A stretch of 41,016 bases of DNA from the NCBI GenBank assembly GCA_039930605.1, contig JBDTTM010000001.1:1-41016 (forward strand). The letters run 5' to 3'. The position numbers and the translations under genes are program-made. The DNA comes from Bacteroidota bacterium (lineage in GTDB: Bacteria > Bacteroidota > Bacteroidia > AKYH767-A > 2013-40CM-41-45). The notes beneath the pieces were generated by a model. It was not told the DNA's origin, did not search any database, and worked only from the letters and a program-made list of their open reading frames with translations. Shown piece after piece: positions 1 to 41,016 of this stretch (its first letter is position 1; every line of letters starts with the position of its first letter).

Positions 1-1565
1 GTACGCTTTCGGCAAAAAAATTCGGGGGTGATGAAAAGGTGGAAATCAAAAAGCAAGAACCAGCAAAGGCTGAACCGGTGAAAGCTGCATCAGCTCCGCA
101 ACCTGTGGAAAGCGGAAATCCACAGTTAAGACGTAAACGGATAATTCCACCAAAGAAAGAAGGAGAAGCAGGAACATCTGTACAGACCACTGCTCCTGTA
201 GTGAGGACACAGGCGCCAAAGCCGGTAGTAGAAAAAAGAATGCCTGAGGAAGTCGTTTTAAAAGAAGTAGCTCCTGAAATGAGAGAGCCTGTGCGCGAGC
301 AACAAACCCAGCAGCAACGGAATGATTTCGACAGAGGAAATGGGAACAATAACAACAGTAACAACAACAACAACAACGGGAATAACAATAACAACAACAA
401 TACTTACCGTCAGCGTAAAGAATTCACCATCCAGGAACCGGTATATGAACTGGATAGTGTGATTACGGCAGAAGGCGTTCTTGAAATCATGCCTGATGGA
501 TTTGGATTCCTCAGGTCATCAGATTACAATTACCTTACGTCTCCCGATGATGTTTATGTATCAGTTTCACAAATTAAATTATTCGGTATTAAGACAGGTG
601 ATACAGTAAGGGGAACTGTGCGACCTCCCCGCGAAGGAGAAAAATATTTTCCGCTGGTAAAGGTTGACCTTGTGAATGGCCAGGATCCACAGGTGGCAAA
701 GGACAGGATTCATTTTGACTACCTCACTCCCCTCTTCCCTTTTGAAAAATTAAACCTCAGTGGAGATAAATCAAACTACACAACACGTGTAATGGATATG
801 TTCACACCAATAGGTAAAGGCCAGCGTGGACTTGTAGTTGCACAGCCAAAGACGGGTAAAACAACAGTTCTCAAAGACATTGCCAATGCTATCGCGGCAA
901 ATCACCCGGAAGTTTACCTGATCGTATTATTGATCGATGAACGTCCCGAGGAAGTTACGGATATGGCAAGAAGTGTAAATGCTGAAGTGGTGGCATCTAC
1001 TTTTGATGAGCCGGCTGAACGCCACGTAAAAATTGCAAACATCGTCCTTGAAAAAGCAAAACGCATGGTTGAATGCGGGCATGATGTAGTGATCGTACTT
1101 GATTCCATCACCCGGTTAGCACGGGCATATAATACGGTAGCGCCTGCCTCAGGCAAGGTACTGAGTGGTGGTGTTGAAGCAAATGCCTTGCACAAGCCGA
1201 AGCGTTTTTTCGGCTCTGCCCGTAAAATTGAAAATGGCGGCTCTCTTACCATCATTGCAACAGCGTTAACTGAAACAGGATCGAGAATGGATGAAGTTAT
1301 CTTTGAAGAATTCAAAGGAACAGGTAACATGGAGTTGCAGTTAGAGAGGAAGCTTTCAAACAAACGTATTTTCCCTGCTATTGACCTGGTTGCTTCCAGT
1401 ACACGGAGGGATGATTTGTTGCTCGACAAGGAAATGCTTCAGAAAATGTGGATCTTGCGCAATCACCTTTCTGATATGACTGCGATGGAAGCGATGGAAT
1501 TCCTCTTACAGAACATGAAAGGAACCAAATCGAATGAAGAGTTTTTGATTTCAATGAACGGTTGA
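1..1565 (+). CDS. rho: Transcription termination factor Rho, 5'-truncated by the window edge. The frame is open from nt 3, so the GTG at 39 in the ORF track is internal.
   Basis: RNA-binding OB region [20 protein letters not shown]. Walker [86 protein letters not shown]. No stop codon between nt 3 and 39 in the same frame. Confidence 0.93.
336..401 (+). repeat. AAC/AAT-rich coding microsatellite encoding [22 protein letters not shown] inside the Rho N-terminal insertion
   Basis: Direct reading: runs of aac/aat codons, including six consecutive aac. The tract lies in a Q/N/P/E-rich low-complexity stretch (about nt 39-420). Confidence 0.9.
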
Positions 1566-1596
1566 TTTTCTAAAAGGCAAACTGCTAGATTTCAGT

Positions 1597-1959
1597 ATGA
1601 AAATTCTGATTTGTGAAGATGATGAGATGGTGTTGAAGATGGTTGAATTCAAACTTCGTAAGGAAGGTTATGAAGTACATCTTGCGCATGATGGGAAGGA
1701 ATCTGCTGCGAGGATTGAAGAATTAAAACCTGACCTGATCATCACTGATATTATGATGCCCTACCTCAATGGACTGGAGATTGTGAATCACGTAAGGAAG
1801 ACACTTAAGTATAAAACGCCCATCATTATCGTCTCATCCATTGGACTGGAGAAAACGGTATTGGAAGCTTTTCAACTCGGTGCGGATGATTTTATCACCA
1901 AACCTTTCAGTCCAAATGAACTCTCCGTTCGTGTAAAAAAATTGTTGATGAAAGCATAA
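1597..1959 (+). CDS. Stand-alone response-regulator receiver (CheY-like, no output domain)
   Basis: 120 aa. Acidic pocket CEDDE, phospho-acceptor Asp in LIITDIMMP, IIIVSS, and conserved Lys in FITKPF. Confidence 0.88.
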   Translation: MKILICEDDEMVLKMVEFKLRKEGYEVHLAHDGKESAARIEELKPDLIITDIMMPYLNGLEIVNHVRKTLKYKTPIIIVSSIGLEKTVLEAFQLGADDFITKPFSPNELSVRVKKLLMKA

Positions 1960-2001
1960 ATATTTCATCGCACAGAAAATTTTTTTTCTTTTCTTTCGAA
2001 A

Positions 2002-3417
2002 ATGATTCAGCGGGTATTCTTATGGTCTGTATTCATTGCTTTTTTATGCATGAAACCAACGAATGGGTTTGCGCAAAAAAAAGCTGTTTCTGACACGATC
2101 ATTGTTGTTAGCGATACCACGGACATTGATGCACTTTTCAAACGGGCCCGGAACCTCGCTTACAATAAGGAATACATCCAATCGAGGAAAATTCTGAATG
2201 CCATTCTGGATAGCAAACAGGATTATTATGATGTCCGGTCATTTTTAGGCCGCACGTATGCATGGGACCAGCAATACAATGAAGCCCGGACAGAATTCAG
2301 TAAGGTATTGATAGAAAAACCTGATTTTGCAGATGCGCTTGATGCCTTGATCGATGTTGAAATATGGACAGAACAATTTACTGTTGCCAATGAATACATC
2401 AAGATTGCTTTGGGTTACTTTCCGACCTCGGAACTTTTCCTGATGAAAAAAGTGAAAGTAAGTTTACGACAGCAGGATAAACTTACAGCTTCACTGACTT
2501 TGCGAAAGATCCTGGAATTAAATCCCGGTAACAAGGATGCATTGAAAATGCTGAATGAGACTGGAGGATTAAAACTCAACAATCATCTTACTTTCGGTTA
2601 CGTGGTTGATTTCTACAACAGGCAAAACACCCCGCAACAACTTTCTTCGGTTGAATATGGCAAGAGTTTTAAATTCGCATCCCTTAGTTTGAGAGGCAAC
2701 TATGCTGATAAATTCGGAAAAGGCGGATGGCAGGGTGAGCTGGATGCGTATGTGAATTTTGTGAAAGGGACTTATGCATACCTGAACGGCGGCTATTCCC
2801 AGGTTTCCATTTTTCCGGATTATAAATTCGGAGGTGATATTTATCAAAAACTCTTTGGAGGATTTGAAATGTCACTTGGCGCGCGTTACCTTCATTTTGA
2901 CACCAATGATTCCCTCAAGCTAAAGGTTGGAAAAAAGGTAAGCAGTCCCCGTGATGACTCACTTATCTATTTGAAGAAAAATCAGGGTACTTTGCTATAC
3001 ACCGTTTACCTTGGAAATTACTTCCGGAACTATTGGTTTTCTTTAAGGGCTTATTACACGCCGCAGATTACCTTGAAAAACACTGTCGGAAACTCTATTA
3101 ATAAAGACGCAAGTACGACCCTGATATTAAATATCAGGTACTATGTAAGTGATGCCGACAATTACATTGGAATAAAATTAGGCAGTGGCCGTTCGCCCGA
3201 TGTACCATCCGCTGCAACACTTGATCCTGCGACCTTGAAAGCCGATGCCGGAGACCCTGCTACACTGAAAAGTTATTCCGGTGGAGTCGAAATTCAACGT
3301 GCAGCATTTGGAAGATGGCTGGTGAAAGGTGAAATGGGATATACCAGGGAACAGGCCGCTGCTGACAGATTTTTTCAGCGCATCACATTGAATATTTCTC
3401 TTAAAAACATTTTCTGA
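2002..3417 (+). CDS. Outer-membrane protein: signal peptide, TPR-like N-half, YaiO-like beta-barrel C-half (PgaA/NfrA-style exporter architecture)
   Basis: Signal peptide ending GFAQ. Helical repeat region with A/Y/L spacing typical of TPR (about aa 40-190). The C-half is rich in alternating aromatic/hydrophilic strands (TFGYVVDFY, YAYLNGGYS, LLYTVYLGNYF, LILNIRYYV) and ends ISLKNIF. The YaiO assignment is from memory of the family, not a search. Confidence 0.65.
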   Translation: MIQRVFLWSVFIAFLCMKPTNGFAQKKAVSDTIIVVSDTTDIDALFKRARNLAYNKEYIQSRKILNAILDSKQDYYDVRSFLGRTYAWDQQYNEARTEFSKVLIEKPDFADALDALIDVEIWTEQFTVANEYIKIALGYFPTSELFLMKKVKVSLRQQDKLTASLTLRKILELNPGNKDALKMLNETGGLKLNNHLTFGYVVDFYNRQNTPQQLSSVEYGKSFKFASLSLRGNYADKFGKGGWQGELDAYVNFVKGTYAYLNGGYSQVSIFPDYKFGGDIYQKLFGGFEMSLGARYLHFDTNDSLKLKVGKKVSSPRDDSLIYLKKNQGTLLYTVYLGNYFRNYWFSLRAYYTPQITLKNTVGNSINKDASTTLILNIRYYVSDADNYIGIKLGSGRSPDVPSAATLDPATLKADAGDPATLKSYSGGVEIQRAAFGRWLVKGEMGYTREQAAADRFFQRITLNISLKNIF

Positions 3418-3422
3418 TATCT

Positions 3423-4757
3423 ATGAAAGTCCGTTCCATTGCTTTTTTGCTTTCTATTTTTTGTATTCATGTGTCATCCGGCCAGGTTAAGCCGGCAGTA
3501 GAAAAAAAGATAAAGGAATATGGTGAAGCATTCTTTGAAAAAGATACGCTCCATTCTTTTAAAATTTATTTTACACAATGTAATTACATTGATTCACTCA
3601 GGATCTACAAGCATGTCGGGGATTCATTGAGGAATAATAAATACCTGCAGGCGAACATCATGGTTGATGGCAAGATGATTTTTGCCTGCGGCATCCGGTA
3701 TAAAGGAGAATCGAGTTATGACTTTTATCCGGGTGTAAAAAAATCTTTTCGAATCAAATTTGATAAGTTTAAAAAAGGACAGGATTACAAGGGTCTTTGT
3801 GAAATAAACCTGACCAATAATTTCAAGGATCCTACGATGCTGCGCGAAAAATTGTACCTGGACATCTTGAATAAAAACGGACTTCCTGCTCCTCGTGCAA
3901 CCTATGCAAAGGTTTATATCAATGACAAATTCTGGGGATTTTACCTTGCCACTGAAAATATAGATGATGTTTTTTTAGAACGGAATTTTCATGAAGCCAA
4001 AGGCAACCTATACCAGGGAGAGCCATTGGCAAATTTTGTTGATTACGGAGCCCGGCAGGATTCCTATTACAACAAATACGTATTGAAGACGAACACGAAA
4101 AAAAATGACTGGAGTGACCTTGTCCGGTTCATCCAGCTTATCAATGATTCGTCAGGAACTGAAGCGGAATACCAGAAGCGCCTCGAGGCAAAATTCTCTT
4201 TGCATCAATGCCTGAAAGCATGGGCAATCAATAACCTGATCGGTAATGTGGATGCCTACAATATGTTTTACCCGCATAATTTTTTTGTGTACCATGATAC
4301 TGTTTCAAGCAGGTGGCATTGGATCTCCCTGGATGGAAATTATGCTTTCGCAGCTTGGAATCCGATATTGAATTATGACCAGTTAATCAGGATGAATATC
4401 CTGATCCCGGATTCTGTGCCTTATCGCGATGAGCGTCCGTTGTTAACGCGCACTCTTGGCAGGAATAAATTGATTCAAAGACAATATCTCCTGTATCTCC
4501 GTGAATTATTAAATACTGATTTCCTCCCGGAGAATATTAATAAAATGGTGGATAGTTTGTCTGCAAAAATACGGCTGGGAGTTTATGCTGATTCCAACAA
4601 AATGTATTCGAATACGGACTTTGACTCGAACCTTTCTTCTACAATCGGTGATCCAACAGATCCGGGTAATTTCATTCCAGGCATCAAAAGTTACATTGCC
4701 GACAGGAGAAAAAATATACTGGATCAACTGGAAACCTTGTTGAAAAAGTTGGAGTAG
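3423..4757 (+). CDS. Secreted CotH-family (atypical kinase fold) protein
   Basis: Signal peptide MKVRSIAFLLSIFCIHVSSGQ. CotH-like blocks RYKGESSYDF, SFRIKFDKF, LREKLYLDILN, YAKVYINDKFWGFY, VDAYNMFYPHNFFVYHD, RWHWISLDGNYAF. Starts 5 nt after the upstream gene. Confidence 0.75.
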   Translation: MKVRSIAFLLSIFCIHVSSGQVKPAVEKKIKEYGEAFFEKDTLHSFKIYFTQCNYIDSLRIYKHVGDSLRNNKYLQANIMVDGKMIFACGIRYKGESSYDFYPGVKKSFRIKFDKFKKGQDYKGLCEINLTNNFKDPTMLREKLYLDILNKNGLPAPRATYAKVYINDKFWGFYLATENIDDVFLERNFHEAKGNLYQGEPLANFVDYGARQDSYYNKYVLKTNTKKNDWSDLVRFIQLINDSSGTEAEYQKRLEAKFSLHQCLKAWAINNLIGNVDAYNMFYPHNFFVYHDTVSSRWHWISLDGNYAFAAWNPILNYDQLIRMNILIPDSVPYRDERPLLTRTLGRNKLIQRQYLLYLRELLNTDFLPENINKMVDSLSAKIRLGVYADSNKMYSNTDFDSNLSSTIGDPTDPGNFIPGIKSYIADRRKNILDQLETLLKKLE

Positions 4758-4839
4758 CAACTGCTTTTCACTGCCCGGTGCTTTTACTTTTGCTTTCGCC
4801 TTAATAATTCACATTTACTTTTTTTAAGTGCAGCCAGTT

Positions 4840-5985
4840 ATGTCATTTCTTCAGATTGATCTTTATGAAATTCCTAATACTGCTGATGAATGGGGAAAGC
4901 TATTGTACTCCTTCCCTATTCACATCAGAATATTAATGGGCGTCATTTTAATTTTTTGCCTCATCATAACCATTCTGTTTGCTGTAATCATTGGCAGCCG
5001 TATTTTCAAGACGAACAGGAGCAGAACAGAAAAATACATCAGAAAAAAATACCAGCCGGTTTTTACCCAGCTTCTGTTTGAAGATGACAGCAGATTAATT
5101 TCCGGGACATTTTTTACTTTGTTTGATAAAAATGACCTGAAGAATAAGCACCGGAGGAGTGTTCTTCTTGAGGAGCTGATACACCTGCATGAAAATTTTA
5201 CCGGAGAAACGGCTGTGCGCCTGGAGTTAATTTACCGCAAACTGGAATTTCACCAGGACTCTTTGGAAAAGCTCAAAAGCAGGAAGTGGTACCTTGTGGC
5301 GAAGGGTTTGCGTGAACTGGCGTTGATGAACATCAGGGAGGCAACAACACCAATTCTGCAATTTATCAAAAGCAAGAATGAAATTCTCCGTATGGAAGCC
5401 CGGATAGCATTGGTAAAATTAAGCGAAAAAGATCCCCTGTTTTTCCTGGAGAAAGAAAGCGAGGCCCTGAGTGCCTGGGATATGGCCAATTTGCATGCGA
5501 TGCTTGTCAAAATTCCTGAAGGCAATATTCCTGCCTTTAATACCTGGCTAAACTCACCGAATAAATCAGTTGTACTATTTTGTATTTCGATGATCGGTGC
5601 ATTCAAACAGAATAGCGCAGTTCCGATATTGATAAAGCTCCTGGAAAGCGATGATGATTCATTCAAGCAGGCTGTGATTAAGGCCCTGCGTGAAATGAAT
5701 GCGCTGCAGGCGGAAGAAAAATTAATCAGTATGTATGCACATGAATCTTCTCTAGTGCAGAATGAAATCCTGAGGTCGCTGGAAACAATTGCTTCAGAAA
5801 AAAGCATACCGCTTTATGAAAGGATACTCCGGCAACCTGTTCCTGAGTTGCAGCATGCTTTACATTCCGTGAAAGGACTGGTCACACTTGGAGATCGTGG
5901 GAAAAAAATTCTTTCTGCGATAGCAGACTTAAAAAATGAAAGGCTTCAGCTTATAATAAGTCATGCATCCGATGCACGGATGTAA
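4840..5985 (+). CDS. Single-pass membrane protein with HEAT / PBS-lyase-like repeats (alternative GTG start at 4828)
   Basis: TM helix ILMGVILIFCLIITILFAVIIG followed by a basic stretch. Repeated approximately 30-aa helical units (ARIALVKLSEKDP, AVPILIKLLESDDDSFKQAVIKALREM, NEILRSLETIASEKSIPLYERIL). Confidence 0.7.
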   Translation: MSFLQIDLYEIPNTADEWGKLLYSFPIHIRILMGVILIFCLIITILFAVIIGSRIFKTNRSRTEKYIRKKYQPVFTQLLFEDDSRLISGTFFTLFDKNDLKNKHRRSVLLEELIHLHENFTGETAVRLELIYRKLEFHQDSLEKLKSRKWYLVAKGLRELALMNIREATTPILQFIKSKNEILRMEARIALVKLSEKDPLFFLEKESEALSAWDMANLHAMLVKIPEGNIPAFNTWLNSPNKSVVLFCISMIGAFKQNSAVPILIKLLESDDDSFKQAVIKALREMNALQAEEKLISMYAHESSLVQNEILRSLETIASEKSIPLYERILRQPVPELQHALHSVKGLVTLGDRGKKILSAIADLKNERLQLIISHASDARM

Positions 5986-6010
5986 ATGATAAAAAGGATG
6001 AATTGAACAC

Positions 6011-7441
6011 ATGGGATACTTTTTCTATTACTTCACAAAATTCGCGGATCACTTTATACTGGTGTATTCATGCCTGATTTTTGCTACCTATGTAATCCTA
6101 TCCACTTATTCAGGACTTGACATCATCAATTATATCAGGAAGAACAGTTTTATTGACTACAGGACCATCTTGACCGCTCCGACGGCGCCTTCCATTTCTA
6201 TTCTTGCCCCGGCATACAATGAAGAGGCAACCATCGTGGACAACATCCGGTCACTGCTGAATATCCACTATGTAAACTTCGAGGTGATCATCATCAATGA
6301 CGGCAGCAAGGACAAAACGATGCAATTAATGATTGAAGCGTACGACCTGGAGCCGGTTCCGTATGCCTTTGACCAGAAGATAGACTGTAAACCGATCCGT
6401 GCTGTTTACAAATCAAGAATTCCATCACTTACCAAACTTACAGTGGTCGACAAGGTGAATGGCGGAAAAGCAGATGCGCTCAATTCGGGAATCAACGTGA
6501 GCAAGTACGATTACTTTGCTGCGATTGATGTTGACTGTGTTCTTGAATATGAGGCATTGCTTAAAATGGTAAAACCATTTATGGAGCAAACCGATAAAGA
6601 AAGAGTAATTGCCGTGGGAGGTGTAGTTCGAATTGCGAATTCATGCAAGGTGCAGGATGGAAAAATTGTTGAAGTCAACCTGCCGAAGGATTTTTTGCCA
6701 CGCGCGCAGGTACTTGAATATATCAGGGCATTCCTGATGGGTCGCATGGCCTGGAGTAAGCTCAATGGACTGATCCTGATCTCGGGTGCCTTTGGAATGT
6801 TTGACAAAACAATTGCCATTGATTCAGGCGGCTACAATCATAAGACCGTCGGTGAAGATATGGAGCTTGTTATTCGCATGCGCCGGCTGATGGAAGAGCA
6901 GAAAATAAAATACAAGGTTGTTTATCTTCCTGATCCATTGTGCTGGACGGAGGCGCCGGCAAGTTTCAAGATCCTTGGACGCCAGCGAAATCGCTGGACA
7001 CGCGGAACGGCGGAAACACTCTGGTTTCATAAAAATTTAATTTTCAATCCGCGTTACAGGTTCCTGGGAATGGTATCCATGCCTTATTGGCTGATCTTTG
7101 AATGGCTTGCTCCCATTATTGAATCGCTTGCATTTGTTTACCTTATAGTGATGGCCTTCCTGGGAATATTGAATATCGAACTCTTCATCACGCTTTTTTT
7201 CGTGATCTACACTTTCGCAATTATGTACTCGACCAGTGCAATATTATTTGAAGAGTTATCATATCACCAGTACAAGAAAAAGCGGGATATCATCAGGTTA
7301 CTCATGACTGCTTTGATTGAGCCGGTCCTTATACATCCTATGACCGTTTACTATGCCATCAGGGGAAACCTTGATTTACTTACCGGCGTCCGCAACTGGG
7401 GTGACATGCAACGAAAGGGTTTTGCAAAGAAGAAGCCCTGA
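6011..7441 (+). CDS. Processive family-2 glycosyltransferase, PgaC/IcaA-like polysaccharide synthase
   Basis: N-terminal TM segment. GT2 core motifs APAYNEE, INDGSKD, AIDVDC (DxD), VGEDMEL, QRNRWTRG (QxxRW). Three to four C-terminal TM helices. 25 nt after the HEAT gene. Confidence 0.88.
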   Translation: MGYFFYYFTKFADHFILVYSCLIFATYVILSTYSGLDIINYIRKNSFIDYRTILTAPTAPSISILAPAYNEEATIVDNIRSLLNIHYVNFEVIIINDGSKDKTMQLMIEAYDLEPVPYAFDQKIDCKPIRAVYKSRIPSLTKLTVVDKVNGGKADALNSGINVSKYDYFAAIDVDCVLEYEALLKMVKPFMEQTDKERVIAVGGVVRIANSCKVQDGKIVEVNLPKDFLPRAQVLEYIRAFLMGRMAWSKLNGLILISGAFGMFDKTIAIDSGGYNHKTVGEDMELVIRMRRLMEEQKIKYKVVYLPDPLCWTEAPASFKILGRQRNRWTRGTAETLWFHKNLIFNPRYRFLGMVSMPYWLIFEWLAPIIESLAFVYLIVMAFLGILNIELFITLFFVIYTFAIMYSTSAILFEELSYHQYKKKRDIIRLLMTALIEPVLIHPMTVYYAIRGNLDLLTGVRNWGDMQRKGFAKKKP

Positions 7442-7473
7442 AGTTTTCTTTATTGCTGAGAAATTTCGGTTTG

Positions 7474-7501
7474 TGATTTTTAGTGATATTATTAAAAATC
7501 A
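7474..7501. terminator. AT-rich 9-bp inverted repeat between convergent genes (possible weak bidirectional terminator)
   Basis: tgattttta (7474-7482) and taaaaatca (7493-7501) are perfect reverse complements with a 10-nt loop. The stem is all A/T apart from one G/C pair, so stability is low. Confidence 0.3.
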
Positions 7502-7508
7502 AATCCGG

Positions 7509-7646
7509 TCATTCATCATTCTTCACAATTTCATGATTTTGTTTCCCCTGACTTTCTTTATCATGCGGTGCCTTTAAGACCAGCAACAGAAACAGTGCTG
7601 CGCAGAATAGCAGGAAAATTTTATTGAAGGTGCTCAGGTTTTTCAT
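7509..7646 (-). CDS. Possible 45-aa small membrane/secreted peptide (below the ORF-track cutoff)
   Basis: Hand translation: MKNLSTFNKIFLLFCAALFLLLVLKAPHDKESQGKQNHEIVKNDE. It has a hydrophobic core and a charged tail, and sits directly downstream of the 83-aa ORF on the same strand. No homology is recognised. Confidence 0.25.
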   Translation of the reverse strand: MKNLSTFNKIFLLFCAALFLLLVLKAPHDKESQGKQNHEIVKNDE

Positions 7647-7654
7647 TTTACAGC

Positions 7655-7906
7655 TTAGTTAAAGAGTTGTGCCCTTACAATCGTATTTACGTCAATCATA
7701 TTTCCGAGTCTATGATGTGCATTCAGCTCATGTGCCTTTTTCGCATCGCTGTAGTCATTCAGTTTTGAGGTATGAATAAAATAATATTCAATCCTTGCAT
7801 CCCTGATATTATAGCGTGCAACCAGCATTCCTTCGTTAATAGAACCGCCGCGGAACATGAAAACGCCTAATTGATGGATAATGTCTTGTACTTCTCTTGT
7901 GCTCAT
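7655..7906 (-). CDS. Hypothetical 83-aa protein
   Basis: ATG-initiated ORF with a TATTTTTG -7 box 24 nt upstream. No family recognised. Confidence 0.55.
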   Translation of the reverse strand: MSTREVQDIIHQLGVFMFRGGSINEGMLVARYNIRDARIEYYFIHTSKLNDYSDAKKAHELNAHHRLGNMIDVNTIVRAQLFN

Positions 7907-7929
7907 ATCTTTGTGTTTGTTTGATGGGT

Positions 7930-7937
7930 CAAAAATA
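7930..7937 (-). promoter_or_regulatory. Putative Bacteroidota sigma-A -7 box (TATTTTTG on the minus strand)
   Basis: Plus strand reads caaaaata. Matches TAnnTTTG, 24 nt upstream of the ATG at 7906. Confidence 0.4.
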
Positions 7938-8076
7938 GGCTGACAATGCCCCCTATTTCAATAATTATTGGTAAAAACAGGGTATTGCCTAAGTAGAAAG
8001 CCCTAATCGTAGGGCGAATCACTATTACTCGCAATGTAAATAGGGTGCTTTCTTTAGTAATTTCTAATATTGCGCC

Positions 8077-8580
8077 ATGCAAATTCAAACCTTGATCCTT
8101 GATAGTGTCCAGATTGATCAGAAAATTAACCGGATCGCATGGCAGATTTATGAAGACAATGCCGGTGAAAAGGAGATTATCCTTGCCGGTATTTTATCAA
8201 GCGGGTATGCAGTCGCTGAAAAGATTGCTGCTTGCTTAAAAAAAATATCATCTCTGGAGGTGCACCTGATTACGATAAAAATTAACAAACACAGCCATCA
8301 TGACGAAGAAGTAAATATTTCCGTTGCTTCAGCTTCTTTGAAAGATAAAATTGTGATTGTTGTTGATGATGTGCTCAATTCAGGAAAAACCATGATGTAT
8401 GCCTTGCGCCCATTTCTTTCTGCAGATCTCAAAAAACTCAGAACAGTAGTGCTGGTAGACAGGAATCATAAACGCTACCCGATATCCGCCGATTTTGCAG
8501 GACTCTCGTTGGCAACAACATTGCAGGAACATGTTTCAGTAATACTGAATGAAACATCTGCAGGGGTTTATTTAAGCTGA
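8077..8580 (+). CDS. PyrR-like phosphoribosyltransferase family protein
   Basis: 167 aa. PRPP-binding loop IVIVVDDVLNSGKTM. VVLVDRNHKRYPISADFAGL resembles the PyrR/UPRTase C-terminal motif. The overall layout matches PyrR by eye. Confidence 0.75.
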   Translation: MQIQTLILDSVQIDQKINRIAWQIYEDNAGEKEIILAGILSSGYAVAEKIAACLKKISSLEVHLITIKINKHSHHDEEVNISVASASLKDKIVIVVDDVLNSGKTMMYALRPFLSADLKKLRTVVLVDRNHKRYPISADFAGLSLATTLQEHVSVILNETSAGVYLS

Positions 8581-8600
8581 AATACCTTTTAACTGTACAG

Positions 8601-9161
8601 ATGTCTTCAAAAAAAATATACCCGGAAAGATCAGCTGGAAATTTCACGCTGCTAATTTTTGTCTTCATTGCATTTACCACATCTGTCAAAGGTCAATATC
8701 GGGAGTTGATCTTTTATAAATTCCCTGTTGGACAGGTCAAGTATTTTCATAAAGATGAAACAGTGATCTTCAAATTAAAATCAGACGAAAAATTTGTTAT
8801 TCGCAAGGGCAAAATCAATCTCATAACTGATACAATGTATGAAGTGAATAAGGTTCGTTTCCGACCTGAAAATTTACAGTGGATAACTCCGCCTCCATCA
8901 AAACAACACCGTATTATTAAAGCATTATCGGGTACAATTATTCTATCCGCTGGATTGGCAACCCTTGCTTACGGCATATTATATTTTCCGGCAGAGCATT
9001 TAAGGAAGGAAAACGAAGTTAAGTATCACAAAAAGAACGAAGATGCAATCACTTATTCGCTTGCGGGGTTGGGAATCGCAGCTATTTCAATTCCTATTTA
9101 CCAGATTCATCCAAAAAGATACTCGGTATCAAAAAGATGGAGAACTAAATACCAGCGTTAA
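8601..9161 (+). CDS. Hypothetical membrane protein
   Basis: N-terminal signal/anchor NFTLLIFVFIAFTTSVKGQ. Two C-terminal hydrophobic helices (ALSGTIILSAGLATLAYGILYF, YSLAGLGIAAISIPIY). No family recognised. Confidence 0.6.
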   Translation: MSSKKIYPERSAGNFTLLIFVFIAFTTSVKGQYRELIFYKFPVGQVKYFHKDETVIFKLKSDEKFVIRKGKINLITDTMYEVNKVRFRPENLQWITPPPSKQHRIIKALSGTIILSAGLATLAYGILYFPAEHLRKENEVKYHKKNEDAITYSLAGLGIAAISIPIYQIHPKRYSVSKRWRTKYQR

Positions 9162-9178
9162 ACCTGGCGTCTGCGGGA

Positions 9179-9694
9179 TCAACTCATTTTTATTTTCCTG
9201 CCAATAGCGCTGCTTAATTTGACAGGGGTGCAAGTTTCTGCATTTATAGTCAGGTTTGCTTTCTCGTAGTAGCTTCTTCTTCCAGCAAGTGTTTCCGTAA
9301 TGTAAATCATGAGTTCTATATCGGTCAGGTGGGAAATCAGCGGCCTGGTTTTTTTTTCTTTTAGCAGGCGATGAAATAAAAATGCTGCGCTGGCTTCGAG
9401 ATAGATGGTAAATCCATTTTCATTCATCCATTCCATATTCCCTTTGACACAAGGAAGGCCGCCGCCAGTTGCGATGATGGCTTGTCTGTTTTTTGAAAGC
9501 GTTCTGAGAACTTCAGCTTCCTTTTCCCTGAATAAAGCTTCACCCTGTTTTTTAAATATCTCATGAATGGTTTCTCCGTCTTCCAATTCGATCATTCGAT
9601 CTGTATCTTTTAACGGATATTTGAGAAGTTCCGCGGATTTTTCTGCAAGGTAAGTTTTGCCACTGCCGGGAAAGCCGATAAGAAAAATTTTCAT
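9179..9694 (-). CDS. aroK: Shikimate kinase
   Basis: 171 aa. P-loop IGFPGSGKT. DTDRMIE...GETIHEIF...GEALFREKE, and ATGGG. Confidence 0.9.
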   Translation of the reverse strand: MKIFLIGFPGSGKTYLAEKSAELLKYPLKDTDRMIELEDGETIHEIFKKQGEALFREKEAEVLRTLSKNRQAIIATGGGLPCVKGNMEWMNENGFTIYLEASAAFLFHRLLKEKKTRPLISHLTDIELMIYITETLAGRRSYYEKANLTINAETCTPVKLSSAIGRKIKMS

Positions 9695-9738
9695 GTTGCA
9701 GTAATAACGGAAATATGACAGCGATATTTGACAGCGTT

Positions 9739-10986
9739 TCAGACTTGCTTGTATTCCTTTCTAATCGCCCATTTGATTAGCGGGGCGCTGCTGATGCTTG
9801 TAAGGAGAGCCATCACAATCAAGGCAACATACAGATCAGCCTGAATAATTCCGGCCTTGAATGCAATCGTGCCGAGTAATATTTCCATTGCACCACGGGC
9901 ATTCATTCCGAATCCCACTGCCAGTGAATTACGGAAATCAAGACCACCTATGTAAGCACCGATACTTGCACCACTGATTTTTCCGACAGAGGCAATGACA
10001 AGTACAATCAGAATGAGCTGAAGGTTGAAATGTTCGATGAAATTTACATGTAAGCCAATACTGACAAAAAACAATGGTGCAAAAATGTTGGTCACAAATT
10101 GATGTATAATTTCCCGCGCACGTTCATGCAAATGGACACTGTCACCCAGCGCAATTCCCATAATAAAAGAGCCAAGTATAGCATGAACTCCCATGCCTTC
10201 AGTAAAAGCTGCGCAAATAAAACAAAGTCCAAGAGAGAAGGACAATACTCCTCCCGGCCAGGAAAGCTTTGTCTGAATATAGGGCAATGACTTGCTCAAC
10301 AATTTTCTTCCTATTGTAAGCATAAATGCGCCGAATGCGAGCACATATAAAATGGTTAATCCGAGGTCACTCCCTACTCCACGATGCTCCATCATTGCAA
10401 GTACAATGGAAAATATCAGCCAGCCGATAAGGTCATTGAACATGGCAGAGGCCATTATCAACATTCCTAATTTGGTCCGGTACATGTTCATATCCATCAG
10501 TATCCTGGCAATGACAGGTAGTGCGGTGATAGCCATCGCAGTTCCAAAGAAAACAGACAGGATCAAATGTGATTCTTCAGATTGGAGCTGGAATAAATCA
10601 GGTCTTAACCATGCCACCCAAAACCCGATAGTGAATGGAATTGCAAGGCTTGTGAGACTTGTATACAATGCAAGTTTTCCCTGTTTGAGTACAACAGGAA
10701 GTTGAACTTCCATTCCTGCAACAAATAATAGCATCACCACAGAAATCTGAGTAATTGCATTCATCGAAATCGCAACATTTCCGGTTTCAGGAAAAAAATG
10801 ATTGAAGAATTCCGGGAAAATCATTCCGACTATTGAGGGTCCGAGAATAACACCGACGATCATTTCGCCCATTACAATTGGAAGTTTAATTTTCCTGCCA
10901 AGTTCAGCAAACATGCGTGATGCAAGCAGCATGATGCTGATTGAAGTGAATAGTACAACTACATCACTATGGGAAAGCGTCTCCAT
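9739..10986 (-). CDS. Cation:proton antiporter (CPA2, Kef/NapA-type)
   Basis: 415 aa with about 12 hydrophobic helices. GEMIVGVILGPS near the N-terminus and SAMFNDLIGW are typical of the Na_H_exchanger family. Confidence 0.88.
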   Translation of the reverse strand: METLSHSDVVVLFTSISIMLLASRMFAELGRKIKLPIVMGEMIVGVILGPSIVGMIFPEFFNHFFPETGNVAISMNAITQISVVMLLFVAGMEVQLPVVLKQGKLALYTSLTSLAIPFTIGFWVAWLRPDLFQLQSEESHLILSVFFGTAMAITALPVIARILMDMNMYRTKLGMLIMASAMFNDLIGWLIFSIVLAMMEHRGVGSDLGLTILYVLAFGAFMLTIGRKLLSKSLPYIQTKLSWPGGVLSFSLGLCFICAAFTEGMGVHAILGSFIMGIALGDSVHLHERAREIIHQFVTNIFAPLFFVSIGLHVNFIEHFNLQLILIVLVIASVGKISGASIGAYIGGLDFRNSLAVGFGMNARGAMEILLGTIAFKAGIIQADLYVALIVMALLTSISSAPLIKWAIRKEYKQV

Positions 10987-10989
10987 AGA

Positions 10990-11856
10990 TCAGAAAACCC
11001 TTGAATGCACGATGAGCATATTGCAGGGTAAATCAGCCAGCATATATTCGAGGTCATGCGTAAAAATGCGGTCAAAAATATTCATGTGATGGTCAGGGGA
11101 ATTGACTACAAGTAGATCAGCATTTACGCTCTGTGCATATTGACCGATGGTAAATCCGCGCCGGCCGGAAAATGTTTTCGCTTTCAGCAAAATACCATTG
11201 CTGTCAATCCTGGAAATTAATTCCTCAAGTTTTGAATTTTCCTCTGAGAGGATTGATTCTTTAAAATATGCTGCTTCGGGTTCTGTGCTGTCATCAGCAA
11301 TACTCATGCTCACAGCAGGAATATCCACTTCATCAACAATGATGACATCCTTTAGCTTTTCCTTTTGCGCAACGTATATTGCTGTTTCAATGCTATGGAT
11401 ACTTTTGGAATGATCATGTCCGTTTACTACCATTCTTTGAAAAGGGACAGGATTTAATTTCGGTTCAATGATCATCAGAACAGAACATTTTGCTCTGCGG
11501 CTTATTTCCCTGGAAACGGAACCCAGGTAATACTTCAACATATTCTCCTTTTCTACTGCACCAATGATAAGCAGGTCTACTATTTGCGCTTTGCAGACAG
11601 ACAGGATTGTTTCCACCGCGTCTCCCTCCTTCCAAACCACCGTTGAGTTGGCATCTGTGAAGCCATAATGATTTAAAATATTGGCAAGGTGTTTTTCTTT
11701 TTCCCCCGAGCGTTTCCCGACATGAATAAATACAATGCGGGCATTAAATAGGGTAGTGAACCGTTTGGCTTCCGCAATAAGTGCCTCCAGACGCGGGGAA
11801 AATGCGACAGCCAGCGCAATTGTTTCGAAAGGATAAGAAGATTTGCCCTTGATCAT
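10990..11856 (-). CDS. Universal stress protein, tandem Usp domains
   Basis: 288 aa with two Usp-like halves (IALAVAFS...LLIIG...SVLMI and MVVNGHDHS...LLVVNS...NMLIVH). The stop lies 3 nt from the antiporter start, so the two are probably co-transcribed. Confidence 0.82.
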   Translation of the reverse strand: MIKGKSSYPFETIALAVAFSPRLEALIAEAKRFTTLFNARIVFIHVGKRSGEKEKHLANILNHYGFTDANSTVVWKEGDAVETILSVCKAQIVDLLIIGAVEKENMLKYYLGSVSREISRRAKCSVLMIIEPKLNPVPFQRMVVNGHDHSKSIHSIETAIYVAQKEKLKDVIIVDEVDIPAVSMSIADDSTEPEAAYFKESILSEENSKLEELISRIDSNGILLKAKTFSGRRGFTIGQYAQSVNADLLVVNSPDHHMNIFDRIFTHDLEYMLADLPCNMLIVHSRVF

Positions 11857-11883
11857 TGCCTGCGGTTTTTAGGAGGTGTCTCA

Positions 11884-11891
11884 CAAACCTA
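11884..11891 (-). promoter_or_regulatory. Putative -7 box (TAGGTTTG on the minus strand)
   Basis: Plus strand reads caaaccta, 28 nt upstream of the usp ATG at 11856. Confidence 0.4.
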
Positions 11892-12004
11892 AAGTATATT
11901 ATCGGAATTGCAAATTCAGGGGATAATTAGTTATGAACGAATGAAATTGCGACGAACCTGAGAAGTTAAATTCATGACAATTGAAATGATTGTATAATTT
12001 ATAA

Positions 12005-12012
12005 TATTTTTG
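12005..12012 (+). promoter_or_regulatory. Putative -7 box TATTTTTG
   Basis: Only 5 nt before the ATG at 12018, which would imply a leaderless or near-leaderless mRNA. It may be coincidental. Confidence 0.25.
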
Positions 12013-12017
12013 TTCGC

Positions 12018-12938
12018 ATGAAACGTACACTGATATTTTGTATTTCTTTTTTAGTAATCCATCAATTTTCTATGGAGGCCTTTGCCCAGGATGAAAACAA
12101 TGATGAAGACTCCACAGTTTCCTACAAAGGCGCCCGGGGATTTCATATCGGGTTTTACATGGGTGCATTTTTTCCGAATAAAAATTCAACTACAATTTAT
12201 GACGGATATGGATACGATGTGAATGGAAACAGAAATGATTTCTCAAACAGTTTTATGTATAGAAGAATTGTAACCGAGAATGATCCCAACAATGGAAGTA
12301 CAGACAGGATCGCAACAGAATTAGGCGTGGTGAATCATGAGGACTGGAGATTTAATGAAACTGACATGCCTACCAATTTAAAATACAGCACGGCATTTTT
12401 ATTTGGACTTGCATTGAATTATGGACTGGATAAAAAGCAATCCATCATCGCCAATTTGAATTTTGCCAAACTGCGTGTGACGGGAAATTTCACGATTGAA
12501 TCGCGCAACACTGTGAACCAGCAATTGCAGGACTTCAAAAATAATCAATTTGCAATTGTCGGATCAGAGCAGCGGATGATGATCCAGCTCGGATACAGCC
12601 GGATACTGGGTGATAATGAAAAGGGAAATTTTTTTATTGAAGCAGGTCTATGTGTAAACAATGCCAAACTTGAAAAGAATTTTGTGCAGATTAATAGTCT
12701 GGAATTGGACCTCACTTCTTTTGACCAAAATGTAGTTGGTGGATCTTCTGTATACGTTGGTCATTACACAGGGTGGGGCTTTGGCGCCTTTGCGGGTCTG
12801 GGACTGAACCTGACCATGAATCCAAAATACACCATCCAGTTTTTATATACGCCAAGTTATGAGACGATCAATCTTGGTCAGGATCCTGTAACAGCTGTTC
12901 AACACAGCATCGGATTAAGGGCATATTACAATTTCTAA
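12018..12938 (+). CDS. Hypothetical outer-membrane beta-barrel protein
   Basis: Signal peptide ending AFAQ. Alternating-strand pattern (GFHIGFYMGAFF, AFLFGLALNYG, GFGAFAGLGLNL). C-terminal LRAYYNF with a terminal aromatic residue. Confidence 0.6.
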   Translation: MKRTLIFCISFLVIHQFSMEAFAQDENNDEDSTVSYKGARGFHIGFYMGAFFPNKNSTTIYDGYGYDVNGNRNDFSNSFMYRRIVTENDPNNGSTDRIATELGVVNHEDWRFNETDMPTNLKYSTAFLFGLALNYGLDKKQSIIANLNFAKLRVTGNFTIESRNTVNQQLQDFKNNQFAIVGSEQRMMIQLGYSRILGDNEKGNFFIEAGLCVNNAKLEKNFVQINSLELDLTSFDQNVVGGSSVYVGHYTGWGFGAFAGLGLNLTMNPKYTIQFLYTPSYETINLGQDPVTAVQHSIGLRAYYNF

Positions 12939-13232
12939 ATAAAGTTTTTATGTTGAGATTACTGCTACCGTGGTAAACGAACAGGTGGAATAGGCGAAAA
13001 GTATTCAACCTTTTTTTTCTGAAAGAACCTTGTAAAATGATGTAGAATCATTATCTTGCTTCCGGATTTTTATACTGCGAATAAAAAAATCAAAAGGCAA
13101 AGGGGGATGAGCATGGGAAAGGGACCCGGTTCATCAAGTTTATACAAGCTTAAAATTAATGAGAGTGATTCATTGCTCTGTAAATTGAATATGTTCGTCT
13201 CAAAGTCAAAACTATTTAATTCCAATAACCAT

Positions 13233-16200
13233 ATGAAAAAATTACTATTTGCTTTTACCATCTCCCTGGGCCTGGCAACTATTGTCAATGCACAGTGTAC
13301 ATTGACGAATGCAACAGGTTGCAGGTGCTCTGACACAACAAATACAAATTGTGATTTACTTCCTGATATATGCATCGCACGGCTGCCGCTTACACAGGCA
13401 AGTAATTATGCTGAGTATCCGCAGGTATGCAATCCGCCCTGCAATGGAAATGACGCAAGGTTGCGACTTGGAGTCTCTACACCTATAATTGGATTTGGAC
13501 CACTGGAGACGAGAGGTACATCCAAGTATGTATGCGGAACGGATACGGTAGATGCAGGTACAGTTGCAAATATTCCAACTGCCTGCCCGGTGACTGGGGT
13601 ACCACCCCATCAATTGATAAACCAACGTATATATCATAAAAGCGGAAACACGATGACCTTTACTGACCGTGCTGCAGGATCGATGACTTATCATCCAACA
13701 CATGGTCACCAACATGTCGACAACTGGGGTATTTATACATTAAGGACAGCGACTGCAGATCCTAACCCTGTCAATTGGCCAATCATCGGAACAGGAACGA
13801 AACTTGGTTTCTGCTTATTGGATATCGGTAGTTGCAATGGCGGCGTCGGATATTGCACTGACTCTGCAGGTAACACTTTAACCCAGACAAATTTTAATAC
13901 AAGCAGTTTCCGGAATTATGGATTAGGTGGAGGCAGCTATGGTTGTTCCAATACAATGCAGGGAATTTCGAATGGTTATATGGACACCTACAGTTCCGGC
14001 CTGGATGGGATGTGGATTACCATTCCTCCCGGAACATGCAACGGTACTTATTATGTGGTTATTCAAATTGACCCATTGAACTATTTTAATGAAACCAATG
14101 AAAACAACAATGTTGTTGCTGTACCATTTACCCTCACTCAGCAGGCAGGCAGTGCAGTTTCCATCGGCGTAAGCGGACCCACAACTTTTTGCCAGGGTGG
14201 AAGTGTTACGTTGACGGCAAGCAGCGGTGCGTTGAACTACGTATGGTCCAATGGAGCAACAACACAGGCAATTGTAGTAACCACTTCAGGTACATATACA
14301 GTAAGCAGTAATACTTCAACAAGTTGTCCATCTGTTTCGGCACCTGTAACTATAAATGTGACTCCTATGAATGTGGTTGCAGCATCATCTCCGTTAGCAG
14401 TTTGCCAGGGTCAAAGCGTTCAATTATCTACTTCAACAAATGCTGCTTCAACTGTAAATCTTATATCAACTTCTACCAGCAATACGCAGGTATTCATCCC
14501 TGATAACAATGCAACCGGTGTTACATCTCCAATTACTATTGCGGGAATTAATCCAACAACTTTGAATGCAAACTCAATTGTTTCTGTTACCCTGAATCTT
14601 ACCCATACTTATGATGGTGACCTGATCGTTTCATTGATTTCACCTACAGGAAGTACCATCTACCTGAGCAACAGAAGAGGCGGCGGCGGACATAATTTTA
14701 CGAATACCATTTTCACCATGAGTGCAATAACTGCTGTTGGTTCTGGCGCTGCACCTTTTACAGGATCATTTGTTCCTGATGGTGCATACAGTTCTCTTAG
14801 CGGGAATGTAAATGGAACCTGGCAATTAAAAGTGGCGGATGTGGCTGCTGTTGATACAGGCAGAATTGTTAACTGGACTTTAAAATTATTCAATACTGTA
14901 ACGAATGTAGTTACCTACAACTGGACTTCAAACCCGGCGGGATTTAGTTCTACGCAGCAGAACCCGTCAGCCACGCCATCTGGTACTACCAGTTATACTG
15001 TTTCAGCATCTGACTTGAGCGGATGTGCAGGAACTTCTGCAGTAAGTGTCACTGTGAACCCGGTTCCTGTTATTTCCATCAGTCCCCCGATAAGCATTTG
15101 TGCCGGTGCAAGTACCACACTTACAGCTTCCGGTGCCAATTCATACCTCTGGTCTAACGGTGCCACAACTGCTAGTATCACTGTTACACCACCAGGGACT
15201 ACAACCTATTCCGTGAATGGTACCACAGCAGGATGTACGGGCACCAATAGTGTTACCGTAACAATCAGTTCAGTGATTTCTGTTGGTGTTTCATCAATTC
15301 AAAATGCAATTTGTACAGGTCAATCCACTACGTTGAACGCTACAGGAGCTTCAACCTATACATGGAACCCGGGCGGCTTATCTGGCGCCAGTGTTTCGGT
15401 TTCGCCGGCATCCTCAACTACCTATACCGTTACCGGAACAAGCGCCGGATGCACAGGTACAAACTCTATTGCAATTACCGTAAACCCATTGCCAACAGTA
15501 ACCGCGGGTAATGTAAGCGGTTGTGCAGGAACTTCTATTGCATTATCAGGAACTCCAGTTGGAGGAACCTGGAGTGTTGGGAATCCTTACTCCGGAAGCA
15601 GTACTAATTACACGCATACTTATACTAATGCAAATGGTTGTACCAATACAAGTGCTTCAGCAAATGTGACTGTTAATCCATTGCCGGCTGTTTCATCATC
15701 ATCAATTGCAGTGAGTTGCTTTGGCAGCATCAACGGATCGGTAACTGCATCTGCTTCCGGTGGAACACCTGTCTATAATTATTCATGGAATACAATACCG
15801 GTTCAGAATACGGCAACTGCTTCAGGAATTTCATCAGGTAATTACCAGGTTACGGTAACTGATGCAAACGGATGTATTGGTACCCAAACACAGTCTGTAT
15901 CTCAACCGGCAGTTATTTCTTCCTCTGCCAATGTTTCCGATGCAACGTGTGGATTATCCAATGGAAGTATAGACCTCTCCCCTTCCGGCGGTACTGCTCC
16001 TTTTAGTTATAGCTGGAATCCGGGTGGTGCCACATCTCAGGATCTTTCAGGAGTTGCGGCAGGCAATTATTCAGTACTTGTGACTGATGCCAATGGTTGT
16101 AGTCATTCTCAAACTTATACAGTATCACAAACAGGAGGGGCTCCCTCAGCGCCGGCTGCCGCTACAGGCAACAATTATATCTGTAAGAATGCATTTGGGA

Positions 16201-17450
16201 CTTCTTATTCGGTAGCCCTTGTAGCTGGTGCTACTTCATACACATGGTCAGTTCCAACCGGAGCAACGATTGCCACCGGGCAGGGATCAGGTTCAGTAAC
16301 AGTAAACTTCAGTGCTACACAGGCATCCGGAAATGTTTGTGTGTATGCTTCCAATGGTTGTGGCAGCAGTGCTTCTGTTTGTAAACCACTAACAGTAGTA
16401 ACGGCCAAACCGGGTGTACCAAGTGGAATTATTGCTCCGGCACTTTCATGCGAAGGTGCAACGGGGTTGTCATTTTCCTGCCTTGCTGTTATTAAAGCTG
16501 AATCCTATAACTGGAGTTTCCCTGCTGGTGTTGTAATCACCGGTGGCAGCGGTACAAATGCAGTTACTGTTAATATGCCAGCCACTTTTGTATCAGGAAG
16601 CGTTCGCGTTTCAGCAAGCAATTGTTTCGGTACCAGCAGCAACCGAGCGCTTACCATTTATGGCAAACCTTCAACACCGGGAGTGATAACTGGCGCAATC
16701 AATGAAGTATGTCCCGGTTCTGTGGCAATACCTTATACTGTAGCACCGGTAACAGCTGCATCCGGCTTTACATGGACACCTCCATTGAATGCTACAATTG
16801 CAAGCGGTCAAGGAACCAATTCGGTTACTGTTGACTACAGCGCATCCTTTACAACAGGAGCACTAAAAGTGGTTGCTGACAATATTTGTGGATCAAGCAG
16901 CATCCGCAGTACCACCATTCGTTCTGTACCTGTAACTCCAAACGGGATCACAGGAAGTGCTGCTGTTTGTGCGAACCAGACAGGCGTAGCTTATTCTGTG
17001 GCAGCAGTTGCCGGCGCTACCTCTTATGCATGGACGGTTCCAACAGGAGCAACGGTTGCTACCGGGCAAGGAACCGGTTCAATCACAGTAAACTTTGGCA
17101 GTGCATCAGGAAAGGTGAGTGTGCGATCGGTTAATTCCTGCGGACAAAGTTCAGCCCGAACATTCCAGGCAACCATCAACTGCAGGCAATCAGAAGCGAT
17201 CAGCGAATTATCACTCTTCCCCAATCCTGCGCATGACAAGTTGAACGTTGCATTCTATTCAGTTACCGAAGGTCCTTATGAAACCATCATCAGGGATGTA
17301 ACAGGGCGCATCGTTTACATCGGAAACAATCATGCCGTTGAAGGACAAAATCAACTGGAGATGAACATGACGGAATTTGCAAAAGGTGTGTACATGCTTT
17401 CTTTTGAAATGAATGATGTACATCTCGTGAGGAAGATTGCTGTTGAGTAA
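13233..17450 (+). CDS. Multidomain T9SS cargo: lysyl-oxidase-like domain, Ig-like repeats, proprotein-convertase P domain, SprB-type repeats, PKD-like repeats, T9SS C-terminal domain
   Basis: The ORF is open from 13056, but MKKLLFAFTISLGLATIVNAQ (ATG at 13233) is the first signal peptide. Domains are listed as separate entries below. Confidence 0.9.
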   Translation: MKKLLFAFTISLGLATIVNAQCTLTNATGCRCSDTTNTNCDLLPDICIARLPLTQASNYAEYPQVCNPPCNGNDARLRLGVSTPIIGFGPLETRGTSKYVCGTDTVDAGTVANIPTACPVTGVPPHQLINQRIYHKSGNTMTFTDRAAGSMTYHPTHGHQHVDNWGIYTLRTATADPNPVNWPIIGTGTKLGFCLLDIGSCNGGVGYCTDSAGNTLTQTNFNTSSFRNYGLGGGSYGCSNTMQGISNGYMDTYSSGLDGMWITIPPGTCNGTYYVVIQIDPLNYFNETNENNNVVAVPFTLTQQAGSAVSIGVSGPTTFCQGGSVTLTASSGALNYVWSNGATTQAIVVTTSGTYTVSSNTSTSCPSVSAPVTINVTPMNVVAASSPLAVCQGQSVQLSTSTNAASTVNLISTSTSNTQVFIPDNNATGVTSPITIAGINPTTLNANSIVSVTLNLTHTYDGDLIVSLISPTGSTIYLSNRRGGGGHNFTNTIFTMSAITAVGSGAAPFTGSFVPDGAYSSLSGNVNGTWQLKVADVAAVDTGRIVNWTLKLFNTVTNVVTYNWTSNPAGFSSTQQNPSATPSGTTSYTVSASDLSGCAGTSAVSVTVNPVPVISISPPISICAGASTTLTASGANSYLWSNGATTASITVTPPGTTTYSVNGTTAGCTGTNSVTVTISSVISVGVSSIQNAICTGQSTTLNATGASTYTWNPGGLSGASVSVSPASSTTYTVTGTSAGCTGTNSIAITVNPLPTVTAGNVSGCAGTSIALSGTPVGGTWSVGNPYSGSSTNYTHTYTNANGCTNTSASANVTVNPLPAVSSSSIAVSCFGSINGSVTASASGGTPVYNYSWNTIPVQNTATASGISSGNYQVTVTDANGCIGTQTQSVSQPAVISSSANVSDATCGLSNGSIDLSPSGGTAPFSYSWNPGGATSQDLSGVAAGNYSVLVTDANGCSHSQTYTVSQTGGAPSAPAAATGNNYICKNAFGTSYSVALVAGATSYTWSVPTGATIATGQGSGSVTVNFSATQASGNVCVYASNGCGSSASVCKPLTVVTAKPGVPSGIIAPALSCEGATGLSFSCLAVIKAESYNWSFPAGVVITGGSGTNAVTVNMPATFVSGSVRVSASNCFGTSSNRALTIYGKPSTPGVITGAINEVCPGSVAIPYTVAPVTAASGFTWTPPLNATIASGQGTNSVTVDYSASFTTGALKVVADNICGSSSIRSTTIRSVPVTPNGITGSAAVCANQTGVAYSVAAVAGATSYAWTVPTGATVATGQGTGSITVNFGSASGKVSVRSVNSCGQSSARTFQATINCRQSEAISELSLFPNPAHDKLNVAFYSVTEGPYETIIRDVTGRIVYIGNNHAVEGQNQLEMNMTEFAKGVYMLSFEMNDVHLVRKIAVE
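13350..14142 (+). other. Lysyl-oxidase-like catalytic domain
   Basis: By-eye alignment to human LOX: DLLPD vs DLVPD. YHPTHGHQHVDNW vs WHSCHQHYHSMDEF (HxHxH at 13701-13715). GTKLGFCLLDIGSC vs GHKASFCLEDTSC (Lys codon 13800-13802). QGISNGYMDTYSSGLDGMWITI...NETNENNNVV vs [22 protein letters not shown]...ESDYTNNVV (Tyr codon 13989-13991). Confidence 0.75.
14490..14895 (+). other. Proprotein-convertase P domain (no adjoining subtilisin domain)
   Basis: IPDNNATGVTSPITI...VSVTLNLTHTYDGDLIVSLISPTGSTIYLSNRRGGGGHNF...GNVNGTWQLKVADVAAVDTGRIVNWTLKL matches the P_proprotein pattern (H.y.gDL...L.SP.Gt...L; G.W.L.v.D....d.G.l..W.L). Confidence 0.7.
15690..16130 (+). repeat. Two SprB-type repeats (coding)
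   Basis: VSCFGSINGSVTASASGGTPVYNYSWN...GNYQVTVTDANGC and ATCGLSNGSIDLSPSGGTAPFSYSWN...GNYSVLVTDANGC. Confidence 0.55.
16135..17170 (+). repeat. Four tandem PKD-like / Ig-like repeats of about 87 aa (coding)
   Basis: Recurrent pattern P..P..I.G...vC.....YSV..V.GATSY.W.vP.GAti..GQG..S.TVnF.....G.v.V...N.CG.S. Units 1 and 4 share GATSY(T/A)W(S/T)VPTGAT(I/V)ATGQG(S/T)GS(V/I)TVNF. Confidence 0.6.
17205..17447 (+). other. T9SS type-A C-terminal sorting domain
   Basis: ELSLFPNPAHDKLNVAF...DVTGRIVY...GQNQLEMNMTEFAKGVYMLSFEMNDVHLVRKIAVE. Confidence 0.85.
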
Positions 17451-17473
17451 CAATAAAATATGAAAATGATAGA

Positions 17474-17503
17474 GCCGTTCAGCCTTGGTTGAACGGCTTT
17501 TTT
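17474..17503 (+). terminator. Rho-independent terminator
   Basis: gccgttca (17474-17481), 8-nt loop, tgaacggc (17490-17497), then tttttt (17498-17503). Lies 24 nt after the stop at 17450. Confidence 0.85.
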
Positions 17504-17509
17504 ATTGTT

Positions 17510-17580
17510 AAAAGTTAATCCTACCAGCGTCCAATTTTTTTTTCGGCCGACATAGGGGTAAACCCTTTTGAAGTTGTCAT
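17510..17580 (+). promoter_or_regulatory. Tripartite motif copy 1: AAAAGTTAATCC-N30-ATAGGGGTAAAC-N9-GTTGTCAT, upstream of the ECF sigma gene
   Basis: Direct comparison with 21227-21288. The 12-mer is identical, the second 12-mer matches at 11/12, the 8-mer is identical, and the N9 spacing is identical. Confidence 0.5.
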
Positions 17581-17627
17581 CCAGATATAAAAAGGCATTT
17601 GCTAAACTTGCGGACGAATTATTCAGC

Positions 17628-18197
17628 GTGTCCCAGGAAAACGATATAGCAAATGCATGGAAGCAGGATGAAAAAGCTTTTGAAGACTTATTCAGAAGTT
17701 TATATCAGCCACTGTGTAAGAATGCGAATATGCTATTGAATGATTCCGATGAAGCCGAAGAAACCGTACAAAATGTCTTTATTTCACTTTGGGAAAAACG
17801 CAGGGAAATGGAGATAACTATTTCAATCAAATCTTATTTGTACAAAGCTGTGCGGAATGCTTCGCTCAACAGGATCAAACATAGCAAAGTGAGAAAGCAA
17901 TATGTGGAAGAACAACAATACCTTTCTCCTTCAATTCCGGCTACAGAAATCTCTATTCAAAACGAATTACAGGCACAGATTCAAAAGGCTATTGAAAGTC
18001 TTCCGGAGCAGTGCCGTCTTATTTTTAAGTTCAGCCGTTTTGAAGAATTGAAATATTCAGAAATAGCGGAACAACTGGGCATTTCCATTAAGACAGTTGA
18101 AAACCAGATGGGGAAAGCATTGAAAATTATGCGGGAGCAGTTGAGGGATTACCTGGTACTTATCATTTTCATTATTCATTCTCAACTTTTAAGCTGA
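17628..18197 (+). CDS. ECF-type RNA polymerase sigma-70 factor. GTG start at 17628 is preferred. The ORF is open from a TTG at 17568.
   Basis: Region 2 AEETVQNVFISLWEKR...YLYKAVRNASLN. Region 4 HTH LKYSEIAEQLGISIKTVENQMGKALKIMRE. The TTG-17568 extension would overlap the conserved GTTGTCAT element. GTG gives MSQENDIANAWKQDEKAFEDLF, a typical N-terminus length. Confidence 0.85.
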   Translation: MSQENDIANAWKQDEKAFEDLFRSLYQPLCKNANMLLNDSDEAEETVQNVFISLWEKRREMEITISIKSYLYKAVRNASLNRIKHSKVRKQYVEEQQYLSPSIPATEISIQNELQAQIQKAIESLPEQCRLIFKFSRFEELKYSEIAEQLGISIKTVENQMGKALKIMREQLRDYLVLIIFIIHSQLLS

Positions 18198-19208
18198 TTG
18201 GAAAACAGGTTTGAACATATTGATGAAACAATTGCCCGGGTATTATCGGGTGAAGCCAATTTCAGGGATAAAAACCTGCTTCAGGAATGGATTGCTTTGT
18301 CCGAAGTAAATAAAAATACTTTTTCCGCATCAGAAAAATTATTTCTGCAAAGTAAAAATGTGAAACATCAAATTCCTGTTGACACAGACAAAGCCTGGAT
18401 GAAGGTAAAGAGCAGGATGAATGTGCAGGAAAATGACGCAAAAATTATTTCCATCAATTCAAGACCGTGGACTTCCTTCCTTCGGATTGCAGCCATACTG
18501 GCTATCGTGGGCGGATTGAGTGCTGCTGTTTATTTTTCCCTTGCTCCTGCAAAGATGGTTAATGATAAAATTATTTCTTCTGCAGATGTGATTGTGCATG
18601 AAATACTCCCTGATGGTTCATCAATTACCCTGAATAAAAACAGCAGTCTCAGTTACTCCTCTGCCGGCTATGGCAAAGCGCGAATCATTCAACTGAAGGG
18701 CGAGGCATTTTTTGATGTAAAGCATGACGACACAAAAGTATTTGCCATTGAAGCCGGTGAATTGAAGATTGAAGACATTGGAACTTCATTTAATGTAAAT
18801 GCAAATCCGGCAGCTAAAAATATTGTTGTTACTGTTAAAACAGGTGAAGTAAAAATAACAGCAAATGGAAAGTCAGAGATCAACCTGGTTGTAGGAGAAA
18901 CAGCCGATTATAATTCTGAGACAAATGTTTTTGTCAAATCTCTTTCTGAAGACAAAAACATTACGGCCTACAATGACAAAATATTTGTATTCGACAATAC
19001 GGAACTGCAGGTCATTGTAAAACTCCTGAATGAAGTGTACAGTCAAAATATTGTATTCCAAAATGATGATCTGAAGAAATGCAGGCTCACGGCTTCTTTC
19101 AACAATGAAACATTGGATTCAATCCTCGGGGTCATTGCTGAAACACTGCAATTGCAGGTTAACAAAACAGAAACTGAAATTAAGCTGAACGGCAATGGTT
19201 GCAAATAG
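18198..19208 (+). CDS. FecR-family anti-sigma factor (TTG start abutting the sigma stop codon)
   Basis: N-terminal anti-sigma segment (ARVLSGEANFRDKNLLQEWI). TM helix FLRIAAILAIVGGLSAAVYF. FecR domain (ITLNKNSSLSY...LKGEAFFDVKHD...FAIEAGELKIEDIGTSFNV). C-terminal DUF4974-like block (FDNTELQVIVKLLNEVYSQNIVF). Confidence 0.85.
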   Translation: MENRFEHIDETIARVLSGEANFRDKNLLQEWIALSEVNKNTFSASEKLFLQSKNVKHQIPVDTDKAWMKVKSRMNVQENDAKIISINSRPWTSFLRIAAILAIVGGLSAAVYFSLAPAKMVNDKIISSADVIVHEILPDGSSITLNKNSSLSYSSAGYGKARIIQLKGEAFFDVKHDDTKVFAIEAGELKIEDIGTSFNVNANPAAKNIVVTVKTGEVKITANGKSEINLVVGETADYNSETNVFVKSLSEDKNITAYNDKIFVFDNTELQVIVKLLNEVYSQNIVFQNDDLKKCRLTASFNNETLDSILGVIAETLQLQVNKTETEIKLNGNGCK

Positions 19209-21009
19209 CAGAATCCTCTACCTCTTATTCCTGTTCATTATTGTCAACCCGAAAATTAATTCCGGTCAAACAAAAACACCCGCGCTGGAGCGAACTGTTT
19301 CTATCAATGTTGCAAATGAAACGATGGAAACAGTCCTCGACCAAGTTTCAAAACAAGGTCATTTCAGCTTCTCGTTTAATCCGGCTATAATGGATTTGAA
19401 AAAAGTTGTGACGGTTAAAATGAAAGATAAATCTGTAAGAGAAGTTTTGGAACATTTGCTCTCACCTGGCGTGAAATATAAAATGAGAGGCGAACATATT
19501 ATTCTTACGAAAGCGCCTGTATCTGAAAAAACATCAGCTCCCTCCTATTACCTTATCAGTGGCTATGTTACAGACGGTAACAATGGAAATAAAATTCCCG
19601 AGGTGAGTATTTATGATAAAGAAACAAGGTCATCTTCTGTTACAAACCATTATGGTTACTATGAACTTAAAGTTGACCGCAAGACAAATTCAGTACAGCT
19701 CATCGTGAATAAGCAGCAATTTAAAGACACGCTGATATATGTAAAACAATCCGGCAATACGATTATCAATGTAACCATCTATCCCGCGGAAAAGCTGCCT
19801 GAACCTGTTGATTCATCTGGCATTAAGCTGGAACAGGTAACAGAAGATCAGCTTGCATTCATAGATTTCATGCTGAGCGAAGAGCAAAAGGCAAATACAC
19901 GAAATGTAAAGGACACACTGAATAAAAAATTTCAACTCGCCTTCCTTCCATTCATTGGTTCTAACCTGCGCTTAAGCGGGAATACTGTAAACGATTATTC
20001 ATTGAATGTGCTGGCCGGATATTCCATGGGAACAAAAAAACTTGAAGTGGCGGGCTTGATCAACATTGACCGTGATTCTGTGCAGTCTTTACAAATAGCC
20101 GGTTTAATCAACGCAACAGGAGGCCCTGTAAATGGTGTTCAGCTGGGCGGACTCATTAACGCAAATATGAAGACTACAAAAGGGATACAACTTGCAGGAT
20201 TGTTGAACTGTAATGGTGACACGGTCCGTGGTTTCCAGGCCGCCGGATTGCTCAATGTAAATTTGGGTGAAGTACACGGAGTGAATGCTGCAGGCTTATT
20301 GAATGCCTCTTTTGGAAATATTGAAGGCGTGCAGGTCGCAGGACTCTTAAATTTTTCTTTGAAAGAAATAGAAGGTGCACAGGTTGCCGGCTTGTTAAAC
20401 GTCGCAGCAAAAGATATATCAGGAACACAAATTTCCGGATTGGTGAATTACGCCTCAAAGGTTAAAGGTTCACAATTGGCATTTCTGAATATTTCTGATT
20501 CCTCCTCAGGAATACCTGTTGGTTTTTTGAGCTTTTCAAGGAAAGGATATCATACAATAGAAATCAATGCAGATGAAGTGTTCCAGGTGAACCTGGCTTT
20601 CAGAACGGGCGTCAGGAGGTTTTACAATATTTTCACCTCAGGAATTCAAACGAAAAATCTGGAAAATCCGCTTTGGCATTATGGATATGGTTTGGGAACA
20701 GCGGTTAACCTGGGAAAAAAATGGTGGCTGAATTTCGATCTCACGGCGCAGCAATTACTTAAAGGTGGTACGTTTGAAGAATTGAACCTGCTCAGTAAAT
20801 TTAATGTTACACTGGATAAATCGCTTGCGAAAAAATTTACTGTGGCGTTTGGACCAACTTTCAATTTCTATGCATCAAACACAACTGTCCCGTATTACAA
20901 AAGCGATTTTAGCAAACTTCCTCCTTATACTTTTTCAAATGAAAGCTACTCCAACGACTTGAATATTAAAATGTGGGTTGGTGGAAAGGTGGCGCTGCGG
21001 TTTTTGTAA
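19195..21009 (+). CDS. STN plus carboxypeptidase-regulatory-like domain protein with 16-residue repeats. No TonB-dependent plug or barrel.
   Basis: Overlaps fecR by 14 nt. Signal peptide. STN block VSINVANETMETVLDQVSKQGHFSFSFNP...VREVLEHLL...YKMRGEHIILT. CarboxypepD_reg-like YLISGYVTDGNNGNKIPEVSIYDKETRSSSVTNHYGYYEL. Nine xQxAGLLNxxxxxxxG units. Strand-rich C-terminus ending KVALRFL. Confidence 0.8.
   Translation: MVANSRILYLLFLFIIVNPKINSGQTKTPALERTVSINVANETMETVLDQVSKQGHFSFSFNPAIMDLKKVVTVKMKDKSVREVLEHLLSPGVKYKMRGEHIILTKAPVSEKTSAPSYYLISGYVTDGNNGNKIPEVSIYDKETRSSSVTNHYGYYELKVDRKTNSVQLIVNKQQFKDTLIYVKQSGNTIINVTIYPAEKLPEPVDSSGIKLEQVTEDQLAFIDFMLSEEQKANTRNVKDTLNKKFQLAFLPFIGSNLRLSGNTVNDYSLNVLAGYSMGTKKLEVAGLINIDRDSVQSLQIAGLINATGGPVNGVQLGGLINANMKTTKGIQLAGLLNCNGDTVRGFQAAGLLNVNLGEVHGVNAAGLLNASFGNIEGVQVAGLLNFSLKEIEGAQVAGLLNVAAKDISGTQISGLVNYASKVKGSQLAFLNISDSSSGIPVGFLSFSRKGYHTIEINADEVFQVNLAFRTGVRRFYNIFTSGIQTKNLENPLWHYGYGLGTAVNLGKKWWLNFDLTAQQLLKGGTFEELNLLSKFNVTLDKSLAKKFTVAFGPTFNFYASNTTVPYYKSDFSKLPPYTFSNESYSNDLNIKMWVGGKVALRFL
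20041..20472 (+). repeat. Nine tandem 48-nt (16-aa) coding repeats, consensus (V/I)Q(V/L)AGL(L/I)Nxxxxxxx G
   Basis: LEVAGLINIDRDSVQS / LQIAGLINATGGPVNG / VQLGGLINANMKTTKG / IQLAGLLNCNGDTVRG / FQAAGLLNVNLGEVHG / VNAAGLLNASFGNIEG / VQVAGLLNFSLKEIEG / AQVAGLLNVAAKDISG / TQISGLVNYASKVKGS. The period is exactly 16 residues. Confidence 0.9.
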
Positions 21010-21226
21010 ATCCAAACCCATTTAAGCTTTATGTGTCCGATGTGTTTCAAGTTTTTTTCATCCCACGGGGTTTAACAGCCTTTTCAACACATAGTCACAT
21101 AGACTGCATAGAAAATAATTTCAATAGAAGTCGCCCATCAAATTTTAAAATAATTTGGATCTATACATATAATCTATCTGTCTTTATCTCTTATTGATTA
21201 AGAACACAGTATCAAACTTCTATATA

Positions 21227-21288
21227 AAAAGTTAATCCCGGAATTATTTCCAAACCACGATAGGGGTTAACTATCTCCCGGTTGTCAT
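21227..21288 (+). promoter_or_regulatory. Tripartite motif copy 2: AAAAGTTAATCC-N21-ATAGGGGTTAAC-N9-GTTGTCAT, upstream of the TonB-dependent receptor
   Basis: Same three blocks as 17510-17580. GTTGTCAT ends 27 nt before the ATG at 21316. Confidence 0.5.
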
Positions 21289-21315
21289 AGATAATATCAC
21301 ATTAATCTAAAACAT

Positions 21316-23676
21316 ATGACAATCAAATTTCAGATCTCATTTCTATTCTCATTCCTCCTGTTCCAATTGCTTTCCGCTCAAGAGCTCACGCAAACGATCA
21401 GGGGAACTGTTGTGGATAAAATCACGCAAATGCCTTTACCCGGCGCCAACGTGGTTGTAATCAATTCAACACCATTCAATGGAGCATCTACCGACCTGGA
21501 TGGTAAATTTAAAATCAGCCATGTGCCGGTTGGGAATCATTCGCTGAAAATTTCATTTCTTGGTTACAAAGAGCTCACCCTTCCAAATATTGTGGTGAAT
21601 TCCGGAAAAGAGGTCGTACTTAACGTTAATGTTGAGGAGAATATCATCCAGGGCGCTGAAGTTGTGGTTACCGGTAAATTAGAAAAGAACAAAGCCATCA
21701 ATGAGTATTCAGTAATCAGCGCGCGGACTTTCTCTGTTGAGGAGACGCAAAAGTATGCAGCTGCAGTGAATGACCCGGCAAGAATGGCGACGGCTTATGC
21801 AGGAGTAATCTCTACCAATGATGGGAATAATACAATTTCAATAAGAGGAAATTCCCCGAATGGACTTCAATGGAGAATGGAAGGCGTTGAAATTCCCAAT
21901 CCCAATCACTTCTCTAATGTAGGAACATCAGGAGGTGGAATTTCAATTCTGAGTTCCCAGCTGCTAACCAATTCAGATTTTCTTACCGGTGCCTTTTCCG
22001 CTGAATATGGAAATGCTTTGTCAGGCGTATTTGACCTTAAGCTCCGGAAAGGAAATAATCAGAAACGTGAGTATACCATCCAGGCCGGAATATTAGGTAC
22101 CGATGTTGCTGCTGAAGGTCCGTTTAAAAAAGGATATGATGGATCCTATCTGGTGAACTACCGCTACTCTACGCTTTCTTTGTTAGATAAGATTGGAGTA
22201 AATATCGGATTTGGTACTACCACATTCCAGGACCTATCCTATAACATTTATGTGCCTACAAAGATTGCCGGTAGTTTTACCCTCTTTGGATTCGGTGGCT
22301 TGAGCTCGCAGGTTTTCAAAGCAGAAAAAGACTCTGCTCAGTGGACAGACTATTTTCACCGCATCAGTTCAAAGTTTCATGCAAATACGGGTGCATCAGG
22401 AATCACACACTTTCTCACCATCAACTCTTCTACATACCTGAAGACCTCACTCATTGCTTCGGGCACCAGCAACGGATACACTGATGATCTTATTAATGAG
22501 GAATATAAAACTGAACACCTCGGCGACCAGGATTTGTATCAGCGTAAAATATCACTGTCAAGTGTATTGACGAAGAAAGTGAATTCGCGTCTTAATCTGA
22601 AAGCGGGCATTACTGGAAATAAAATTTATTATTCTTTTTTCAAAAGGTATAAGAATGATGAAACAGACGAAGTTGAAACATATATCAACGAGGGAGGAAG
22701 TGCTTATACTTTCCAATCATTCATCCAGGCAAGTTATCATGCAACTGAAAGGCTGACGTTGAACGGTGGCGTGCATTTCCTCGTGCTTGCAACAAATGGG
22801 ACTTATGCTGTGGAGCCGCGGATTTCTGTGAAGTATGAACTGAATCCTGCACAATTCATTTCTCTTGGATATGGCTTGCACAGCCAGGTTCAGCCATTGG
22901 GTGTGTATTACGTGCAGCGAACAAATACAAATGGTGTGATTGAGAAGCCAAATAAAAATTTAGGTTTCACCAAAGCACAGCACCTTGTATTGGCTTATGA
23001 CCGGTCATTAAGTGAGTTTCTGCATTTGAAACTGGAAGGATATTATCAATACCTGTACAATATCCCGGTGAGTACAGATCTTGCAAGCACCTACTCAGTA
23101 CTCAACCAGGAAGAAGGCTATACCGATGAAGTGCTTACCAATAAAGGAACCGGCCGCAATGCCGGAATTGAACTGACGTTCGAACAATTTATGAGGAAGG
23201 ATTTATACTTCTTACTTTCCGGTTCATTATTCGATTCCAAATACAAAGCTGCCAATGGAGAATGGTACAATACCCGTTTCAACAGCAACTACAATATAAG
23301 TTTTACTGCCGGGAAAGAAGTGAAGACAGGAGAAAAATTCAGAAACCGAATACTTGGCTTTAACCTGAAAAGCGTGTACAGCGGTGGCTTGCGCGAAACG
23401 CCGATCAATGAACAGGCATCAGTTGCAAATGGATATGCCGTGCAATATGAGAACAGGGCTTTCGAACACAAAGTGAAAGATTACTTCAGGACCGATATCC
23501 GCCTAAGCGTTAAACGCAACAGGACAAAGAGTACTGTGACCTGGGCATTGGATATTCAAAATGTAAGCAACCACAAGAATGCTTACGGTAAATATTTTGA
23601 TCCCCAGTCAGGCAAAATACAAAACTGGTACCAGGCACCACTCATTCCCATATTGAGCTATAAAGTAGATTTTTAG
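21316..23676 (+). CDS. TonB-dependent receptor (CarboxypepD_reg N-domain, plug, barrel) with no STN extension
   Basis: Signal peptide ending LSAQ. IRGTVVDKITQMPLPGANVVV...DLDGKFKISHVPVGNHSLKISFLGY. Plug-like NDPARMATAYAGV...ISIRGNSPNG. Long strand-rich barrel with terminal LSYKVDF. Confidence 0.9.
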   Translation: MTIKFQISFLFSFLLFQLLSAQELTQTIRGTVVDKITQMPLPGANVVVINSTPFNGASTDLDGKFKISHVPVGNHSLKISFLGYKELTLPNIVVNSGKEVVLNVNVEENIIQGAEVVVTGKLEKNKAINEYSVISARTFSVEETQKYAAAVNDPARMATAYAGVISTNDGNNTISIRGNSPNGLQWRMEGVEIPNPNHFSNVGTSGGGISILSSQLLTNSDFLTGAFSAEYGNALSGVFDLKLRKGNNQKREYTIQAGILGTDVAAEGPFKKGYDGSYLVNYRYSTLSLLDKIGVNIGFGTTTFQDLSYNIYVPTKIAGSFTLFGFGGLSSQVFKAEKDSAQWTDYFHRISSKFHANTGASGITHFLTINSSTYLKTSLIASGTSNGYTDDLINEEYKTEHLGDQDLYQRKISLSSVLTKKVNSRLNLKAGITGNKIYYSFFKRYKNDETDEVETYINEGGSAYTFQSFIQASYHATERLTLNGGVHFLVLATNGTYAVEPRISVKYELNPAQFISLGYGLHSQVQPLGVYYVQRTNTNGVIEKPNKNLGFTKAQHLVLAYDRSLSEFLHLKLEGYYQYLYNIPVSTDLASTYSVLNQEEGYTDEVLTNKGTGRNAGIELTFEQFMRKDLYFLLSGSLFDSKYKAANGEWYNTRFNSNYNISFTAGKEVKTGEKFRNRILGFNLKSVYSGGLRETPINEQASVANGYAVQYENRAFEHKVKDYFRTDIRLSVKRNRTKSTVTWALDIQNVSNHKNAYGKYFDPQSGKIQNWYQAPLIPILSYKVDF

Positions 23677-23704
23677 TGTGATGACTTCATTATTTTGAAG
23701 TCCG

Positions 23705-23722
23705 GTTAGGGTAATCCCTAAC
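23705..23722 (+). terminator. 7-bp hairpin after the receptor gene (weak, no T-tract)
   Basis: gttaggg taat ccctaac. Confidence 0.25.
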
Positions 23723-23889
23723 TATTGATAAGTTCGTTGGTCCAATAAAATCCGTTGCGGTGTAGTTCATACTTTCAGTCGGAGGTGATAAAAAAGAAAT
23801 CTGGCTATCCCTCACTGGTTCCAAAGACGTAAAAGAGTTTATCAAAACGGAAATAGAATTTTAGAACTGTTTTATGCAGGATCTTAGTG

Positions 23890-24333
23890 TTAATTCCACT
23901 GATTCTTTTCCATCTCCTTCAACTTTAAAAGGGAACAAACAATGTTTGCAAAAACAGTCTTGTTTGTCTTGAGGAAATAATCGGTAGCGCCTTTGCGTAA
24001 TGTTTCAATTGCCTTTTCAAGATCATCCTGACCGGAGACGATGATGACCACAGCCATCGGGTTCAATGCCTTTATCATTTGAAGGACTTCAAGGCCGTTC
24101 GGACCATCAGCGAATTCATAATCAAGGATGATCTTGCGGCTATCCCCGGAACGGTAGTTTTTCAGGAAGTCATTCCCACTTTTATATAACTCGGCTCTCA
24201 ACTCAACAATAGTTAACAGGTAATCTTTTAGCATAAAGCTAAAACCCGGGTCGTCATCAACAATTATGACTTGTGTATCTGTAGTCTCATTTTCGATTTC
24301 CACCTTGAGAGGCTCCTCAACTGGTTTAGGCAT
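23890..24333 (-). CDS. Stand-alone response-regulator receiver. ATG at 24333 is preferred over the TTG at 24360.
   Basis: VIIVDDDPGF, acceptor Asp in KIILDYEF, VIIVSG, YFLKT. A TAAGTTTG -7 box overlaps the TTG-24360 codon and lies 25 nt upstream of ATG 24333. Confidence 0.85.
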   Translation of the reverse strand: MPKPVEEPLKVEIENETTDTQVIIVDDDPGFSFMLKDYLLTIVELRAELYKSGNDFLKNYRSGDSRKIILDYEFADGPNGLEVLQMIKALNPMAVVIIVSGQDDLEKAIETLRKGATDYFLKTNKTVFANIVCSLLKLKEMEKNQWN

Positions 24334-24357
24334 GATCTTATAGTTGTTATGAAAGGG

Positions 24358-24365
24358 CAAACTTA
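24358..24365 (-). promoter_or_regulatory. Putative -7 box (TAAGTTTG on the minus strand)
   Basis: Plus strand reads caaactta. Confidence 0.4.
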
Positions 24366-24542
24366 GATAATACCCAGATTCTGGAATGAATACGCCAATT
24401 AATAATTAACAGGGATTGGTATATAGACTGATCTATCCCGAATGTTGAAAATTACAAAAGAAGAATTTTTGAAATAGAAGGAACTTTCCGTCTTTTGAGG
24501 TCATTAACAACGAGGTAAGGCAAAAGGTAACATTTGTTTTAA

Positions 24543-26579
24543 ATGAAAAAGAACATGAAAAAATTGATACTTGGTCTGCTCCTTCTCGTTTTCTCCTTCG
24601 TTGGAATGGAAAATATTTTTGCCTCGAATTACCTTTTAACGAAGGACAGTCTGCAGGATTATCCAAATATCATAGATAAAAACTGGAAATTTTACGCTGG
24701 TGTTGATACAACGATGGCTGCACAATCATTTAACGACAGCCAATGGATGAATGTGAAAACCTTTTTGAGATGGAGTGACACAATGCATACTACATTTTCC
24801 GGTATTGGTTGGTTCCGCCTTCATATTACGGCTGATACATCTGTAGCCGGTGTTCCGCTTGCCATGTCGATCACACATTTTGGAGCATCTGAAATATATC
24901 TTGATGGCAAACGCCTTAAGTCCTTCGGAAAAATCAGAGATGCCGACAGCACAGAATATTATGATCCGCGGGACGTGCCATTTATATTCACAATTGAAGA
25001 GACAGGTGAACATGTCCTTGCTGTCCGCTATGCAAATTACAATGCTGCAGAAAATTTCAAAACCTTTGGACAGTCCAGGGGAGGATTCGAACTGATGATC
25101 GGGCAGGCGGATAACTTCATCGCCTCGAAAAACGAACGCAGTACCATACTGTCATTTTTCCTGATGCTGCTGGCCGGAATTTTTATTGCAATTTGTGTAA
25201 TTCACCTGTTCTTATTTATCTATCACCGGGCAGACTGGTCCAATCTTTATTTCAGCTTTTTTATGTTTTGTGTTGGCTTCCTCTTTATCATTGGTTTTAT
25301 CGGGTACACCTCTTCCGATCCTTCATTTGCCATCAAGGCTATTTTTCTTACACAGCCTGTGATTGTAATCGCTTGCATTTCACTTTCAGGATTTATCAGG
25401 GAACTATTTGCCAAAAGGAAATGGCGGTTCGCGTTCATCATTACTTTGGGAATCGTCTCATTTTTATTGCGTTTTTACAACCTCCCGCTGGCTTCAATAC
25501 TTACTGCTGCACTCCTCGTTATCGTATCATTTGAGGCTGTATTCACAATTATTTTCGGAATGATAAAACGGGTGAAGGGCGCCCGTATTATTGGTACCGG
25601 TATTTTGTTTTTTGCTTTTTTCATTCTCACTATTTTTACCATGGCAATCGCCAACGGTGGTAATTTCGATATCAATGACACAACATTAACCGGCAAAATC
25701 CTGGAGCTGTTTTTGGTTCTTTCTATCCTGAGCATTCCTGTATCAATGTCACTTTACCAGGCCTGGCGGTTCGCAAGCATAAACAAAGACCTGGGATTAC
25801 AATTGTCGCAGGTGAAAGTGCTATCAAAAAAATCACTAGAACAGGAGCAGGAAAAGAAGAAAATTCTGGAAACACAAAAGGAGAAACTGGAAGAAGAAGT
25901 GATTATCCGCACTTCAGAATTAATGAGCGAGAAGAAGAAATCAGATGACTTACTCCTGAACATCCTGCCATCAGAAGTTGCTGAAGAACTGAAAGCAAAA
26001 GGAACTGCCGCAGCTAAACAATTTGATGAAGTCACCGTTCTGTTCACTGATTTTAAAAACTTTACCAGCGTAAGTGAAAGACTTACTGCCCAGGAACTGG
26101 TGAATGAAATAAACTATTGTTACAGTGAATTCGATAAAATAATTTCAAAATATGGTATTGAAAAGATAAAGACCATCGGTGATGCATACATGTGTGCCGG
26201 CGGCTTACCTGTTGCCAATAAAACAAATGCAGAAGATACCGTGAAGGCAGGATTGGATATCCTGGATTTTATGTTGAATGAAAATGAACTGCGGACTGCC
26301 AATGGAAAAACCTTCTTTGAAATCAGGATTGGAATTCATACAGGTCCGGTGGTTGCGGGAATTGTCGGAATTAAAAAGTTCGCTTATGATATTTGGGGTG
26401 ACACAGTTAACATTGCATCCCGAATGGAATCGGCAGGTGAAGCTGGAAAAGTGAATATCAGCGGCGGTACTTATGCATTGGTGAAGGATAAATTTTCATG
26501 CGTGCATCGCGGAAAAATTGAAGCCAAGAACAAAGGCATGATTGATATGTTTTTTATTAGCCGACGTGACTACGCATAG
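24543..26579 (+). CDS. 7TMR-DISM-type sensor fused to a class III adenylate cyclase
   Basis: Signal peptide. Extracellular jelly-roll-like region (WKFYAG...GIGWFRLHI...EIYLDGKR...HVLAVRY). Seven hydrophobic helices (about 25140-25790). Coiled coil (EQEQEKKKILETQKEKLEEE). Cyclase core VTVLFTDFKNFT, IKTIGDAYMC, IRIGIHTGPVVAGIVG, FAYDIWGDTVNIASRMES. Confidence 0.9.
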   Translation: MKKNMKKLILGLLLLVFSFVGMENIFASNYLLTKDSLQDYPNIIDKNWKFYAGVDTTMAAQSFNDSQWMNVKTFLRWSDTMHTTFSGIGWFRLHITADTSVAGVPLAMSITHFGASEIYLDGKRLKSFGKIRDADSTEYYDPRDVPFIFTIEETGEHVLAVRYANYNAAENFKTFGQSRGGFELMIGQADNFIASKNERSTILSFFLMLLAGIFIAICVIHLFLFIYHRADWSNLYFSFFMFCVGFLFIIGFIGYTSSDPSFAIKAIFLTQPVIVIACISLSGFIRELFAKRKWRFAFIITLGIVSFLLRFYNLPLASILTAALLVIVSFEAVFTIIFGMIKRVKGARIIGTGILFFAFFILTIFTMAIANGGNFDINDTTLTGKILELFLVLSILSIPVSMSLYQAWRFASINKDLGLQLSQVKVLSKKSLEQEQEKKKILETQKEKLEEEVIIRTSELMSEKKKSDDLLLNILPSEVAEELKAKGTAAAKQFDEVTVLFTDFKNFTSVSERLTAQELVNEINYCYSEFDKIISKYGIEKIKTIGDAYMCAGGLPVANKTNAEDTVKAGLDILDFMLNENELRTANGKTFFEIRIGIHTGPVVAGIVGIKKFAYDIWGDTVNIASRMESAGEAGKVNISGGTYALVKDKFSCVHRGKIEAKNKGMIDMFFISRRDYA

Positions 26580-26689
26580 GCGGATGTAGAGGGTTCTCCT
26601 CGCGTTGCCAACTCCGCCGAAGGAGTTTCTTTGGCTGCGAAGGCCGGGCATCACCGTAGCAAGCTGCGAGGTATTTGGTGAAGGAGAAT

Positions 26690-26719
26690 AAAAAAAACCG
26701 TCCCTGTTTAAGGAGACGG
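26690..26719 (-). terminator. Rho-independent terminator for the DUF1579 gene
   Basis: Minus strand reads ccgtctcc ttaaaca gggacgg followed by eight T (plus strand a26690-a26697). The core stem is CCGTC/GACGG plus a bulged extension. Confidence 0.6.
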
Positions 26720-26743
26720 CTTAATGTTAGTGATCTTACTTTT

Positions 26744-27340
26744 TTATTTTCGTGTGAATTTAATTTCCATATTTTTAAATTCCTTTCCTCCTGCCGGTGT
26801 CATGTACATGGTCATCATCTGGTTATTGTCATCTATCATAGTAAACTCCTCGCGCACATCCATATCCTTTCCACTCATCGCATCCATTTGTTTGCCTTTA
26901 GAGGTTACAGTTTTGGTATCAGGATTATAAGTTCCTTCCATTGTCATAACACCTGTTCCAAAATTATCAACCCATGAACTTTGGAACATTTTCTTTGCAT
27001 TGTCATAACCCATGATACTCATTCCTTCAAAAGGCATTCCGTTAAAAGAACCTTTGTGCATACTCTGCTGGTAACGGCCACCCATGATCATTGTATTTGT
27101 GCAGGATCCTGAACTTTTTGTTGCAGGAGCTGAAGGATCCATCCACATGGTGATGTCTTCATTCCATTCACCATTTGATTTAGCAACCATTGCGTGTACG
27201 TCTCCGGGAGTCATATACGCCTGCCACTTTTTCATCATGGCTGCTTCTTGAGCCGACATTGGCTTGTCACTTCCGGTTTGTGCCATTGCGCTACCAGCTA
27301 TGCCTGCAGCGAAAGCGAGAATAAATGTAATTTTTTTCAT
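26744..27340 (-). CDS. Secreted DUF1579-like protein, unusually Met-rich
   Basis: Signal peptide MKKITFILAFAAGIAGSAMAQ. W..Y..PG..H, GEW, MGGRY and GYDN blocks recalled from DUF1579. 27 Met in 198 aa by hand count. Confidence 0.7.
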   Translation of the reverse strand: MKKITFILAFAAGIAGSAMAQTGSDKPMSAQEAAMMKKWQAYMTPGDVHAMVAKSNGEWNEDITMWMDPSAPATKSSGSCTNTMIMGGRYQQSMHKGSFNGMPFEGMSIMGYDNAKKMFQSSWVDNFGTGVMTMEGTYNPDTKTVTSKGKQMDAMSGKDMDVREEFTMIDDNNQMMTMYMTPAGGKEFKNMEIKFTRK

Positions 27341-27371
27341 GAGCGTTTTATTAGAGGTTTAAATGTTGAAA

Positions 27372-27379
27372 CAAATATA
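27372..27379 (-). promoter_or_regulatory. Putative -7 box (TATATTTG on the minus strand)
   Basis: Plus strand reads caaatata, 32 nt upstream of the ATG at 27340. Confidence 0.4.
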
Positions 27380-27546
27380 CCTTTTATAATTCAAATTAAT
27401 AAATCAACTTTTTTCAAATATTTTGATCTCTTTTACCTTATTGTGACGCATTGCGAGTGGAAAATGGCTTACTTCCCCACATTCATTACATGCATCTTTC
27501 CTCAACTTATCATATATTTACACGGTCAAATTCCACTAAAATTTTA

Positions 27547-30500
27547 ATGAAAAATATCTATTGTCTTGCACTGCTTTACGCGGCATTCATGTCAAATGAT
27601 GCTGTATCACAGCCATGGCTAAAACAGTCAATTGTTTCCAGTACAACTGATGTTTCAGAGTCTAAAAAAGGATCTAACTTTTTAGATATCCAGAAAAAAT
27701 TTAATGAATACTGGAAGGATAAAGCACCTTCGAAGAACGAAGATGAAAACCGTGAAGAAGGCGGTTTTCAGCAATTCAAACGATGGGAAGCTTTCATGAA
27801 GCCCCGCACTTTTCCTACAGGGGAATTTTTCGATCCTGAAATTTTGGTAAAAGAACACCAAAAGCAAAAACAATCGCAACTTAGAATGGCTGTTCACCCT
27901 GCGGTTACAGCAGCGAATTGGACATTTGTCGGGCCCACATCTATTCCCGGTGGTGGTGGTGGAACAGGCCGCGTGAATTGTATCAGGTTCGATCCTACCA
28001 ATACAAATACAGTTTATATCGGTGCTGCTGCCGGTGGCGTTTGGAAATCCACAAATAGCGGAAGTACATGGACTTCGAATACAGATTTCTTAGATGCATT
28101 GAGTGTTGCCGATATTGCCATTAATCCAAGATATCCGGATTCGGTTTTCATTGCCACAGGTGACGGATATGGATACGAGGTTGGACAGGATTTCTGGGGT
28201 GGAACATACAGCGCAGGTGTGGTGGTCTCTGCAGATGGCGGACAAACCTGGAACACAACCGGTCTCTCTTACAACCAGACACAGTCAACTATCATCCAGC
28301 GGTTGCTTATTAATCCTTCTGATCCGGATATTTTATTGGCATGCACACGGACAGCAATTTTTCGATCTACTGATGCAGGTGCTAACTGGACTTCTGTTCG
28401 CACTGGTCATTATTACGACATGGAATTTAAACCGAACGATCCGAATACAGTTTATGCAAGTAGTTCTTCCGGCATTGCAATCTCGTCGAACAAGGGTGCT
28501 ACATGGTCAACAGCAGGCAGTGTAAGTGGCAGCGGAAGGGTTTCCATCGCGGTTACTGCTGCGAACCCATTGGTTATATATGCATTGGGAGAAAATGGGA
28601 ATTTTTATAAATCCTCCAATGGTGGAACTACCTTTCTTGCAATGGCCTCACCCCTCACCATTGCAAACTTTTACGGATATTATGATGCAGTACTTGCCTG
28701 TTCACCGATAGATGAAAATAAAGTTTTTGTCGCAGGGATGAATATTGCCAAGACAAGTAATGGAGGCGCTACCTGGAGTGCAGCCGGAACGAATATTCAT
28801 GTAGATAATCATGTACTTGAATTTTTACCCAATAACAACAATGTAATCTGGTGTGGAAATGACGGCAGTATTTATTCATCGACGAACAGTGGAACTTCAT
28901 GGACGGATCTTGGAAACGGGATTGGAATAAAACAATATTACCGGCTGGGTTGCAGCACAATTACTCCTTATAAAATGCTGGCCGGCGCACAGGACAATGG
29001 TACAGATCGTTTATCGGGTACATCGTGGCAAAAAGTTGAAGGTGGTGATGGAATGGAGTGTTTAATTGACAGAACCAATGACCAGGTAATGTATGTGAGC
29101 TGGCAATACGGGAATATTGAAAAATCAACCAATGGTGGAAATTCTTTCACTGACATCACGCCTGCTGCCGGTGACTGGACAACTCCATTTATGCAGGACC
29201 CCATAGTAGCAAATACGTTGGTCGGAGGCTGGGACGAAGTTTATCGTTCAACAAATGCAGGTAACAACTGGACACAAATCTCCAGCGGCAATTTCAATGG
29301 AAATATTTATGCGCTTGCAATGACAGAAGCGAATAACAGTGTGATCTATGCCGCTACGCTTGATAAAATAAACCGGACAGTGAATACGGGCGCATCATGG
29401 ACCAATATTACTCCTGGTTTACCTGTTGCAACCGTTGGAATGACGTATATCACTGTGAGTAATACAGATCAGAATAAATTATGGGTCAGCTTCTCAGGAT
29501 ATTCTTCCGGTAACAAAGTTTTTTATTCTTCCGATGGAGGAAACAGCTGGACAAATTATTCAGGCACTTTGCCAAACATTCCTGTGAATTGTATCACGTA
29601 CCAGAAAAACAGCCAGGATGCTGTATATATCGGTACGGATTTCGGGATTTTTTACAGGGATGCGACCATGTCTGATTGGATTCCATACAATACAGGATTG
29701 CCAAATGTAATTGTGTATGAACTCGAAATCAATTACTCCATTCAGAAAATACGCGCTGCCACTTATGGCAGAAGTATTTGGGAAAGTGACCTGAATTCTT
29801 CTTCAAATTTTACTTTGGATGCCGGCGTAACTACAATTCTTAGCCCCGGTACTTCAACTTGTAATAACACATTTGTACCTGTTGTAAGAATCAGGAATTA
29901 TGGACAGGATACGATGACGTCTGTAAATATCAATTACCAACTGGATGCCAATGCAGTATTGACTTTTCCCTGGACAGGATCCCTTGCGCAGGGAACAAAC
30001 GCCGATGTCACACTTCCTGCAATCACTTCAGTTGCGGGCAATCATTCGTTTACAGTTTTTACAAGTGACCCCAATGCTTCTGTGGATCAGAATACTTTCA
30101 ATGATACGCGGACGATGACTTTTGATATCAATTCGATCGTAACAGTTGCGCCTGTTGTTGAAGGTTTTGAAAATGCTGCCTTCCCTCCCACCGGCTGGAC
30201 ATTTATTGATAACAATAATCCAACTATGTTTTATCACCTGACAGCGGCTGGTGGTTTTGGAAATTCTGCTTCATCTCTCCGCGGTAGATGTTACGTGCTT
30301 ACAAATGCCTATGCTTCCATGCTTTCGACGCCGGTAGATTTTACCAACCTGGTGGCTCCGGCTTCGCTTACTTTCAGTGTAGCCTATGCGATGAAAAGTT
30401 CTACTTCCAATGATTCATTGAATGTTTACGTGAGCCTTGATTGCGGGAATTCCTGGATCCGGAAATATTCAAAGACCGGGGCTTCTTTGGCTACAGCACC

Positions 30501-30927
30501 AAATCATACCAACAATTACACACCATCAGCCACAGAATGGAGGACTGAACTGGTAGATTTGTCAGCTTACACAGGTCAGCCGAATGTGCAGATCCGTTTC
30601 GAGTTTTATGGAAATTCCGGTAACAATATCCATGTTGATGATATCAATTTATTTGATGCAATTATTGGAATAGATGAAAATAGTACTTCCGCTTCTGTGA
30701 GTGTATTCCCGAATCCATCCAGGGATATGGTGCACTTCAACCTGCCGGCATCTCTCGAAAATGGTTTGATCACAATTTTTTCTACCCTTGGAAAAACAGT
30801 GAAAGAAATTCCTGTGATTGAAAGTTCTATGGATATTAAACTCAATGATCTTTCAACAGGAGTTTATTTTTACCAGGTGAGCGGAAGCAATAGCAAGCCA
30901 ATCATGGGTAAACTTGTGAAAGAGTAA
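27547..30927 (+). CDS. T9SS cargo: sortilin/VPS10- or GH74-like double beta-propeller (BNR/Asp-box repeats), CARDB-like domain, choice-of-anchor-J/MAM-like domain, C-terminal sorting domain
   Basis: The ORF is open from 27451, but the signal peptide MKNIYCLALLYAAFMSNDAVSQ starts at 27547. Eleven S-x-D/N-x-G-x-T/S-W boxes (STNSGSTW, SADGGQTW, STDAGANW, SSNKGATW, TSNGGATW, STNSGTSW, STNAGNNW, SSDGGNSW and others). EGFENAAFPPTGWTFID. CTD SVFPNPSRDMVHF...GVYFYQV (about 30691-30924). Confidence 0.85.
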   Translation: MKNIYCLALLYAAFMSNDAVSQPWLKQSIVSSTTDVSESKKGSNFLDIQKKFNEYWKDKAPSKNEDENREEGGFQQFKRWEAFMKPRTFPTGEFFDPEILVKEHQKQKQSQLRMAVHPAVTAANWTFVGPTSIPGGGGGTGRVNCIRFDPTNTNTVYIGAAAGGVWKSTNSGSTWTSNTDFLDALSVADIAINPRYPDSVFIATGDGYGYEVGQDFWGGTYSAGVVVSADGGQTWNTTGLSYNQTQSTIIQRLLINPSDPDILLACTRTAIFRSTDAGANWTSVRTGHYYDMEFKPNDPNTVYASSSSGIAISSNKGATWSTAGSVSGSGRVSIAVTAANPLVIYALGENGNFYKSSNGGTTFLAMASPLTIANFYGYYDAVLACSPIDENKVFVAGMNIAKTSNGGATWSAAGTNIHVDNHVLEFLPNNNNVIWCGNDGSIYSSTNSGTSWTDLGNGIGIKQYYRLGCSTITPYKMLAGAQDNGTDRLSGTSWQKVEGGDGMECLIDRTNDQVMYVSWQYGNIEKSTNGGNSFTDITPAAGDWTTPFMQDPIVANTLVGGWDEVYRSTNAGNNWTQISSGNFNGNIYALAMTEANNSVIYAATLDKINRTVNTGASWTNITPGLPVATVGMTYITVSNTDQNKLWVSFSGYSSGNKVFYSSDGGNSWTNYSGTLPNIPVNCITYQKNSQDAVYIGTDFGIFYRDATMSDWIPYNTGLPNVIVYELEINYSIQKIRAATYGRSIWESDLNSSSNFTLDAGVTTILSPGTSTCNNTFVPVVRIRNYGQDTMTSVNINYQLDANAVLTFPWTGSLAQGTNADVTLPAITSVAGNHSFTVFTSDPNASVDQNTFNDTRTMTFDINSIVTVAPVVEGFENAAFPPTGWTFIDNNNPTMFYHLTAAGGFGNSASSLRGRCYVLTNAYASMLSTPVDFTNLVAPASLTFSVAYAMKSSTSNDSLNVYVSLDCGNSWIRKYSKTGASLATAPNHTNNYTPSATEWRTELVDLSAYTGQPNVQIRFEFYGNSGNNIHVDDINLFDAIIGIDENSTSASVSVFPNPSRDMVHFNLPASLENGLITIFSTLGKTVKEIPVIESSMDIKLNDLSTGVYFYQVSGSNSKPIMGKLVKE

Positions 30928-30935
30928 AGTAACTT

Positions 30936-31934
30936 TTACATCTTTACAATCTTCATGGAAATAATTTCTCCTGATGTTGTTTCGATCCTGAGAAAATAGA
31001 TTCCAGCCTGAAACGATGTAACATCAATTTCAATTGCTGTTTCACTGGTACTTTCAAATGGATTTTCAAATTTCAAATTCTCAGGAATTCCTAGCAGGTT
31101 AACAATTTCAATTGTTTTGATTGCCAAATACCTGTTGCCTATTGTCAACTTACTCTCCACAGGGTTTGGATATGCAATTATTCCACTTCTTTCAAGTAAA
31201 GTAGATACAGACGCGGCGCCACATCCTCCCCACAAATAAAACCGTTCCTGCAAAGAATCAATCGGCTCCTGGTAATTGGGAAATGTATTGATTGACATGT
31301 TGAGATAAAATGGAGTTCCCCCAACTGTATCAGAAGGATTGGCAACACGTATGAAAGCAGACACAGCAGAAATTCCAAGAGGCGCGCATCGTGTATCAGC
31401 ACCGGGGACTTTTGCTCCTTGTAAAGCAGACATCAGCCTGCAGGCAAGATCTCCGGGTGTATTCAGAAACCGGCTTTCCATGCTATCCAGTATCTGTTGC
31501 CCGAGGAGAATATTCCCTTGTATCGCATAGCCGGGACCATTAATATGATTGTGATAATTGAGACATGCGGAACCCGTATAGCCTGCTGAAGCACCTGTAA
31601 CATCTATGATTCCATATTGCCTGATTGTCGGATCACCCTGTGCATCATGCAACGTAACCGAATCAATGATCTGTTGGGGAGTTAATCCAAGCAACATCAA
31701 TGAATGCGCATACGTTTTGTTAGCCTGTAACCACGATGCCTGTGTATGTATTACCCCTAACCCCGGAAGCACGTCACTGATGATGACTGCACTCGTGGTC
31801 CCCTGGATACATGTTGCGCCGGCACTTCCTACCTGGCCGGTGATGGAATCGTAGGCGCAGATGGAGAAGGTGTCCTGGGCACTGGCACGAAATGGAAACA
31901 CTGCCGCAAGGAGAATTACATAAATTATTTTCAT
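30936..31934 (-). CDS. DUF1028 (Ntn-hydrolase-fold) protein with a T9SS C-terminal sorting domain
   Basis: Signal peptide ending ASAQ, then DTFSICAYDSITGQVGSAGATC (DUF1028 N-terminal nucleophile-type motif). GVIHTQA. CTD IIAYPNPVESKLTI...GIYFLRIETTSGEIISMKIVKM (30939-31184). Confidence 0.78.
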   Translation of the reverse strand: MKIIYVILLAAVFPFRASAQDTFSICAYDSITGQVGSAGATCIQGTTSAVIISDVLPGLGVIHTQASWLQANKTYAHSLMLLGLTPQQIIDSVTLHDAQGDPTIRQYGIIDVTGASAGYTGSACLNYHNHINGPGYAIQGNILLGQQILDSMESRFLNTPGDLACRLMSALQGAKVPGADTRCAPLGISAVSAFIRVANPSDTVGGTPFYLNMSINTFPNYQEPIDSLQERFYLWGGCGAASVSTLLERSGIIAYPNPVESKLTIGNRYLAIKTIEIVNLLGIPENLKFENPFESTSETAIEIDVTSFQAGIYFLRIETTSGEIISMKIVKM

Positions 31935-31984
31935 GGTTATTTATTTAGTCATTCGTGATTAAGTCAGGATGTCACTGAGAAAAA

Positions 31985-33514
31985 CTATTCTATTATTAGT
32001 TTTTGAATAGTGGTTCCATTTTCCAGTTGAAGTTTTACGAAATATATACCCTTCGCTAACAATTCACCGTTTAAGGTTGTTAGTTCATTATTGAGTTTTA
32101 CAGCATACTTTTTCTCACCGAGCAGATTGTAAATTTCAACCTGAACATTTTGTAACTTATGTGTATTGTGGATCGTGCAAGTCCCTGATACAGGGTTGGG
32201 TGAAATAAAAAAGTCACCTTGGTTTATTGAATATTCATTGATACCTAATGGTTCACAAAGAGAGATAAAGCTATCTAAATGTCCAATTACCATTGCAGGG
32301 ATTCCTACAGAAAAATTTGTTGGCGAAACGATCGTAGCGGCAGTGTTCTCCTGAATATTCCATCCATTAGAAAGAGTTTGGAGATTGCTTTGATTACAAT
32401 TACTGTTTCCATCACTTGTCGTCTTAATAAAATAAATACCGGTAGTATCAGAGCCAAATCTGAACTTGAAGCCGGTTACAATATACCCACTATCATTTGT
32501 TTGCCAAACTGAGTTTGGATCCGGAAAAGGAATATAATAATCTCCCTCATCATATATTTTTGTCCAAACGTTAAAACCAAGATCATTAATTTTAAGTAAG
32601 AAAACATCTGTGTAACCATCAGTACCCGTACAAGAACCTGTCACAATATACCCCTGATCATTTGTTTGAACGATGGAGAAAGCTATGGATTCAGTTCCGA
32701 CAACGTAATCATGAGACCATTCCATAGTTCCTGCTGAATCTGTTTTTAGAATATTAATCCCAGCGGAACCAGCGTAACCTCCTATAATATATCCACCATC
32801 TGTAGTTTGCTGGACAGAAATCGCAAACTCGTAGTGCACGTCACCATAAGTTTTCGACCATTCTAAATTACCATTCATATCTGTTTTAACAAGGTAAAAA
32901 TCAGTAAGGCCAGCACCGAAACTCTCTGTAGCTCCGGCAATAATATAGCCTCCATCATTCGTCTGCTTAATTGAACGGCCATATTCAGTTAGCCAACCGC
33001 CATAGCCTTTTGTCCAAAGCGTATCACCATTGCTATTGGTCTTTATCAAAAAGATATCACCCAAAAACGTTCCGGATATCATATATCCGCTATCACTTGT
33101 CTCGCATACAGAATATGCCTCTGCATCATACGAAATATTATTAAATGACCTTGTCCATACTGTATCTCCATTGCTGTCCGTTTTAATCAGGTAGATATTC
33201 GAACTCAAATTACCTGATCCGGCTAGAATATAACCACCATCAAAAGTCTGCTGCATAGCATGAGTTAAGTTATATACAGTATCTAAATAAGTCTTTGTCC
33301 ACAAGGTATCGCCAACAGAATCGGCTTTCATTAAAAAATTTTTTCTGGGAAATTGACCGATATATCCTGCAAATATATATCCACCATCGCTAGATTGCTG
33401 AACTGCACTTGCACATCCTTCATGAAGTCCTCCAACTACTTTCTGAAATGTAATTTGTGCTGTTATCGGAAATACAAAAAGAAAAAAATGCGCAAATAAT
33501 GTGGCAATTTTCAT
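31985..33514 (-). CDS. T9SS cargo with seven repeats of about 48 aa (probable 7-bladed beta-propeller)
   Basis: Seven units of Q(T/S).DGGYI..G......(D/N)..L(I/V)KTD..G...W(T/S)K.Y. CTD FFISPNPVSGTCTI...GIYFVKLQLENGTTIQKLIIE (31988-32215). Confidence 0.8.
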   Translation of the reverse strand: MKIATLFAHFFLFVFPITAQITFQKVVGGLHEGCASAVQQSSDGGYIFAGYIGQFPRKNFLMKADSVGDTLWTKTYLDTVYNLTHAMQQTFDGGYILAGSGNLSSNIYLIKTDSNGDTVWTRSFNNISYDAEAYSVCETSDSGYMISGTFLGDIFLIKTNSNGDTLWTKGYGGWLTEYGRSIKQTNDGGYIIAGATESFGAGLTDFYLVKTDMNGNLEWSKTYGDVHYEFAISVQQTTDGGYIIGGYAGSAGINILKTDSAGTMEWSHDYVVGTESIAFSIVQTNDQGYIVTGSCTGTDGYTDVFLLKINDLGFNVWTKIYDEGDYYIPFPDPNSVWQTNDSGYIVTGFKFRFGSDTTGIYFIKTTSDGNSNCNQSNLQTLSNGWNIQENTAATIVSPTNFSVGIPAMVIGHLDSFISLCEPLGINEYSINQGDFFISPNPVSGTCTIHNTHKLQNVQVEIYNLLGEKKYAVKLNNELTTLNGELLAKGIYFVKLQLENGTTIQKLIIE

Positions 33515-33533
33515 CCTAAGATTAATTATCCCT

Positions 33534-33541
33534 CAAACTTA
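33534..33541 (-). promoter_or_regulatory. Putative -7 box (TAAGTTTG on the minus strand)
   Basis: Plus strand reads caaactta, 20 nt upstream of the ATG at 33514. Confidence 0.4.
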
Positions 33542-33611
33542 CAATAAAAAAAAATTGCGTCCCTTTTTAGTGTAGCCATCCCGGATTTCTTGTGTCTTTA
33601 ATCTTGCTTCT

Positions 33612-34580
33612 TTACTCCTTTTCCACTCCAAACAAACTATCCACAAACTCCGTCTTATTAAACACCTGCAGATCTTCCATCTTCTCCCCTACGCCAATAT
33701 ACTTAACAGGAATTTTGAATTCATCACTGATGCCGATCACCACTCCTCCTTTTGCCGTACCATCCAGTTTAGTCAACGCAAGTGCATTCACATCTGTTGC
33801 CAGGGTAAATTGTCTTGCCTGTTCAATGGCATTCTGCCCTGTACTTGCATCCAGTACCAATAAAATTTCATGAGGAGCAGATGGAATTACTTTTTCAATC
33901 ACACGCTTGATCTTCGACAACTCATTCATCAGGTTTATCTTATTGTGAAGACGTCCTGCGGTATCAATAATTACAACATCAGCTTTCTGCGAAACAGCAG
34001 AAGTTACTGTATCAAAAGCAACTGATGCGGGATCACTGCCCATCGCCTGTTTGATGATTGGAACACCGGCACGTTTACTCCAGACTTCCAGCTGGTCCAC
34101 TGCGGCCGCACGAAAAGTATCTGCAGCACCGAGGATCACTTTTTTTCCTGACTGCTTGAATTGGTGAGCCAGCTTACCGATAGTCGTTGTCTTACCGACT
34201 CCATTCACACCCACAACCATGATCACATACGGATGACCATTTGTTGCAGGCAACGAAAAATCTTCTCTGTCTTCACTGTTATTTTCCTGGAGCAATGAGG
34301 AGATCTCATCTTTCAGAAGTGTATTGAGTTCGGCAGTGCTTACATATTTATCGCGGGCGACCCTTTCTTCAAGGCGCTTGATAATCTTCAGCGTAGTGCC
34401 TACTCCAACATCACTGGTGACAAGTATTTCCTCGAGGTTGTCAAGTACTTCAGCGTCTACACTCGACTTACCTGCAATCGCTTTTGTAAGCTTGGAAAAA
34501 AAACTCGTCTTGGTTTTCTCCAGTCCCTTGTCGAGCGACTCTTTCTTTTCTTTCGAAAATAATTTTCCAAAAATACCCAT
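33612..34580 (-). CDS. ftsY: Signal recognition particle receptor FtsY
   Basis: 322 aa. VGVNGVGKTTTIGKLA, AADTFRAAA, IDTAGRLH, LTKLDGTAKGG. Confidence 0.93.
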   Translation of the reverse strand: MGIFGKLFSKEKKESLDKGLEKTKTSFFSKLTKAIAGKSSVDAEVLDNLEEILVTSDVGVGTTLKIIKRLEERVARDKYVSTAELNTLLKDEISSLLQENNSEDREDFSLPATNGHPYVIMVVGVNGVGKTTTIGKLAHQFKQSGKKVILGAADTFRAAAVDQLEVWSKRAGVPIIKQAMGSDPASVAFDTVTSAVSQKADVVIIDTAGRLHNKINLMNELSKIKRVIEKVIPSAPHEILLVLDASTGQNAIEQARQFTLATDVNALALTKLDGTAKGGVVIGISDEFKIPVKYIGVGEKMEDLQVFNKTEFVDSLFGVEKE

Positions 34581-34700
34581 GTCTTAGTCTTTAATTACCT
34601 CAACGAAATACCAATATTACCTTCCAATATACTAATTGCGAATAGTCCTATTTGAGATGCGAATATTAGTATGTTCATTCGTACTTCGGTGGGATAAACT

Positions 34701-34730
34701 AAAAAAGCTCCCTTCGCATAGAAAGAAGCT
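34701..34730 (-). terminator. Rho-independent terminator after rpmG-DUF4295
   Basis: Minus strand reads agcttctttc tatgc gaagggagct tttttt. The stem is 10 bp including two G-U pairs, followed by a T6 tract (plus strand a34701-a34706). Confidence 0.6.
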
Positions 34731-34797
34731 CTTATTAAAATTATGTTTTGCTGATTTCCGTATAACGAACAACTGGTAACGTTTAACGGTTATCTGT

Positions 34798-34953
34798 TTA
34801 TCTGTTTTTCAGAAAATCCTTGATATGGTCGTTGTGTACAACTTCTTCCTTGAAATTATATCCACCCGTCTCCGGATTTTTAACCATTTTAATTACGCGT
34901 GAAAACTCTTTTCCTTTTCCGCTCTTGAGGGTTGCTACTACTTTCTTTGCCAT
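34798..34953 (-). CDS. DUF4295-family small protein (51 aa, below the ORF-track cutoff)
   Basis: Hand translation: MAKKVVATLKSGKGKEFSRVIKMVKNPETGGYNFKEEVVHNDHIKDFLKNR. The sequence and its position between rpmG and ftsY match the Bacteroidota DUF4295 family as I recall it. Confidence 0.75.
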   Translation of the reverse strand: MAKKVVATLKSGKGKEFSRVIKMVKNPETGGYNFKEEVVHNDHIKDFLKNR

Positions 34954-34991
34954 TTGATATTAGTTGATTGGGTTAATAAAGTTGATTGGTC

Positions 34992-35017
34992 AATTGGTTT
35001 GAACTAATCAACCAATT
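34992..35017 (-). other. 10-bp bulged hairpin in the rpmG-DUF4295 spacer, with a flanking AGTTGATTGG direct repeat
   Basis: aattggtttga / tcaaccaatt pair with one bulged T and a 5-nt loop. agttgattgg occurs at 34962-34971 and 34980-34989. Confidence 0.35.
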
Positions 35018-35035
35018 AACAATTCAACAAGTAAA

Positions 35036-35218
35036 TTATTTAATCTCCTTATGCAGCGTCATCTTTTTCAGGATGGGGTTGAATTTCTTCAACTCCAGGC
35101 GCTCTGTAGTCACTTTCTTATTTTTGGTAGTGATATACCTCGATGTGCCGGGCATGCCACTCGCTTTGTGTTCTGTACACTCTAGAATCACCTGGATCCT
35201 GTTACCTTTCTTAGCCAT
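35036..35218 (-). CDS. rpmG: 50S ribosomal protein L33
   Basis: [60 protein letters not shown]. Confidence 0.93.
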
Positions 35219-35278
35219 TTTTATTCTGTTTTTGATTTAAATTGAAGCTTTTCAATTCCAAACCGTATTTTTGGGCTG

Positions 35279-35286
35279 CAAATATA
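35279..35286 (-). promoter_or_regulatory. Putative -7 box (TATATTTG on the minus strand)
   Basis: Plus strand reads caaatata, 61 nt upstream of the rpmG ATG. Confidence 0.45.
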
Positions 35287-35315
35287 GAATATTTTCTGAT
35301 AAAATAAGCAGGAGA

Positions 35316-36713
35316 TTACTTTTCTTTTATCCACACCGGTTTTTCCTTCATAAGGGCCTCAACAGCCTCAATTGTCCTGGGACTGGCTTCAGAAAGGTTC
35401 TCATATCCGTTTTCCGTTACCAATATATCATCTTCAATGCGGACGCCGATATTCCACCATTTGGGATCGCAGGGACTTCCTTCAGGGATGTATATGCCTG
35501 GCTCAACAGTGAGTACCACACCGGGTTTCAGCTTACCGGATGTACCTGCATCGTGCACATCAAGTCCCAGGTAATGTGAAGTACCATGAAAGAAGTAATT
35601 CTTGTAATCGCTTTCAGTTTTTGTAATACCTAAGTCAACCAGACCTTTTCCAATGATTGAGACTGCTGCTTTATGTGCGGCCCTGAACTCATTACCGGTC
35701 ACACATGCTTCAAAGCCGGCTTGTTGCGCATCATAAACCAATTGATAAATCTGTTTTTGTTCAGGAGAAAATTTTCCATTTACAGGAATCGTGCGCGTTA
35801 CGTCAGCAGAATAACCATGGTATTCCGCTCCCATATCATTGAGCTGAATGTCTCCTGATGCAAGCGGCTTCCTGTTAGCCTCATAATGCAAAATGCATGA
35901 ATTCTCTCCTCCACCACAGATGCTTGGATAACCAACGAATTCGGATCCCTCCCTTTTCCAAACGTACTCACCGATTGCCTGTACCTCATATTCGTGCATC
36001 CCCGGAATAATTGCACGCATGATTTCATTGTGCCCTTCACAACTGATCCTGATTGCTTTTCTCATCAACTCAATTTCTTCCGGCAGCTTGATCTCCCGCA
36101 ATTCCGACATGGAAGCGCTTAACCCGCCCACATCTCCGTTAGCAGGTGGATAGCTGCATTTTTTTTTGAAAGACTCAATAAGACTATAAAGATCATCACC
36201 TTCGGAGGCATTGTCAATTGCACCTTTGGGAAGAATGTACCAGAGTTTATCGAAGGTGGAAAAATCAATCTTCAAAGAATCAAAATCAGCAGCTAATAAA
36301 ATTCCATGAACGCCTGTTACATCATTGGCTCCTTCTTTACCTGCCCGCCTGCCGTTCCAGGATTCACGTTCCGGGTTCCGGTCGGGAACGAAAAGAAATT
36401 CATCAGAAGTCATTCCGTTCAGTGCAATAGGTGTTTTTAAAACAAGCAGCATGGAATTTGGCTCCAGGAATCCCGTCAGGTAATAAAAATCCGGTGACTG
36501 ATGATATTGGTAATCGTTGTCATTACTATATAGCCGTTCGGGCGCGGCAAAAATTACTGCAACAGAATTAACAGGCATTTTTTCACGCAATGCTTCCCTC
36601 CTGCCTTTGTGAAAATCTTTGGAGAGGATATCATTATCGTAACGATAATATTTCGGCTCCTGTGCTCCCGCAAACTGAAAAAGAAATAAGAACAATATCG
36701 CTATAAGACGCAT
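35316..36713 (-). CDS. pepP: Xaa-Pro aminopeptidase (M24B) with an N-terminal AMP_N domain and a signal peptide
   Basis: Metal/active-site blocks LNDMGAEYHGYSADVTRT, HGTSHYLGLDVHD, VLTVEPGIY, GVRIEDD. Confidence 0.9.
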   Translation of the reverse strand: MRLIAILFLFLFQFAGAQEPKYYRYDNDILSKDFHKGRREALREKMPVNSVAVIFAAPERLYSNDNDYQYHQSPDFYYLTGFLEPNSMLLVLKTPIALNGMTSDEFLFVPDRNPERESWNGRRAGKEGANDVTGVHGILLAADFDSLKIDFSTFDKLWYILPKGAIDNASEGDDLYSLIESFKKKCSYPPANGDVGGLSASMSELREIKLPEEIELMRKAIRISCEGHNEIMRAIIPGMHEYEVQAIGEYVWKREGSEFVGYPSICGGGENSCILHYEANRKPLASGDIQLNDMGAEYHGYSADVTRTIPVNGKFSPEQKQIYQLVYDAQQAGFEACVTGNEFRAAHKAAVSIIGKGLVDLGITKTESDYKNYFFHGTSHYLGLDVHDAGTSGKLKPGVVLTVEPGIYIPEGSPCDPKWWNIGVRIEDDILVTENGYENLSEASPRTIEAVEALMKEKPVWIKEK

Positions 36714-36716
36714 GAG

Positions 36717-37589
36717 TTATTGAATTTTCTTTAAGATTTCGAATGATCCATTCTTCCTCGCATCATCGTATGCCTGCTGCTCCATTTCTGCAATCAACTT
36801 AAGTTTACGCTGGTTGATGATCAATGTCCTGATATTATTTTTTTCAAAACTTAATGGAGACAAACTGTTTTTCACTTTGTAGCCTTTAATGCTCACAAAA
36901 TAAATGGTGGTTGAATCTTCGATTTCAATGTTACGGTTGTTGTGAACAAACTGCTCCTGGTCATAAGTCTTCAAAGGGATTTCTTTCAACAGGTCATCAA
37001 ACATCAGCCAGGTATCGTCATCAAGATAATAATTCATGGCATACTGGCGGCAGTAATCCTTCAGCTGCTCCCTATCTTTTTTGCCATCGGAAATATACCA
37101 ATCCCTGACCTTATTCAATTTAGGTGATTTCTTATTTAACTTCAGGTAAATTACTTTTAAGATATTACTCTTGAGCTCAAAGTTACCGGGGTTTGCATCA
37201 TAAAATTCTTCAATTTCCTTATCCGATACGGTAGTATCAAGCCGCTGATCAACCAATGCTTTTTCATAGGCATAACGGATCAACGAATTGCGGTATTCTT
37301 CCAGTTGACTCTCCACATCTTTTTTTGCTTCGTCCAGGTTACTTTCTGCCTTATGAAGTACAACCTGCTGGTGAATCCAGTTGTCGATATAACTTTTTAT
37401 CACGATGATACTGTCGTCGTGTGATGCATTGGCCGGAACAATGCCTGCAAGGTTTTCAGGGAAAAGATATTTGTCGAAAACGCGGGCCACAGCATCCTTC
37501 GTTCTCGTTTCGTTATGCCTCGAGAAATAGCTGCAGGAACTTAAATGAAAAGCACCAATGAAAACGAGGATGATACGTTTGTAGTTCAT
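36717..37589 (-). CDS. Lipoprotein, SurA-N-like periplasmic chaperone candidate (no clear parvulin motif)
   Basis: Lipobox FHLSSC. N-terminal region resembles SurA/PpiD chaperone modules (VARVFDKYLF...SYIDNWIHQQVVL). The gene starts 72 nt downstream of the PPIase gene on the same strand and ends 3 nt before the pepP start. Confidence 0.55.
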   Translation of the reverse strand: MNYKRIILVFIGAFHLSSCSYFSRHNETRTKDAVARVFDKYLFPENLAGIVPANASHDDSIIVIKSYIDNWIHQQVVLHKAESNLDEAKKDVESQLEEYRNSLIRYAYEKALVDQRLDTTVSDKEIEEFYDANPGNFELKSNILKVIYLKLNKKSPKLNKVRDWYISDGKKDREQLKDYCRQYAMNYYLDDDTWLMFDDLLKEIPLKTYDQEQFVHNNRNIEIEDSTTIYFVSIKGYKVKNSLSPLSFEKNNIRTLIINQRKLKLIAEMEQQAYDDARKNGSFEILKKIQ

Positions 37590-37594
37590 CTGCT

Positions 37595-37628
37595 AAAAAA
37601 AAATGGCGTTCACTTTAAATGAACGCCA
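37595..37628 (-). terminator. Rho-independent terminator after the PPIase gene
   Basis: tggcgttca (37604-37612) and tgaacgcca (37620-37628) form a perfect 9-bp stem. The minus strand then reads nine T (plus strand a37595-a37603). Confidence 0.75.
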
Positions 37629-37661
37629 CTAAGTTCTGAATTTTTTTTGCGCGAAACGATC

Positions 37662-39596
37662 TTATTTAATGATCGAATCCACGACATCCTCGTGAATCTT
37701 CACAGGATATTTCGCACGGAGTGAATCGATCCATTCTTTTTCAAGGAAGCCCTGGTAGTCTGCTGTAACCAATCCTTTTGCTTCATCAAGTGATTTAGGC
37801 TGCGAAGAAATTTTTTGTTTGACATCTACAAATACCGTTGAATTACCATGCTTGAAATCTTTTGTCATTCCGGCAACCCATGGAATTGAATCGATGACAT
37901 CATTGTCTCCTTTGAGAAACTTTCCACTCTTCACCTGGAGATTCAACTGGCTGCTTTTATTTACACGCGCCATCAAAGTATCATTGTCATCAATCGACTT
38001 CATCAGCTTGTGAACTTCTTTCGCAACTTCAGGGCTTGAGCATGTATAAACAGTTGCTTCCAGCCTGTCATTCCACATATAAGTATTCTTGTTTTTCCCG
38101 TAATACTCTTTCAGGCCCGCTGTGTCCTTCACAGCTTTCGACCACACTTTCTTATCTGTCAGTTCGAACAATAAAATACCATCGCGGTATTCCTGCATCA
38201 GTGATTTGAATTCAGGATAGTTTGCATCCAGCATTTTTTCTTCATACGCCAGCGCACTTTCATTCACCCATTCGCCATACATGTTTCCGGCCATAACCTG
38301 TGGTGAACCGGAACCTTTTTTTGTCTGGTGATCTGCAAGGTATTTCGAAAAATCCTGCTGCGTATATGTATTCGTTCCGAGGGTAAACATTGCACTCTTC
38401 ATATTAGATGCTTTTTCAGCAGTCCATTTACCTGAAGTAAGCGTCGTGTCCACTACTTTCATAAACTCATCCTTCGCCTTCGGCATTTCTTTGAAGTTAT
38501 ACTTTGCCTTGATCTTAGTGATCATGGATGACTTGCTCAATTCAGAACGTGAATCTTTGCCAACCTTGTTTTTCAAATCAGCCTGCAGTTCTTCATACGT
38601 TCCCAGTGATTTTTTCTCCAGCAATTTAATGATGTGCCATCCATAGGTTGTACGTATTGGATCACTTACATCACCAACATTCTTCAATGCAAATGCAGCT
38701 TTTTCGAATTCCGGAACCATGCGGCCAGTACCAAACTGGGGCAGTACGCCACCGGATTTTGCAGATCCCTGGTCATCAGAAAACTGTTTCGCAAGGTCTT
38801 CGAAGCTATCTCCGGCTTTTAGTTTACCGGCAATCTCATTGATCTTCGCAACAGCTTTCAATGAATCTTCCGGCTTTCCGCCTGCCTGGAATTTAGCCAT
38901 GATGTGCGCACATTTAACCTCTCCCTGCGCAGGGCGGGAATCTGTCACTTTAATGATATGGTATCCAAAACGGGTGCGCACCGGCTGTGAAATGTCACCT
39001 ACCTTGGTATTGAAAGCAGCACTTTCAAAAGGATAAACCATTTGCATGGAAGTGAAATAGCCCAGATCGCCATTGTTTTCCTTCGCTGAAGGATCATCAG
39101 ATTTGGCTTTTGCAATCGCTCCAAAGTCACCGCCTTTAACAATTTCTTCCCTTATTTTAATGATCTTATTATAGGCTTCAATGGTATCTTTTGGCAATGC
39201 ATCGGGTGCCAGTTTCACCAATACATGGCTTGCACGGACGTCAGTTTTCATCCTGTTGTAAGCCTCCTTTAAAAGGTTGTCAGATACTTCCTTATCGGTG
39301 AGGTAAGGTTGGGCAAGTTGCTTCCGGTAGCCGGTAAGTTCATCGGTAAAAGCCTTTGCAGTATCCATTCCTAACTCTAGAGCTTCACGCACTTTCAGCT
39401 TGTAATTGATGTAAAGGTTCAGGTAGTCAGTTACCGCCTTTCTATCATAAGAAGTTTCCTTGGTGTTGTTTTTCTTATAGACCCGTTCAAACTCTGCCTT
39501 GGAAATATCCTCACCTGCAATGGTGAGAATGGATTGTGCATGGGCAGTAGTAAAAGCAGAAAAAATAAGGACAGTAAAAAATAGTTTCCGAAGCAT
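37662..39596 (-). CDS. Periplasmic peptidyl-prolyl isomerase, SurA/PpiD-like with two parvulin domains
   Basis: Signal peptide ending AHAQ. Parvulin 1 RASHVLVK...GDLGYFTSMQMVYPFESAAF...FGYHIIKV. Parvulin 2 KCAHIMAKF...GGVLPQFGTGRMVPEFEKAAF...YGWHIIKL. Confidence 0.9.
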   Translation of the reverse strand: MLRKLFFTVLIFSAFTTAHAQSILTIAGEDISKAEFERVYKKNNTKETSYDRKAVTDYLNLYINYKLKVREALELGMDTAKAFTDELTGYRKQLAQPYLTDKEVSDNLLKEAYNRMKTDVRASHVLVKLAPDALPKDTIEAYNKIIKIREEIVKGGDFGAIAKAKSDDPSAKENNGDLGYFTSMQMVYPFESAAFNTKVGDISQPVRTRFGYHIIKVTDSRPAQGEVKCAHIMAKFQAGGKPEDSLKAVAKINEIAGKLKAGDSFEDLAKQFSDDQGSAKSGGVLPQFGTGRMVPEFEKAAFALKNVGDVSDPIRTTYGWHIIKLLEKKSLGTYEELQADLKNKVGKDSRSELSKSSMITKIKAKYNFKEMPKAKDEFMKVVDTTLTSGKWTAEKASNMKSAMFTLGTNTYTQQDFSKYLADHQTKKGSGSPQVMAGNMYGEWVNESALAYEEKMLDANYPEFKSLMQEYRDGILLFELTDKKVWSKAVKDTAGLKEYYGKNKNTYMWNDRLEATVYTCSSPEVAKEVHKLMKSIDDNDTLMARVNKSSQLNLQVKSGKFLKGDNDVIDSIPWVAGMTKDFKHGNSTVFVDVKQKISSQPKSLDEAKGLVTADYQGFLEKEWIDSLRAKYPVKIHEDVVDSIIK

Positions 39597-39628
39597 GGTG
39601 GTTGTTTTGGTTTTTTTTAAAAGGGTTG

Positions 39629-39636
39629 CAAATTTA
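39629..39636 (-). promoter_or_regulatory. Putative -7 box (TAAATTTG on the minus strand)
   Basis: Plus strand reads caaattta, 33 nt upstream of the ATG at 39596. Confidence 0.45.
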
Positions 39637-39722
39637 GCTAAAGAATCGTGTCCGCAAAACGAATGTTTTTTTCATTTTAAAAGGTGAAAATGAGATGAAA
39701 TAAAATAAAAATCCTTCTGCTT

Positions 39723-40241
39723 TCATCTGATCCGAAGATTTAATTGTTCTTCAACGCGGTCAATCCTACCCATCCGTTGTGTAAGGATGATCTTTTTCCT
39801 GTCGAGCAGGTACATAGTAGGACTTACAGTCAGCTTATAATCATCTTTAAGCTTTTGCTTTTTGTTCTGTTCGGGGAAAATATTTTTCCAGGTAAGCGCA
39901 TGTTCGCTGATATACCCGATCCACTCCTCCCTGTTCGATTCCACGGGGATTGCAATTATTTCAAGTCCTAGTTGATGGTAGCTGTCATAGAGTTTCTTCA
40001 ATTCCGGCGTAACTACCTCGCACAAATGACAATGCACCTCATAAAAATAAAGGAGTGTGTATCTTGATTTTATTTTTGAGAGCGAAAACGACTTTCCTGT
40101 TTCGTCATTTCCTTTGATGCATGGTGCCTTCAACCCGGGCGGCAATGAAGGATAGAGCAATGAATCCTGCGAGTAGGAATTGGAAAAAGTGAAAAGTAAA
40201 AAGAAGTGTATGGCTAAAAACCGCATCCCCAAGCGCTGCAT
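39723..40241 (-). CDS. Thioredoxin-fold thiol-disulfide oxidoreductase (TlpA/redoxin-like)
   Basis: Signal peptide. CxxC motif in YFYEVHCHLCEVVTPELKKLY. PTMYLLD near the C-terminus. Confidence 0.72.
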   Translation of the reverse strand: MQRLGMRFLAIHFFLLFTFSNSYSQDSLLYPSLPPGLKAPCIKGNDETGKSFSLSKIKSRYTLLYFYEVHCHLCEVVTPELKKLYDSYHQLGLEIIAIPVESNREEWIGYISEHALTWKNIFPEQNKKQKLKDDYKLTVSPTMYLLDRKKIILTQRMGRIDRVEEQLNLRIR

Positions 40242-40365
40242 TTCTTTGTTCTATTTCTTGCTTTTAAAAGCATACAAAGGAAATAAAACGAACGGAGTTT
40301 TCATTTATATGATTTTCTTTATTTCAATTATTTCAGGAAATGTGAATTGAACTTGGCTTCCTTGC

Positions 40366-40722
40366 CTACTGCCTATTGCCAACTTTTTTTTTGGCTGCTT
40401 TCGCTTTGCTGTTAAACTCAAGTGCCAGTTTGATCCAGAATTCAAGTTTTCTTTTTGTATCAAGTGCTGATATGTCAACAAAAACATATCCTTTCATCAC
40501 CTTGCCTGTAAAGTCCATCGGACCGCAACCTTCCATTTCCATCACTTCTTCGTACTTATCGGGATCGAGCCGTACCATCAATCTCTCCTGTTCCACTCCC
40601 ACACACATTTTACCGTTCACCATGAAACACAGTCCTCCGAACATTTTCTTTTCTTCCACATCCTCGTGTGTGCGGGAAATAATAGCACGGGTATTGTTTG
40701 CAAGCTTTTCGTTGTAGGCCAT
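40366..40722 (-). CDS. TfoX/Sxy N-terminal-domain family protein. ATG at 40722 is preferred over 40788.
   Basis: MAYNEKLANNTRAII...EEKKMFGGLCFMVNGKMCVGVEQERLMVRLDPD. A TAATTTTG -7 box overlaps the 40788 codon and lies 66 nt upstream of 40722. Confidence 0.75.
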   Translation of the reverse strand: MAYNEKLANNTRAIISRTHEDVEEKKMFGGLCFMVNGKMCVGVEQERLMVRLDPDKYEEVMEMEGCGPMDFTGKVMKGYVFVDISALDTKRKLEFWIKLALEFNSKAKAAKKKVGNRQ

Positions 40723-40787
40723 ATATGTGAAGGTTAAATTTCTGCTGCTGATTAATTTCTTTTCGATAATTGGTTCCGTTACAATCA

Positions 40788-40795
40788 CAAAATTA
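40788..40795 (-). promoter_or_regulatory. Putative -7 box (TAATTTTG on the minus strand)
   Basis: Plus strand reads caaaatta. Confidence 0.4.
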
Positions 40796-40860
40796 ATTTC
40801 CGAATTAAATAAATTAATGTCATTTCTTTCGCACCGACCGGCGAAATGAATCTCTTCGGA

Positions 40861-41016
40861 TTATTGTTTGATAAATTTCTTGACCGTAAACATTTCCTTA
40901 TTCCTGATACTCACAAAATAGATTCCCTGTGCAAATGCATCAATGTTGATCTGCGTTTTGAGGTTCGCTGCAATCTGCCTGTTACTAATCGCCCTTCCGG
41001 TAACATCTGAAATTGA
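40861..41016 (-). CDS. 3' end of a T9SS-sorted protein (C-terminal sorting domain only, as the gene continues beyond the window)
   Basis: Hand translation: ...ISDVTGRAISNRQIAANLKTQINIDAFAQGIYFVSIRNKEMFTVKKFIKQ then stop (tta at 40861-40863 on the plus strand). Confidence 0.7.
   Translation of the reverse strand, partial: SISDVTGRAISNRQIAANLKTQINIDAFAQGIYFVSIRNKEMFTVKKFIKQ

What the first reader, a model, noticed from the sequence alone, without database searches (positions are those of the whole stretch)
1597..7441. Five-gene synthase-dependent exopolysaccharide module with a non-canonical accessory set (receiver, TPR/YaiO-like porin, CotH, TM-HEAT, PgaC-like GT2)
Seen in sequence: five same-strand ORFs separated by gaps of 42, 5, 82 and 25 nt. 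The last ORF has TM segments flanking a GT2 core that carries the processive-synthase signature (APAYNEE, INDGSKD, AIDVDC, VGEDMEL, QRNRWTRG). It aligns by eye with PgaC/IcaA. The second ORF has a signal peptide, a TPR-like half and a beta-barrel half, which is the PgaA/BcsC/NfrA exporter layout. Its barrel resembles YaiO. Between them sit a signal-peptide CotH protein and a single-pass HEAT-repeat protein, and a bare receiver domain leads the cluster. Established knowledge: characterised synthase-dependent systems (Pga, Ica, Bcs, Alg, Pel, Nfr) pair the synthase with deacetylases or epimerases and with c-di-GMP receptors (PgaB/PgaD, PilZ of BcsA/Alg44, PelD, NfrB). None of them uses CotH or a HEAT protein. 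In E. coli K-12, yaiO lies close to the uncharacterised GT2 gene yaiP, as far as I recall. Inference: this is a distinct, uncharacterised polysaccharide synthesis-export system. It may be controlled by phosphorylation (receiver and/or CotH) rather than c-di-GMP, because no GGDEF, EAL or PilZ element is visible here.
Basis: partly seen in the sequence, partly recalled or inferred. Interest (0 to 1): 0.75.

Follow-up and report, generated by a model that had tools for sequence, protein, structure and literature searches.

The report
Receiver-linked polysaccharide synthase–export gene cluster
This is a gene cluster for making and exporting a surface polysaccharide; its core (a small phospho-receiver, a membrane HEAT-repeat partner, a PgaC-like synthase and a TPR/YaiO outer-membrane pore) is widespread in Bacteroidota and apparently unstudied, while the CotH kinase-like gene is an add-on found in only one narrow lineage.

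Summary
The five ORFs, their spacing, domains and motifs are all confirmed. They form a synthase-dependent exopolysaccharide module, but it is not a five-gene unit. Across 80 Bacteroidota species genomes plus the window, the conserved core is a stand-alone receiver (74/81), a TM-HEAT protein (78/81, always directly upstream of the synthase, median gap 2 nt), a GT2 synthase (81/81) and a TPR+YaiO barrel (61/81). CotH occurs only in the window's own clade (3/81, plus 16 metagenome contigs in identical gene order). The slot between porin and HEAT holds an LtaS/OpgB-like transferase in L040 and a weakly deacetylase-like protein in L059; 27 of 81 loci carry the transferase somewhere. Natural fusions (HEAT–GT2, HEAT–GT2–receiver, GT2–LtaS-like, GT2–YaiO) tie the parts together. 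Hybrid histidine kinases with Hpt domains often sit directly upstream of the receiver, which supports phosphorelay control. The synthase is PgaC-like (29% identity) but fails the PgaC equivalog cutoff, and PgaB and PgaD are absent. CotH beside a synthase-dependent system already has precedent in Gram-positive Pel clusters. The polymer and every mechanism are untested. Verdict: a real, apparently uncharacterised new variant of a known kind; moderately high interest.

The parts
1597..1959 (+). Stand-alone receiver (120 aa), the proposed phosphorylation-dependent regulator of the synthase. It has the acidic residues D8/D9, phospho-acceptor D51, S80 and K102.
   Evidence: Pfam Response_reg 4e-29. 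D8, D51, S/T80 and K102 are conserved in 81-85 of 86 orthologs. It lies in the module in 74/81 loci. A receiver is fused to the C-terminus of HEAT-GT2 in P0430.
2002..3417 (+). Outer-membrane exporter candidate (471 aa): signal peptide (nt 2002-2073), TPR domain (aa 42-186, nt 2125-2559) and YaiO-family beta-barrel (aa 194-470, nt 2581-3411).
   Evidence: PF19413 1.3e-40, TIGR04390 1.1e-25 and TPR_19. AF2 pLDDT 81.9. Foldseek best hit is E. coli BcsC 9b8a, E 3e-11, followed by OM barrels and PelBC. The family ends in a C-terminal F. Present in 61/81 loci.
3423..4757 (+). Exported CotH-family (atypical kinase fold) protein, 444 aa. It is a clade-specific accessory in the slot between the porin and the HEAT protein.
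   Evidence: PF08757 3.5e-58. B. cereus CotH 5jd9 matches at E 1e-11. K106/K107, D277, N286 and D304 (the two Asp correspond to B. subtilis D228 and D251) are invariant in 22-23 of 23 relatives. Sec-type signal peptides occur in all full-length orthologs. Found in only 3/81 genome loci; all 16 metagenome relatives at 58% identity or more lie in contexts consistent with the same five-gene order; many contigs are truncated.
4840..5985 (+). Single-pass membrane HEAT-repeat protein (381 aa; alternative GTG start at 4828). Inferred N-out/C-in topology with a cytoplasmic alpha-solenoid. Proposed obligate co-subunit of the synthase.
   Evidence: HEAT_2 1e-15. AF2 pLDDT 85.6, with a long helix at 27-81 followed by a solenoid. 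Directly upstream of GT2 in 78/78 untruncated loci, median gap 2 nt, 40/90 overlapping. The N-terminal part of about 32 fused HEAT-GT2 proteins aligns to this family (hhalign probability 98%, E 3e-13). Bacteroidales homologs have a signal peptide and SPOR domain before the TM helix.
6011..7441 (+). Membrane-embedded processive-type GT2 polysaccharide synthase (476 aa), PgaC-like.
   Evidence: TIGR03937 PgaC_IcaA 134 bits (below the cutoff of 422), TIGR03111 120 bits, plus CelA and NodC partial hits and Chitin_synth_2 37.5 bits. 29% identical to E. coli PgaC. The D, DxD, ED and QRxRW motifs are invariant in 83 members. Hydrophobic helices flank the GT core.

Best explanation
The region encodes a synthase-dependent exopolysaccharide system of a type that is widespread in Bacteroidota.

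Shown by sequence, structure prediction and synteny:
- An inner-membrane GT2 with all the processive-synthase motifs.
- A single-pass membrane protein with a cytoplasmic HEAT solenoid, whose gene is always directly upstream of the synthase gene (often overlapping it) and which is fused to the synthase in many relatives.
- A stand-alone receiver with intact phospho-acceptor residues.
- A TPR plus YaiO-family outer-membrane barrel.

Inferred mechanism:
- The GT2 polymerises a nucleotide sugar and threads the chain across the inner membrane. The polymer is unknown; a PNAG-like beta-linked hexosamine or hexose chain is the best guess.
- The HEAT protein is a co-subunit or scaffold.
- A hybrid histidine kinase with an Hpt domain, adjacent in many relatives but encoded elsewhere for this window, phosphorylates the receiver. 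The phosphorylated receiver binds the HEAT/GT2 cytoplasmic face and switches synthesis on or off after translation. This is the role c-di-GMP receptors play in Bcs, Pga, Alg, Pel and Nfr.
- The TPR domain receives the chain in the periplasm and the barrel exports it.
- CotH is an exported, catalytically intact kinase-fold enzyme acquired by one clade. It occupies the slot between porin and HEAT that holds an LtaS/OpgB-like transferase in L040 and a weakly deacetylase-like protein in L059. It most likely modifies or matures the polymer or the export apparatus in the periplasm rather than acting as the master regulator.
For: - Domains and motifs.
- Census over 81 loci: GT2 81, HEAT 78, REC 74, YaiO 61, LtaS-like 27, CotH 3.
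- HEAT to GT2 gap: median 2 nt, 40/90 overlapping.
- Fusions among 150 cluster representatives: about 32 N-terminal HEAT-GT2 (hhalign 98%, E 3e-13); P0308 HEAT-GT2-TPR; P0430 HEAT-GT2-Response_reg (37 bits, above cutoff); P0334 GT2-HEAT; P0339 and P0355 GT2-YaiO; P0284, P0287, P0290 and P0293 GT2-LtaS-like.
- Histidine kinase: immediately upstream of the receiver in 25/66 loci; 22 of the 66 have a kinase with an Hpt domain within 6 kb, almost all of them these adjacent hybrids.
- Receiver phospho-residues are conserved.
- Porin: AF2 model and BcsC/PelBC structural matches.
- HEAT topology: SPOR-carrying homologs.
- The slot between porin and HEAT holds an LtaS-like gene in L040, a deacetylase-like gene in L059 and CotH in the window clade.
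- CotH catalytic residues are invariant.
Against: - There are no experimental data for any member. The polymer, its export and the receiver's target are all inferred.
- The window and its 94%-identical relative L105 have no kinase next to the module (rho lies upstream), and none was found in the 41 kb.
- The receiver could be a phosphate sink or act on something else.
- 20/81 loci show no YaiO gene within about 10 kb.
- The HEAT model matches only generic designed solenoids, so it gives no mechanistic clue.
- A periplasmic kinase has no known ATP source.
- Fusion proteins come from automated gene calls on metagenomes. Some, especially GT2-YaiO, could be artefacts, and their taxonomy is unknown.
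- The promoter and terminator scans were uninformative.
- The literature search covered open-access text only.
Confidence: 0.62

Rival explanations
1. It is simply a diverged Pga (PNAG) operon. The GT2 is PgaC, the TPR-barrel is PgaA, and the other genes are incidental neighbours.
For: JGI labels relatives 'PgaC'. PgaC_IcaA is the best NCBIfam hit. The GT2 is 29% identical to E. coli PgaC. Two relatives carry a weakly CE4-like 629-aa protein (PF01522 E 5.7e-4).
Against: The PgaC equivalog score is 134 against a cutoff of 422. The PgaA model hits only the TPR region at 14.9 bits against 366. No PgaB or PgaD homolog is present. HEAT and REC are conserved and fused to the synthase, so they are not incidental. 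The XrtG-associated GT model scores almost as well, at 120 bits.
Confidence: 0.12
2. CotH is the regulator. It phosphorylates the TPR/porin, the periplasmic tail of the HEAT protein or another envelope protein to gate export.
For: CotH is a proven Ser/Thr protein kinase in Bacillus spores (PMC7821199). Its catalytic residues are intact here. It is exported to the compartment that holds the TPR domain.
Against: CotH is absent from 78/81 loci that otherwise have the same core, so it cannot be the general control. No Ser-rich repeat substrate like CotB or CotG is encoded in the module. There is no known ATP supply in the periplasm.
Confidence: 0.12
3. The GT2 makes a periplasmic or membrane-associated glycan, such as an OPG-like glucan or a glycolipid, rather than a secreted polymer. 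The YaiO barrel would have another role.
For: A third of relatives pair the GT2 with an LtaS/OpgB-like phosphoglycerol-transferase-type enzyme, as the OPG pathway does. 20/81 loci show no nearby barrel.
Against: TPR+barrel genes are in or beside 61/81 loci, and GT2-TPR and GT2-YaiO fusions exist. No OpgH, OpgG or OpgD signatures were found. The best structural match of the porin is the cellulose exporter BcsC.
Confidence: 0.1
4. The five genes are not one functional unit in this genome. The receiver belongs with rho or other neighbours, and the adjacency is fortuitous.
For: The receiver starts 31 nt after the rho stop. No promoter or terminator could be assigned.
Against: The REC-...-HEAT-GT2 order is conserved across five orders with different flanking genes. 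Rho is upstream only in the window's sublineage.
Confidence: 0.04

Closest known systems
PgaABCD poly-beta-1,6-GlcNAc system (E. coli) and IcaADBC
   Same: Both have an inner-membrane GT2 synthase with D, DxD, ED and QxxRW motifs and flanking TM helices (29% identity to PgaC). Both have an outer-membrane protein built from periplasmic TPRs plus a C-terminal barrel.
   Different: There is no PgaB deacetylase/hydrolase and no PgaD. The synthase is far below the equivalog cutoff and has two family-specific insertions (about aa 107-132 and 214-227). The barrel belongs to the YaiO family, not the PgaA family, and has only about 145 aa of TPR. A receiver and a HEAT partner stand where PgaCD has c-di-GMP binding.
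Bacterial cellulose synthase BcsA/B/C with BcsG
   Same: BcsC is the best structural match of the porin model. BcsA aligns over the TED-QxxRW-TM region (profile E 7e-4). BcsG, a membrane alkaline-phosphatase-superfamily enzyme that adds phosphoethanolamine to the nascent polymer (my own knowledge), is a functional parallel to the LtaS/OpgB-like genes in 27/81 relatives.
   Different: There is no PilZ domain and no BcsB. The transferase in relatives matches PF00884 (LtaS/OpgB-like), and no BcsG-family model was reported for it. The window clade has CotH instead of that transferase.
E. coli K-12 yaiO-yaiX-yaiP-yaiS cryptic cluster
   Same: A YaiO-family barrel gene lies beside a membrane GT2 (YaiP: PAYNE, NDGS, DAD, VED and RWRRW motifs plus 3 C-terminal hydrophobic helices; 26% identity to the window GT2, E 2e-10).
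   Different: E. coli YaiO has no TPR domain. That cluster has an acyltransferase (yaiX, split by IS2) and a PIG-L-type deacetylase (yaiS), and no HEAT, receiver or CotH gene. It is itself uncharacterised.
Gram-positive Pel clusters (pelDEADAFG) with cotH, polyphosphate polymerase and DUF4956 accessory genes
   Same: A secreted CotH-family protein is encoded beside a synthase-dependent EPS system in organisms with little or no c-di-GMP control. Deletion of the S. intermedius CotH-like gene lowers polymer output.
   Different: Pel uses a GT4 (PelF) with PelD, PelE and PelG, not a GT2 synthase. Polyphosphate-polymerase and DUF4956 accessory genes were not screened for; none of the five module proteins or the ten neighbours scanned gave such a Pfam hit. 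The S. intermedius CotH-like protein carries a C-terminal FN3 domain.
Pel inner-membrane complex PelD/PelE (Pseudomonas); functional analogy from my own knowledge
   Same: A membrane-anchored cytoplasmic alpha-solenoid (PelE, TPR-like) together with a signal receptor (PelD) assembles with the glycosyltransferase.
   Different: No sequence relationship was detected. The receptor here is a phospho-receiver rather than a GAF/GGDEF c-di-GMP binder.
Myxococcus xanthus EpsW (single-domain response regulator)
   Same: A stand-alone phosphorylated receiver activates polysaccharide synthesis after translation by binding the biosynthetic enzyme.
   Different: Its target is a phosphoglycosyl transferase of a Wzx/Wzy pathway, not a processive synthase. 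No HEAT partner is involved.
NfrA/NfrB/YbcH (E. coli)
   Same: A GT2 synthase with a regulatory module, a TPR-rich outer-membrane exporter and a small accessory protein.
   Different: NfrB shows no significant similarity to the window GT2 (E 0.13). NfrB is annotated as cyclic-di-GMP-activated in the E. coli record. NfrA is 990 aa.

Membership tests
Synthase-dependent exopolysaccharide secretion systems (general kind) | Inner-membrane processive GT2 (or equivalent) synthase with D, DxD, (T)ED and QxxRW motifs and a TM channel | tested here: met
   The motifs are invariant in 83 members. Full-length hits are only to PgaC/IcaA, XrtG-GT, CelA, NodC and chitin synthase models; non-processive GT2 models match only aa 58-110. 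Hydrophobic helices flank the core. Processivity itself was not tested.
Synthase-dependent exopolysaccharide secretion systems (general kind) | Outer-membrane beta-barrel porin coupled to periplasmic TPR repeats | tested here: met
   Pfam and TIGRFAM YaiO plus TPR hits. AF2 pLDDT 81.9. BcsC is the top PDB match and PelBC is also matched.
Synthase-dependent exopolysaccharide secretion systems (general kind) | Post-translational activation through an inner-membrane c-di-GMP receptor | tested here: not met
   The five proteins have no PilZ, GGDEF, EAL, GAF or MshEN domain. A receiver domain takes this position in synteny and in a fusion. Its regulatory role is inferred.
Synthase-dependent exopolysaccharide secretion systems (general kind) | Secreted polymer actually produced | not testable with these tools
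   This needs genetics and carbohydrate chemistry.
Pga/Ica PNAG system | PgaC/IcaA equivalog synthase | tested here: not met
   TIGR03937 scores 134.2 bits against a curated cutoff of 422.3; 29% identity.
Pga/Ica PNAG system | PgaB/IcaB CE4 deacetylase and the PgaD/IcaD small subunit | tested here: not met
   No hit in the module. Only 2/81 relatives have a weakly CE4-like protein, below the Pfam cutoff.
Pga/Ica PNAG system | PgaA-family porin | tested here: not met
   TIGR03939 scores 14.9 bits against a cutoff of 366, over the TPR region only.
YaiO outer-membrane barrel family (PF19413 / TIGR04390) | Match to the family models above the curated cutoff, and a beta-barrel fold | tested here: met
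   PF19413 139.7 bits (cutoff 23.9) and TIGR04390 90.9 bits (cutoff 32). The AF2 model is a barrel. NCBI annotates the identical protein as YaiO family.
CotH atypical kinase family | CotH domain with the ATP-binding Lys and the two catalytic or metal-binding Asp (B. subtilis D228 and D251) | tested here: met
   PF08757 198 bits. Alignment to 5jd9 pairs window D277 and D304 with B. cereus D224 and D247 (residue roles from PMC7821199). These are invariant in 23 relatives. Kinase activity and substrate were not tested.
Two-component receiver domains | Acidic pocket, phospho-acceptor Asp, conserved Ser/Thr and Lys | tested here: met
   D8/D9, D51, S80 and K102 are present, and D8, D51, S/T80 and K102 are conserved in 81-85 of 86 orthologs; D9 is D, N or E. 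The cognate kinase is not in the window.

The most novel reading that the evidence does not exclude
Bacteroidota, which largely lack c-di-GMP signalling, gate a processive polysaccharide synthase directly with a phosphorylated single-domain receiver acting through a dedicated HEAT-solenoid co-subunit. In the window's clade, an exported CotH kinase-fold enzyme phosphorylates the nascent polysaccharide (or its exporter) in the periplasm. It would replace the LtaS/OpgB-type phospho-transferase used by sister lineages, which would make CotH a glycan-directed extracytoplasmic kinase with an unknown phosphate donor.
Probability: 0.15. Interest if true: 0.85.

Novelty: new variant of a known kind. 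Interest (0 to 1): 0.62.

Why it matters
Synthase-dependent exopolysaccharide systems are the main model for biofilm matrix production. In every well-studied case they are switched on by c-di-GMP. Bacteroidota are dominant in gut, soil, marine and wastewater communities, and to my knowledge they mostly lack c-di-GMP machinery. How they control matrix polysaccharide synthesis is therefore largely unknown.

This module offers a concrete, phylum-wide candidate: relatives in at least 597 species genomes, and 1307 protein clusters (50% identity) at E ≤ 1e-30, whose taxonomy was not determined. It has a testable switch (hybrid kinase, Hpt domain, receiver, then HEAT/GT2) and natural fusion proteins suited to structural work.

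The swap of modifying enzymes in one genomic slot (LtaS-like, deacetylase-like or CotH) also gives a direct way to ask what exported CotH proteins do outside spores. That question has already been raised for Pel in streptococci.

Tried and rejected
- PDB sequence searches with the GT2, alone and as a profile, gave only N-terminal GT2 matches and weak BcsA hits. No closer solved synthase was found.
- Foldseek of the HEAT model returned only designed alphaRep/armadillo proteins and CpcE. No EPS component matched, so there is no mechanistic clue.
- The unannotated ~390-aa protein ('c3_390') that accompanies YaiO in many relatives has no Pfam, NCBIfam or PDB hit. It is absent from the window.
- The 629-aa protein in L059 and L043 is only weakly CE4-like and not PgaB-like by BLAST. 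I did not use it as evidence for PNAG.
- The sigma-70 promoter and terminator scan and the Bacteroidota -7 motif (TAnnTTTG) were at chance level. A match at 4785-4792 in the 82-nt CotH-HEAT gap is only a lead.
- I could not obtain the taxonomy of distant or fused relatives, so occurrence outside Bacteroidota is untested.
- Eight literature searches (YaiO; CotH with glycosyltransferase; synthase-dependent with Bacteroidetes; pgaC or PNAG with Bacteroidota genera; and others) found no description of this module. The 2020 operon survey of biofilm machineries does not mention Bacteroidetes, HEAT or response regulators.
- I checked whether the loop insertion at aa 300-325 of the porin tracks with CotH as a possible substrate. 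It does not; it is private to the window's sublineage.

Full report

Yes. The ORF list gives five + strand ORFs:
- 1597-1959 (120 aa)
- 2002-3417 (471 aa)
- 3423-4757 (444 aa)
- 4828/4840-5985 (385 or 381 aa)
- 6011-7441 (476 aa)

With the ATG at 4840, the gaps are 42, 5, 82 and 25 nt, exactly as reported. The ATG start is supported by 381-aa orthologs and by an independent gene call on a 94%-identical NCBI contig (L105).

Pfam and NCBIfam confirm the domains:
- a bare receiver (Response_reg, 4e-29);
- TPR plus a YaiO barrel (PF19413 1.3e-40; TIGR04390 1.1e-25);
- CotH (3.5e-58);
- HEAT_2 (1e-15);
- a GT2 whose only full-length matches are processive membrane synthases: PgaC_IcaA 134 bits, XrtG-associated GT 120 bits, partial CelA and NodC, and Chitin_synth_2.

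All the quoted GT2 motifs are present. D97, D173-x-D175, E282-D283 and Q325-R-x-R-W329 are invariant in 83 family members.

The window is a 41,016-bp contig of an NCBI 'Bacteroidota bacterium' MAG. The upstream gene is rho; the downstream genes are housekeeping.

**2. What is conserved?**

The best 80 are all Bacteroidota, from Sphingobacteriales, Chitinophagales, Flavobacteriales, Cytophagales and Bacteroidales.

I ran a domain census with iterated profiles over these 80 loci plus the window:

| Component | Loci (of 81) | Note |
|---|---|---|
| GT2 | 81 | |
| TM-HEAT | 78 | the 3 without it are contig ends |
| stand-alone receiver | 74 | |
| YaiO barrel | 61 | 58 with TPR |
| membrane PF00884 'sulfatase'-type enzyme | 27 | |
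| unannotated ~390-aa protein | 13 | |
| CotH | 3 | |
| weakly CE4-like protein | 2 | |

The HEAT gene is always the gene directly before the GT2. The median gap is 2 nt and 40 of 90 pairs overlap, which points to translational coupling.

The porin gene moves around. It lies between the receiver and HEAT, or downstream, or on the other strand.

So the conserved system is receiver / TM-HEAT / GT2 / TPR-YaiO, not the five genes.

**3. CotH is a clade-specific insert.**

Only the window, L001 and L005 have CotH. These are the closest relatives, with GT2 78-79% identical; all other loci are 63% or less.

A metagenome scan with CotH found 16 relatives at 58% identity or more. Every one lies in a context consistent with the order (kinase)-REC-TPR/YaiO-CotH-HEAT-GT2, although many contigs are truncated. 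The 32-35% relatives are long multidomain proteins in other contexts.

CotH orthologs all carry Sec-type signal peptides. They keep the Lys and both Asp that correspond to B. subtilis D228 and D251. Window D277 and D304 align to B. cereus D224 and D247 in 5jd9. It is therefore probably an active, exported enzyme.

The slot between porin and HEAT holds an LtaS/OpgB-like membrane enzyme in L040 and the CE4-like protein in L059. No locus has both CotH and the LtaS-like gene.

The LtaS-like proteins match LtaS and phosphoglycerol transferase models weakly, and match PDB entries 3lxq and 2w8d. They are separate genes, or fused to the C-terminus of the GT2, or fused to TPRs.

This pattern suggests, but does not show, that the slot is for a periplasmic polymer-modifying enzyme, and that CotH is one such enzyme.

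**4. Fusions tie the parts together.**

An exhaustive HMMER search of 1.84 billion cluster representatives with the GT2 gave 1307 clusters at E ≤ 1e-30. The top 150 are all full-length matches at 35-60% identity. Among them:
- About 32 are 860-1140-aa proteins whose N-terminal 390-540 aa align to the window's TM-HEAT family (hhalign probability 98%, E 3e-13, 329 columns).
- P0308 is HEAT-GT2-TPR.
- P0358 is HEAT-GT2 plus the unannotated ~390-aa protein ('c3_390').
- P0334 is GT2 with a C-terminal HEAT domain.
- P0430 is HEAT-GT2-Response_reg (37 bits, above the Pfam cutoff).
- P0339 and P0355 are GT2-YaiO.
- Several are GT2-LtaS-like.

These are automated gene calls without taxonomy. Individual cases, especially GT2-YaiO, could be artefacts, but the recurrent HEAT-GT2 fusion is strong evidence that HEAT is a subunit of the synthase. 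The receiver fused to the synthase C-terminus mirrors PilZ in BcsA.

**5. Topology and structures.**

*HEAT protein.* It has one hydrophobic helix followed by a K/R cluster. Bacteroidales homologs carry a signal peptide and a SPOR-like domain before that helix. The N-terminus is therefore periplasmic and the HEAT solenoid cytoplasmic, next to the GT domain and the receiver. AF2 (pLDDT 85.6) gives a long helix at 27-81 plus a solenoid, and PDB matches are generic.

*Porin.* The model (pLDDT 81.9) has nine helices at 42-186 and then 17 DSSP strand segments (one run broken in two, so roughly 16 strands). The best PDB match is E. coli BcsC (E 3e-11), then general outer-membrane barrels and PelBC.

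**6. Regulation.**

The receiver has D8/D9, D51, S80 and K102; D8, D51, S/T80 and K102 are conserved in 81-85 of 86 orthologs, while D9 varies between D, N and E.

In 66 loci with enough upstream sequence, a histidine kinase gene lies immediately upstream in 25. In 22 of the 66, a kinase with an Hpt domain lies within 6 kb, and almost all of these are the adjacent hybrid kinases of the HisKA-HATPase-REC-Hpt type. This includes all six CotH-clade loci (of the 66) with upstream sequence.

The window and L105 have rho there instead, and no kinase was found in the 41 kb.

I infer a phosphorelay onto the stand-alone receiver, which then acts on HEAT/GT2. This is analogous to EpsW in Myxococcus (PMC12802240) and to c-di-GMP receptors in other synthase-dependent systems.

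**7. Comparison with known systems.**

- **Pga.** This is not a Pga operon. The synthase and the porin both fail the curated NCBIfam cutoffs, and PgaB and PgaD are missing.
- **E. coli yaiO cluster.** YaiP is itself a membrane synthase-type GT2. That cluster has different accessories and is uncharacterised.
- **CotH precedent.** The claim that no synthase-dependent system uses CotH is wrong. Gram-positive pel clusters carry cotH (PMC7112168), and a secreted CotH-like protein is needed for full Pel output in S. intermedius (PMC12345266).
- **Literature.** I found no publication on the REC/HEAT/GT2/YaiO module in eight full-text searches. The 2020 operon survey does not mention Bacteroidetes. 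The search covers open-access text only.

**8. Verdict.**

This is a real and widespread system. As far as I could determine, it is an uncharacterised variant of the synthase-dependent exopolysaccharide system, with a receiver and a HEAT co-subunit where c-di-GMP receptors normally sit. It has interchangeable periplasmic modifying enzymes, of which CotH is the version in this lineage. The polymer and all the mechanisms remain inferences.

Scores: interest 0.62; novelty, new variant of a known kind.

Noticed in passing
window 39-1565 (+): The Rho termination factor has an Asn-rich low-complexity insert (…[24 protein letters not shown]…) in its N-terminal part. Its stop codon is only 31 nt before the receiver gene, so the module may be read through from rho.
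   Followed up: partly
window 13056-17450 (+): A 1464-aa type IX secretion cargo (Por_Secre_tail) combines a lysyl-oxidase-like domain, a proprotein-convertase P-domain, SprB repeats and four PKD_6 domains.
   Followed up: no
window 23890-24360 (-): A second small receiver protein (156 aa, Response_reg 1.6e-13) lies elsewhere in the window. No histidine kinase was found in the 41 kb by tblastn with the clade's hybrid kinase.
   Followed up: partly
L002:13527-14708 (-), L093:11987-13153 (-), and 11 other loci: An unannotated ~390-aa protein (referred to elsewhere as 'c3_390') has no Pfam, NCBIfam or PDB hit. It is co-oriented with the TPR-YaiO gene in Sphingobacteriia loci and lies downstream in all CotH-clade loci with room. 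It is fused to the GT2 in P0332 and P0358. It is absent from the window.
   Followed up: partly
L093:13265-14440 (+) and equivalents in L001, L005, L088, L089, L097, L098: A sigma-54-type receiver-AAA+ regulator (391 aa, NtrC model 4e-114) follows the module in CotH-clade relatives but not in the window.
   Followed up: no
P0275, P0278, P0280 (Bacteroidales homologs of window 4840-5985): These longer versions of the TM-HEAT protein carry a signal peptide and a SPOR-like (peptidoglycan-binding) domain on the periplasmic side of the TM helix.
   Followed up: partly
L010, L016, L044, L045, L053, L062, L074, L078; L036, L050, L052, L064, L075, L080: The LtaS/OpgB-like membrane enzyme is fused to the C-terminus of the GT2 in eight loci. 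In the six Flavobacteriia and Cytophagia loci listed last, it is fused to C-terminal TPRs just upstream of the YaiO gene.
   Followed up: partly
window 4785-4792 (+): A TAnnTTTG match (the Bacteroidota -7 promoter motif) sits in the 82-nt CotH-HEAT gap, the only sizeable gap in the module. Matches across the whole window are at chance level (39 found, 41 expected), so this is only a lead for an internal promoter.
   Followed up: partly
window 2002-3417, aa 300-325 and 400-420: Two low-confidence loop insertions in the barrel (KLKVGKKVSSPRDDSLIYLKKNQ and a PATLK repeat) are private to the window's sublineage. They are not shared by other CotH-clade porins.
   Followed up: yes
L081 (E. coli K-12, 380069-384616): E. 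coli YaiP has synthase-type motifs (PAYNE, NDGS, DAD, VED, RWRRW) and three C-terminal hydrophobic helices. The yaiO-yaiX-yaiP-yaiS cluster therefore looks like a small cryptic synthase-dependent locus inactivated by IS2.
   Followed up: partly

Follow-up and report, generated by a model that had tools for sequence, protein, structure and literature searches.

The locus described here raises the question whether a large, probably exported protein of an uncultured Bacteroidota bacterium carries at its N-terminus a lysyl oxidase (LOX) catalytic domain equipped for copper and lysyl tyrosylquinone (LTQ) chemistry, and what such a domain might do outside the cell. The gene is a complete CDS of 1405 aa plus stop codon in the ORF listing, at 13233..17450 on the forward strand of contig JBDTTM010000001.1 (all features discussed below lie on this strand; the whole stretch of 41,016 nucleotides analysed is referred to as the window). 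Its start, MKKLLF, is common to homologues, and its exact protein sequence is NCBI MEO8085179.1, titled 'proprotein convertase P-domain-containing protein' only, a record that names the P-domain alone and overlooks the likely enzymatic head. A preliminary description of the DNA had proposed a LOX-like domain at 13350-14142 on the basis of short motifs. The in-frame translation of this interval runs from CDLLPD to FTLTQ and contains all of the motifs quoted, i.e. HPTHGHQH (aa 154-161, nt 13692-13715), GTKLGFCLLD (aa 188-197, nt 13794-13823), GYMDTY (aa 248-253, nt 13974-13991), GMWITI (from aa 259) and NETNENNNVV (aa 286-295, nt 14088-14117).

Short motifs in a secreted protein rich in Cys, Gly and Asn could resemble those of LOX by chance, with no real homology behind them, and this explanation finds some comfort in a single-sequence phmmer search against PDB sequences, in which LOXL2 appeared at E=6.9 only, and in an identity to LOXL2 of ~15% in structural alignment. 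A family profile was needed to bring out the relationship: the profile built from the relatives (alignment A1) found LOXL2 (5ze3) among PDB sequences at E=6.8e-5. Homology is directly supported by the agreement of this search with three other independent methods, namely a Pfam scan (E=1.2e-7), hhalign (E down to 3e-12) and Foldseek (E=4e-7). The match to Pfam Lysyl_oxidase (PF01186) scored 32.0 bits, the gathering score being 20.4, with the HMMER alignment covering aa 235-304 only, which correspond to profile positions 128-197 of 204 and thus to the C-terminal third. The same Pfam domain was found in 42/43 full-length relatives (best E=1e-11), and intermediates such as the bridging relative P0323 match it over profile positions 70-199 at E=8e-15. 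When the family was aligned with 15 vertebrate LOX/LOXL sequences, hhalign returned a Prob of 96.9% and E=1.8e-10 over aa 131-307; under relaxed/global settings (Prob 97.4-97.9%, E=1e-11 to 3e-12) the match spanned aa 41-309 and LOX domain positions 1-201 of 208. The motif pairs that had been proposed by eye were returned by the alignments (YHPTHGHQH/WHSCHQHYH, GTKLGFCLLD/GHKASFCLED, GYMDTY/GCYDTY, GMWITI/CQWIDI and ETNENNNVV/ESDYSNNVV). The Pfam, hhalign and Foldseek results effectively refute chance resemblance, to which we assign a negligible probability, and the homology claimed earlier passed the profile test: aa 41-305 (13353..14147) is a divergent but complete LOX catalytic domain, homologous to animal LOX. 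The Pfam scan gave no match to TPQ copper amine oxidases or LodA-type quinoproteins at E<=0.1.

The residues on which LOX chemistry depends were likewise said to be conserved, and this was borne out both by hhalign, in which the three copper His and the LTQ Lys and Tyr are aligned with their animal counterparts, and by conservation among 50 relatives, a sample that reaches down to 32% identity. In the copper motif H154-P-T-H157-G-H159-Q-H161 (13692..13715), H157, H159 and H161 correspond to human LOX H292/294/296 and to LOXL2 H626/628/630 and are invariant (50/50), and H154, the equivalent of LOX H289, is kept in 45/50. The predicted LTQ lysine, K190 (13800..13802), corresponds to human LOX K320 and LOXL2 K653; it is invariant in the family alignment A3 and present in 49/50 relatives, the single sequence without it being P0033. 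Y253 (13989..13991) corresponds to human LOX Y355 and LOXL2 Y689, is found in 50/50 relatives and is predicted to serve both as the LTQ tyrosine and, in the precursor, as a fourth ligand to the metal. The three His and the Tyr aligned here are exactly the residues that bind the metal in LOXL2 (PMC5899467). The position of LOXL2 His652, in the GHK motif, is occupied by Thr, Ala or Ser in the family.

A putative Ca2+-site can be traced in the same way. D41-L42 (13353..13358) is aligned by hhalign to D549/L550 of the LOXL2 Ca2+-site (DLLPD vs GLPDL), and E287-T-N289-E-N-N292-N293 (14091..14111) to the LOXL2 Ca2+ ligands E722, D724, N727 and N728. Among the 50 relatives E287 and N292 are present in all, L42 and N293 in 49 each, D41 in 35, and N289 in 47 if Asn and Asp are both counted; the position of LOXL2 D724 is Asn in the window protein and Asn or Asp across the family.

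On a larger scale, every ORF examined at 78 genomic loci (87/87) has all three of the H..H.H.H, LTQ Lys and LTQ Tyr motifs, and such retention, together with that in 49-50 of the 50 relatives, is what selection on catalysis would be expected to produce. This pattern bears on an alternative in which the domain is a catalytically dead, CARDB-like version of the LOX beta-sandwich that serves as a binding or structural adhesin head, its conserved His, Lys and Tyr assisting metal-dependent folding instead of catalysis. The C-terminal part of the domain does resemble the non-enzymatic CARDB (PF07705), CARDB structures being weak matches in the sequence and structure searches of PDB (for 3IDU, Foldseek gave TMt 0.60 and prob 0.72); many repeat proteins match aa 220-286, and the rest of the protein is built from repeats of the adhesin type. 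CARDB matches were also obtained in 9/43 relatives. Membership of the window protein in CARDB was rejected at 18.3 bits, under the gathering score of 22.7, and CARDB domains (3IDU, 2KL6, 2L0D), which are alike in the core sandwich and in the C-terminal metal-binding strand E-x-N/D-E-x-N-N, are without the inserted hairpin that bears the His triad and the Lys/Tyr. Loss of such residues is the norm in inactive homologues, yet here the full catalytic set is kept across ~30-80% identity and in rearranged architectures. We therefore consider a dead domain improbable and suggest, from the residues retained, that the LOX-like domain is probably an active relative of animal lysyl oxidase. A further and rather doubtful reading is that LOX originated from a CARDB-type Ca-binding sandwich into which a Cu/LTQ hairpin was inserted.

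In two respects the domain departs from the animal enzymes. The first concerns its cysteines, several of which had been described as replaced, correctly so: 4/5 of the animal LOX disulfides are absent, and the one that is kept, the C657-C673 pair, corresponds to C194 and C238. C201 is aligned to C663, but the position of its partner is a Tyr. C291 is replaced by T156, C351 by Y249, C361 by G259 and C398 by Ala/Val, and the family has acquired invariant cysteines of its own (C22/30/32/40, C101/C118, C208 and C269). The first four of these, invariant in alignment A3, form a family-specific Cys-rich N-terminal cap at 13293..13352 (aa 21-40, QCTxxNATxCxCxxxxxxxC), which has no counterpart in animal LOX and lies outside the hhalign match. 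Cysteine patterns also differ among prokaryotic LOX (PMC6452851), and the five-disulfide set is a mark of the animal enzymes, not of the LOX family as a whole. The second concerns spacing: a family-specific insertion of 21-33 residues (13836..13928, approximately aa 202-232 in the window protein), opposite which LOX has a gap in hhalign, separates the LTQ Lys from the LTQ Tyr and carries the invariant C208, so that the K-to-Y distance is 56-68 residues in the family vs 35 in human LOX. The stretch from the His motif to the Lys is longer by about 5 residues. Given the four absent disulfides and this insertion, the geometry of the LTQ cross-link is a prediction only.

Predicted structures are consistent with the assignment at the level of the fold. 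A first AF2 model, made with the signal peptide included, had a pLDDT of 89.6 and superimposed on 5ZE3 with TMq 0.31 and an rmsd of 12.6 A. A model of the domain only, made from a deeper alignment, reached a pLDDT of 94.6, and in a Foldseek search with it 5ze3_A/B were the only PDB matches at E<0.001 (E=4.1e-7, prob 1.00; TMq 0.49-0.50, rmsd 6.2-6.8 A), the next match having E>=0.016. The structural comparison that had been proposed thus singles out LOXL2 as the only significant PDB match, at a TM of about 0.5, and we describe the modelled fold as moderately, not tightly, like that of LOXL2. In the AF2 models H159/H161 and Y253 are placed on strands, as in LOXL2, and the insertion between Lys and Tyr has a pLDDT of 79-83 in the first model and about 89-93 in the second. 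The preliminary description would also have judged the model by whether it brings the three His, the Lys and the Tyr together; since 16.6 A separate the Lys from the Tyr in the crystal structure of LOXL2 (PMC5899467), this is not a clean yardstick.

The domain stands at the head of a protein that is predicted to be exported. Reading of the sequence predicts a Sec signal peptide, MKKLLFAFTISLGLATIVNA, at aa 1-20 (13233..13292); MKKLLFAFTISLGLATIVNA followed by Q has typical n-, h- and c-regions, the N-terminal hydrophobic segment aligns across all homologues, and cleavage is predicted before Q21, which like C22 is invariant in 43 family members. At the other end, a type-A T9SS C-terminal sorting domain (17214..17444, aa 1328-1404) is recognised by PF18962 (Por_Secre_tail; E=7.1e-12, 45.9 bits vs a cut-off of 27) and by TIGR04183 (25.8 bits vs a cut-off of 23), so that a T9SS sorting domain on a repeat-rich protein, as first proposed, has direct support; this export signal is shared by 39/43 relatives. 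Three other genes with such a sorting domain are present within the 41-kb window, and the ORFs that were scanned on this contig yielded no por/gld/spr genes for the T9SS machinery.

Between the two ends, an Ig-like domain (14160..14402, aa 310-390) follows directly C-terminal of the LOX domain, a conserved arrangement; it is of the Ig_7 type in relatives (detected in 26/43), alignment A3 shows hardly any variation at C320, Y336, W338, G341, T343 and G353, and an internal repeat forms a second copy at aa 614-666. The proprotein-convertase P-domain after which the protein was named lies at 14580..14888 (aa 450-552, PF01483, E=5.8e-16) and occurs in 26/43 family members. It is followed by SprB repeats in two stretches (15732..16028, aa 834-853 and 899-932; PF13573, E=1.1e-17) and by four PKD_6 domains (16164..17168, aa 978-1048, 1060-1140, 1146-1226 and 1233-1312; PF19408, E=2.1e-71), both also evident in self-BLAST. 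The label 'adhesin-like' that had been given to the protein comes from this repeat-domain content only.

Combining these features, we infer cofactor formation, activity, copper content, substrate, surface anchoring and biological role along the following lines: (i) the Sec signal peptide would be removed, exposing the invariant Gln21; (ii) the domain would fold in the periplasm, with Ca2+ bound via D41/L42/E287/N289/N292/N293 and Cu2+ via H157/H159/H161 plus, in the precursor, Y253 as a fourth ligand; (iii) copper and O2 would oxidise Y253 to dopaquinone, to which K190 would add to give LTQ; (iv) the type-A sorting domain would carry the folded protein through the T9SS, after which the protein may be anchored in the outer membrane or released; and (v) the oxidase, placed at the distal N-terminal tip of a stretch of ~1000 residues with Ig-like, P-domain, SprB and PKD repeats, would convert extracellular primary amines to aldehydes, NH3 and H2O2. 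The LOX active site is surface-exposed, and for this reason lysine side chains of external proteins would be the likeliest substrates. A stalk-held, T9SS-exported copper/quinone amine oxidase that acts mainly on such lysines is the reading that we consider likely.

The same chemistry could instead be directed at small soluble amines such as free lysine, cadaverine, putrescine and taurine-like compounds, with ammonia scavenging or the production of H2O2 against competitors as its purpose, as in the unrelated marine LodA-type lysine oxidases, and with neither protein cross-linking nor adhesion involved. The one prokaryotic LOX that we found to have been characterised, HTU-LOX of Haloterrigena turkmenica, has BAPN-sensitive amine oxidase activity towards lysine polymers as well as small amines, and its relaxed specificity, which extends to taurine, glycine, GABA and even aminoglycosides (PMC6452851), speaks for such a role, as do the environmental character of the hosts, judged by the assembly names of relatives, and the fact that no gene for collagen, elastin or another obvious substrate protein is linked to the locus. 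A position at the tip of a ~1000-aa Ig/PKD/SprB stalk fits surfaces or macromolecules better, the recurrent fusion to a P-domain likewise favours macromolecular targets, and the LTQ and Cu of LOXL2 models are solvent-exposed in a manner that suits protein substrates (PMC9659206). None of this is decisive, and we consider it unlikely that small amines, rather than external protein lysines, are the physiological substrates.

Compared with animal LOX/LOXL1-4 (PF01186, EC 1.4.3.13; LOXL2 precursor PDB 5ZE3), the whole catalytic domain is collinear. The two have in common the H-x-H-x-H with the preceding His (H289), the Lys in G-x-K-x-x-F-C-L-x-D, the Tyr in G-x-x-D-x-Y, the beta-sandwich fold, the Ca2+ site pattern DL...E-x-D/N-x-x-N-N and the C657-C673-equivalent pair. 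They differ in an identity of about 15-30%, in the four missing disulfides and the replaced GHK His, in that the window protein has neither propeptide nor SRCR domains and bears its catalytic domain at the N-terminus rather than the C-terminus, and in the T9SS as a predicted, bacterial export route. With type-A CTD cargo such as gingipains and SprB-type PKD-rich proteins the window protein shares a predicted signal peptide followed by Gln, a repeat stalk and a Por_Secre_tail/TIGR04183 domain. Known T9SS cargo enzymes are mostly hydrolases. A LOX-type amine oxidase as T9SS cargo was found in no paper in the literature searched.

LOX in bacteria is itself not new. The preliminary description called prokaryotic homologues sparse, which understates their number: LOX was reported from five bacterial phyla, including Bacteroidetes, in 2015 (Grau-Bove et al., PMC4448552), homologues of the window protein are annotated in databases as lysyl oxidase family ('lysyl oxidase family protein' at NCBI), and for the sub-family described here alone the species representatives of GTDB contain at least 375 loci, with 151 clusters at E<=1e-30. 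Membership of the same Pfam family and conserved Cu and LTQ residues are common to these proteins, HTU-LOX and other prokaryotic LOX. In the 2015 survey nearly all prokaryotic LOX were 'just the LOX domain' and bacterial sequences were reported to lack the first His (PMC4448552), whereas the domain described here heads a 1405-aa multidomain protein that is predicted T9SS cargo and the first His is kept in 45/50 relatives; it is lost only in distant relatives of ~450 aa, in which the P-domain precedes the LOX domain. Beyond that survey, nothing relevant was found in a search of the literature on LOX together with the T9SS or Bacteroidetes, and neither the multidomain architecture with a T9SS signal nor the tandem paralogues nor the recurrent pairing with a P-domain appears to have been described in the literature searched.

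The LOX enzymes of animals are targets for drugs against fibrosis and metastasis. According to structural work on LOXL2 (PMC5899467, PMC9659206), a catalytically competent LOX with its LTQ still lacks a structure, and what exists is a Zn-bound LOXL2 precursor together with models derived from it. An abundant sub-family that keeps the catalytic, copper and calcium residues and one disulfide, and that is carried on secreted surface proteins, offers tractable material for work on the structure and mechanism of LTQ biogenesis, and its small, disulfide-poor and confidently modelled domain could be the first to reveal the structure of a mature LOX active site with LTQ in place. What LOX does in prokaryotes has been called enigmatic (PMC6452851), and the sub-family turns the use of extracellular lysine or amine oxidation to environmental Bacteroidota into a testable question. 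A bolder and, in our estimation, rather doubtful extension is that uncultured Bacteroidota display paralogue-rich sets of stalk-held, P-domain-coupled LTQ/copper oxidases by means of the T9SS and use them to oxidise lysines of prey, host, matrix or substrate proteins; if true, this would amount to covalent attachment, cross-linking or local production of H2O2, a role for LOX chemistry that is undescribed in bacteria.

The names of the relatives' genome assemblies suggest sludge, lake, river and soil as sources. Across 78 related loci we looked for conserved neighbours, for instance a gene for a copper chaperone or for a substrate, and found none family-wide; synteny with the window locus is seen in the closest relative, L001, only, and consists of a Usp gene and an OMP-like ORF. 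A scan for sigma-70 promoters gave fewer sites than shuffled controls, the sigma-70 model being ill-suited to Bacteroidota promoters. An intergenic gap of 294 nt lies 5' of the LOX-like gene, and directly 3' of its stop codon a terminator-like hairpin at 17471..17500 combines a 13-bp stem with a T-run; the gene appears to close a transcription unit of its own.

The reading frame extends at its longest from 13056 to 17450 (+); in homologues the start lies at an internal ATG (13233; MKKLLFAF...), and the real product is therefore a protein of 1405 aa (13233-17450 (+)), encoded on a contig that fills the entire 41,016-bp window and is part of a Bacteroidota metagenome-assembled genome (MAG). In-frame translation of 13350-14142 (CDLLPD...FTLTQ) recovers all motifs on which the preliminary description had based the assignment to lysyl oxidase (LOX), i.e. 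HPTHGHQH (aa 154-161), GTKLGFCLLD (aa 188-197), GYMDTY (aa 248-253), GMWITI (from aa 259) and NETNENNNVV (aa 286-295). The NCBI record of the product (MEO8085179.1) bears only the name 'proprotein convertase P-domain-containing protein' and omits the LOX domain, whereas several of the 60 close homologues, all named ones of which are from Bacteroidota MAGs, carry the NCBI name 'lysyl oxidase family protein'.

Homology of aa 41-305 to LOX is established by four independent methods that agree with one another, and the proposed LOX-like catalytic domain is thereby borne out. (i) The profile search that had been suggested as a check matches Pfam Lysyl_oxidase (PF01186) with 32.0 bits (E=1.2e-7), above the gathering score of 20.4, with the alignment restricted to aa 235-304 (profile 128-197 of 204). 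(ii) A single-sequence search against PDB sequences gave no significant match (LOXL2 at E=6.9), and a profile of 32 homologues found human LOXL2 (5ZE3) at E=6.8e-5; in a non-significant but collinear HMMER segment of this match, HptHgHmH stands opposite HDCHRHYH and GaKlgFClmD opposite GHKASFCLED. (iii) Comparing the family by hhalign with 15 aligned sequences from retrieved vertebrate LOX, LOXL1 and LOXL5 gave an E-value of 1.8e-10 (Prob 96.9%) across 137 columns; when the settings were relaxed or global, Prob rose to 97.4-97.9% (E=1e-11 to 3e-12) and the alignment reached from D41 to aa 309, covering LOX domain positions 1-201 of 208 and starting with DLLPD (from D41) opposite GLPDL. In this alignment H154/H157/H159/H161 are equivalent to human LOX H289/H292/H294/H296, K190 to K320 and Y253 to Y355. 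(iv) The AlphaFold2 model of aa 41-306 (pLDDT 94.6, pTM 0.90) matches 5ZE3 in Foldseek at E=4.1e-7 and prob 1.00, the next match lying at E=0.03, and the two chains of this entry are the only ones in the PDB to reach E<0.001. The model of aa 1-316, also confident (pLDDT 89.6), superimposes poorly on 5ZE3 (query-normalised TM-score 0.31). The expected structural resemblance to LOXL2 thus holds as the only significant match, but in degree the predicted fold agrees only moderately, with a query-normalised TM-score of 0.49-0.50 and an rmsd of 6.2-6.8 A for the domain alone; the target-normalised score is low (0.31) because the 441-residue 5ZE3 chain includes two SRCR domains.

The family is large and its predicted active-site residues are nearly invariant. 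Exhaustive searching of a library of 1.84 billion representatives yielded 151, 645 and 2196 matches at E<=1e-30, 1e-10 and 1e-3, respectively, and with each GTDB species represented by a single genome 375 relatives were found, the closest at 78% identity. Among the best 80 of these 375 nearly all are labelled as uncultured Bacteroidota or its sub-groups; three carry 'Bifidobacterium' labels, which look like binning or labelling errors. H154, H157, H159, H161, K190, C194, D197, D251 and Y253 are invariant in 43 full-length members, and H..H.H.H, K...C..[DN] and QGI..G..[DN].Y are all kept in 87/87 locus ORFs covering the domain. The conservation of the copper His triad and of the Lys and Tyr predicted to form the lysyl-tyrosylquinone (LTQ) cofactor, as previously noted from similarity to animal LOX, extends to 50 relatives drawn from the close homologues and the 1.84-billion-representative search, with identity down to 32%: the triad and the LTQ Tyr are present in 50/50 and the LTQ Lys in 49/50. 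The LOXL2 Ca2+ site consists of D549, L550, E722, D724, N727 and N728 (PMC5899467); the residues aligned to it, D41, L42, E287, N289, N292 and N293, are conserved, E287 and N292 each in 50/50 relatives. Such conservation is expected under selection for catalysis and makes a purely structural role of the domain unlikely. In one relative, P0033, Ile replaces the LTQ lysine (GDILGFC) and the His triad and Tyr are retained; this protein may be an inactive paralogue or reflect a sequencing error.

The domain also departs from animal LOX. Of the five LOXL2 disulfides (573-625, 579-695, 657-673, 663-685 and 732-746; PMC5899467) a single pair, 657-673, is complete in this protein (C194 and C238); C201 aligns to C663 with Y249 at the partner position, and T156, G259 and Ala/Val take the places of C625, C695 and C732, in keeping with the earlier remark that several disulfide cysteines are replaced. 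The family has invariant cysteines of its own, C22, C30, C32 and C40 in a 20-residue N-terminal cap as well as C101, C118, C208 and C269. The Lys follows the third Cu histidine (H161, human H296) at a distance of 29-30 residues, compared to 24 in human LOX, and the Tyr follows the Lys at 56-68, compared to 35; the GHK histidine (LOXL2 H652) is replaced by Thr, Ala or Ser. Bacterial LOX have been described as lacking the first copper-motif His (Grau-Bove et al., PMC4448552); in contrast, it is kept in 45/50 of the set analyzed here and is Asp or Glu only in distant relatives of ~450 aa (most of those checked).

The C-terminal strands and Ca-site motif of the domain (13974-14147, aa ~248-305) resemble CARDB modules. 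The CARDB structures 3IDU, 2KL6 and 2L0D come up as weak matches, and in the 1.84-billion-protein library many proteins of 1300-7800 aa match query positions ~184-286 (mostly ~220-286) 8-23 times. The core of LOX may consist of a Ca-binding sandwich of the CARDB type into which a Cu/LTQ hairpin is inserted. Pfam CARDB itself scores 18.3 bits, below its cut-off.

The earlier assignment of the protein to the cargo of the type IX secretion system (T9SS) is likewise supported. The N-terminus reads as a typical signal peptide, and Q21 (13293-13295), which follows the predicted cleavage site, is invariant in 43/43 members, in keeping with the Bacteroidetes 'Q-rule' of N-terminal pyroglutamate on exported proteins. 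The LOX domain is directly followed by an Ig-like domain (aa 310-390) that the whole family shares, and then come a proprotein-convertase P-domain (aa 450-552, Pfam), further Ig-like repeats, SprB repeats (two), PKD_6 domains (four) and, at the end of the protein, a type-A T9SS C-terminal sorting domain (CTD; aa 1328-1404) above the cut-offs of both PF18962 and TIGR04183. Among 43 relatives, Lysyl_oxidase occurs in 42, Por_Secre_tail in 39, PKD_6 in 28, and the P-domain and Ig_7 in 26 each. Distant relatives (P0280, P0290, P0304, P0315, P0323, P0246, P0271 and P0310) have the reversed domain order, either as ~450-aa proteins with a P-domain (aa ~60-175) before the LOX domain (~185-450) or as ~610-aa proteins with P-domain, LOX, PKD and T9SS CTD in that order. 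The LOX/P-domain pairing therefore survives reordering, and its retention suggests that the two domains are functionally coupled.

Beyond homology, residue conservation, fold, domain architecture and export signal, which the analysis shows, we infer for cofactor formation, activity, substrate and anchoring the following model as the most likely: (i) the signal peptide would be removed on Sec export, (ii) the domain would fold in the periplasm and take up Ca2+ and Cu2+, (iii) copper and O2 would convert Y253 and K190 to LTQ, (iv) the CTD would direct the protein out through the T9SS, and (v) the oxidase, sitting at the distal end of the repeat stalk and either displayed or released, would oxidatively deaminate primary amines by a ping-pong mechanism, yielding aldehyde, NH3 and H2O2. 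Among prokaryotic LOX, the one characterised example that we found, HTU-LOX, is active, BAPN-sensitive and promiscuous (PMC6452851). Given that the LOX site is surface-exposed (PMC9659206) and that the domain sits on a stalk beside a P-domain, we favor macromolecular, peptidyl-lysine substrates; a role in oxidizing small amines, producing H2O2 or scavenging nitrogen is less probable. The original observation is confirmed, and sequence analysis and structure prediction, within their reach, support its interpretation. The identity of the domain is not new, as a 2015 paper already listed LOX homologues from Bacteroidetes (PMC4448552) and both Pfam and NCBI recognize relatives. In the searchable literature we found no description of how large this sub-family is, or of its uniform N-terminal placement on T9SS cargo, tandem paralogy, recurrent P-domain partner, near-complete loss of the animal disulfides or retained first His. 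The protein adds a new, as yet uncharacterised member, delivered in an unusual context, to a known enzyme family.

The LOX gene stands alone, with a 294-nt gap on its upstream side and a strong terminator-like hairpin downstream (17471-17500). Around it lie housekeeping genes or an ECF-sigma/FecR/TonB-receptor cluster, and no conserved neighbour gene was found across 78 loci of relatives. LOX-headed T9SS genes often form tandem paralogues, as at the relatives' loci L001, L003, L004, L033, L044, L050 and L062, with several copies per genome; L001, the closest syntenic relative, has two LOX genes (L001:2159-5938 and L001:6001-9813) after an OMP-like ORF compared to one in the window. The corresponding 306-aa ORF (12018-12938 (+)), which has a signal peptide, ends in ...YYNF and is without a Pfam match, looks like an outer-membrane beta-barrel and is conserved upstream of LOX genes only at L001 and one other locus. 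Directly downstream, 17568-23676 encodes an ECF sigma factor, a FecR anti-sigma factor and two consecutive ORFs, the first with STN and CarbopepD_reg_2 (604 aa) and the second with CarboxypepD_reg and Plug (786 aa), which together look like a split, duplicated or unusually organised TonB-dependent transducer. A stand-alone response-regulator receiver (23890-24360 (-)) adjoins a gene for a 7TMR-DISM membrane sensor fused to an adenylate/guanylate cyclase domain (24543-26579 (+)). Three more CTD-bearing genes are present in the window (27451-30927 (+), 30936-31934 (-) and 31985-33514 (-)), one with Sortilin-Vps10 repeats, one with DUF1028 and one coding for a 509-aa protein that lacks a recognised N-terminal domain.
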